The position numbers and the translations under genes were made by a program. A model generated the notes under the pieces. The model was not told the DNA's origin. It was given only the letters and a program-made list of their open reading frames with translations, and did not search any database. Below, piece by piece: positions 1 through 40,319 of a stretch of 40,319 nucleotides of DNA. Source of the stretch: Candidatus Bathyarchaeia archaeon (GTDB lineage Archaea; Thermoproteota; Bathyarchaeia; Bathyarchaeales; Bathycorpusculaceae). Every line of letters begins with the position of its first letter. The first letter of the stretch is position 1. Location of the stretch: positions 1 through 40,319 of the forward strand of contig JBBFKZ010000015.1 in NCBI GenBank assembly GCA_037481775.1, read 5' to 3'.

Positions 1-1
1 G

Positions 2-424
2 CTCAATGTTCTGAAGGCCACGAAAATTACGCCTAAGCGAATATGCTATTATACCGCTGCCGACTGGAAACGGCAAGTTTACCGCCGCGTAATAGCCCAG
101 ACAGTTGAGGGTGAAGTTAAAGTCAACGAAGTTATGAAGCAGCTTTCGCAAGATCCAAGCTTAAGAGAGAACATGAAGGCGGTCGCCAGTTTTGTTCCAA
201 AAGTGATAAAAGCTATGAGCAGATTGCCTAACGAGAGAAAAGCGCGCATCGCAAAGATTGAAATGCTTAATGAAAAGGAAATAATTGAGGCGGCACGAGG
301 CTTTTTGCAGGAAAGGTTTAACGCGGAAGTCGCGGTCTACAGCGAAGAGGACAAAGCACGTTATGACCCGAAGCAACGCGCAGCCTTGGCTATGCCAAGT
401 CAACCAGCAATTTACATAGAATAA
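2..424 (+). CDS. leuS: Leucyl-tRNA synthetase, C-terminal part (5' end outside the window)
   Basis: Frame is open from base 2 (LNVLKATKITPKRICYYTAADWK...) and ends YDPKQRAALAMPSQPAIYIE, the typical archaeal LeuRS C-terminus (DPxxxAxxAxPxxPAIYIE). Confidence 0.88.
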   Translation, partial: LNVLKATKITPKRICYYTAADWKRQVYRRVIAQTVEGEVKVNEVMKQLSQDPSLRENMKAVASFVPKVIKAMSRLPNERKARIAKIEMLNEKEIIEAARGFLQERFNAEVAVYSEEDKARYDPKQRAALAMPSQPAIYIE

Positions 425-439
425 TTCAGTGAATGCGCC

Positions 440-946
440 ATGTCTCAAAGGTATCGGAGATATTCCTTGAAATCAAAAAGTGTCAAAGTAATTCTAAATG
501 AAGTTTCGGAGAGGCTGAAAGTAAACGTTGAAGCGTTTTTTGGTTCAAAAGTAAACGTTGAAGTAGTCGAAGCTGACTTCGGTCAAATCTATCTTGTAAA
601 CGGCAAACCCTTATTCTTTAATGCCGGGGCGAAGACTCTGCCCACGCTACTTTTCCAAGAATTCACGGCGCAAGCGCCTAAAGTGGTTGTTGACATGGGC
701 GCTGTCCCCTATGTCTGTAAAGGCGCCGATGTAATGGCACCCGGCATTGTGCGAATTGAAGGCAACTTCGCCAAAGGCGACCTTGTGCTGGTGATAGATG
801 AGAAGCATGGAAAAGCGCTTGCTCTATGCGAAAGCCTATACGATTCAGAAACAGCACGAAGTGCTAAGCAAGGCGCAGTTGTTAAGAACCTTCACTTTGT
901 AAGCGATAAAATCTGGAACTTGGCAAAAACGTTAGCTGATCGATAA
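440..946 (+). CDS. PUA-domain RNA-binding protein (DUF1947 + PUA; MCT-1/Tma20-like)
   Basis: VVVDMGAVPYVCKGADVMAPGIV PUA signature; ends KNLHFVSDKIW. Confidence 0.88.
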   Translation: MSQRYRRYSLKSKSVKVILNEVSERLKVNVEAFFGSKVNVEVVEADFGQIYLVNGKPLFFNAGAKTLPTLLFQEFTAQAPKVVVDMGAVPYVCKGADVMAPGIVRIEGNFAKGDLVLVIDEKHGKALALCESLYDSETARSAKQGAVVKNLHFVSDKIWNLAKTLADR

Positions 947-1015
947 TAACATGTTATTTCCAGATTAGCCTTTATAAAAAAGGGCGAGAATCCAATGTTG
1001 AATTATCCTCTGATG

Positions 1016-1483
1016 CTATGCGCTTTGTATAGGCTGCATATCGCTGGTGGCTTCAGCCTTTTCGTTCATGAAGTTTATTGCTTGCAAAATTGAAGTTGCC
1101 ACATTTAAAAGGCTCAACGACAGAGCAATTGTGGTAAACGCCGTTAAGTCCAAAGTTAAGCTGAGGTTTTGGTAGCTTGTGTTGATTACGCCGTCGCCCA
1201 ATGAAATAAGCAGGTAACCCATAAAGAACAGTGCTCTAGCCGTTCTGAAAATATGCTCGAAAATTGTGCGCGCCGTAACATCGCCTATAATCATAAGCGC
1301 AATGTAAATTGCAACGAAGGCTTCGATAGATTCCATAACGCTTGGAATCAACTCAAAAAGCGGTGCTAACAGTGGCGCAAGGAGAAAATAAATCAGATAA
1401 ACAAATATTGCTTTTAACGTGGCCTTTGCAATTCTGAATGCAACATCTTTGATGATGTTTTTGCTTTTTCTTTCTTCAACCAT
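1016..1483 (-). CDS. Hypothetical membrane protein (about 4 TM)
   Basis: 155-aa ORF with four hydrophobic stretches; overlaps the upstream gene by 8 nt, operon-like. Confidence 0.7.
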   Translation of the reverse strand: MVEERKSKNIIKDVAFRIAKATLKAIFVYLIYFLLAPLLAPLFELIPSVMESIEAFVAIYIALMIIGDVTARTIFEHIFRTARALFFMGYLLISLGDGVINTSYQNLSLTLDLTAFTTIALSLSLLNVATSILQAINFMNEKAEATSDMQPIQSA

Positions 1484-2267
1484 AGGAGATCACCAGAGGC
1501 CCATACTCAAAAAGCGCCGTGGAAAAGTAAACATTGCAGCGCCCTCTCTGCGCGGTTGCTAAAGATCCAGCGTTTAACGGAACATAAAATTCCAAATCCT
1601 CACTGAAAGGCGAGTACTTCAAAGCGTAGAACAGTGTTTGGCTTTCGCCTATGACAGAATCAGTGCTGTCAAAAAGCACTACTCGAATGGTGCCTTCAAA
1701 GTCAAAAGCAGCGTGATTCTCAAAATTCAGGGGCACATTCACGATGCTATGTGTGGAGTTAAACTGACTGAAGGATGGCTGCTCTATAGCAAAATTGTAT
1801 AAGGGCGCACCCCATGGTAGCGTCAAGTTAGTTGAAATCTGAGCTGGCAAAAAATCTGCGAAAGTTAATCCAGCCGCGACTTGAGCGGTAAGGTTTGCGT
1901 CGTTGAATAGGTACTGCTCAGTGCTTTCAAGTATATCCTCTATGTTTAATGTCGCGTTATGCACAAGCGTTACGCTTTCTCCGCGCGATATAAGTGGAAC
2001 CGACGATTTAGCGCTAGAAATTACTCTGCCTTTAGCATCTGAAAACACCGTTGCAAGCTGGAAATCTTTAAGGTCACAGTATCCACCATTTTCTATGTAT
2101 ATTGGTAACGAAAACAGCAATTTGCCCTCGGATGTCACCATAAATTTTGGTTCATCTATGCTAAAGTTAAGATCCTTGAGCGAAAAAGCAGATATTGCAA
2201 TAAAGGCTATGATAAGAATCCAAAAGATGGATGTAGCTAAGCTCAGCGCGCGAATCGGAACATTCAT
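1476..2267 (-). CDS. Membrane-anchored beta-rich protein (possibly two LEA_2/Ig-like domains)
   Basis: N-terminal TM helix then two similar beta-rich segments (LPIYIENGGYCDL / VPLNFENHAAFDF). Start placed at ATG 2267; ATG 2303 (ATGA overlap) is an alternative. Confidence 0.65.
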   Translation of the reverse strand: MNVPIRALSLATSIFWILIIAFIAISAFSLKDLNFSIDEPKFMVTSEGKLLFSLPIYIENGGYCDLKDFQLATVFSDAKGRVISSAKSSVPLISRGESVTLVHNATLNIEDILESTEQYLFNDANLTAQVAAGLTFADFLPAQISTNLTLPWGAPLYNFAIEQPSFSQFNSTHSIVNVPLNFENHAAFDFEGTIRVVLFDSTDSVIGESQTLFYALKYSPFSEDLEFYVPLNAGSLATAQRGRCNVYFSTALFEYGPLVISYG

Positions 2268-2299
2268 CGCAGAACCTTCTTTAATGAATGAATGGGGTT

Positions 2300-2668
2300 T
2301 CATTGAGCTTGCTTAGTTTTCGCGGCTTGTGGCTCTAATTGCTTATTTTGTTCAGATACTGGAGATGCTTGAGATGTTGGCGCAGCGACTTCCGATTTAG
2401 CCGCATTAATCATTATTGTAACGCCTCGAATAGTTATCAGTGAACCAACCCAGCCCATGACGCCTAGGTACATTATGTGTATGGCCGCTGCAATTAAGGG
2501 CCCTAATGCTTCCCCGAAAGTTTGCGTGAGATTATTGGCGGATAGCGGCATTATGCTTTCCGTTAGATAGCCGTAGGCGCTAAAGAACGTGAATATGAGA
2601 AGAGCAATTCCTATGAATAAAACAGTTACACCTGAAAGAACGATTTTGTCTCTAAAGCTCTTAAACAT
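2300..2668 (-). CDS. Hypothetical membrane protein (2 TM, polar tail)
   Basis: 122-aa ORF with two hydrophobic helices; first gene of a 3-gene unit divergent from radA. Confidence 0.7.
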   Translation of the reverse strand: MFKSFRDKIVLSGVTVLFIGIALLIFTFFSAYGYLTESIMPLSANNLTQTFGEALGPLIAAAIHIMYLGVMGWVGSLITIRGVTIMINAAKSEVAAPTSQASPVSEQNKQLEPQAAKTKQAQ

Positions 2669-2906
2669 TAATGTGCAGCCTCTTTTACATTAGAAAGATT
2701 GATTTACTGTGAATTAATATAAATTTTTAGAATATTGAAACAGAATTAAAGTTAACTATCAGAAATCAGAGTTCAAAACCAAAAAGGGTAACAGTGCAGC
2801 ATGGGTCTCTGTTTTCACTTTAACTTACCTCTCCACGTATTAGATGCCCACATGTTTAGTGCATTTTAAATATGGCTTTCTGCAACTCTTTCCACACGTG
2901 AGCTTA

Positions 2907-3938
2907 ATGTCAGAAGAAACAAACATTGGAAGCCAAAACGGCAATGTCGCACCGACCAAGAAAAAGTACGAGTTTATAGAAGATTTGCCTGGTGTCGGCC
3001 CTGCTACAGCCCAAAAACTGCGCGACCTCGGATATCATACGGTTGAGTCGTTGGCTATGGCTACTGCACGTGAACTTGAACCTATCGGCGTCGGCGAAAA
3101 AAAGGCTTTCTCTATGATAGAAGCCGCGCGCTCCGCCATTGGCTTCTCTTTTGTGCGTGCAGACGAGCTTCTAAAAATGCGCCAGAACGTTTTGCGGCTA
3201 ACCACAGGTAGCAAGGCTTTGGACCGGATCCTAGATGGTGGTTTAGAAACCCAAACTATCACCGAATTCTATGGTGAATATGGCAGTGGAAAAAGCCAAA
3301 TCTGTCACCAACTGTGCGTGAACGTTCAGTTACCCCCCGAGCGTGGCGGGCTCAATGGTGGCGCATTGTATATAGATACAGAGAATACTTTTAGACTTGA
3401 ACGTATTGTACAAATGTCGAAGCATTTGGGACTTGATCCTGAGCAAGTAGTTAAGAACATCATTTACGCTGAAGCATACACCTCGGATCACCAGATGTTT
3501 CTGCTGGAAAACGCAGATGAAGTTATCAAGGCTAATAATATTAAACTGATAATCATCGACTCTCTAACAGCCCACTTCAGAAGCGAATACATCGGACGGG
3601 AAATGCTTGCGAGCAGGCAGCAGAAGCTGAATAAGCACATGCATAAACTCCTCGGCTTAGCAAGAGCATTTAACGCTGTGGCTGTTGTAACTAACCAGGT
3701 TATGGCTAAACCAGATGTATTTTTCGGCGATGCAATTCACCCCATAGGCGGTCACATTGTTGGGCATACAAGTCACACGCGCCTTTATCTACGGAGAGCC
3801 TCGCGTGGTCCAGTACGCATTGCTCGGCTGGTGTCAAGTCCATATTTGCCTGAGGGCGAGGAAATCTTTAAAGTAACCGAAAACGGTATAGAAGACGCCT
3901 CGGAAGAGGAAAAAACAAGCAAGCACCGTGATCATTAA
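2907..3938 (+). CDS. radA: DNA repair and recombination protein RadA
   Basis: N-terminal HhH (EDLPGVGPATAQKL), oligomerisation motif FVRA, Walker A GEYGSGKS, YIDTENTFR, Walker B LIIIDS, TNQV. Start moved to ATG 2907, downstream of the TTTTAAAT box. Confidence 0.97.
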   Translation: MSEETNIGSQNGNVAPTKKKYEFIEDLPGVGPATAQKLRDLGYHTVESLAMATARELEPIGVGEKKAFSMIEAARSAIGFSFVRADELLKMRQNVLRLTTGSKALDRILDGGLETQTITEFYGEYGSGKSQICHQLCVNVQLPPERGGLNGGALYIDTENTFRLERIVQMSKHLGLDPEQVVKNIIYAEAYTSDHQMFLLENADEVIKANNIKLIIIDSLTAHFRSEYIGREMLASRQQKLNKHMHKLLGLARAFNAVAVVTNQVMAKPDVFFGDAIHPIGGHIVGHTSHTRLYLRRASRGPVRIARLVSSPYLPEGEEIFKVTENGIEDASEEEKTSKHRDH

Positions 3939-3940
3939 AA

Positions 3941-4399
3941 ATGCCTATCCCTCAAGCCTTAGTCACCAGGTACTTCCAGCTTCTGGTTAATAGGCAGTTC
4001 ACAGAAGCGGCGCGGGAGCTGGAACGGCTTAAACAGAAAATGCAGAAGACAGAATGGAACAGAGGCTACTTCAGAGCGTTATATGGCATGTATCTTTCAA
4101 AGAAAAACAACGATGACTCGTATGCTTTCCTTTCAAAACTTGATTTAAGCGACACTGAAGCCCTTCACAAGTATAGACGAGAATTTCTGGATCATATGCG
4201 AAATGGGCTTCACGGCGATTTTGATCGCGGTTACTTCTCAGCTTGGGCTGACTGCATGCGTATTCTAAGCCGAATGAATATTTCACTAGCGCAGAGCAGT
4301 GACAGTACTGGTACTGAAAAGACGAAAATAGAGACATTGAAAAGTGATAAGAACCAGGCTACAATTGCAAATTTTTTGCAGGGAGATAAAAAGGCATAA
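3941..4399 (+). CDS. Hypothetical helical protein directly downstream of radA
   Basis: 152-aa ORF starting 2 nt after the radA stop; repeated W/F-x-RGYF-x-A motif. Confidence 0.75.
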   Translation: MPIPQALVTRYFQLLVNRQFTEAARELERLKQKMQKTEWNRGYFRALYGMYLSKKNNDDSYAFLSKLDLSDTEALHKYRREFLDHMRNGLHGDFDRGYFSAWADCMRILSRMNISLAQSSDSTGTEKTKIETLKSDKNQATIANFLQGDKKA

Positions 4400-4411
4400 A
4401 CTTGCTAGTGG

Positions 4412-4702
4412 CTAAAGCTGTCCGCTCATAATGGAGTAAGTTAGTATAAAGAAAACTATCCATGAAATGAAGTATATTCCTATGCCCATAGTCATGAGTT
4501 TTGTTTGTTTCTCTACTTTATTATAGAATTTAGCTTTAATCAAGTAGTATGATATTAAGTAAACTAGTAAAGCTATTGTTACACCGTTTGTGAATGTGGT
4601 CAAGGCGGTTGCATTTTGCATTGTGGCTACAAACGCGCTGATTAAAGCAGCTACTATGCCTAACGTTAGCCTAGTCCAGTAGATTATCGCCAATGGTTTC
4701 AT
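4412..4702 (-). CDS. Small 3-TM membrane protein, EMC6-like archaeal family (tentative)
   Basis: 96 aa, three TM segments, C-terminal GIGIYFISWIVFFILTY resembles EMC6-type proteins. Confidence 0.55.
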   Translation of the reverse strand: MKPLAIIYWTRLTLGIVAALISAFVATMQNATALTTFTNGVTIALLVYLISYYLIKAKFYNKVEKQTKLMTMGIGIYFISWIVFFILTYSIMSGQL

Positions 4703-4925
4703 TTAACATCAGTCCTTTCGGACTCTATATTTTTGAACCTACATTAAAAGGTGTCTATTTCATAAATCATTTCTGGCTGCCGGGCTTAGAGCGGCCCAAG
4801 TGCATGATGCGCTGTAATATTTATCTAATGTTCATAAGCGTTTTATAAAATAGTTAATAACCGATTCTGAGTGCTTGGAGGCTCCCATCAAGGGGGATTA
4901 TAGATTAAATAATGGCGAATAATTC

Positions 4926-6624
4926 ATGAACTTACGTAGGAAAACAATGTTTTCGATGACGATTGCGCCAATAGTTATTATTGTGATAATGCTTGTTGGT
5001 GCTAAATTTATTCTACTAGATAGTTTTGCATCAATGGAAGCCCAGCTGGCTGAGGCGAACGTTAAGCGCGGTCTCAGCGCTTTAGCAAAGGTGCTGTCTG
5101 AGCTGGATAATACAGTGCGTGACTGGGCTGCATGGGATGACACATACAAGTTCATACAGGATGCAAATGAAGACTTTAAAAAAATCCAATCTTGTTAACG
5201 AAACCTTCGCGAATTTAGAAGTTAACATGATGATTTTTATAAATTCACAAGGGGACATAGTCTACGGGAAGGCCTACAATATTACCGATTCAAGCGAAAT
5301 GCCTATTCCGCAAGAGTTTGTAAATTTGCTATCTGCCAACGGGCTTCTCTGGAATCACACTGACCCAGAAAATTACATAACAGGTATAGTTCATTTGAAA
5401 GAAACTCCTCTGCTAATCGCTTCTCACCCAATATTGACAAGCCAACGTGAAGGCCCGATTCGAGGAGCTTTGATTATAGGCCGTTTTCTCGACGACGCGG
5501 CAGTTAAAAAGTTGTCAGAATCGATTTTTCTTCCGTTGTCTGTTACCTCTTTCAATAACTCGGAAAGCAAGATAGAATTCCAATCATTACATTCATCCAC
5601 ATTCTTCGAGGATGTGCCAATTTACTCTAGCCCCATAAGCGCAGATTACATTGAAGGATGTGCCGTCATAAAAGATGTCTATGGCAACTTTGCACTTACA
5701 ATGAGAGTTGATACTCCGCGTGACTTCTATAAGCAAGCTTTGAATAGCATACTCTTCTTTGTTGCAAACTTGGCTATTTCAATAATTGCCATTGTAATAA
5801 TAGCCACTTTAATTATTGACAGAGGCGTTTTATCTCGAATAGAGCGGCTTGCTACTAACGTAAAACAATTGGGAAAAAACGGCAATCTTTCTGAGCACCT
5901 TTCATGGACCGATAAAGATGAGGTTGCTCTTTTGGCAGAGGCAATAGAAAACACGATGAACGAACGAATCAAAGCCATAAGAACACTAGCTGCGATGGTT
6001 GGTCATGATTTACGGAATCCGTTGACTGGAATATCAGGCGCCGCTCAGTATCTTAAGCGAAGATATGGTTCACTTCTGGACGAGAAAGGACACGAAATGC
6101 TTGAAATAATCGAGAAGGATGTTCAATACTCAAACAAAATCATCAACGACCTGCTTGAATATTCAACAACAATTAGGTTGGACATAAGTAAAACCACTCC
6201 TAAACTGTTGGTCACTGAAGCGTTATCGCATATTGCTTTTCCAAAAAACATACAGCTAATCGACTCTACACAAGACAATCTGAAAATCGAGGTTGACGTA
6301 GACAAGATGAAAAGGGTATTCATCAACCTGATTAGAAATGCCGTTGACGCTATGCCTAACGGCGGAAAACTAACAATAACTAGCGAAAAATATAATGGCG
6401 AAGTAAAATTTGTCTTCACTGACACAGGCGTGGGTATCTCCGAGGAGAACCTTAATCGACTCTTCGAGCCGCTTTTTACCACGAAAGCACGGGGCATGGG
6501 TTTAGGGCTATCAATCTGCAAGCGCATAGTCGAGGCTCACGGAGGCACCATCACCGTGGAAAGCGAACCAAACAAGGGAACAACCTTCACAATAACACTC
6601 CCAATAGAGCCAAAACTGGATTAG
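4926..6624 (+). pseudogene. CHASE4-HAMP sensor histidine kinase split by a one-base frameshift (real lesion or sequencing error)
   Basis: ORF 4926-5198 has TM plus CHASE4 motif DWAAWDDTY. ORF to 6624 has the rest of CHASE4, TM, HAMP, H-box GHDLRNPL, N-box NLIRNAVDA, DTGVG, FTTK and GMGLGL. Removing one A from the A7 run at 5178-5184 gives ...EDFKKSNLVNETF... Confidence 0.85.
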
Positions 6625-6721
6625 CCTTCACAAAATTTCTTATATGCTACCGCGAACTGGCTGGTTCCTATCAGCGAATTTATCTTACAGTTTGTGCATA
6701 TAGCCTTCAGATTATGGTGAG

Positions 6722-8785
6722 TTGGGCTCTTTGCGTAAAAAGGAATTCTCAAGCTTTGACGTTGCCGTCGTAGTTAACGAGCTTAAAAATGCCATAGTAA
6801 ACGCGCGAGTTAACAACATTTACCAGCTTGATGCCAAAACGCTGCTGTTTAAGCTGCATAAAACAGACCAGCCGCCGCTACGCCTAATCGCTGAAGCAGG
6901 CGAAAGACTACATTTAACCTCTTACGCTTTTGAGCCGCCTCAGGTTCCGCCGGCGTTCTGCATGGCTCTGCGGAAGCATCTGCGCGGTGCTTGGATAGCC
7001 AACGTAGAACAGCACGAATTTGAAAGAATAGTCACTGTTTACTTTAAGATCAAGACGGGCTTGATGCGGCTTATTTTGGAGCTTTTTGGCGAAGGCAACA
7101 TCATCCTGACAGGAGAAAAAGGCGAGATACTGCAAGCTTTGATTTTCAAGCGCATGCGCGACCGCAACATCCTCCGCAACGAGGTTTTCCAGTTTCCACC
7201 TTCAAGCGGCAAGAATCCATTTAAAGTGGCAAGAGATGAGTTGAAGCTGGCTTTGAGGGGTTTTGGAGATGTGGAAGTTGTTAGAGCAATAGCACGTTTT
7301 CTCGGCGTAGGCGGAGTTTACGCGGAAGAAATCCTACTCAGGGCTAATTTTGAAAAAACCAGAAAGTGCAATGACTTAACGGATTCCGAAATTGGCGCCA
7401 TATACGACGGCCTTCAAAATTTGCTTTCAGCTATTTCCAGCTTCAAGACGGAGCCCCACATAGTTTTGGCTGAAGATGACAGTTTTCTGGACGCTGTGCC
7501 GTTCAAGCTTAAACGTTACGAAGCCTTTAGGCATCAGCTTTACAGCAGCTTTAATGAAGCCTTGGATGAGTTTTACCTGAAAGTTAAAGCTGCTGAGCAG
7601 GCAGCTGCCAGCATTGAAGTTGACAAGCTGAGGCAGGAAGCGGAGAGACTTAGGCGCGTAATTGCTGAGCAGGAGCGCGCTTTGCGTGAAGATGAAGCGA
7701 AAGCGGAACGCGACAGACACATCGGCGACGTTATTTATGCGCATTCAAGCGAACTCCAAAGCCTTCTTGACAAATTCACAGCAGCAAAAAGGGAAGGGAA
7801 AGATTGGAAAGAGCTTATTTCGGAAGTTTTAGCTGCTAAAGGTTCGAGTAGAACGCCAGAAGCTTTCATAGAATCTTTTGATGCGCGAAATCTTGCTGTT
7901 AACGTTTGCATTGATAACTTGCGTTTCAGCCTAAACCTGCGCAGAACATTGTTTGAGAATGCTGCTGAATACTATGAGCGGGGGAAAAAAGCTAAGCAGA
8001 AAGCCGCTGGCGCCTTGACCGCCTTAGAAGAGTCTCGCAGAAAGTTGGCTGAAATTGAGCAACGCCAACGCGAAGTGGAGACGCTGAAAACTGTTAAGCC
8101 CATGGAAATCATGGAAGAGCTGGTTAAGCGTAAAGTGAAGCGCAAAGAATGGTATGAAAAGTTCCGCTGGTTCAGATCTTCTGACGGGTTCTTGGTGGTG
8201 GCAGGCAAAGATGCGGTCAGCAACGAAGTGCTTGTTAAGAAGTACGCTGGGGCTGATGACGTTGTTTTCCACGCTGATGTTGCAGGCGCCCCGTTTGTGG
8301 TTGTTAAAGCTGAAGGCAAAGCTCCGAGTGAGCAGGCGTTGCGTGAGGCTGGCGAGTACGCGGCTGCGTTCTCCAGAGCTTGGCGCGAAGGTGCTGGTTC
8401 AGCGGATGTTTACTGGGTTAAGCCCAGCCAATTAAGCAAAAGTGGCCCTTCAGGCGAGTACGTGCCTCATGGCGCCTTTGCCGTGAGTGGCAAACGTAAC
8501 TGGATGCGAGGCGTACCGCTTAGAGTAGCTGTTGGCGTGATTGAAAAAGACGGCAAAGTGACGTTTGTGGGCGGTCCTTTAGATGCTGTTAAAGCAAAAA
8601 CAAACGTCTACGTCACTGTTGTGCCAGGAGATTCGTCAGACAAAGAGTTTCTTAAGCAGATTCTGCAGGCTTTAATTGCAAAGCTGCCGAAGGAGCAACG
8701 TGAAAAACTTGGCAAAGTGTCGATTGAGCATATTAGGGAGTTTGTGCCCTACATCAAAGGTACATTAGTCACTACTGGTTTTTGA
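6722..8785 (+). CDS. rqcH: Ribosome quality-control factor Rqc2/NEMF homologue (NFACT family)
   Basis: [29 protein letters not shown], long coiled coil, [26 protein letters not shown]. Confidence 0.93.
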
Positions 8786-9233
8786 ATCGCTGCTTATAGC
8801 CTTCGTAGTCGGGTAAGATGCGCGGATATTCCTGCTGCATCAGCGGCGACGATATCAAGAAGTCGGCGGAAGCTCGGTTGCAAGCTATGGGTATGTTCCA
8901 CACCACAGCAATGCGCAATAAAGCCTTCACATCAGGGTCATGCGGCAGAGGCGACAGCGGATCCCAGAAGAAAATCAGGAAGTCGATGGAGCCTTCAGCT
9001 ATGCGGGCACCTATCTGCTGGTCACCTCCCAACGGGCCGCTCTCAAAGATGGTGATTTTTGAACCTAATTCTTGCTCCAAAAGTTTGCCCGTGGTTCCTG
9101 TAGCGTAAAGCTCATGCTTAAGAAGAGTGCCCTTGTTAAACTTGACCCATTCAAGTAGATCTGCTTTTTTATTATCGTGTGCTATAAGGGCGATTCTTTT
9201 TCTTTGTCCCATTAATGCTATCCGATGTGACAT
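8772..9233 (-). CDS. mgsA: Methylglyoxal synthase
   Basis: [45 protein letters not shown]: full MgsA catalytic signature. Confidence 0.96.
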
Positions 9234-9361
9234 GGTTTGTGTGCTCCCAGCTTTAACGTTAGCTTACGCGGCTGCCTATAACGATTTCTACAATAAAATA
9301 TGGAGTCTCCATTCACGTGTGCTATTTTTTGCCAAAAGGGCATTTTTCAAAATGCGCTATG

Positions 9362-10537
9362 CTATTTTTCCAAGTCTTGATTATTTTTGATGAGTTTTGA
9401 AAAAAGCGGGATAATAACTATCATGGATCCGATTACCGCGATTGCCGTTAGAGTCAAGAAATCTGCAGCCAATATGCCCATGGCTACTCCTTCATAAGCA
9501 ATTATGAAGGACATTTCCGCTCTTACAGCAAGCCCAGCAGTTATCGCCCACAATGTCTTGCTTTTGAAGCCAGCTAAGCGGCCGCCGATTAAGCCGCCAG
9601 TCATCCGAGCAAGGAGGGCTACTCCAAGAATAATTAAGCCTGCTGGAAGCAAGATCAGCATACTTCCTGGGTTAATTGCGAGTCCTATGCTAGTGAAGAA
9701 TATGGCGGCGAATAGTTCTTTCATCATAGAGATTTTTTCTGCAAGTTTTTCGCCTATTCTTGGGTAGGGAATTATCGCGCCCATTATGAAAGCGCCTGTT
9801 ATAGCAGATAAGCCAAACAATGTCGCGGCGAAAGCTAACATTAAACCTAAACCAAGGAGTGTAATGAAGAGAACTTCATCGGAGACTAAACCTTGCAGTT
9901 TCTTGATTACAAAAGGCAAAATTTTGCTGCCGACATAAATGGATACGAGAATAAACAATGTGGCAACAACGCCGATGCTTAGCGCATTTATTGCTGAAAT
10001 CGTACCCATGCCAAGCGCGCTTAGAACTATTGTCAGTAATAGGATAGACTCGATATCGTCTAATACACATGCAGTAAGTAAGCTGGCTCCAATTTTTGTT
10101 TCAACTATGCCTTCATAACTAAGCATCGCTGCTATTACGCTTGTTCCACTAGGCGCCAAAACAGCGCCTAAAAGAAGCGAAGCCTGCCATGAGAAACCCA
10201 AAGCTAATCCTATACCATAACCTAATAATATCGAGAGGATAACGCCTGTCGTGGTGATGAGGAAGGCTGTTTTGCCGACTTTCAAGAATGAGGCGGCATC
10301 AAACTCTAATCCCGTGGTAAAAAGTATCAAGATGACGCCTAAACTTGCGAGTACATTGATAACAGTGACATCTCTTACAAGCCCCAATCCGCCTGGGCCG
10401 CCTATAAAGAGGCCGACGAGGATGGCGCCGATAACGCTTGGAAGCTTGAGTTTCCTAAATAGCCCGGAGCAAAGTGAGGCGACAACAATTAGTAATCCAA
10501 CCTGGAAAAGTATGAACACTGTCGGATCTGTGGGCAT
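9362..10537 (-). CDS. Cation:proton antiporter (CPA2, Kef/NapA-like), no cytoplasmic KTN domain
   Basis: About 12 TM; LFTTGLEFD, ACVLDDI, GAFIMG, FFTSIG, RAEMSFII. Confidence 0.88.
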   Translation of the reverse strand: MPTDPTVFILFQVGLLIVVASLCSGLFRKLKLPSVIGAILVGLFIGGPGGLGLVRDVTVINVLASLGVILILFTTGLEFDAASFLKVGKTAFLITTTGVILSILLGYGIGLALGFSWQASLLLGAVLAPSGTSVIAAMLSYEGIVETKIGASLLTACVLDDIESILLLTIVLSALGMGTISAINALSIGVVATLFILVSIYVGSKILPFVIKKLQGLVSDEVLFITLLGLGLMLAFAATLFGLSAITGAFIMGAIIPYPRIGEKLAEKISMMKELFAAIFFTSIGLAINPGSMLILLPAGLIILGVALLARMTGGLIGGRLAGFKSKTLWAITAGLAVRAEMSFIIAYEGVAMGILAADFLTLTAIAVIGSMIVIIPLFSKLIKNNQDLEK

Positions 10538-10737
10538 AAAAGTAAGGGCAACTTTAAACTATATTTTTCTTTCGTGCAAAATTGAAACGGAAACAAGCGC
10601 AGGAATTTGTTACTTGCCTAAACGGTATTGTTTTAGCGGCATCTTGCGAAAGGGCGCGTGGAGATTTGGCTTGAAATTGAAAAAGCGATAAAGTTAGGCA
10701 TTGCGTGGTGTTTCTCGAAAATATGAGGTTGTTTTGA

Positions 10738-11217
10738 TTATAGTTTTTTCGTCATTAGGTAGGCGTTTTCGCCGTCCGAGTAATACCCCTCAATTATTCG
10801 ACTGACTTCGAAACCGAGTTTCTTGTAAAGTGAGATGCCTGCAGTGTTTGTTACTCTTACTTCCAAGTAGCATTGCTTCGCCTTGTAATAGCGCATTCCC
10901 TCCATAGCTGCGGTCATCAGCGCCTGCGCTACGCCTTTACGCCGGCCCTCAGGCAAAACTGCAATTGAGACTACATGTCCTTTTCTTATTAATCCGCCTA
11001 AGCCGAAGTTTGATAGGCCAACTTCGATGCGGCACATTATGTAGCCGATTATTTTCCCGTTTTCCTCTGCTACAAGGAAGGTTTCAGGGAAACGCTGATA
11101 TAAGTCAATGAAGAAGAAGTCGGTGTAGTTCTCGGGCAAGCATAAGCGGTTAATTTGCATTACGCTTTGCAAGTCGTTTGGCGCAAATTTGCGCAACTTA
11201 AACGTCTGCTGCATCAT
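10738..11217 (-). CDS. N-terminal acetyltransferase, Ard1/RimI-type GNAT
   Basis: CLPENY, GHVVSIAV, RRKGVA, LEVRVTN, YYSDGENAYLM. Confidence 0.92.
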   Translation of the reverse strand: MMQQTFKLRKFAPNDLQSVMQINRLCLPENYTDFFFIDLYQRFPETFLVAEENGKIIGYIMCRIEVGLSNFGLGGLIRKGHVVSIAVLPEGRRKGVAQALMTAAMEGMRYYKAKQCYLEVRVTNTAGISLYKKLGFEVSRIIEGYYSDGENAYLMTKKL

Positions 11218-11405
11218 TTCGCCTTCTTAAACGAGAAAATCCCAATCAAACTTAAATCTTACGCTTAAGCCGTCATTACACTTAATGATTTTTCTATATT
11301 AAACGATGGTAACCAATAGTACGATTATAAAAGTTCGCTGTAAAACTTCCCCACAGACTGTTTTATATCTTAAAAAAAGATTTTTCTGAAACCTATTAGC
11401 TTACT

Positions 11406-12680
11406 TTACCCGTTAATTGATTTGACTTCTGGCAGCGTAAATGCGCCGTAGGGCATAACCCACACCTTGGCAGCTGAACCCGCCAGCCTCAGCGCTTCGC
11501 TTAACGCGTCATTAACCGCCCGCGCAGTTTTCAACTTGAAGATGTTTGTGGCGTAGTAATCAGGCAATGAAGACACCAAGATTATCTGGTGGCGCTGTAA
11601 CGCCCTTAGAAGATAGTACGATTTATGCCCACCCATGACAAAGTTATGCTTAATCTCGCGTTCAACTTTCTTTAAATCCCCTAACCGCATCATCCAATCA
11701 TAAAAAACCGCGTTTCCATGTCCCTCAGCGCACTCAGCTACTAGGATTATTACGCCATTTCGTTTAACAATATCTAAAGCATTATCCACAGCCTTATACG
11801 CTTGATAAAGATCGATGTCTGCGGGGTAGCCTCCGGCGCTGACAACAGCAATGTCAGCTCTTTGATCCACCGGCACACGGTACATTTCGTCAACAAGCTT
11901 AACTGCCTCGTTAAACGCTTGCTCTAAATCGCCCGCGAACGCCTTTACGATTTCGTCTTTACTGTTGGTTACAACGTTCAAGATGAAGTCTACTTTCGCC
12001 AGCCTTGCCGCTTCAGTCATATCTTCATGAACAGGATTACCCTCCAAAACGCCAGTGCGCGCGCTGGCATGCAGAAGCATCGCGTGATTGTGCCTGATGG
12101 TTTCCTCGCCTGCCACTGCGGGCAAAACGCTTTTGCGTCCGCCACCGTAGCCTGCGTAATAGTGAAAGCCCACATCGCCCAAGAGCACTTTGACGTCTGC
12201 CTCTGCAAAAACGCGGTTCAAGTAAACCTTGTTGTCATGCGTTTTGGTTTTGCCCACGTAAACTAAGTCTGGCGCCTTGCAGTCGTGGCTAATGGTTTTC
12301 ACGCGCTTAAGCGCTTCTTCGCCAAGCAAACTCGCGGCTTCTTCGGGTTTAACAGCCCTGTGGGTGCCGCAGCCAAAGATTACCGTAACATTCTCGTCTT
12401 TAACTCCAGCCGCGTTCAACTCCGCCAGTACCGGCAGAATCATAGCGTGGCTGGGCGTGCTTCTTGTGAAGTCATCCACTACTATGGCAACTTTATGCTC
12501 TGGCTTGGCGATTTCGCTTAGCCGCTTAGAGCCGATAGGTTCTCTTAAGGCTCGCTCTATTTCCGCCCTAGCATCAGGCACGCCAGCCTGCTCTTTGGGT
12601 TCTATTGAGCCGAGAAAATTTCGTGCGGGGATTCTGGCGCATACCTCGCTTTTCCCGTAGGGAAGCCAAACATCTACCAT
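11406..12680 (-). CDS. larA: Nickel-pincer-dependent lactate racemase family protein
   Basis: DDFTRSTP, GCGTHR, HYYAGYGGGRKSVLP, NPVHEDM, GGYPADIDLYQAYKA; substrate not determinable. Confidence 0.88.
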   Translation of the reverse strand: MVDVWLPYGKSEVCARIPARNFLGSIEPKEQAGVPDARAEIERALREPIGSKRLSEIAKPEHKVAIVVDDFTRSTPSHAMILPVLAELNAAGVKDENVTVIFGCGTHRAVKPEEAASLLGEEALKRVKTISHDCKAPDLVYVGKTKTHDNKVYLNRVFAEADVKVLLGDVGFHYYAGYGGGRKSVLPAVAGEETIRHNHAMLLHASARTGVLEGNPVHEDMTEAARLAKVDFILNVVTNSKDEIVKAFAGDLEQAFNEAVKLVDEMYRVPVDQRADIAVVSAGGYPADIDLYQAYKAVDNALDIVKRNGVIILVAECAEGHGNAVFYDWMMRLGDLKKVEREIKHNFVMGGHKSYYLLRALQRHQIILVSSLPDYYATNIFKLKTARAVNDALSEALRLAGSAAKVWVMPYGAFTLPEVKSING

Positions 12681-12784
12681 AGCTTATCACGCGTTTGTGA
12701 TGGAAAAGTAAGGCAGAAAGCAGCTTTTAAGGCTTAGCCCAAAATTTTCGCGTAGCCCAAAAAAGGAGGAAGTACGTGCCCAGT

Positions 12785-13792
12785 TCATTCTTTTTTGATT
12801 TTGCCGCGAAGCATCACTACGGGGCCTAGGAAAATAAATGCGGCACACCACAAATTGGGATTATGAAATGGGCCTATCACTTCATACCAAACGCTTGGGT
12901 GAGCTTCATAGCCTCCGGTAAGGAAATAGCTGATTGTGTTGAATATGAAGTAGCCGCCAAAAGCTGTGATTACTGCGCCTATGCGGTTGAGACTTAGTTT
13001 GGCGGGCTGCTTCTTGATGGCGGGTAAAGTTGTCGCCAGAGCGGATGTAGCTATCAAGAAAAGTCCAAAAACCGTTGCTGCGAAACTTGCAAAGTTTACC
13101 GGCTGAAACAGGAAATCCGCGCCAAATTCGTATTTGCCCTGCGCATGTGGGTACGGCACCATAGCTGCTGCCCACAGCATGGAATAGTTAAACCAGAAAG
13201 CCGTAAACAAGTAGGCGACGCAGGAGAGGCAACTCCACTTCATGACATCCGGATATGGCGCGTGCCGCATGATTTTTTCTCTCAACTTCAGCAGAGGCGG
13301 GGGAATAACCAGCACCATGGCGAGGCAAGGTATGGCGGTGCCGTAAAGTAGAAGCGGCTCTGGCGTGTGATCAAAGTAGAACAGTTGCTCGGTTGATAAA
13401 TTGTATGCGAAAGCTGCGATTACTGAAGGAATAAACGAAAGGTAAAAGGCTGCTTCCATAAGCAAAGCGATGCTTGCGTTCCGCTTAATCAATGGTAGTG
13501 CCGCCTCTTTCTTCCTCCAGAAGAGGAAAGCAGCATGTAGAGCGAAAAATCCACCTATCACTCGAAGAAACAGGCCCAATGCGCCTGAAACGCTTTCGCT
13601 GCCATAGTATAGAATTGCCCACCACCAGGGATTCTGAGATATTAAGTTGTAAACGTAGGTGTCTGATGCTAATTGTATGCTGAAGCCCAAGCCGTATATC
13701 AGAAAGTAAAGGGCATAGCCGAAATAAGCGCAGACTACAATGAAAATCCAGAACTCGAGGGAACCACTGTATTTCCGAAGCCATTTCCCCAT
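12785..13792 (-). CDS. Hypothetical polytopic membrane protein
   Basis: 335 aa, about 8 hydrophobic, aromatic-rich segments. Confidence 0.75.
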   Translation of the reverse strand: MGKWLRKYSGSLEFWIFIVVCAYFGYALYFLIYGLGFSIQLASDTYVYNLISQNPWWWAILYYGSESVSGALGLFLRVIGGFFALHAAFLFWRKKEAALPLIKRNASIALLMEAAFYLSFIPSVIAAFAYNLSTEQLFYFDHTPEPLLLYGTAIPCLAMVLVIPPPLLKLREKIMRHAPYPDVMKWSCLSCVAYLFTAFWFNYSMLWAAAMVPYPHAQGKYEFGADFLFQPVNFASFAATVFGLFLIATSALATTLPAIKKQPAKLSLNRIGAVITAFGGYFIFNTISYFLTGGYEAHPSVWYEVIGPFHNPNLWCAAFIFLGPVVMLRGKIKKE

Positions 13793-13839
13793 TGGAACCT
13801 GCCCCTTTTCTGCTATTAAATTGGCTCACCGGCTATTTA

Positions 13840-13878
13840 GTTCTAATTAGGGAACAAGATGTTCCAATGCTGGAACAA
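13840..13878. promoter_or_regulatory. Tandem palindromic sites GTTC-N8-GAAC x2 (candidate operator)
   Basis: GTTCTAATTAGGGAACAA (13840-13857) and GTTCCAATGCTGGAACAA (13861-13878), offset 21 bp, upstream of the 335-aa gene. Confidence 0.55.
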
Positions 13879-13898
13879 CCGCAACAATAAAAGAGAGG

Positions 13899-14357
13899 TT
13901 ATTTCCCTTGTTTCCTAAATCGCGCGCCTTCTATGAGAAAAATTGCTGCGGCAGTAATTGTTATTATGGTTAGAAGCCAGAAAGAGCCTTCAATGGATGT
14001 TCTAAAAAACAAGTGGGGAATCAGTATTGCAATTTCTGTAATTAGGATGCCCAGAAAAATGAACCCGAAAAGTACAAAACGTGGAATGAGAGTTTTTCCT
14101 AGCCACACGTGGCCCTTAAGCCCTACCTTTTCTTTTGCAACATAATTGCCATATTCATCTTTTAGCACTAAGCCTAGGTCAATTAGTTTCTGTAAATTTC
14201 TATATGCTACACTTGGGCTTGTGAGGTTTGCGCCGCGCATCACTTCTCTTGGTCCAACGGGCTTTCCAGCTTTAACCAGATAGACATACGTATAGAAGGC
14301 AGTAGCGTTAAGCTGATCTTCAACATTTTCAGGCGTAGCCACCGAATTCACACACAC
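13899..14357 (-). CDS. Membrane-anchored winged-helix transcriptional regulator
   Basis: wHTH (PVGPREVMRGANLTSPSVAYRNLQKLIDLGLV...YGNY) followed by two TM helices. Confidence 0.8.
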   Translation of the reverse strand: MCVNSVATPENVEDQLNATAFYTYVYLVKAGKPVGPREVMRGANLTSPSVAYRNLQKLIDLGLVLKDEYGNYVAKEKVGLKGHVWLGKTLIPRFVLFGFIFLGILITEIAILIPHLFFRTSIEGSFWLLTIITITAAAIFLIEGARFRKQGK

Positions 14358-14533
14358 TCAGTCAACAGTTTATATCTGCAGTAGGTTATCTAAAGGTTGA
14401 TTAATTCAATATCAAGAGTGCAAAGTGTGTTTAAGCTTTTGCATAGCTTTAAACTGCTTTTTTAGGCGCTGGAATTGGCAATAATTCAAAAACTTTAAAC
14501 CTTCATCCAGCGAATTTATCAATACACAATTAA

Positions 14534-15601
14534 GTGGTTGACTTGTCTTCGCCGTATCATTACATGCAACTTCCACGAGAGGTTATCGTTGGAAAAAGCA
14601 ATTTGGCCCGCATCAAGGAAGCCGTGCAAAGGCTTGGCTTAAGCGGCTCCGCCCTAATAATCGCCGGCGCAAAAAGCTACGAGATAGCGGGAGCACGCGT
14701 TCGAGACCTCCTCGCTCAAGCGGGCATGATTGTGGATGTGCTTCTGGTTGAAACCGCAACAATAAAGGATGTGGCCTTGGTCGAGGAGAGAATAAAAGCG
14801 TGGAAGCCTCGTGTAGTAATCGGCGTGGGCGGCGGAACCAAAATCGATGTTGCAAAATTGAGTGCAAGCAATCAAGGCATCCCGTTTATCAGCGTGCCCA
14901 CCACCCTTTCTCATGATGGCGTCGCAAGTCCATTGGCCTCCGTCAAAGGCGCAGACAAGCCCTACTCGATTATGGCGCAGGCTCCTCTGGCGATAATTGC
15001 AGATACAGAAGTGATTGCACAGGCGCCGTGGCGCTCCGTCATAAGCGGATGCGGCGACGTAATCGCAAAGTTAACCGCCGTTAAGGATTGGCAGCTGGCG
15101 CATGTTGAAAAAGGCGAGTATTACGGAGAGTACGCGGCTAGCTTGGCCCTTATGAGCGCCAGATTAGTAATGAAGAACGCTGAGCTGATAAAGCCTGGGA
15201 ATGATGAAGGCTTAAGGGTACTTTTGGAGGCGTTGATAAGCTGCGGGGTAGCGATGAGCATCGCAGGTAGCAGTCGTCCATGCAGCGGCTCGGAGCATCT
15301 GTTTAGTCACGCTCTAGACATGGTGAAGTGTCCGCATGGCATGCATGGTGAGCAGTGCGGTGTGGGTTCAATTTTGGCTGCTTATCTTCACAAGGCAAAT
15401 TGGAAAAGAATCAGAGACACGCTCAAGCTGATAGGTGCGCCTACAACGGCAAGCGAGTTAGGCGTGAAAGACGAGGATGTGGTTAAGGCTTTGGAAATAG
15501 CCGCGTCTATACGGCCTGAGCGATACACTATTTTCCATAAGCTGAAGTTAGATCGGGAAGTATGCGAAAAAATAGCGAAAATAACTGGAATAATTAGCTG
15601 A
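14534..15601 (+). CDS. egsA: sn-glycerol-1-phosphate dehydrogenase [NAD(P)+]
   Basis: GVGGGTKIDVAK, PTTLSHDGVASP, SRPCSGSEHLFSHALD, HGEQCGVG. Confidence 0.95.
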   Translation: MVDLSSPYHYMQLPREVIVGKSNLARIKEAVQRLGLSGSALIIAGAKSYEIAGARVRDLLAQAGMIVDVLLVETATIKDVALVEERIKAWKPRVVIGVGGGTKIDVAKLSASNQGIPFISVPTTLSHDGVASPLASVKGADKPYSIMAQAPLAIIADTEVIAQAPWRSVISGCGDVIAKLTAVKDWQLAHVEKGEYYGEYAASLALMSARLVMKNAELIKPGNDEGLRVLLEALISCGVAMSIAGSSRPCSGSEHLFSHALDMVKCPHGMHGEQCGVGSILAAYLHKANWKRIRDTLKLIGAPTTASELGVKDEDVVKALEIAASIRPERYTIFHKLKLDREVCEKIAKITGIIS

Positions 15602-15634
15602 ATTCTATCCTGAGGTTTCTAATAAAAAGAGAGT

Positions 15635-16381
15635 TTAGCTTTTTGTTTCTGTTTTTGCCTCGGTTTTGGTTTCGGGTTTAGCGACGGTTTTCGGCTCAAT
15701 TTTGAAGGTTTCAACAAATTTTACTTCGGCTAGTTCGGATAGGAATCGCTGCATGTCCATGGCGATGCCTCTTTTTGCAATCTGAATTCCCTCGAGGTAG
15801 AATGTGTCTTCAGGCATCTCTATTGTTAAGGTTTTTTCTTGGATGGCGAATTTGAATTTTTCCGAGTCCACAACGGGGATTCTGCGGTGAATTAACGCTG
15901 CGATTTTCTCTTCTTTAGTTTCGAGTTTTTTGCTAACCGTGACGTCGTAGACAAGTGTTTTTCCCGCTAGGGGCGGATTAAAGTCTAGGAGCACTCGTCC
16001 AGCGCCGATTGAGCGCACAGTAGCCATTTTTCCGTTGTATTCAACGCGCATTCCGATGGCTGGCGTTTCTCCCTTCGCTGTTAACTGCTTCAGTGGAACA
16101 CGCCTGATTTTTTCAGGATCTCTCTGCCCGAAGGCTTTTTCAGGGGGGATCTCCACGGTAGCGGCTTTGCCTACTTCCATATTAATTAGGCTTTCATCCA
16201 GCGTTTTAAGCACCCATCCTTCGCCAACAACTACGAGTTTCGGCTCGTATATTTCGCCTTCCTTGTAGAGCTTCTCTTTCTTGGCAGTTTCTTCGCTTGT
16301 TGTTTCGAAAACTTCGTTAGTTTCTTTCACTTTAGCTGTGTAATTGATTAGTACGAAATCGCCTTTTTGTAAGGTCATCAC
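15635..16381 (-). CDS. FKBP-type peptidyl-prolyl isomerase (long archaeal SlyD-like)
   Basis: GDFVLINYT, VFETT, IPPEKAFG, DFNPPLAGKTL plus archaeal C-terminal domain. Confidence 0.92.
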   Translation of the reverse strand: MMTLQKGDFVLINYTAKVKETNEVFETTSEETAKKEKLYKEGEIYEPKLVVVGEGWVLKTLDESLINMEVGKAATVEIPPEKAFGQRDPEKIRRVPLKQLTAKGETPAIGMRVEYNGKMATVRSIGAGRVLLDFNPPLAGKTLVYDVTVSKKLETKEEKIAALIHRRIPVVDSEKFKFAIQEKTLTIEMPEDTFYLEGIQIAKRGIAMDMQRFLSELAEVKFVETFKIEPKTVAKPETKTEAKTETKS

Positions 16382-16568
16382 AACATCATCCTTTGTTTTG
16401 ACGGGTCGAAGTTAAGTTTCACACGCTAATAAAAACATTTAGCTTAAATCACAGATGCTCCGCTATTGAATACGGCGTATACAGCATTTTTTGGGCATTA
16501 AGATAATCCAGCGCTAAAAACGTAGCACATGCTTGTTTTTCAATGCAACCTTAGCAAGCGTCAATGGT

Positions 16569-16621
16569 GATAGCCCCTCTATAGGTTTCTGCATTGAATT
16601 GCTAATATGCGGCAAATATAA
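16569..16621 (-). repeat. 53-bp non-coding element, copy 1 (inverted relative to copy 2)
   Basis: Reverse complement TTATATTTGCCGCATATTAGCAATTCAATGCAGAAACCTATAGAGGGGCTATC matches 29701-29753 at 50/53. Confidence 0.92.
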
Positions 16622-16852
16622 AGGCGCGAGTGTGTTTTTGGCTTGTTAGTTTTTTATGGGTTTATTATTTCACAATTTTGTGTAACGTTTAAATGTTACA
16701 GTTCTTTATTTCTATCTTTAAAATTTGATTTCAAATATATATTGGTGATTGAATTTACCCAACAATACCTCGCCTCATTTGAAAATAATTGTCTATACCG
16801 TACTTTGTTTCCTTTTTGTAGGCTTTTACCACTTTGTTAAGGTGGAACAAGA

Positions 16853-17842
16853 ATGATTATGGAGTTTATCGAAGAAATATTGAAGTTAACGGTTCTTGCA
16901 GGATTAACGTTGGCGGGAATTTTGGTTATTCTTATATGGAAAAAGAATTTGGCAACTAGAGTAACTTACCTACGTTTTCTTATTCAAGTAGTCGCCATGG
17001 TCTCAGTTTTCTACTTGTTTACCTACCCTGTATGGCAACTTATTGTGTTAATTGTTATTCTGGTTTTGCCTCTTGTTTTGGGGCGTTTCTTCTGCGGCTG
17101 GCTTTGCCCGTTCGGTTTATACATGGATGCAATCACTCTAATTCGTAAAGGCCTCAAAATACGCTATCGAAATCTCCCAGATAAACTAAACAAGTTTCTA
17201 CACCAATTCCGCTATGTGCTGCTGCTCTTCTTTTTAATAATACCTGCCGTTCTCAACTTAATTGATCCGCCGCCTGCGGAGTCTCTTACGCTTATGACGC
17301 TAGTTTTAGCCGGTCCTTTTGAGCCGTGGCGAATCCTGCTTGGGCCTGTCATACCGCTTATTGTGCCTTGGAAGGGACCGTTGGAAATCAGTGGCGTATA
17401 TTTCAGCTATCCCTACGTTCAAGAAGTAATATACTATTCCAAATTCTTATCCATAGAAGTTTTCACTACCATTATGGCTTGGGTCTTCGTGGCTCTGACT
17501 GTTATTGGCTCATTCTTTCTGCGGCGCGTCTGGTGCCGATTTTGCCCAACAGGTTCCTCAATTGCCGTCATAAACAGGTTCAGAGGTTTTAAGTGGGCGC
17601 CTCTGCTTCATATTAATAAGGATGAAGTGAAATGCACTAAATGTGGAATCTGCAAACGCGTCTGCCCTGTCCAAGTCACAGATGTCTATGATCAGAAAGG
17701 CGGCAAAATTATGACTTCAATGTGCATGTTATGTACGCGATGTGTTGAAATGTGCCCTTATGAGGACTGTTTGAAAGTAAACTTTGGCCGAAAAACCGTG
17801 TTTAAGTCTCGAAATTGGCTAGAACCATCAAAAGTTGAGTGA
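16853..17842 (+). CDS. Membrane-bound polyferredoxin, NapH/MauN/NosR-like
   Basis: TM helices, two CxxxCP motifs (CGWLCP, WCRFCP) and two 4Fe-4S motifs (CTKCGICKRVCP, CMLCTRCVEMCP). Confidence 0.88.
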   Translation: MIMEFIEEILKLTVLAGLTLAGILVILIWKKNLATRVTYLRFLIQVVAMVSVFYLFTYPVWQLIVLIVILVLPLVLGRFFCGWLCPFGLYMDAITLIRKGLKIRYRNLPDKLNKFLHQFRYVLLLFFLIIPAVLNLIDPPPAESLTLMTLVLAGPFEPWRILLGPVIPLIVPWKGPLEISGVYFSYPYVQEVIYYSKFLSIEVFTTIMAWVFVALTVIGSFFLRRVWCRFCPTGSSIAVINRFRGFKWAPLLHINKDEVKCTKCGICKRVCPVQVTDVYDQKGGKIMTSMCMLCTRCVEMCPYEDCLKVNFGRKTVFKSRNWLEPSKVE

Positions 17843-19178
17843 GAACGCAATGAAAAACCCCGATGAAGAAAAGAAATACATGCTTGACATTTCCCCAAAG
17901 GAAATTGAAGATTTAAAAGCCACTATCAGAGCTATTTCCAAAAAGATAACTGCTGAATACATTGAAAGAATGCAAAAAACGGACAAAAATCGTCCCGAAT
18001 CCATGCGGTACTTCGATGAGATAGCAGATTTTGAGAAGCGAGAAAAGGAGCTCCTTGCAGCAAAAGAAAGCGGAAAAAAAGTCGTAGGCTACATGTGCTT
18101 GTTCGCGCCTATAGAGCTGATTCTAGCTGCGGATGCAATTCCAGTCCGCGTCAATTCTGGCTGGTATGATGCGGCGAAGCTTGGCGACCGGGTTGTGCCC
18201 GTTGAAGTTTGCCCGATGGTGCGGTCAACTATAGGCGCAAAAATGATCGGGTTGTCACCTTATCTTGAGCTAAGCGACGCTTTAATAAGCGGGTTAACCT
18301 GTGATGGCATGACTAAATTAAGCGAAATCCTAAGCGATTACAAGCCCGTCTGGACCATGGCGGTACCGCGGCTCAAGGATACCTCGCAATCTTTGGGCTT
18401 TTGGAGAGAGGAAATGAAGACTTTAATAAAGCATATCGAAGAATTAACGGGAAATAAAATAACTAGAAGCAAGCTGAAATCTGCGATAGAACTTACTCAG
18501 AGGGCAACAAAGGCTTTCCGCAGACTGCAGGAAATACGAAAGGGCAATCCCGTTATTATGGGACGAGATGCCATGCTGGTTAATCAAACATACATGTGGG
18601 ACGACATAAAGCGGTGGACTGAAAAGACGGAAGCATTATGCGCTGAGCTTGAAGAACGCGCTCGCCAGAAGAACTGGGCATGTCCGCCGGATACGCCGAG
18701 AGTTATGGTTACTGGCACGCCGATGATATGGCCGGACAATTGGAAGCTTCCGTCAATTATTGAGGAAGCTAATCCTCAGGGTGTTCTCGTTGCCGATGAG
18801 CTTTGCTCAAGCGAAAGAATTCTCTACGATCCCGTTGGTGTAGATGAATGGACGATGGATGACATGCTTAACGCCATAGGCGAGCGGTATATGATGGCGT
18901 CCACTTGCCCCTGCTTCACTTCCGCTGATGGAAACAAAGACCGAGTCAACTGGATATTGAACAAGGTTAAGGATTGGAAAGTCAGCGGCGTAATCTACTA
19001 TGTAGTCCGCGGCTGTATGCTCTACGCTATGGAGTACATGCGCGTCAAGAAAACTCTAGATCGCATGCGCGTTCCCGTTTATTATTTGGACACTGAATAC
19101 ACGCGGGAAGATGTTGGCCCGCTGAAAACAAGAGTTGAAGCCTTCTTGGAGATGCTTACCGCGAGAGTTGATATATAG
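17835..19178 (+). CDS. 2-hydroxyacyl-CoA dehydratase/benzoyl-CoA reductase superfamily catalytic subunit, double-cubane cluster protein (DCCP)-like
   Basis: GYMC88LFAPIELILAA, EVC126P, LTC156DG, ELC324, TC358PC, RGC394; C-terminal TEY...LKTRVEAFLE. Confidence 0.8.
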   Translation: MSENAMKNPDEEKKYMLDISPKEIEDLKATIRAISKKITAEYIERMQKTDKNRPESMRYFDEIADFEKREKELLAAKESGKKVVGYMCLFAPIELILAADAIPVRVNSGWYDAAKLGDRVVPVEVCPMVRSTIGAKMIGLSPYLELSDALISGLTCDGMTKLSEILSDYKPVWTMAVPRLKDTSQSLGFWREEMKTLIKHIEELTGNKITRSKLKSAIELTQRATKAFRRLQEIRKGNPVIMGRDAMLVNQTYMWDDIKRWTEKTEALCAELEERARQKNWACPPDTPRVMVTGTPMIWPDNWKLPSIIEEANPQGVLVADELCSSERILYDPVGVDEWTMDDMLNAIGERYMMASTCPCFTSADGNKDRVNWILNKVKDWKVSGVIYYVVRGCMLYAMEYMRVKKTLDRMRVPVYYLDTEYTREDVGPLKTRVEAFLEMLTARVDI

Positions 19179-19186
19179 AGGTGTAG

Positions 19187-19969
19187 TTGATGATAACAGC
19201 TGGAATAGACTTAGGCACTCAAAGCGTGAAAGTAGTCATCTTGAAAGACGGCACAGTAGTGTCCCGCGGCAAAGCTTTTTCCGGATTTGATCCGGCTAAA
19301 GCCGCTGAACAAGCCTTCGACGAAGCGCTGAAGCAAGCGGGCATTTCAAGCAGCGATGTGCTTCATGTTACTGCCACTGGTTCAGGCATGGACTTGGCAC
19401 CTAACGCTCACAGCACCGTCAGCATGATGGGCGCTGACGCAAAAGCGGGGGTTTACCTTTTTCCAACCGCGCGAACCGTGGTAGATGTGGGCGCTGAAGA
19501 AGCAAGAGCGGTGAAATGTGACAATAAAGGAATTATGGTGGACTTTGTGGTTAATGAGCGATGCGCGGCTGGCGCGGGTACCTTCATCGAGGCCATGGCC
19601 CGAGCCTTAGAGGTAAAATTAGAAGAGATGGGTCCGCTTTCACTTAAAGCCGAGCGCGCAAGCTCGATTAACGCTTCATGTGTTATCTTCGGAGAATCAG
19701 ACGTGGTTAGCTTAATTCATAGGCAAGAATCAAAACCCGAGATTGCAAGAGCCATATTTGATGCCATGGCTGACCGCGTCTCCTCCATGGTGCACAGGCT
19801 GGGAATAACTCCTGATGTTGTGCTGGTTGGCGGCGTCGCAAAAGATGTTGGTTTTGTCGCATCGTTAAAAAGGAAGCTTGGCATTGAGTTACTAATACCT
19901 GAACACCCCGAGTATGCTGGCGCTTTAGGCGCCGCGCTTATCGCTGTTAATCGCGCCAAAAAGGTGTAG
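19187..19969 (+). CDS. ATP-dependent electron-activating subunit, BzdP-like (BcrAD/BadFG/HgdC family)
   Basis: ASKHA motifs GIDLGT and VDVGAEE, ERCAAGAG, SCVIFGESDVVSL, GALGAAL; GAGGTG ribosome-binding site. Confidence 0.85.
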   Translation: MMITAGIDLGTQSVKVVILKDGTVVSRGKAFSGFDPAKAAEQAFDEALKQAGISSSDVLHVTATGSGMDLAPNAHSTVSMMGADAKAGVYLFPTARTVVDVGAEEARAVKCDNKGIMVDFVVNERCAAGAGTFIEAMARALEVKLEEMGPLSLKAERASSINASCVIFGESDVVSLIHRQESKPEIARAIFDAMADRVSSMVHRLGITPDVVLVGGVAKDVGFVASLKRKLGIELLIPEHPEYAGALGAALIAVNRAKKV

Positions 19970-19973
19970 AAAA

Positions 19974-20882
19974 ATGGAAGAAGCACCGAGAAAAGATGAT
20001 GTGGAATATTGGCGATGGCAGGAGTACCGTAGGGTTTTCTCGGAAAAGAAATGGCGAAACAAGGATATAATCACAGCAGGCATTGACGTCGGCTCAGTCG
20101 GCTCCAAAGCAGCTATAATGATTGACGGCGATGTCTACTCTTGGGGTGTAATGCGCACTGGCTCAAACAGTCCTGACAGCGCCAAAAAAGTGCTTAGCTG
20201 GGCTATGGAGGGCACCGGCCTGCGGCTTGATGACATTAAATACATAGTTGGCACAGGCTACGGCCGTGTCAACGTGCCTATGGCTAATAAGGCTATCACG
20301 GAAATTGCCTGTCATGCAAAAGGTGCGAACTACATCTGGGGGCCCAGCGTCCGAACTGTGCTGGACGTCGGCGGTCAAGACATAAAGGCCATTCGCTGCG
20401 ATGAAACAGGTAGAGTTGTCTCGTTCTTGATGAACGACAAGTGCGCGGCGGGCACGGGCAGAGGCATGGAAGTTTTCGCTGACTTGCTGAAAATCCCTAT
20501 TGAAAAGATAGGTGAAGTCTCGCTGAATGTGGAGGAGGAGCCGCCGCCTGTGAGTTGCACATGCGTGGCTTTCGCGAAAACTGAAGCCATGAGCCTACTG
20601 CGCAAGGGCTGGTCTAAAGAGAAAGTGTTAGCCGCTTATACACATGCGATGGCTATACGGATGAGCAATCTTGTCAAGCGTGTCGGCCTTGAAAGAGAGT
20701 TCGTAATCACTGGAGGGCAATCAAAAAACATCGGCATAGTCTCGAGGATAGAAAAGATACTTGGCGTCAAATGCCTTCCAATGCCTAATTGGCGGGAAAA
20801 CGGTTTGGATCCCATGATTGCCGGAGCCATCGGCGCTGCGCTGTTCGCTAAAGCGCTTTACGAGAAAGAACAGAAAAGCTGA
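19974..20882 (+). CDS. ATP-dependent electron-activating subunit, BzdQ-like (BcrAD/BadFG/HgdC family)
   Basis: N-terminal EYWRWQE extension, GIDVGSV, MRTGSNSPDSA, GTGYGR, TEIACHAKG, DVGGQD, MNDKCAAGTGRG. Confidence 0.85.
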   Translation: MEEAPRKDDVEYWRWQEYRRVFSEKKWRNKDIITAGIDVGSVGSKAAIMIDGDVYSWGVMRTGSNSPDSAKKVLSWAMEGTGLRLDDIKYIVGTGYGRVNVPMANKAITEIACHAKGANYIWGPSVRTVLDVGGQDIKAIRCDETGRVVSFLMNDKCAAGTGRGMEVFADLLKIPIEKIGEVSLNVEEEPPPVSCTCVAFAKTEAMSLLRKGWSKEKVLAAYTHAMAIRMSNLVKRVGLEREFVITGGQSKNIGIVSRIEKILGVKCLPMPNWRENGLDPMIAGAIGAALFAKALYEKEQKS

Positions 20883-20893
20883 GGTGACGGGCT

Positions 20894-21181
20894 TTTATCA
20901 CGCATTATGGTTACAGCGACGGCTCAGGCGAATATTATATTGTCATTGACTCTGACAAGTGTAGTGGTTGTGGTGATTGCGTGAAGGCTTGTCCGCAATC
21001 TGCCCTTGAACTGGCAACAATGCTGATTGACTTGGAGGACAAGACTGTGGCGGCGGTGACAGAGGAGCATCGGAGAAAGATAAAGTACACGTGCTCTCCA
21101 TGCAAGCCTGAGAGCGGAAAGGCGCCGTGCGTGTTAGCTTGTGCACAAGACGCGATTAAGTGCGTTTGGACTCCTCATTAA
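20894..21181 (+). CDS. 2[4Fe-4S] ferredoxin, BzdM-like; start codon unclear
   Basis: Frame extends upstream of the track ORF: (F)ITHYGYSDGSGEYYIVIDSDKCSGCGDCVKACP...KYTCSPCKP...CVLAC. GAGGTGA at 20881-20887. Confidence 0.85.
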   Translation, partial: FITHYGYSDGSGEYYIVIDSDKCSGCGDCVKACPQSALELATMLIDLEDKTVAAVTEEHRRKIKYTCSPCKPESGKAPCVLACAQDAIKCVWTPH

Positions 21182-21251
21182 AAGGATATGCATTGTTTAA
21201 ATTTAGAATGTATCTGCTCAGGAGCAGCTTTAGAGGTTGGATTGAATCAGA

Positions 21252-21758
21252 ATGGGAATTGCACTCGAACCAAAGAAACCATTAACTCCGAAGAAAGAAA
21301 TTTTTATTTCGCATGGGAAAGACACGAAACCTTTGAACGAATTGAAGGCTATGCTTATTGATTTTGGGCTGACGCCAGTTGTTCTTAGCGAGCAGCCTAG
21401 TGGGGGCAAAACGGTGATGGAGAAGCTTGAGGCTTACTCGGATGTTGGTTACGCGTTTGTTATTCTAACGCCAGACGATTTGGGTGGTTTTGTTGAGATG
21501 GGCAGCAAATGGTCAAGACCGGCAAGGCTCAGAAGGTTCTTGAAAACCGCTTATCCTCGCCCGCGACAGAACGTGGTTCTTGAGTTTGGGTATTTTGTCG
21601 GAAAACTTGGGCGTAGCAGAGTTTGTTGCTTGTTGAAAAAACCAGTTGAGCAGCCTTCTGACATGCAGGGCATTGTGTACTTAAGCTTCAAGGAGTCATT
21701 GGAAGAGATAAAAACTGGCATAATAAAGGAGCTTAAGGCAGCAGGCTACGAAATTTAA
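21252..21758 (+). CDS. Standalone TIR-like nucleotide-binding domain protein (CAP12/Pycsar-effector TIR family)
   Basis: IFISHGKD, EQPSGGKTVMEKLE, AFVILTPDD, RPRQNVVLEFGYF, PSDMQG. Confidence 0.88.
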   Translation: MGIALEPKKPLTPKKEIFISHGKDTKPLNELKAMLIDFGLTPVVLSEQPSGGKTVMEKLEAYSDVGYAFVILTPDDLGGFVEMGSKWSRPARLRRFLKTAYPRPRQNVVLEFGYFVGKLGRSRVCCLLKKPVEQPSDMQGIVYLSFKESLEEIKTGIIKELKAAGYEI

Positions 21759-22225
21759 GCAGAAGTGGCACTCAGATAGGCCGTTTTATCTGCATGCGCT
21801 ACATGTTTAGCTGGACTTTTTCATAAGTGCTGTTACATATTCAAAGATAGGTGGGCTCGGGGCTCTTTTTATCAGTTTTTCGCAGAAACAGCATTATCGC
21901 CGTATTAGTGTAGTATTGTAGGCGTTGAACGCCGTGTACATAGTGTGTCGTTAGATTATCGAATTCTTTTCGTTTTATTTCGATTATGTGCTATTTTACC
22001 ATCATATATTTAGATACAAATCGAACCAAAGAGCGCAGCTCGCAGCCTTCGTAATTTAGGGCTATCAAATTTGTTTTCTGTTTGTGTAGCTGGTGTAGTA
22101 GAAGCGTTGTGCATATTGGGAATACGTATGGTTATTGCTTTACTTGGATATGTTTTGAGAATTCGCTACGTTTATTTACGGTAAGCCTATATTGAATAGG
22201 CTGAAAATGAGAAGGGGCGCAACTG

Positions 22226-22777
22226 ATGTCCAAGAAGCCGCAATCCAAAGACGAAGCGTTAGAAGCGTTAGACTTTATAGTGAACGTACTCAAGGAACAT
22301 GAGAAGGACTTGGATAAGCTGATAAATGAGTTGGGCACGGTTGCATCATCGCTGGGTGAAACAGGGGAATTAAGCTCAAAGGTAGAGAAGATAGAGGAGA
22401 GAATAAACGGCTTACAAAACGAGATAAATAGTTTAATTAACTATTTGTCAACTTCTCCTCGTGAGGCGCCTGCGCCTTCTACTGCGCAAAAGCCTGCGGC
22501 GCCGGAAGCGCAGGTGTCTGTTATGCATGGTCCGCCTGTGATTTTGAGGTGTAAGCAGTGGGAGGATTTTCAGACTTTGGCTTGTCAGGCGCAGACCGTG
22601 TCTTTTATGGTTAAGGAAGCGGAGAAGACTTTTCAGGTTGATGCGCTTAAGGGTAACCAGATTGTTACGTATAGTGGCGAGTTTCCCAAGTTTGGGTCTC
22701 TTTTGAAGATGTGGTTGTCTAAGCAGTTGGATGTTTCTGAGCAGAAGATTTTGGAAGGCGTTTTGGCTATAGGTTAG
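22226..22777 (+). CDS. Hypothetical protein: N-terminal coiled coil, Pro/Ala linker, small C-terminal alpha/beta domain
   Basis: 183-aa ORF, heptad pattern over roughly residues 20-75, purine-rich ribosome-binding site upstream. Confidence 0.8.
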   Translation: MSKKPQSKDEALEALDFIVNVLKEHEKDLDKLINELGTVASSLGETGELSSKVEKIEERINGLQNEINSLINYLSTSPREAPAPSTAQKPAAPEAQVSVMHGPPVILRCKQWEDFQTLACQAQTVSFMVKEAEKTFQVDALKGNQIVTYSGEFPKFGSLLKMWLSKQLDVSEQKILEGVLAIG

Positions 22778-23017
22778 GCTTGTAGCTTATAGTTTATTTA
22801 TGATGCATAATGCTTTTATAAGCGTATAATATCTTAAGTCTTATGATGCAATTTGGAGGGCTAATAGAGGTTGAAGGCTAAACCAACAAGCCAACAGAAT
22901 TTTTTCCGTTCTCGAAGCCTTCTCCTTTCTCCTCGATGACGGATTGGCAGTTGGACAGCCAACAAACAATGACAACGCCCTCCAACCCGCATCGAACAAA
23001 CAAAAAGGCTGAAACCA

Positions 23018-23164
23018 ATGGATAAAGAAAAAACACTACAACGCGAATTCAGCGAAGCACTAATAAAATTCGAAAAAACAATGGAAGACCTATACCTACT
23101 CCAATACGTCTCAAAAGATCTGAAAAACTACAAAAAAATGATCAAACTAAAAAAATACGACTAA
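23018..23164 (+). CDS. Possible 48-aa Lys-rich small protein
   Basis: ATG...TAA: MDKEKTLQREFSEALIKFEKTMEDLYLLQYVSKDLKNYKKMIKLKKYD; below the ORF-track cutoff; looks helical. Confidence 0.45.
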   Translation: MDKEKTLQREFSEALIKFEKTMEDLYLLQYVSKDLKNYKKMIKLKKYD

Positions 23165-23316
23165 AAGCTCCCTCGCTCAAAGCCCACTTCCGCACACGAT
23201 AAACACATAATTAACACCCCGTGACTTTTAAAAGTCGAAAACCATTACGCTATCTAACAAAGCGGCTAACCCTTATAAGTTCTCAGACAAAATAAGCATG
23301 TCGAGGAAAATCTCGA

Positions 23317-24264
23317 ATGAACTTCGCCATTGAAACCATAGGCTTAACCAAAAGATATGGTTCACTAACCGCCGTAAATAAGCTAAACTTAAAAGTTAAG
23401 CGAAACACAATCCACGGTTTTCTCGGCCCCAACGGCGCTGGAAAAACCACAACCATAAAAATTCTCGTAGGCCTATTAAAACCAAACGAGGGCACAGTTA
23501 AAGTTCTCGGGCAGGAGGTACACGGCGACCAAGCAGACGCCCGATTAAGCATCGGCTATATGCCCGAGCTGCCCAAGTTTCCAAAGCATTTGAAGGGGTC
23601 TGAACTCTTAGACATTTATGGCGAAATGTATGGCCTGACTAAGCAGGAACGCAGAGAGCAAATCCCCAAACTGGTGGAACTCGTGGGGCTTAAAGGAAGA
23701 GAAAACGACCCGATAGGGAAATACAGTAAAGGTATGCAGCAACGAATAGGCATAGCGCAAGCGTTGCTAAATAACCCTGAACTCGTCATTTTAGACGAGC
23801 CCAGTCTCGGTTTAGACCCCCTCGGCATGGTGGAAGTAAGAGAACTTGTTAAAGCCATCGCTAAAGAAGACAGAACTGTTTTTCTTTCTTCACATCTGCT
23901 GTTTGAGGTTGAACAAGTCTGCACACATGTTACCATAATCAACCGCGGAGAAGCCTTAATCTCCGATACACTGCAGAACGTATTAAGCAAACTTTCGGGA
24001 CCCGCCACCTTACATGTGGAAGTAACTACGCTCTCTGAAGCAATTGTTAAGGCGGTAAAGAAGTTGCCCTTCGTCGCCGATGTGACACAGAACGATAACG
24101 CTTTAAGCATAGACTTGAAAACACTTGATGATGTACGACCGCAAGTTTCTCAAGCCATAACACAAGCCGGCGGCATCATAGTTTCCATGAATCTGCAGCG
24201 GCAGAATCTGGAGAGTGCCTTTATGAAACTTATCAGCAAGCAGCAAGGAGACGAAGCCCAATGA
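23317..24264 (+). CDS. ABC-2 type exporter ATP-binding subunit
   Basis: GPNGAGKTT, YSKGMQQR, ILDEP, SSH. Confidence 0.95.
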   Translation: MNFAIETIGLTKRYGSLTAVNKLNLKVKRNTIHGFLGPNGAGKTTTIKILVGLLKPNEGTVKVLGQEVHGDQADARLSIGYMPELPKFPKHLKGSELLDIYGEMYGLTKQERREQIPKLVELVGLKGRENDPIGKYSKGMQQRIGIAQALLNNPELVILDEPSLGLDPLGMVEVRELVKAIAKEDRTVFLSSHLLFEVEQVCTHVTIINRGEALISDTLQNVLSKLSGPATLHVEVTTLSEAIVKAVKKLPFVADVTQNDNALSIDLKTLDDVRPQVSQAITQAGGIIVSMNLQRQNLESAFMKLISKQQGDEAQ

Positions 24265-25232
24265 ACGCAAGTACACAAACGGCGAATAGAGCAAGCCCAA
24301 GCTGGTGGACTCGTTTCTGGGCAGTTGTGAAATACGAGATGTTGTGGAATATTCGAAAGAAAAAGTTCATAGGCCTAGTCATCGCCGCGTTTGCCTTAGT
24401 CACCGTGCAGTTGGCGTTGCCTGCCATTTTTGGCGTTGAGCAGAATCCAGATTTTGCAGCTACCTTTAGCGCTGGAAACCTTCTATTCTTTCTTTTCGCA
24501 ATCGTAACCGTCATGAACAGCATCTCAGGCGAATTTGAAAGCGGCACAATCGTCCCGTTGCTAACAAAACCCGTCTCCCGAACAATGGTTTTCCTTGGCA
24601 AACTATGCGCTGCTTTCATTATCCTCATGGTAACGTACGCAGTGCTTTTCACATACTCCACAATTGGCGGAATAATCGTGTACGGGCCACAAGAAAACCT
24701 TCACATGGTACCTCTCGCACTTATAGGAAACGTTATCAGTACCTTCATCTGGATTGCAATAGTTTTAGCCGCCGGCGCCATCTCAAAAAACTCCTTAATT
24801 GCTGCGCTCAGCGCCTTCAGCCTGTTCATCGCGTTTGGCTTCGCAACAGCAATTGTCTCCACCTTCTCTAACCAACCTGAAATACTCAATTATATCCCGG
24901 GAAGCGGCGTAACTGGAACACTGAATGTGCCCTCAAGAGGCGCAAACATTACAATCCAGAATATTACTCTATCATCAAATTCAATATCCACAGGCACGGA
25001 CAGCATAGGCTACAACCTTGTTAACTATGCGCTCTATCCATCAGCAACGGTTAACGTCACCAGAATGGACGTGTTCTCAACCAAGCCTGGGCAGCCCCCT
25101 CAAATAAGGCATCTCTACACGGAGCCACTTAGCCTTGTTGTAGCAAGATCTATAGCAGTAGCGTTTGCGTACATTTCTGTGTTTTTGTTTGTAGCGTGGT
25201 ACGCATTTAAACGGGCGCAAATACTAGAGTAA
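24261..25232 (+). CDS. ABC-2 type exporter permease
   Basis: SISGEFESGTIVPLLTKPVSR...FLGK motif, about 6 TM, ATGA overlap with the ATPase gene. Confidence 0.92.
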   Translation: MNASTQTANRASPSWWTRFWAVVKYEMLWNIRKKKFIGLVIAAFALVTVQLALPAIFGVEQNPDFAATFSAGNLLFFLFAIVTVMNSISGEFESGTIVPLLTKPVSRTMVFLGKLCAAFIILMVTYAVLFTYSTIGGIIVYGPQENLHMVPLALIGNVISTFIWIAIVLAAGAISKNSLIAALSAFSLFIAFGFATAIVSTFSNQPEILNYIPGSGVTGTLNVPSRGANITIQNITLSSNSISTGTDSIGYNLVNYALYPSATVNVTRMDVFSTKPGQPPQIRHLYTEPLSLVVARSIAVAFAYISVFLFVAWYAFKRAQILE

Positions 25233-25342
25233 CTCTTCATCTTCAATGGCGTGTGTGTCGATTATTTCACCCGTTAGGCTTTATTTTTTGCCGAAAGGTT
25301 GAAGTGTTTTGAAGCCTTCATCTTTTGTGGAGGGGGGATTTT

Positions 25343-25543
25343 ATGGTTGTGAAAATAATCGAGTTAATTGGAAGCTCACCAAATGGCTGGATGGAGGCAG
25401 CTCAAAATGCTGTTGACGAAGCAGCTAAAACTGTCAGGAACATCAAGAGCATTCATGTAAAGCGTTGCACCGCAAAAGTTGAAAAGAACAAGATTGTGGA
25501 GTACCGCGCGGTTGTGAAAATCGCGTTTGTTGTAATAAGATGA
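25343..25543 (+). CDS. Dodecin (flavin-binding) family protein
   Basis: MVVKIIELIGSSPNGWMEAAQNAV...IVEYRAVVKIAF; GGAGG upstream of ATG 25343. Confidence 0.92.
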   Translation: MVVKIIELIGSSPNGWMEAAQNAVDEAAKTVRNIKSIHVKRCTAKVEKNKIVEYRAVVKIAFVVIR

Positions 25544-25613
25544 AAGCAATACGCGATGGTGCTTGTTTAGTCGCCTTCTGATAAATTGTTTGACTCTGTA
25601 AGTTGCTTGCTCA

Positions 25614-25973
25614 TTATTCAATATTTTCGCGGCTGGTTAATTGCTTCGCCAGGGCCTCAAAGAATAGTTCAATGCGGCGCTGGGTTCGTCCAAAATCAAC
25701 TATCGAGGTGATTGTGGTAACGGGAGTTTCCGCTGTAACCGTGACTCTCGTAGTTTTCTCGTCAACAGCTATGGCAGCTATTAGAAGGAATGATGCGTAT
25801 GACATGAAACTTGCTCTAGTCTTTGCTTTGACATGATAAGTCGCTTCATCAATTTCGTCCACAATCCAGTCCAAGCTGGCGAGCGCCTTTGGAACAGCCG
25901 CCCAAACCTTGCTTAATGGATAGTCTACTTCAACGGTTTCCTTCTCTTTCCGCAAATAAGCCACTTTCGCCAC
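25614..25973 (-). CDS. Hypothetical alpha/beta protein
   Basis: 119-aa ORF, GTG start with GGCGGA upstream; helix-sheet-helix pattern. Confidence 0.65.
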   Translation of the reverse strand: MAKVAYLRKEKETVEVDYPLSKVWAAVPKALASLDWIVDEIDEATYHVKAKTRASFMSYASFLLIAAIAVDEKTTRVTVTAETPVTTITSIVDFGRTQRRIELFFEALAKQLTSRENIE

Positions 25974-26113
25974 TCCGCCTTCTTTGGAAGATTCTGCTTG
26001 TTTAAGAACCTTCCTTTGCCGAATTGATTCTGTTCCATGGTTATTTTCTTTGAGGTAAAGACAAAACTTTTATTCGGAAAAATAGTCAGCAAAGCAGAGA
26101 AGTGTGTTTAGGC

Positions 26114-26314
26114 ATGAACTGCGAATACTGTGGCAAGCCTATAAAAGAGTTTCAACTGTTCATCTTAGTGGGAAAATACCCAACACGGGGTCAAATGTGG
26201 AAATGGTCAGAAGCCAGCTATTATGTTGCACCCGAAAGCTATGGAAAAATTTACCATAAAGATTGCTTTCTAGAAGCGCTTAACAAAGAAAAAGCAAAGT
26301 TAGAAGTAACTTAA
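26114..26314 (+). CDS. Small putative zinc-finger protein (CxxC...HxxC)
   Basis: MNCEYCGKPI...YHKDCF; start placed at ATG 26114. Confidence 0.7.
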   Translation: MNCEYCGKPIKEFQLFILVGKYPTRGQMWKWSEASYYVAPESYGKIYHKDCFLEALNKEKAKLEVT

Positions 26315-26488
26315 AAGCGTTCTAGTTAGTTATCAAAATAAGCAGCAATTTACCGATCAGGATTTTTTGCATTAAATTTAATTAGGAATATCTGCTTATG
26401 ACGTGCGCTCGCTATGCCCGCATTTTTTTAGATTTAATAGGCAAGTTTATATTTTAAATAAAAAATAATATTGATGCGGTGGTTTTAA

Positions 26489-26893
26489 ATGACAAAGATT
26501 GAGGATATAGAAGGAATAGGCGCAGCTTATGCTAAGAAACTTATTGCCGCTGGAATCAAAACAACAGATAATCTTCTCGAGGCTGCTGCAACACCTGCTG
26601 GAAGGAAAAACCTCGCTGAAAAGACTGGAATTTCAGAAAAAATGATTCTTGAATGGGTTAACCTAGCTGATCTATTTAGAATTAAAGGCATAGGCGAGGA
26701 ATATTCTGACCTCCTTGAAGAGGCGGGTGTGGACTCCGTGGTTGAGCTTGCAAAGAGGGATCCTGAGAACTTGCATGCTAAGATGGCTGAAGTAAATGCA
26801 AAGGAAAAACTTGTTCGACGATTACCCACATTAAATGAAGTCAAAGATTGGATTGAGCAAGCGAAGAAACTTCCAAAAAAGGTTGAACACTAA
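26489..26893 (+). CDS. DUF4332 helix-hairpin-helix protein
   Basis: IEDIEGIG, WVNLADLFRIKGIGEEYSDLLEEAGVDSVVELA, LVRRLP. Confidence 0.9.
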   Translation: MTKIEDIEGIGAAYAKKLIAAGIKTTDNLLEAAATPAGRKNLAEKTGISEKMILEWVNLADLFRIKGIGEEYSDLLEEAGVDSVVELAKRDPENLHAKMAEVNAKEKLVRRLPTLNEVKDWIEQAKKLPKKVEH

Positions 26894-27010
26894 AAAAGAG
26901 TGCTCACTTCTTCCTTTTTTCTATTTTATACAGAAATTTCAAGAGCGAATACATCGAAAAGAGTATGGGATCACACTAAACGAGAAGCGTGTTCTACGAA
27001 TCGTTGCTAT

Positions 27011-27397
27011 TTAAAGTATTGTGACTTTGACTTCTAATATTTGCTTGTTAGCTTTCAAGGCTTGAATAAGTGACTGAAGTGTCTGCGCATTTTCTCTAGC
27101 TACGAGTATTTCTATGCAGGAATCTGCTTCAACATGGGTATGGAGAAAAGTTAGTACTGCGTTACTATAGTTGTGTTGAAGATCGGTTATTTGGCTTCTT
27201 TTGGCTTCTCGACGATAAATGATTGTGATCACAACGGTAATTTTTCCTTGAAGTTCATCGAGTTTTCTGCTTTCCGACATGTAAGCTCGTAATGCCTGTC
27301 TTATGACTTCGGAGCGGTTTGCGAAGCCTTGCTGTTGGATGTACTCGTCGACCTTGTCTAGCAAAGTTTTTGGAAGAGATAGACTTATGATGCTCAT
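27011..27397 (-). CDS. nikR: NikR-family (ribbon-helix-helix + ACT-like) metalloregulator
   Basis: IISLSLP...GFANRSEVIR; metal ligands QH...LHTH...C retained. Confidence 0.82.
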   Translation of the reverse strand: MSIISLSLPKTLLDKVDEYIQQQGFANRSEVIRQALRAYMSESRKLDELQGKITVVITIIYRREAKRSQITDLQHNYSNAVLTFLHTHVEADSCIEILVARENAQTLQSLIQALKANKQILEVKVTIL

Positions 27398-27435
27398 ACA
27401 GACTTATTAAGAATAAGCTGGCAAATATATAAGAT

Positions 27436-27465
27436 TTTATTAAGAAATAGGAAAAAATTAATAAA
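27436..27465. promoter_or_regulatory. Inverted repeat TTTATTAA-N14-TTAATAAA, candidate NikR operator
   Basis: Perfect 8-bp arms in the 102-bp divergent nikR/ZIP spacer; the core is TATTA-N16-TAATA. Confidence 0.55.
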
Positions 27466-27499
27466 TTTAGTTCACCCCAGATTATTAAAGGTACTCTTC

Positions 27500-28249
27500 A
27501 TGCTCGTCGAGACACTTGCTTTGCTCAGCGTTGTCTTTGTAAGTTTAGTTTCTCTAGTTGGCATGTTAGCTCTGATGTTAAATGACAAACACCTTGCAAA
27601 AATACTACTATACCTAGTCAGCTTCGCAGCTGGAAGCCTATTCGGCGACGCCTTTATTCACCTAATTCCCGAAGCAATTGAAAACACAAGCCCTGGAGTG
27701 TTAGTATCCGCACTCATTATTTTCGGTATAATTGCCTCGTTTGCAGTGGAGCGATTTCTTCAATGGAGACACTGCCATATACCGACCTCAGATGAGCATC
27801 CTCACTCTTTTGCGTACATGAACCTGTTCGGCGACGCTGTCCACAACTTTATTGATGGCATGATAATCGGCGGTAGCTACATGGTAAGCATCCCAATCGG
27901 CGTAGCTTCAACACTTGCCGTGATTTTTCATGAAATCCCCCAAGAGATCGGCGACTTCGGCGTTCTAATATATGGCGGCTTCAGCAAGAAGCGAGCAATT
28001 TGGCTTAATTTTTTAACTGCCCTAACAGCAATTGCCGGCGCTTTGTTAGTAATACTTTTAAGCTCCGTCTTAAAGCATTCTATTTCTCTGTTAATACCGT
28101 TTGCAGCAGGCAACTTCATCTACATCGCCGGTTCCGATTTGATTCCTGAGCTTCGCAAAGACACGCCTGCCCCTAAGAAAGCCGCACTGCAAATGATCTC
28201 AATTGTTCTAGGCGTTATCGTAATGGCACTATTACTTCTGCTAGAGTAA
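27500..28249 (+). CDS. ZIP family divalent metal transporter
   Basis: AFIHLIPE, WRHCH, GDAVHNFIDG, FHEIPQEIGDF, YIAGSDLIPE. Confidence 0.94.
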   Translation: MLVETLALLSVVFVSLVSLVGMLALMLNDKHLAKILLYLVSFAAGSLFGDAFIHLIPEAIENTSPGVLVSALIIFGIIASFAVERFLQWRHCHIPTSDEHPHSFAYMNLFGDAVHNFIDGMIIGGSYMVSIPIGVASTLAVIFHEIPQEIGDFGVLIYGGFSKKRAIWLNFLTALTAIAGALLVILLSSVLKHSISLLIPFAAGNFIYIAGSDLIPELRKDTPAPKKAALQMISIVLGVIVMALLLLLE

Positions 28250-28316
28250 GCGGCGCACACTCGCAATTTAAAAATGCGTAGCTCACTTTGCAGAATCCGC
28301 GCCGAAAAATATACAA

Positions 28317-28874
28317 TTAAGGAAGCACTGCATGTTTGCCCTCTCCTTTGGCGGCTGTCTTCAGTTTTTTGCGGTTTTGCGCAAGCAACAAGAATACAAG
28401 ACGACTGAAAAGGGCCACTATAGTAGAAGCTATAATTCCAATAAGGACTATGTCATAAACTATCTGCTCAGGGAAAAGCAGTGTCAAACCTATTCCTCCA
28501 TACATGAGGCTGCCATAGTATTTACCAATTGGATCATACACTGTCTGCTTCAAGTAGACGCTTGTTAAAATAAACTGTATGAAAGCAGTGATTATGAAAA
28601 GAAGAATCCAAGGTGGATAAATTTCTTCAACAATGAACGCGAGAAACATGCCGATTATGAATACGAAGTCTGCAACTACATCAAAATAAGCACCTCTCTT
28701 AGATGTTGCTCCAAGTTTTTTCGCGACGTACCCATCCAGCAGATCAGTACTTAATGCAAAAAGAAACAATGCATACGTCACATAATGAAATTGCTGCATA
28801 AATGAGAAGATAATAAACGGCAAGGCAACTACGCGAAGAGACGTGATAACCAACGGAGTTATCTGCTTTCTCAA
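28317..28874 (-). CDS. CDP-alcohol phosphatidyltransferase family protein
   Basis: DLLDGYVAKK...GAYFDVVAD fits DxxDGxxA(R/K)...GxxxDxxxD; TTG start overlaps the upstream TGA. Confidence 0.85.
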   Translation of the reverse strand: MRKQITPLVITSLRVVALPFIIFSFMQQFHYVTYALFLFALSTDLLDGYVAKKLGATSKRGAYFDVVADFVFIIGMFLAFIVEEIYPPWILLFIITAFIQFILTSVYLKQTVYDPIGKYYGSLMYGGIGLTLLFPEQIVYDIVLIGIIASTIVALFSRLVFLLLAQNRKKLKTAAKGEGKHAVLP

Positions 28875-29449
28875 GGCAAGATTTCTCTACCAGCTTGTTC
28901 AGCAATATGCAATGGATCGCCATTGCCTAAATTCGGAGCGCTATTGAACAAGGATAGAACCTCTTTAATGTTACCGTTATATTCCTCAACTGTCTGCTGC
29001 AACGTCGCCTCTGCAGTTCCATCGCTACCTGCTGACGTGACTAGTAGAACAGTATCTATCCCCTTGAGATCACCTATTCGTTCAAGATGCCGCTTAATTG
29101 TGGCGCTTGGGCTGCCTGCATATACTGGTGAGCCAAGCACCAAAAGCGAATAACCCGTCAGGTCTGTTGGCGCTTGAGCGCTTGCAGTTGTAACCTCAAC
29201 TCGCCAGCCGTTCTCTACAAGTCCATCTGCAAAGGCGTAAACGACATCTCTCATGAACGAGGAGAAACCAGGATGATAAATGATTAACGCCTTTTCAGAA
29301 CCGTTGCTATTCAAAACGTTGATTTCGCTGACGTAATCGCTATTTATTCTGAAGAAAACGACCCCTAAAACGCTGACAAAAACTATAACAAACACAATAA
29401 AGGCGATTAGCAGAAACTTTTTCCACTTCTTTTCAGGCCAAAACTTCAT
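28871..29449 (-). CDS. Membrane-anchored flavodoxin-like protein
   Basis: N-terminal TM, then ALIIYHPGFSSFM and LLVLGSPVYAG flavodoxin-fold motifs. Confidence 0.7.
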   Translation of the reverse strand: MKFWPEKKWKKFLLIAFIVFVIVFVSVLGVVFFRINSDYVSEINVLNSNGSEKALIIYHPGFSSFMRDVVYAFADGLVENGWRVEVTTASAQAPTDLTGYSLLVLGSPVYAGSPSATIKRHLERIGDLKGIDTVLLVTSAGSDGTAEATLQQTVEEYNGNIKEVLSLFNSAPNLGNGDPLHIAEQAGREILP

Positions 29450-29700
29450 AAAATCACATACCCAAAACTCTAATGCGGCAATGAACTAAATAAGTATTAA
29501 TGTTTATTTTAATATCAGCTTGCTCAGTAAATCCTATTTAGATAAAGCTAAAGAAACATTCTATAAACAAAAGCTATAATAATGGCGAACAGCCGTTACA
29601 CAAACACTAGTTTACCAGAAACCACAGGAACAAGCAAACTTTTTCTATCCACTACAGTCTCTTTTAACCATAATAGACGAGCCATTTGACGCTTGCGGCG

Positions 29701-29769
29701 TTATATTTGGCGCCTATTAGCAATTCATTGCAGAAACCTATAGAGGGGCTATCTGAATTACCCTCTATA
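29701..29769 (+). repeat. 53-bp non-coding element, copy 2 (29701-29753), plus TATAGAGGG-N13-CCCTCTATA inverted repeat
   Basis: 50/53 identity to the reverse complement of 16569-16621; 9-bp perfect arms at 29739-29747 and 29761-29769. Confidence 0.92.
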
Positions 29770-29938
29770 ATCCCATTTGATTATGCTTTGAGCATGAGAA
29801 ATATGCGCGCGTGGCCATCAGTATTGTACTGCTTTAGAAAGCTGACGTGTATATTGGATTCACATTTGCAATTCAGAAATATAAAATATTGCGTAAACCT
29901 TCGTTTTCATTCTAATTCAGACTCAGAAGTGCTTCTTC

Positions 29939-30427
29939 ATGGAAACCTTCGCGGAAGAACCTCAGCAATGCACATTGCAAGACGAGAACCTGGATTTTTG
30001 GACCTTTATCAGGAAAGAATCCCTTAAATCCATTAAAACAATTGAAAACATGCTTCAAAATCTTGGACTTTCTAAAAATGAGATACAAGTATATTTGTAC
30101 CTTGCTCTTTACAAGGAAAGAAAAGCAAGCGAAATTTCTAAGGCACTAAATCTCCATAGAACTAATACTTACCAAATATTGCGAGATTTAGAGAAGAAAA
30201 GTCTAGTTTCTTCTACTATAGAGAAACCGCTAAAATTCATTGCTACTCCATTCGAAAAAGCCATAGATGTACTCATTGAAACCAAAAAGCTCATGTTACA
30301 AAAATTGGAAGAAAAAAAGGAAAACCTAATCTACATGTGGCTGTCGCTTCCTAAGCCTAGAATCGAAGGCCAGCAGAAGGAAGTTTTTCAAATACTTGAG
30401 GGAGAAGAGCAAATCACCTTAAAATAA
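29939..30427 (+). pseudogene. TrmB-family regulator, N-terminal wHTH and coiled coil only (3'-truncated)
   Basis: LGLSKNEIQVYLYL, ASEISKALNLHRTNTYQILRDLEKK, EKPLKF; stops right after FQILEGEEQITLK, where the effector domain normally begins. Confidence 0.75.
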
Positions 30428-31287
30428 CCCGAGCTGACAAAAGAATTCTAATAGGAGAAAAACTAACACGCGGTCTCGGTTGCGGTGGCTACCCTGAAAT
30501 AGGCGAAAAAGCATTACGAGAAACTGTAAACGAAGTCATCAACGAAGTCGCTAGTGCCAACATAATATTCTTAGTAGCTGGTCTCGGCGGAGGAACAGGA
30601 ACAGGCGCCATAATAGGCTTAGCTGAAGCGTTACGCGACAAATTTTCAGAATCAGGACTACCTCATCTAGTTGTAGGCGTCGTTACTCTACCCTTCGATG
30701 TTGAAACAGCCCGAATGTCGATCGCCAAAAAAGGCTTAGATCGACTGAAAGCAGCATGCGACACTGTCGTAGTCATCGATAACAACAGGCTCGTCAAAGT
30801 AGCAGGAAATTTACCCTTCAAAGAGGCCTTGGGCGTAGCTAATACTACAATAGGCAAATTCGTAAAGGGTATCACTGAAACAATCACGACTGCAAGCTTG
30901 ATCAACTTGGACTACGCTGATTTAAGAGCAATAATGTCAGGTGCAGGATTAGCTTCTATAGGCATAGGCGAAGGTTTTGGAGAAGGCAGAGTGGAGCAGG
31001 CTGTTGAAAAAGCATTAAACGATCGCCTTCTAGACATTGAAGATGTGACAAAAGCACGCGGCTTACTCATTCATGTTGCAGGTGGAGATGATTTAACACT
31101 GTTTGAGGTAAACCACGCCGCTGAGATTATTAAACGCTCGTTACCGCCAAAGGCAAAAATAATCTGGGGCGCAAGAGTTGACAAAGAGCTAAAAGGCTCT
31201 GTTTCCGTGATGGCTGTTGTGACTGGCGTAGAAAGTGCGTTCTTAAAGAAGCAAGAAAAACGTTTAGGTCCAATAAAACTCTGGTAA
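30409..31287 (+). pseudogene. ftsZ: Cell-division GTPase FtsZ, 5'-truncated
   Basis: Frame reads ANHLKITRADKRILIGEKLTRGLGCGGYPEIG...VAGLGGGTGTG...TLPF...VVIDNNRL...INLDYADLR...IWGA. An in-frame stop lies at 30397 and there is no GxGGxGxN N-terminus. Confidence 0.88.
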
Positions 31288-31515
31288 CCTCCTTTCCTCT
31301 TTTTTCTTATCAGCATGTTGGAACCAGCAAGGTTTATGTTAAATTTCTTTTAAACAGAATATATGCGCCTCTCCAGCCTACCATCTAACTGTCTTGGTAT
31401 AAGTTGAATTTAAAAGACGGCTCAGAAGTGCGTCAATGATTTTTGGAAAAGTAATTTGTTCAAGGACAACCATAAATGTTAAAGTAACCCCGGCGTATAA
31501 TAACTGTTAAAAGCT

Positions 31516-34500
31516 ATGGTTCAGAATCGTGATTTAATGTCTGAGGATGACTTCCTGTTAATTCGAGAACAATACGTTTCTCCGCTGTCACGCCGTATTG
31601 ACGATTGGAAATCCCGGCTAATAGATCTGTCGCGGCGCAACAATTTACTTTATTTTACACCTACTAAAAGGGGAACCCTTTTCGTTTCTCAGCCAAACAT
31701 GGAAACAATTTTCAACAGACTTGTTATACGAAAGCGAAAAATGGCTTTTTGGTATCCGCCTGACGAAGAAAGCTCTCAATCGCCGCTGCAATCCGCGCAT
31801 GTTTCATCTATTACTGAAAAAAACAAGCCAGCGGCAAATCAGCTGGTATGCAATGGAATGGGCAAAGCTGATCTTGAAAAGGTGCTTAAGAATCTATATC
31901 GGCGTTCGCTTTTGGACTATAGGGAACGAGGCGTACGGATATTACATGTTTCTTTTGGGATGTTAGTTTGGAAGGAAAAAGAAACATCCGAAGAAGTTCG
32001 CTCTCCTTTGATCCTTGTGCCGATTGAGTTAACTCAGGAATCAGTTAAGGAGCCCTTCTTTATTTCAGTTCCTCCCGTAGAGGAAGAAGCGATTTTGAAT
32101 CCCGCTTTACAAGTGAAACTTAAATCTGTCTTTAAAATCGAACTTCCACCTTTACCAGAATATTGGGAATACCAGAGTTTAGCACAATACTTTAGCGCTG
32201 TTACAAAACTTGCTACCGAACTTGGTTGGCGAGTAGAAACCACTGTGGTAATCGGGCTTTTCTCATTTCACAAACTAGTTATCTATAACGATCTTGACAT
32301 GAATGAGGCAGTAATAAAGCGGCATCCTTTAATCCGTGCTATCGCTGGAATTGAGAAAATACCGTTTACACCAAATTCTTTGCCTGAAGAAAAAGATGTC
32401 GACCTGATCCAACCTCCTGAAAAAACGTTTCAAGTTTTAGACGCGGACAGCAGTCAAAGAGTAGCAATTGAATATGCCTTGCGTGGCCAAAGCTTTGTAA
32501 TCCAAGGTCCTCCAGGTACAGGCAAAAGCCAAACGATAGCCAACATAATCGCTGAATGCATAGCTCACGGAAAATCTGTTCTATTCGTAAGCGACAAAAT
32601 AGCTGCTCTTGAAGTAGTCTATAAACGGTTACGCGAAGCGGGATTATCATCATTCTGTTTGGAGCTTCACAGCAGCAAGGCTAACAAACAGGAAGTTGTG
32701 GCTGAACTTAAACGTTGCCTTGATGAGCAGTTGGTTCCTCAAAAACTGCCTTCGGAGCACGACTTTAAAAAAATGGGTGAATTGAGAGAAAAATTAAACA
32801 ATTACGTAGCTATGCTTCACCAAAAAAGAACACCGTTACAGAAAAGCGTTTATGAAATATTGGGTGAACTTTCACGTTTAGAATGTGTACCTTTTATCCC
32901 CATTGAATTACCAAATATAGATAGCTTGACTCCCCAAGAGATGAACGAGTTAGAAGATTTGATGCGACAATTGAAAAATGTGTGGCAAGTAGTGGAAGAG
33001 ACAAGTTTTCCTTGGCGTGGTTATCTGGGAAACAATTACAATGTGGAGATTCGCTCGGAACTTTCAACACTTCTAGACAATACACTCATAACAATAGAGG
33101 CGCTTAGAGAAGAATCTGAAAATTTTGCAATTCAACTAGGACTAAATGCTCCTACCACATTTGATGAGATTAAATGGTTAATTGAGATTAGCATGTTTCT
33201 GTTGGAAAGTCCAAAACCTGAAGTAAGTTGGGTTCTTCATCCCGATCTTGACCAATTAATCTCTGAAGCAGAAACATACCAGTCCGCGATTAAATGGTGC
33301 AACATAACACGCAACCGTTTACTAGAGCGCTATAATCCAGATTTATTCAGTTTGGCGCTTACCAAATCCACAGAATTTGAGGAAGCTCTTTCAGCAATCA
33401 ACAGCTTACTCTTGCACTCAAATATCGAAGAAAGCGCGCTTCTTAAAAAAAGAAAAGAATTATTGGATTTTGCCAAGCAAACTGCAATTCTATCAGAAAA
33501 TTGGCGAGAGAAAGCATTGCAGCTTGCTTTGATGCTTGGTTTGCCAACAGAGAATCTTACACTTGCTCGAGTTAGACAACTATCCCGCGTTGCTCTTTTC
33601 TGCTTCTCAGAGAATAAACCTGAGATACATTGGCTGGATCAAGCTCATTTCCAGCGAGTAATAGAAACATTTCCGAAAATAAAAAAGATCTTTGAGGAAC
33701 ATAATACTTTGAAACTTAAGCTGGAGAAAACCTACACAGACGAAATTTTCAACATCGATCTTGATGGTCTCATAAAGCGCTATCGTGAACAGTACAATAG
33801 TTTCTTACGATGGTTCCACCCAAGTTTTTATCGAGATCAAAAGCAAATAGCTCTGTTAACGCATAACAGAAAAGTTCCCAAGTCTATTTTGCAAGATCTG
33901 CTTGACGCGCGCAGACTGAAAATGTTGGACGCTGAAATTGATACCTCAGCAGACGAGATCCAAAGAATATTCGGTCATTTTTATCAAGGTTTTAAGACAG
34001 ATCTGCAACGAATAGAAGAAGCAATAGAAAACACTTCTAAACTCTTCGAATTGTTAAATACATCAAGCATACCTGCGAACCTATCTTGGCTAGTTTCATA
34101 TGGATCTGATCCTCCACTTGCAATCAAACAGGTTGGTAACGAATTGCTAGATTCATTTGAAAAGTGGGATCAGCTTGTTAAAGAGTTAAGTGAGCTATTA
34201 CCCCTTTCACGTATGCCCAACTCGAATTTATCGCTATACGAGACGCCAATAGCAATGGTTCAAGAATGGGCAAGGCTGGTTGAAAAGCAACTTGCTTCTC
34301 TCTGCGAAATAACCGATGAAACCTTAAAAACAAACAAGGCTGAAGCGCCGCAAACCTACAAACAATTAATAGCTGACTTGAAAGATGCTGAAAACGTTAG
34401 AAAAAAAGAAGCCGAAATTCTCAGAGAAGCAGCGCGTCTTCAAGCCGTTTTTGGGTTCCGCTTCACAGGGCTAGAAACATGCTGGGAAGAAATTATCTCA

Positions 34501-37188
34501 GTTCTTCAGTGGACCAAAAAAGTTCAAGCGGCGTTCGGGTCCTCACAGATACCTGTGCCCTTTGCGGATGCAATCGCTTGCGGCGCGGAGTATGCGCCAT
34601 CCAACAGCAACTTGATTAAACAATATAATGACGCATTGAATGCATTGGTGGTTCTGGAGTCCCGTTTCGAAAAACCACCAACATGTCAATGTCAAGGACT
34701 GCAGAAAATGAGCCTTGCGGCGGTTCAAACCAAGATCCGTTTGCTCAGGGAAAGAGTTGACGAGCTCCAAGTTTGGGTCGACTTCAAAGAAACGCAGAGG
34801 ATTTTTGCGCTGAAAGGGTTATCTGCGTTTTTTGATCAACTTGTAAAAACCGCTCCTCCTGCTTCGCAGCTTATCGACATCTTTCGGAAAGCAGCATACC
34901 ACGAATGGCTTAATCACTTATATTCCAAAGAGCCGCAGTTAGGCAAATTTAGAAGAGAAAACCATGAACAGCTAATTGACGAATTCCGAAAGCTTGATCA
35001 AGAGTTAATTCGCCTCTCTTCAAATCGAGTTATAGCGGCAGCAAACAGTAGAAAGCCCCAAGGCATCCTCGTCCAAGCAGAGGATTCAGAAGTGACGATA
35101 TTACTGAAAGAGGCGGTAAAGAAAAAGCGGTTGATGCCGATCCGTAATCTCTTACAGAAAATCCCCAACCTCTTACTGCGACTTAAACCTTGTTTACTCA
35201 TGAGCCCAATTTCTGTAAGCCAATTCCTTCCAGCTGAATTGATGAAATTTGATGTCGTTATATTCGATGAAGCTTCTCAAATTGTTCCTGAAGACGCTAT
35301 CGGAGCCATCTATCGCGGGAAAACAATTGTTGTGGCAGGCGATGACAAACAACTGCCACCTACCTCTTTCTTCCTAAAGTCGTTGATTGAAGAATTTGAC
35401 TGGGACAAAATTAGAGATGAAGATGTTGAAGTTTTCGATAGCATATTAGACGAGTGCATCGGTGTTGGCTTGCCTATTAAGACCCTTCGTTGGCATTATC
35501 GCAGCAAGCACGAAGAATTAATCGCATTTTCTAACCATCATTTCTATAATGGCACCCTCATAACTTTCCCTTCCGCGATAGCGAAGCATGAAGCTTTAGG
35601 CTTGAAGCTGGTTTATGTTCCTGATGGAATCTATGATCGCGGAGGCCGACGCGATAACATTAAAGAAGCTGAAGTTGTTGCAAACATAGTTTTTGAGCAC
35701 TTCCAAAGGTATCCCAACAAAACACTTGGAGTTATAACATTTAGTATAGCACAGATGACTGCTGTTGAAGAAGCAATTGAACAACGTAGACGGCATCAGC
35801 CTGAATTTGAGCATTTCTTTAAGGAAGATAGGCTGGAAGGTTTTTTCGTTAAAAACTTGGAGAACGCACAAGGCGATGAACGTGACGTTATAATAATAAG
35901 CCTCGGCTATGGTTACGACCCACAAGGTCAAATCACAATGAACTTTGGACCTATAAACAAGGCTGGCGGAGAGCGGCGGCTGAACGTTGCAATTACGCGC
36001 GCTCGAGAACGTACAATTCTTGTGACTTCCATTAAATCCTCCGATATCGACATGAAGTCAACTAAAGCAGAAGGCATGGTACTCCTGAAAAAGTATCTTG
36101 AATATGCTGAGAAGGGCCCAGCGGCATTGAACCTGCCCAAACAGAAAGAAGGCGAGTTTGAATCACCCATAGAAGAGGATGTGGCAAATGTAGTACGCCA
36201 GCTTGGCTATACTGTTGTTCCAAAAGTGGGTTATAGTAGCTGCCCTATTGATATAGGCGTAGTTGATCCAAACTCTGGCAATTACCTTTTAGGAATCGAA
36301 TTCGACGGCGCAACATATGCTTCTTCAAATAGTGCCAGGGACAGAGATCGCCTTAGAGAGCAAATGCTTAGCCAATTATCATGGAAGATTCACCGTATTT
36401 GGTCACCAGCATGGGTTGCAAGAAGAGAATCCGAAATCAAGCGATTAGCCACTGCCATAGAAGAAGCCCGTAAACTTCAAACAAAAGTTGAACGTCAAAC
36501 TGCAAATTTTCCTTCCGAAAATTGCACAGAAGATTTGCCTGCCAAAGCTGACGTCCACAAAGTTCAATTTTCTGGTATAAACAAAATCGGTTTTCCTTAT
36601 AAAGTGCATGAACTCAACGTAAACTTCAATTCCCACGTAAAGGTTTCATCTTCTCGAAGTGGCATGGTAGTTCCACATATTGAATTTTATCGTGAAGAGA
36701 ATCGTCAGCTGCAAAGTCGCCTCTTAGAAGAACTTGTAAGAGAAGAAGGCCCAATCCACTTCGACGTCGCAGTTCGAAGATTAGCTTCTGCGTGGGGATT
36801 ACAGCGATGTAGCCCTAAAATAGTTCAAGTTGTAAAGGACGCGCTTAATCTTTTGCTTGTAAGTGGGAAGGTTATTACAAAGGGATATTTCCTTTGGCCG
36901 CCTGACATGCGAGAAGTTCCTGTACGTGTGCCCGTTGCTGATGTTCCAGAGTCAAAGAGAGCACTTGAACATGTTCCGCCGGAAGAAATTGAAAGAGCCA
37001 TGCAGTTAATTGTTCAATACGCTTTAAGTATAAGCGTTGATTCGCTGATAGCTGAGACAGCAAAAGTTTTTGGTTTCAGCCATGTTAAAGAAAAGAGTCG
37101 CCAAAGACTTTATGATATTTACAAAAAATTGTTATTTGAGAAGAAACTTGAGTGCACCAATAATATTGTCACGTTACTTAATAAATAG
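31516..37188 (+). CDS. DUF4011 - SF1 helicase - Vsr/MTES_1575-like nuclease - DUF3320 protein (Hhe-type antiviral architecture)
   Basis: WKSRLIDLSRRNNLL, DADSSQ, QGPPGTGKSQTI, LLMSPISV, FDEASQ, GDDKQLPP, LRWHYRS, QGDERD, RRLNVAITRAR, FESPIE...IEFDG...RDRDRLR, EGPIH. Confidence 0.9.
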   Translation: MVQNRDLMSEDDFLLIREQYVSPLSRRIDDWKSRLIDLSRRNNLLYFTPTKRGTLFVSQPNMETIFNRLVIRKRKMAFWYPPDEESSQSPLQSAHVSSITEKNKPAANQLVCNGMGKADLEKVLKNLYRRSLLDYRERGVRILHVSFGMLVWKEKETSEEVRSPLILVPIELTQESVKEPFFISVPPVEEEAILNPALQVKLKSVFKIELPPLPEYWEYQSLAQYFSAVTKLATELGWRVETTVVIGLFSFHKLVIYNDLDMNEAVIKRHPLIRAIAGIEKIPFTPNSLPEEKDVDLIQPPEKTFQVLDADSSQRVAIEYALRGQSFVIQGPPGTGKSQTIANIIAECIAHGKSVLFVSDKIAALEVVYKRLREAGLSSFCLELHSSKANKQEVVAELKRCLDEQLVPQKLPSEHDFKKMGELREKLNNYVAMLHQKRTPLQKSVYEILGELSRLECVPFIPIELPNIDSLTPQEMNELEDLMRQLKNVWQVVEETSFPWRGYLGNNYNVEIRSELSTLLDNTLITIEALREESENFAIQLGLNAPTTFDEIKWLIEISMFLLESPKPEVSWVLHPDLDQLISEAETYQSAIKWCNITRNRLLERYNPDLFSLALTKSTEFEEALSAINSLLLHSNIEESALLKKRKELLDFAKQTAILSENWREKALQLALMLGLPTENLTLARVRQLSRVALFCFSENKPEIHWLDQAHFQRVIETFPKIKKIFEEHNTLKLKLEKTYTDEIFNIDLDGLIKRYREQYNSFLRWFHPSFYRDQKQIALLTHNRKVPKSILQDLLDARRLKMLDAEIDTSADEIQRIFGHFYQGFKTDLQRIEEAIENTSKLFELLNTSSIPANLSWLVSYGSDPPLAIKQVGNELLDSFEKWDQLVKELSELLPLSRMPNSNLSLYETPIAMVQEWARLVEKQLASLCEITDETLKTNKAEAPQTYKQLIADLKDAENVRKKEAEILREAARLQAVFGFRFTGLETCWEEIISVLQWTKKVQAAFGSSQIPVPFADAIACGAEYAPSNSNLIKQYNDALNALVVLESRFEKPPTCQCQGLQKMSLAAVQTKIRLLRERVDELQVWVDFKETQRIFALKGLSAFFDQLVKTAPPASQLIDIFRKAAYHEWLNHLYSKEPQLGKFRRENHEQLIDEFRKLDQELIRLSSNRVIAAANSRKPQGILVQAEDSEVTILLKEAVKKKRLMPIRNLLQKIPNLLLRLKPCLLMSPISVSQFLPAELMKFDVVIFDEASQIVPEDAIGAIYRGKTIVVAGDDKQLPPTSFFLKSLIEEFDWDKIRDEDVEVFDSILDECIGVGLPIKTLRWHYRSKHEELIAFSNHHFYNGTLITFPSAIAKHEALGLKLVYVPDGIYDRGGRRDNIKEAEVVANIVFEHFQRYPNKTLGVITFSIAQMTAVEEAIEQRRRHQPEFEHFFKEDRLEGFFVKNLENAQGDERDVIIISLGYGYDPQGQITMNFGPINKAGGERRLNVAITRARERTILVTSIKSSDIDMKSTKAEGMVLLKKYLEYAEKGPAALNLPKQKEGEFESPIEEDVANVVRQLGYTVVPKVGYSSCPIDIGVVDPNSGNYLLGIEFDGATYASSNSARDRDRLREQMLSQLSWKIHRIWSPAWVARRESEIKRLATAIEEARKLQTKVERQTANFPSENCTEDLPAKADVHKVQFSGINKIGFPYKVHELNVNFNSHVKVSSSRSGMVVPHIEFYREENRQLQSRLLEELVREEGPIHFDVAVRRLASAWGLQRCSPKIVQVVKDALNLLLVSGKVITKGYFLWPPDMREVPVRVPVADVPESKRALEHVPPEEIERAMQLIVQYALSISVDSLIAETAKVFGFSHVKEKSRQRLYDIYKKLLFEKKLECTNNIVTLLNK

Positions 37189-37283
37189 GGTACTTCCAGC
37201 CCGCATCCTGCAATTTACCTTGTTGCGCCTACAGTAGCTTAAATATCCTGTTTGCAATGAATTTAACTAAATTTGGAGGAATC

Positions 37284-38315
37284 ATGGTGTCAGTTCATTT
37301 CATTCGATGGGATCCCTCGCTTGACATGTTAAAGGAGATTAACCGCCTCTATGACGAAGCTGGCACTTTTGATTGTATACGAAAAGGCGAGCTTATAGCG
37401 ATCAAGTTGCATGTAGGTGAGTTGGGCAACCCCTATCATGTGCAACCTTTTTTTATCCATGACATAATCAGGCGAATCAAAGAGGTAGGTGGTAAACCGT
37501 TCCTTACAGATTCCACCACGTACTATCGTGCGCAGCGCAATAATGGCTATGATCACATGATTACAGCTTTGATGCATGGGTTTAACATGGCGCCGTTTAT
37601 TGTGGCAGATGGTCTTAGAGGCGAGAACGCCAAGCTCGTCAAAACTAAGGGTATATTAAAAGAAGTTGAAGTCGCTGGAGTTATAGCTGAAGCCGACGCC
37701 ATGATTGTAGTGTCCCATAATAAGGGTCACGAACTCAGCGGTTTCGGTGGTGCCATAAAAAACCTGGGTATGGGCTGCACATCACAAGCGGGAAAGCTAC
37801 GTCAACATAGAACCGTGGGCTTAGAGATCGACAAGTCAAAATGCATCGGTTGTGGCAAATGTAAGCAAGTATGCGAGATGCACCTGCCTGAAATCATCGG
37901 AGGAAAAGCTGTGAATACCTCACCGTTGTGCATGCGATGCCCTATCTGTTCACAAAACTGCCCAACTGGCGCGATAAAGCTAACGAATAAGAATAATCTT
38001 TGCAGAGCGCTGGCGTCTGCAGCTTATGGTGTGCTCTCCACTTTTAAGAAAGGCAAGGTAGCTTACGTAAGTTTTGCCAAGAATATTACGCAGTACTGTG
38101 ACTGCTTGCCAAATCCTGGGAAAATAATGATGAAGGATTTGGGCATCTTTGCTTCTAACTCGCCTGTATCCATTGATGGGGCTTTCCTCGAGATGGTTGA
38201 CTACAAAATCTTCAACACCGCTTATGATGTAGATTGTATGGTGCAGGTTCGAGAAGCAAAGAACATCGGCATCAAGGGCGAATTGACACCGAAGATAAAT
38301 AAAATAACTTCATAA
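37284..38315 (+). CDS. DUF362 family protein with inserted 2[4Fe-4S] ferredoxin domain
   Basis: IAIKLHVGELGN, PFLTDSTT, HNKGHELSGFGGAIKNLGMG, CIGCGKC...C, CMRCPIC...CP, CDC; GGAGG before ATG 37284. Confidence 0.9.
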   Translation: MVSVHFIRWDPSLDMLKEINRLYDEAGTFDCIRKGELIAIKLHVGELGNPYHVQPFFIHDIIRRIKEVGGKPFLTDSTTYYRAQRNNGYDHMITALMHGFNMAPFIVADGLRGENAKLVKTKGILKEVEVAGVIAEADAMIVVSHNKGHELSGFGGAIKNLGMGCTSQAGKLRQHRTVGLEIDKSKCIGCGKCKQVCEMHLPEIIGGKAVNTSPLCMRCPICSQNCPTGAIKLTNKNNLCRALASAAYGVLSTFKKGKVAYVSFAKNITQYCDCLPNPGKIMMKDLGIFASNSPVSIDGAFLEMVDYKIFNTAYDVDCMVQVREAKNIGIKGELTPKINKITS

Positions 38316-38459
38316 GCAATGTTCCTTGAGAGGCTTTTTTTCTTCTATCCTCTTCATTTTCGGCCCCTCTCTAAAAAGGCGAATGGTTTAGCTAAAACCA
38401 GCTGCCTCGTAAAGTTGTAATGGAAGCCTTCTCCTTTCTTCCACCTTTCTGGTTGAAGC

Positions 38460-38729
38460 AATATTCTATTGAAATCTTATAAAACGTTTGTGTCAGTAGC
38501 GGCATATATCATTTTATACAATATTATTAATGCCAACGGTATTGCAGCTTTTGAAACTTTGCTTTTTAATTAGGAGGTAACCTCAGACAATTAGGGAAAG
38601 CTAATGTTTGAGAATGCCTTTGGCAACGCAGTTTCAATGTTGCTGATAGTTTTAGGAATTTCATTAGCTTTCATAATACTTTCAGGCTTTTTGTGGAGCC
38701 GCGAACGAAGAAGGATCTTATTGGAGTAG
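38460..38729 (+). pseudogene. Possible decayed membrane-protein (ABC-permease-like) 3' remnant
   Basis: One hydrophobic frame interrupted by TAG at 38571 and 38592, ending ...FLWSRERRRILLE; the 41-aa ORF at 38604-38729 is intact. Confidence 0.35.
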
Positions 38730-38892
38730 CCTGAAATACCACATATTCGATTCTAACAAAGCTTTTACTGTTGAAACTAATCCTGCAGCCGTACCAAAAT
38801 CATTTCTCGACTAAACCGCTGATGTATAAACAGTGGAAACCTTTTTCTGAAACCGAAACTCATAATCACACTCAAGAGGAGATGCAAGTAAG

Positions 38893-39075
38893 ATGAGCAA
38901 AAAAGAAGATAAACATCACATTGAAGAGTTGAAAGAGATGATTCAAGAAAAGAAACCTGATGAACCAGTGGAGAAAGTGCTTGTCAAATTCTGCGAACGG
39001 CACGGCGTATCTATCGATACTTGCCGAGTATACTATAAACGCTTGGTTAAAGAAGGGCAAGTAAAGGAAAAATAA
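38893..39075 (+). CDS. Small charged hypothetical protein (60 aa)
   Basis: GAGGAG upstream; HTH-like C-terminal half (FCERHGVSIDTCRVYYKRL). Confidence 0.75.
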   Translation: MSKKEDKHHIEELKEMIQEKKPDEPVEKVLVKFCERHGVSIDTCRVYYKRLVKEGQVKEK

Positions 39076-39220
39076 CCTTATTCACCTGATACCTGTTCTT
39101 GTTATTCTTATGAGCATGATGCTTAGCTTTAATTGCGGAGCGCTGAGGGACATATTTTTTAAAATAGTAGACATTTAATAATATAGTTTCGACTTTAACG
39201 TGACACGCATGGGTTAACTG

Positions 39221-40319
39221 TTGAAAAATAAATATTTGTGTATTATCCTCGGAATTCTAATTCCATTACTGCTCGCCTCACTTTTTTTAGCTTGCAACTT
39301 TTTTGATGACCCTGTCATGGAAATTTTCGTAGGTGTTGATGCCGCTTACGATAATGTTGAAGAAATTAAGCGACTTGTTGACGAAATAAGCGCGTACACT
39401 AACACTATTATCATTGGAAGCACGGGAATAACTCATAATTTCACTAAACTCAACGACGTTTGCCAGTACATTTACAATAAGCGTATGTACTTCATGATTT
39501 ACGCTCACCCCGTGAACAATCCAGAGGAGCTTGCTATTCAGCGACAGTGGATACTTGACGCCAAACCCAAATGGGGCGATTTTTTCCTAGGCTTATATGC
39601 CTATGATGAGCCTGCAGGACGTCAATTGGACAATGCCACTCTGAAGGCGGTGGACGATTGCCATTGGTATGCAGATAACTGGACGGAGGCAGCAAACAAA
39701 TACATCAAACGTATGAATCTAATTCTAAATGTTTCAATTCAAGAACAAATGGGCGGGCTACAGTTGCCTCTGTTTACCTCGGATTATGCACTTTATTGGT
39801 TTGACTATAAAGTAGGATATAGTGTAGTTTTTGCCGAGTTCGGCTGGAACTACAGCAGAGCGCTTAATATTGCATTATGCAGAGGCGCAGCTAACGTTCA
39901 AAACAAAGACTGGGGAATCATGATCACCTGGACCTATACTTCTCCACCTTACCTCGAGTCTGGCGAAGAGCTTTATACTGATCTAGTTTTAGCTTACGAA
40001 AATGGCGCTAAATACATCTTAGTCTTTGATTCTAACGAAAATTACACGCATAGCACTCTTAAACAAGAACATTTGAACGCGCTGAAACGTTTTTGGCATT
40101 ATGCAAAAACTAACCCTAGAAATAGTAACTACATCAGAAATAGGATTGCGTATGTTCTTCCGAAAGATTATGGATATGGCTTTCGAGGACCAACAGATAA
40201 GATTTGGGGTTTATGGGAGGCCGACGATTTTTCATTCAAAATAAGCACAGAAGTAGGAAGACTAATTGATAAGTACCATGATAGGCTGGACATAATATAT
40301 GATGATGAACTCAACGGCA
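39221..40319 (+). CDS. Membrane-anchored/secreted protein, putative TIM-barrel glycoside-hydrolase-like fold (runs off the 3' end)
   Basis: Absent from the ORF track because it has no stop. TTG start, N-terminal hydrophobic helix, FLGLYAYDEPAG, FTSDYALYWFDY, VFAEFGWN, WGIMITW, AYENGAKYI, AYVLPKDYGYGFR, LDIIYDD. Confidence 0.8.
   Translation, partial: MKNKYLCIILGILIPLLLASLFLACNFFDDPVMEIFVGVDAAYDNVEEIKRLVDEISAYTNTIIIGSTGITHNFTKLNDVCQYIYNKRMYFMIYAHPVNNPEELAIQRQWILDAKPKWGDFFLGLYAYDEPAGRQLDNATLKAVDDCHWYADNWTEAANKYIKRMNLILNVSIQEQMGGLQLPLFTSDYALYWFDYKVGYSVVFAEFGWNYSRALNIALCRGAANVQNKDWGIMITWTYTSPPYLESGEELYTDLVLAYENGAKYILVFDSNENYTHSTLKQEHLNALKRFWHYAKTNPRNSNYIRNRIAYVLPKDYGYGFRGPTDKIWGLWEADDFSFKISTEVGRLIDKYHDRLDIIYDDELNG

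What the first reader, a model, noticed from the sequence alone, without database searches (positions are those of the whole stretch)
16853..21181. Hybrid ATP-driven reductase operon: benzoyl-CoA-reductase-type activator module paired with a single double-cubane-type subunit and a membrane electron carrier
Seen: five tightly packed co-oriented genes encoding a NapH-like membrane polyferredoxin, one 447-aa catalytic subunit, two different ASKHA ATPases and a ferredoxin. The catalytic chain has six family-position Cys (88, 126, 156, 324, 358 or 360, 394). Established: class I benzoyl-CoA reductases use two ATPase subunits plus two catalytic subunits (BcrABCD, BzdNOPQ), with each dehydratase-like chain holding one three-Cys cubane. 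The double-cubane [8Fe-9S] protein DCCP holds two sulfur-bridged cubanes in one chain, uses its own single-gene ATPase and reduces small molecules such as acetylene in vitro. Inference: a BzdP/BzdQ/BzdM module drives a DCCP-like enzyme and links to the membrane via NapH. That would be a very-low-potential reductase of unknown substrate, likely to be auto-annotated as benzoyl-CoA reductase. No CoA ligase or ring-cleavage genes are in the window.
Basis: partly seen in the sequence, partly recalled or inferred. Interest (0 to 1): 0.82.

Follow-up and report, generated by a model that had tools for sequence, protein, structure and literature searches.

The report
Membrane-linked double-cubane reductase operon
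A conserved five-gene archaeal operon that databases label benzoyl-CoA reductase most likely encodes an ATP-powered iron-sulfur reductase of the double-cubane type with an unknown substrate, so it is weak evidence for aromatic-compound degradation.

Summary
The five co-oriented genes are real. They are conserved in Bathyarchaeia: Cat-ATPase1-ATPase2-ferredoxin occurs in 43 of 49 related loci, and the other 6 are cut by contig ends. A NapH-like gene lies directly upstream in 41 of 49.

The single HGD-D subunit is DCCP-like, not BzdN-, BcrC- or HadC-like. It scores 334.8 bits on NF040772 against at most 96 on the others, and 261 bits on PDB 6ENO against 86 on BzdN. It keeps all six double-cubane ligand cysteines. 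It sits in a peripheral clade just under the model's cut-off of 350 and lacks the seventh family cysteine.

ATPase2 passes the BzdQ model (380.6 bits, cut-off 380.2). ATPase1 is a deep paralog with a degenerate phosphate-2 motif and is not specifically BzdP-like.

The ferredoxin gene starts upstream of the stated coordinate, at a non-canonical codon.

Six cysteines therefore do not separate DCCP from BzdN. The "hybrid" looks more like an intermediate between DCCP and class I BCR.

NapH-like and DsbD_2 membrane genes recur beside this DCCP subfamily in several phyla.

Substrate and the role of the membrane link stay unknown. This is a new variant of a known kind.

The parts
16853..17842 (+). 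NapH/YccM-like integral membrane iron-sulfur protein (329 aa). About five TM helices. CX3CP at C81/C85, CX2CP at C228/C231, and a C-terminal 2x[4Fe-4S] domain at C261-C301. All Cys motifs are predicted cytoplasmic.
   Evidence: Pfam Fer4_5 53.8 bits plus Fer4 dicluster families. NCBIfam NapH 72.9 and 72.0 bits, far below the cut-offs of 234 and 213. Hydropathy, positive-inside counts and 12 Cys conserved in 40-41 of 41 orthologs. PDB matches cover the ferredoxin domain only. Nearest Atlas clusters are Fer4_5/YccM-like. A NapH-like hit lies directly upstream of the catalytic gene in 41 of 49 close loci (38 full length, 3 fragmented) and in 9 of 30 distant loci.
17850..19178 (+). Single HGD-D family subunit (442 aa from ATG 17850; ORF from TTG 17835). 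It is a DCCP-like double-cubane protein with six ligand Cys (88, 126, 156, 324, 358, 394 in 447-aa numbering). It lacks the seventh family Cys (N107) and has Arg105.
   Evidence: PF06050 312.9 bits. NF040772 334.8 bits (cut-off 350) against HadC 96.1, BzdN 91.0 and BcrC 61.0. PDB 7YYL_C/6ENO_A 261 bits against BzdN 86, HadC 71 and MbdN 52, with aligned ligand Cys. Cys conservation. Trees.
19187..19969 (+). ATPase1 (260 aa). An ASKHA 'archerase'-type activase that keeps both [4Fe-4S]-bridging Cys but has a degenerate phosphate-2 motif (DVGAEEAR instead of D[IV]GGQDxK).
   Evidence: PF01869 164.1 bits. TIGR00241 204.5, BcrD 164.9 (cut-off 312.85), BzdQ 135.5. PDB: HadI 180.7, MbdQ 168.6, DCCP-R 118.8, MbdP 106.5. 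The motif is diverged in 48 of 48 orthologs. 34% identical to ATPase2. Forms its own deep clade.
19974..20882 (+). ATPase2 (302 aa). A BzdQ-type ASKHA activase with canonical nucleotide motifs, both cluster Cys, and an N-terminal extension of about 31-36 residues (ExWRWxEY).
   Evidence: TIGR03192 BzdQ 380.6 bits (cut-off 380.2), matched from model position 8. The L035 ortholog scores 390.1, while 16 other activases score 109-207.6. The extension is conserved and is absent from ATPase1 and the single activases. Motifs canonical in 44 of 44. NCBI and JGI name orthologs 'bzd-type benzoyl-CoA reductase subunit Q'.
20897..21181 (+). 2x[4Fe-4S]-type ferredoxin (94 aa) with a long spacer between the two cluster motifs. 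Inferred non-canonical ATC start, 9 nt after GGTGA.
   Evidence: Open frame 20888-21181. Fer4 families match only the extended form. Present after ATPase2 in 43 of 43 close loci whose contig reaches that far. Both Cys motifs in 44 of 44. 12 of 44 orthologs have no ATG, GTG or TTG before the first motif.
22226..22777 (+). Conserved Bathyarchaeota-specific 183-aa hypothetical protein, downstream neighbour of the operon. It may or may not belong to the system.
   Evidence: Same family downstream in 19 of 49 close loci plus the window. No Pfam, NCBIfam or PADLOC family passing threshold. Atlas neighbours are Bathyarchaeota hypotheticals.

Best explanation
This is a conserved Bathyarchaeial operon for an ATP-driven, very-low-potential reductase of the double-cubane (DCCP) kind. 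It is not a benzoyl-CoA reductase.

Proposed flow:
1. The operon's own 2x[4Fe-4S] ferredoxin, or the cytoplasmic Fe-S domain of the NapH-like membrane protein, reduces the [4Fe-4S] cluster that bridges an asymmetric ATPase heterodimer. That dimer is the BzdQ-type ATPase2 plus the divergent ATPase1.
2. ATP hydrolysis drives the electron onto an [8Fe-9S] double-cubane cluster. The cluster is held by six cysteines of the single HGD-D subunit, probably a homodimer as in DCCP.
3. The cluster reduces a substrate that is still unknown and is probably not a CoA ester.

The NapH-like protein ties the system to the membrane. In many relatives a DsbD_2 protein is also present.

Shown here: family placement, cysteine and motif conservation, conserved gene order.

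Inferred: cluster type, dimer states, electron path, substrate class, and any physical contact with the membrane protein.
For: Catalytic subunit:
- NF040772 334.8 bits against at most 96.1 for HadC, BzdN and BcrC.
- Best solved relatives are DCCP 7YYL_C/6ENO_A at 261 bits, against BzdN at 86.
- The six ligand Cys are conserved in all 77 locus-derived relatives (one gap at C88) and in YjiM.
- The protein has 68 residues N-terminal to the model match, against 13 in YjiM. The DCCP alignment starts at DCCP residue 35. In DCCP this extension is reported to block the CoA channel (PMC7317905, section 7).

No partner subunit:
- No second HGD-D gene in the window.
- None among the neighbour families tested: the seven present in 5 or more of the 50 loci and seventeen further families present in 2 to 5 loci.
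- The cultivated Bathyarchaeum tardum has 'BcrACD' but no BcrB and no aromatic ligases, and benzoate inhibits its growth (PMC10477458, passages).

ATPases:
- Both keep the two cluster Cys, 45 of 45 rows.
- ATPase2 passes the BzdQ model.
- ATPase1 and ATPase2 are deep paralogs, each a 100* clade on a stem of about 1.2.

Synteny:
- Cat-ATPase1-ATPase2-Fd in 43 of 49 close loci; the other 6 are contig-truncated.
- NapH-like directly upstream in 41 of 49 close loci, and in 9 of 30 distant loci from Thermoplasmatota, Methanobacteriota, Omnitrophota, FCPU426, Desulfovibrionales and a second Bathyarchaeota paralog.

NCBI already names the L035 ortholog 'double-cubane-cluster-containing anaerobic reductase' next to a 'bzd-type subunit Q'.
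Against: - The window protein is below the NF040772 cut-off (334.8 against 350). Only 1 of the 8 other clade members scored passes, while classical DCCPs score 515-532.
- The seventh family Cys (DCCP Cys94) is absent in 0 of 48 clade members.
- Arg105 matches BzdN Arg53 rather than the DCCP glycine.
- The ATPases resemble HadI and MbdQ (169-193 bits) more than DCCP-R (119-137 bits).
- A heterodimeric ATPase on a homodimeric DCCP breaks the shared twofold axis seen in the DCCP:DCCP-R complex (PMC9351452, passages).
- 8 of 49 close loci lack a NapH-like gene next to the operon.
- The raw association of NapH adjacency with Arg105 got no support from phylogenetically independent pairs.
- No structure model, metal content, activity or expression data were available.
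Confidence: 0.6

Rival explanations
1. The double-cubane here is not the catalytic site. It is an ATP-charged electron store, as in BzdN. It would pass super-reduced electrons to the NapH-like membrane Fe-S protein, and in relatives to a DsbD_2 protein, which takes the place of BzdO. The chemistry would then happen at or across the membrane.
For: - BzdN's [8Fe-9S] serves electron transfer and storage, not catalysis (PMC11971306, passages).
- The clade lacks the near-cluster Cys94 equivalent (0 of 48) and has the BzdN-like Arg at position 105 in 47 of 48.
- It uses a BzdQ-type ATPase.
- NapH-like genes adjoin this DCCP subfamily in several phyla. DsbD_2 recurs in 27 of 49 close loci and in L048, L053 and L072.
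- All NapH-like Cys motifs are predicted to be on the cytoplasmic side.
Against: - No contact between the proteins was tested.
- 8 of 49 loci lack the NapH-like gene, and the window itself lacks DsbD_2.
- The long DCCP-type N-terminal extension and the overall DCCP similarity fit a self-contained enzyme.
- The independent-pairs test for NapH adjacency against Arg105 or the seventh Cys was uninformative.
Confidence: 0.2
2. It is a genuine Bzd-type aryl-CoA (benzoyl-CoA) reductase. The six-Cys subunit would act as BzdN, with a BzdO-like catalytic partner encoded elsewhere in the genome.
For: - ATPase2 passes the BzdQ equivalog model.
- The gene order (catalytic, two ATPases, ferredoxin) recalls bzdNOPQM; that order is recalled, not tested.
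- BzdN also has six Cys and an [8Fe-9S] cluster.
- Arg105 corresponds to BzdN Arg53.
- Several metagenome papers count such genes as bcr or bzd (PMC6472368, PMC12694404, PMC12869995; passages).
Against: - BzdN model 91.0 bits against a cut-off of 453.8, and BcrC 61.0 against 421. PDB BzdN 86 bits against DCCP 261.
- No BzdO/BcrB-like gene in the window or in any recurrent neighbour family of the 49 loci.
- B. tardum lacks BcrB and the ligases and is inhibited by benzoate.
- No CoA ligase or dienoyl-CoA pathway genes in the window.
- The long N-terminal extension is of the kind that blocks the CoA channel in DCCP.
Confidence: 0.07
3. The NapH-like gene, and DsbD_2 and the surface protein in relatives, are merely neighbours in a separate membrane or envelope function. 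The soluble four-gene reductase works alone, like the classical DCCP/DCCP-R pair.
For: - 8 of 49 close loci have the four soluble genes without an adjacent NapH-like gene.
- Classical DCCPs have no NapH-like neighbour: 0 of 17 in the Bacillota, Thermodesulfobacteriota and Actinomycetota group.
- The upstream CARDB-like surface protein has no redox motifs.
- The window lacks both CARDB and DsbD_2 yet keeps the operon.
Against: - NapH-like and catalytic genes are co-oriented with 0-30 nt gaps or overlaps in 41 of 49 close loci.
- The pairing recurs in 9 of 30 distant loci across at least five phyla.
- In 5 of the 8 loci without NapH, a DsbD_2 membrane protein takes the same position.
Confidence: 0.12

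Closest known systems
DCCP / DCCP-R of Carboxydothermus hydrogenoformans (PDB 6ENO, 7YYL)
   Same: Best solved relative of the catalytic subunit (261 bits). The same six cluster-ligand Cys. A long N-terminal extension. An ASKHA ATPase partner with a bridging [4Fe-4S]. Physiological substrate unknown.
   Different: - Only about 39% identity.
- NF040772 score 334.8 against 515-532 for classical members.
- The seventh Cys (Cys94) is replaced by Asn and Gly105 by Arg.
- Two paralogous ATPases instead of one homodimeric DCCP-R.
- A dedicated ferredoxin and a NapH-like membrane protein are encoded alongside.
Class I benzoyl-CoA reductase BzdNOPQ (Aromatoleum; PDB 8S02) and MbdNOPQ (9GAI)
   Same: A heterodimeric ATPase module with a BzdQ-type subunit (380.6 bits). 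A six-Cys [8Fe-9S]-type subunit. An Arg at the BzdN Arg53 position. One ATPase subunit with a deviating phosphate-2 motif: MbdP has GGQTMK, ATPase1 has GAEEAR.
   Different: - No BzdO-like catalytic partner.
- The catalytic chain scores only 91 bits on the BzdN model (cut-off 453.8).
- ATPase1 is not MbdP- or BcrD-like.
- No CoA ligase or downstream pathway genes.
- A membrane protein is attached.
YjiM / YjiL of Escherichia coli
   Same: A DCCP-family protein with an adjacent activase. Function unknown. PGAP calls it a double-cubane reductase.
   Different: YjiM is short: it lacks the N-terminal extension, with the model match starting at residue 14. It keeps the seventh Cys, scores 532 bits, has one ATPase and has no NapH-like neighbour.
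2-hydroxyacyl-CoA dehydratases HadBC/HadI and HgdAB/HgdC
   Same: The same HGD-D fold family. The ATPases are most similar in sequence to HadI (181-193 bits).
   Different: The dehydratase subunits lack Cys 88, 324 and 358. A Fusobacterium HadB/HadC-like pair was examined. HadC and HadB models score 96 and 23 bits. The dehydratases are heterodimeric CoA-ester enzymes.
NapH / NosR / YccM-type membrane polyferredoxins (Pfam Fer4_5)
   Same: TM helices carrying CX3CP-type motifs plus a cytoplasmic 2x[4Fe-4S] domain.
   Different: Far below the NapH and NosR model cut-offs. No nap, nos or quinone-related genes nearby. Pairing with a DCCP-like reductase did not turn up in my searches.

Membership tests
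DCCP (NCBIfam NF040772, double-cubane-cluster-containing anaerobic reductase) | Score at or above the curated cut-off (350 bits) | tested here: not met
   The window protein scores 334.8 bits. Of the 8 other clade members scored, only L035 passes (359.5); the rest score 298-341. The next-best family scores only 96 bits, so this is a peripheral subfamily rather than a different family.
DCCP (NCBIfam NF040772, double-cubane-cluster-containing anaerobic reductase) | Six Cys ligands of the [8Fe-9S] cluster at family positions | tested here: met
   C88, C126, C156, C324, C358 and C394 align with the 6ENO ligands and are conserved across 77 relatives and YjiM. BzdN shares this feature, so it does not discriminate.
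DCCP (NCBIfam NF040772, double-cubane-cluster-containing anaerobic reductase) | Seventh conserved Cys next to the cluster (Cys94 of DCCP; the 7-Cys motif) | tested here: not met
   Asn107 in the window. 0 of 48 clade members have Cys, against 22 of 24 other DCCP-like loci plus YjiM. 64 of 93 database representatives have it.
DCCP (NCBIfam NF040772, double-cubane-cluster-containing anaerobic reductase) | Actual [8Fe-9S] cluster, homodimer, ATP-dependent reduction of small molecules | not testable with these tools
   Needs protein chemistry.
DCCP (NCBIfam NF040772, double-cubane-cluster-containing anaerobic reductase) | One adjacent homodimeric ATPase (DCCP-R) | tested here: not met
   Two deep-paralog ATPases, 34% identical. 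DCCP-R is their weakest activase match in the PDB after MbdP.
BzdN / BcrC (class I benzoyl-CoA reductase electron-storage subunit) | Score above the TIGR03190 or TIGR02263 cut-offs, with an adjacent BzdO/BcrB partner | tested here: not met
   91.0 bits against 453.8, and 61.0 against 421.15. No second HGD-D gene in the window or in recurrent neighbour families.
BzdQ (TIGR03192) | Score at or above the curated cut-off, including the N-terminal extension | tested here: met
   ATPase2 scores 380.6 bits against 380.2, matched from model position 8. The pass is marginal. 16 other activases score 109-207.6.
BzdQ (TIGR03192) | Works in a bzdNOPQ benzoyl-CoA reductase | tested here: not met
   No bzdN or bzdO equivalents beside it. 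Function itself is not testable here.
BzdP / BcrD (delta subunit) | Score above the TIGR02261 cut-off, or closest solved relative MbdP | tested here: not met
   ATPase1 scores 164.9 bits against 312.85. MbdP 106.5 bits, against HadI 180.7 and MbdQ 168.6.
NapH (quinol dehydrogenase ferredoxin subunit) | Score above the NF007013 or TIGR02163 cut-offs; nap gene context | tested here: not met
   72.9 and 72.0 bits against 234 and 213. No nap genes in the window. Only the Fer4_5 plus dicluster architecture is shared.
BzdM-type ferredoxin | Specific similarity to BzdM | not testable with these tools
   No BzdM model or sequence was at hand. Only generic ferredoxin families match.

The most novel reading that the evidence does not exclude
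In this archaeal clade the ATP-charged double-cubane subunit is an electron accumulator, as in BzdN. It would inject super-reduced electrons into a NapH-like or DsbD_2 membrane module rather than reduce a soluble substrate itself. That would be an ATP-driven low-potential electron feed into a membrane redox relay, for chemistry at or beyond the membrane. It would also mark a living intermediate between DCCP and class I benzoyl-CoA reductase.
Probability: 0.2. Interest if true: 0.85.

Novelty: new variant of a known kind. Interest (0 to 1): 0.58.

Why it matters
1. Bathyarchaeia are among the most abundant sediment archaea. 'Benzoyl-CoA reductase' genes are repeatedly cited as evidence that they degrade aromatics (PMC6472368, PMC12694404, PMC12869995; passages). 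If those genes are this locus, the inference is unsound. I could not confirm that, because the supplements are closed. The locus has no BzdO/BcrB partner and its catalytic chain is DCCP-like.

2. The physiological role of double-cubane proteins is unknown. A conserved, membrane-linked subfamily in a now-cultivable lineage gives a new handle on it.

3. A single DCC subunit served by a Bzd-type heterodimeric ATPase fits the proposed evolution of BzdNO from a DCCP-like ancestor (PMC11971306). It suggests that the ATPase module diversified before, or independently of, the duplication of the catalytic subunit.

Tried and rejected
- Structure prediction of the catalytic subunit. The job failed. So there is no model, no Cys geometry and no fold search.
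- Complex prediction (NapH-like with the catalytic subunit) was not available.
- A tree against true BzdN/O, BcrB/C and BzdP/Q was not possible, because no such sequences could be fetched. Plasmid searches found only YjiM, HadBC-like genes and generic activases. I used curated HMM and PDB scores instead, plus trees rooted on a Fusobacterium HadC-like protein on a very long branch. The root is therefore unreliable.
- P0144 was tested as a stand-in for DCCP_Ch and is not one.
- Alignment A1 was too diverse for the locus scan, so A2 was used.
- Independent-pairs tests of NapH adjacency against Arg105 or the seventh Cys gave 6 pairs and p = 1, which is uninformative.
- Rfam found no RNA family in the window.
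- The bacterial promoter and terminator scan gave no more sites than shuffles.
- The Atlas gave only Bathyarchaeota hypotheticals for the 183-aa neighbour and generic Fer4_5 clusters for the NapH-like protein.
- The DsbD_2 relative has no PDB match and only a weak ArsG match (27 bits).
- PMC10134865 mentions double-cubane only in its reference list. PMC10418091 was marginal.
- The 2018 DCCP paper (PMC5866592) is not held. What I say of it comes from the 2020 review.
- A frameshift as the explanation for the ferredoxin's missing start was considered and rejected, because the N-terminal frame is conserved and 12 of 44 orthologs share the lack of a canonical start.

Full report
**What is in the window**

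The window is archaeal. It holds RadA, NFACT, FKBP26 and a glycerol-1-phosphate-dehydrogenase-type Fe-ADH. The best database relatives of the central gene are named Candidatus Bathyarchaeota or Bathyarchaeia, at 77-98% identity over the 120 best clusters listed.

On the + strand lie five tightly spaced ORFs:
- 16853-17842 (329 aa);
- 17835/17850-19178 (447/442 aa);
- 19187-19969 (260 aa);
- 19974-20882 (302 aa);
- a small Cys-rich ORF ending at 21181.

- Homologs of the second gene are 442-443 aa, which fits ATG 17850, 7 nt after the upstream stop.
- The fifth ORF as given (20981-21181) begins after the first three Cys of its first cluster motif and matches no Pfam family. The frame is open from 20888. 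From 20897 the 94-aa product carries CxxCxxCxxxCP and CxxCx8CxxxC and matches Fer4 families.

The ferredoxin N-terminus (I-T-H-Y-G-Y-S-D-G-S-G-E-Y-Y) is conserved in relatives. Yet 12 of 44 orthologs, the window included, have no ATG, GTG or TTG between the upstream stop and the first motif. They carry ATC, ATT, ATA or similar about 9 nt after a GGTGA. A non-canonical start is therefore more likely than a frameshift.

**The catalytic subunit**

- Pfam places it in HGD-D (312.9 bits).
- Among curated NCBIfam models it scores 334.8 bits on NF040772 (double-cubane reductase; cut-off 350). It scores 96.1 on HadC, 91.0 on BzdN, 61.0 on BcrC, 29.3 on BzdO and 22.6 on HadB.
- Against all PDB chains the best matches are DCCP 7YYL_C and 6ENO_A (261 bits). 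BzdN 8S02_B follows at 86, HadC 3O3M_B at 71 and MbdN 9G87_B at 52.
- In the printed alignment, Cys 88, 126, 156, 324, 358 and 394 coincide with cysteines of DCCP.

These six are conserved in 47 of 48 (one gap) to 48 of 48 close relatives. They are also conserved in 5 of 5 members of a sister clade, 24 of 24 other DCCP-like loci and E. coli YjiM. A Fusobacterium HadB/HadC-like pair lacks Cys 88, 324 and 358. C358 is the invariant member of the CPC pair; C360 varies among representatives.

**A peripheral DCCP subfamily**

Classical DCCP-family proteins score 515-532 bits on NF040772: L060, L073 and YjiM. The Bathyarchaeial clade scores 298-359.5. Only L035 of the 8 other members tested passes, and the window protein fails by 15 bits.

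The seventh cysteine of the published 7-Cys motif is Asn107 in the window. In DCCP this is Cys94, next to the cluster (PMC7317905, section 7 read in full). It is Cys in 0 of 48 clade members (Asn 32, Gly 8, Ser 7). It is Cys in 1 of 5 sister-clade members, in 22 of 24 other DCCP-like loci, and in YjiM. Among 93 database representatives at 26-46% identity it is present in 64, so its loss is not unique to this clade.

Two residues upstream, Arg105 (47 of 48) replaces the Gly of most classical members (17 of 24). By alignment it corresponds to Arg53 of BzdN, which contacts the distal sub-cluster (PMC11971306, passages).

The protein has 68 residues N-terminal to the model match, against 13 in YjiM. 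The DCCP alignment begins at DCCP residue 35. In DCCP that extension is reported to fill the CoA funnel. That a CoA ester is therefore unlikely here is an inference; I could not model the structure.

**The background has moved**

The 2025 BzdNO structure shows otherwise:
- BzdN carries an [8Fe-9S] double-cubane on six Cys (36/73/100/263/293/327), acting as an electron transfer and storage cofactor.
- BzdO carries the catalytic [4Fe-4S]-OH2 cluster.
- The authors regard homodimeric DCCPs as the archetype from which BzdNO arose by duplication (PMC11971306, passages).

Six cysteines therefore do not distinguish DCCP from BzdN. The distinction rests on overall similarity and on the absence of a BzdO partner.

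**The ATPases**

Both are BcrAD_BadFG/ASKHA activases. Both keep the two cysteine columns conserved in all 45 activases aligned, consistent with a bridging [4Fe-4S]. They are 34% identical. In a 45-row tree each forms its own clade (SH-aLRT 100, stems about 1.2), and the two clades are not sisters. They are deep paralogs, not a recent duplication.

ATPase2:
- It scores 380.6 bits on the BzdQ equivalog TIGR03192 (cut-off 380.2), matched from model position 8.
- The Bathyarchaeum ortholog (L035) scores 390.1.
- Sixteen other activases score 109-207.6. This set includes ATPase1, YjiL, a Fusobacterium HgdC-like protein, Azoarcus KH32C activases, and the ATPases of the distant loci.
- Its N-terminal extension of about 31-36 residues (ExWRWxEY) is conserved in the clade. 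ATPase1 and the single activases lack it.
- The pass is marginal. In the PDB, ATPase2 is no closer to MbdQ (192 bits) than to HadI (193).

ATPase1:
- It is not specifically BzdP- or BcrD-like. It scores 164.9 bits on BcrD against a cut-off of 312.85, and MbdP 106.5 against HadI 180.7.
- Its phosphate-2 motif reads D[VI]GAEEAR-like in 48 of 48 orthologs.
- ATPase2 (44 of 44) and 10 of 12 reference or single activases keep D[IV]GGQDxK.
- The first ATPase of the two Thermoplasmatota pairs reads GGQG.R, and MbdP reads GGQTMK.
- The motif name is recalled.

An asymmetric heterodimer is the natural reading. On a homodimeric DCCP it would break the shared twofold axis described for DCCP:DCCP-R (PMC9351452, passages).

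**Conservation of the locus**

One scan of species-representative genomes returned 79 loci. Of these, 49 have 65-90% identity to the catalytic protein, and almost all are titled Bathyarchaeota, Bathyarchaeia or Thermoproteota.

- Cat-ATPase1-ATPase2-Fd occurs in 43 of 49. The other six contigs end inside or before ATPase2 (L002, L005, L010, L021, L028, L036).
- A NapH-like hit lies directly upstream on the same strand in 41 of 49. It is a full-length ORF in 38 and fragmented in L022, L034 and L039.
- In 5 of the 8 loci without it (L012, L019, L021, L027, L031), a DsbD_2 (PF13386) membrane protein occupies that position.
- DsbD_2 is present in 27 of 49 loci overall, usually as DsbD_2-NapH-Cat.

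Further recurrent neighbours:
- an N-anchored, sequon-rich CARDB-like surface protein (31 loci);
- a CDF cation-efflux protein (13 loci);
- a 183-aa hypothetical (19 loci plus the window, at 22226-22777);
- a molybdopterin-oxidoreductase-domain protein (4 loci).

None of the neighbour families tested is an HGD-D protein. That covers the seven families present in 5 or more of the 50 loci and seventeen further families present in 2 to 5 loci.

The window and its nearest relative L001 lack CARDB and DsbD_2. The window is colinear with L001 over 16678-21196 and 22091-24395. It has about 730 extra bases carrying a TIR gene between the ferredoxin and the 183-aa gene.

**Beyond Bathyarchaeia**

In trees (83 rows quick; 44 rows careful):
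- The Bathyarchaeial clade is fully supported (100/100).
- Its sister, at moderate support (SH-aLRT 90; 91/77), is a clade of 5 Thermoplasmatota and Methanobacteriota loci. All five have an adjacent NapH-like gene, and two have two ATPases.
- Classical DCCPs (Bacillota, Thermodesulfobacteriota, Actinomycetota and YjiM) form a separate clade (99/97), with one ATPase at most per DCCP gene and no NapH-like neighbour.

NapH-like genes also adjoin DCCP-like genes in Omnitrophota (L052), FCPU426 (L065), Desulfovibrionales (L072) and a second Bathyarchaeota paralog (L055). That makes 9 of 30 distant loci in all. DsbD_2 recurs in L072, L053 and L048.

In raw counts, NapH adjacency goes with Arg105. 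It is R in 8 of 9 adjacent distant loci. The 20 non-adjacent ones have G in 17 and R in 3. Phylogenetically independent pairs gave no test (6 pairs, p = 1), so this is a clade-level pattern only. The outgroup branch is very long, so the root and the direction of change are not established.

**The membrane protein**

- It has about five hydrophobic segments.
- CX3CP (C81/C85) and CX2CP (C228/C231) follow TM3 and TM5, on Lys/Arg-rich sides.
- A 2x[4Fe-4S] domain spans C261-C301.
- 12 Cys are conserved in 40-41 of 41 orthologs.
- By the positive-inside rule all Fe-S motifs face the cytoplasm, where the reductase is. This is inferred.
- It is NapH-like only in architecture: 72-73 bits against cut-offs of 213-234. 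Only its ferredoxin domain matches solved structures.
- Whether it feeds electrons in or takes them out is open.

**How it most likely works**

Shown: family placements, ligand and motif conservation, operon conservation.

Inferred: the ferredoxin and/or the NapH-like domain reduce the ATPase-bridging cluster. ATP hydrolysis by an asymmetric ATPase1/ATPase2 dimer pushes the electron onto an [8Fe-9S] cluster of a probably homodimeric subunit. That cluster reduces a small, non-CoA substrate (confidence 0.6).

The main rival (0.2) is that the double-cubane is an electron store, as in BzdN. It would hand electrons to the NapH-like or DsbD_2 module.

A true benzoyl-CoA reductase with a remote BzdO (0.07) is disfavoured by the scores and by the missing partner. 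It is also disfavoured by the cultivated Bathyarchaeum tardum. That organism has three adjacent 'BcrACD' genes but no BcrB and no aromatic ligases, and benzoate inhibits its growth (PMC10477458, passages). L035 is from the same genus by name. That its locus is the paper's cluster is my inference, since the supplement is closed.

**Annotation and literature**

- JGI names the catalytic protein 'benzoyl-CoA reductase/2-hydroxyglutaryl-CoA dehydratase subunit BcrC/BadD/HgdB' and ATPase2 'bzd-type benzoyl-CoA reductase Q subunit'.
[quoted passage not shown] In L035 it already places 'double-cubane-cluster-containing anaerobic reductase' next to 'benzoyl-CoA reductase, bzd-type, subunit Q'.
- Papers count class I bcr/bzd genes in Bathyarchaeota and Thermoplasmata MAGs as evidence of aromatic degradation. 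One calls the use of the ATP-consuming enzyme by strict anaerobes 'surprising' (PMC6472368; PMC12694404; PMC12869995; passages only, supplements closed).
- NF040772 was built by Haft, who linked classical double-cubane proteins to selenium and a putative organometallic locus (preprint 10.1101/2022.07.06.499078, passages).
- I found no paper describing a DCCP-like protein with a Bzd-type ATPase pair or a NapH-like partner. The searches were: double-cubane + ATPase; double-cubane/DCCP/8Fe-9S; double-cubane + archaeon; bzdQ + Bathyarchae; class I BCR + cryo-EM; BzdNOPQ + structure. The library lacks most subscription journals.

**Verdict**

The finding is real and conserved. It is best filed as a new variant of the DCCP kind: six Cys, a Bzd-type heterodimeric ATPase, its own ferredoxin, and a membrane link. 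Interest is moderate to high (0.58), because the substrate and the role of the membrane link remain unknown. Structure and complex predictions could not be run.

Noticed in passing
window 20888-21181: The operon's ferredoxin gene has no ATG, GTG or TTG upstream of its first cluster motif. 12 of 44 orthologs share this and carry ATC, ATT, ATA or similar about 9 nt after a GGTGA. This suggests near-cognate (AUC/AUU/AUA) initiation in Bathyarchaeia. ORF callers will truncate or miss the gene.
   Followed up: partly
window 21252-21758: A 168-aa TIR-domain gene (Pfam CAP12/Pycsar TIR 108.5 bits; PADLOC candidate system PDC-S35 186 bits). It sits in a segment of about 730 bp that is absent from the closest relative L001, inserted between the ferredoxin gene and the conserved 183-aa gene.
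   Followed up: partly
window 31516-37188: A 1890-aa DUF4011/AAA_11/AAA_12/MTES_1575 nuclease/DUF3320 protein. It matches PADLOC PDC-S37 (1506 bits) and Hhe (580 bits) and is a likely defence helicase-nuclease.
   Followed up: partly
window 30400-31287: An FtsZ-like frame of 295 codons from stop to stop. The first common start codon lies at 30715, leaving only the FtsZ_C domain. The tubulin signature is present upstream, but the N-terminal part of a normal FtsZ is missing. It may be a truncated paralog, a pseudogene or an unusual start.
   Followed up: partly
L007 363-6971 and similar stretches of 20-30 related loci: In most Bathyarchaeial relatives the operon is preceded by a CDF cation-efflux gene (13 loci), an N-anchored sequon-rich CARDB-like surface protein (31 loci) and a DsbD_2 membrane protein (27 loci). 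Four loci add a molybdopterin-oxidoreductase-domain gene downstream. The window has lost or never had these.
   Followed up: partly
L031 (DATHCJ010000043.1): This contig is titled Candidatus Limnocylindrales bacterium (Chloroflexota), yet its operon nests inside the Bathyarchaeia clade at 71% identity. This points to mis-binning or transfer.
   Followed up: no
L075 3879-5096, L077 9009-10217, L078 9105-10271: Syntrophobacteraceae-type loci carry a second, about 30%-identical HGD-D paralog beside the classical DCCP and its single ATPase. It was not characterised.
   Followed up: no
L080 (Azoarcus sp. KH32C plasmid pAZKH) 5124-9315: An activase, an activase fused to a DCCP-like domain (685 aa; NF040772 221.8 bits) and a further 414-aa HGD-D protein form a three-gene cluster beside an AraC regulator and a YfhL ferredoxin.
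   Followed up: no
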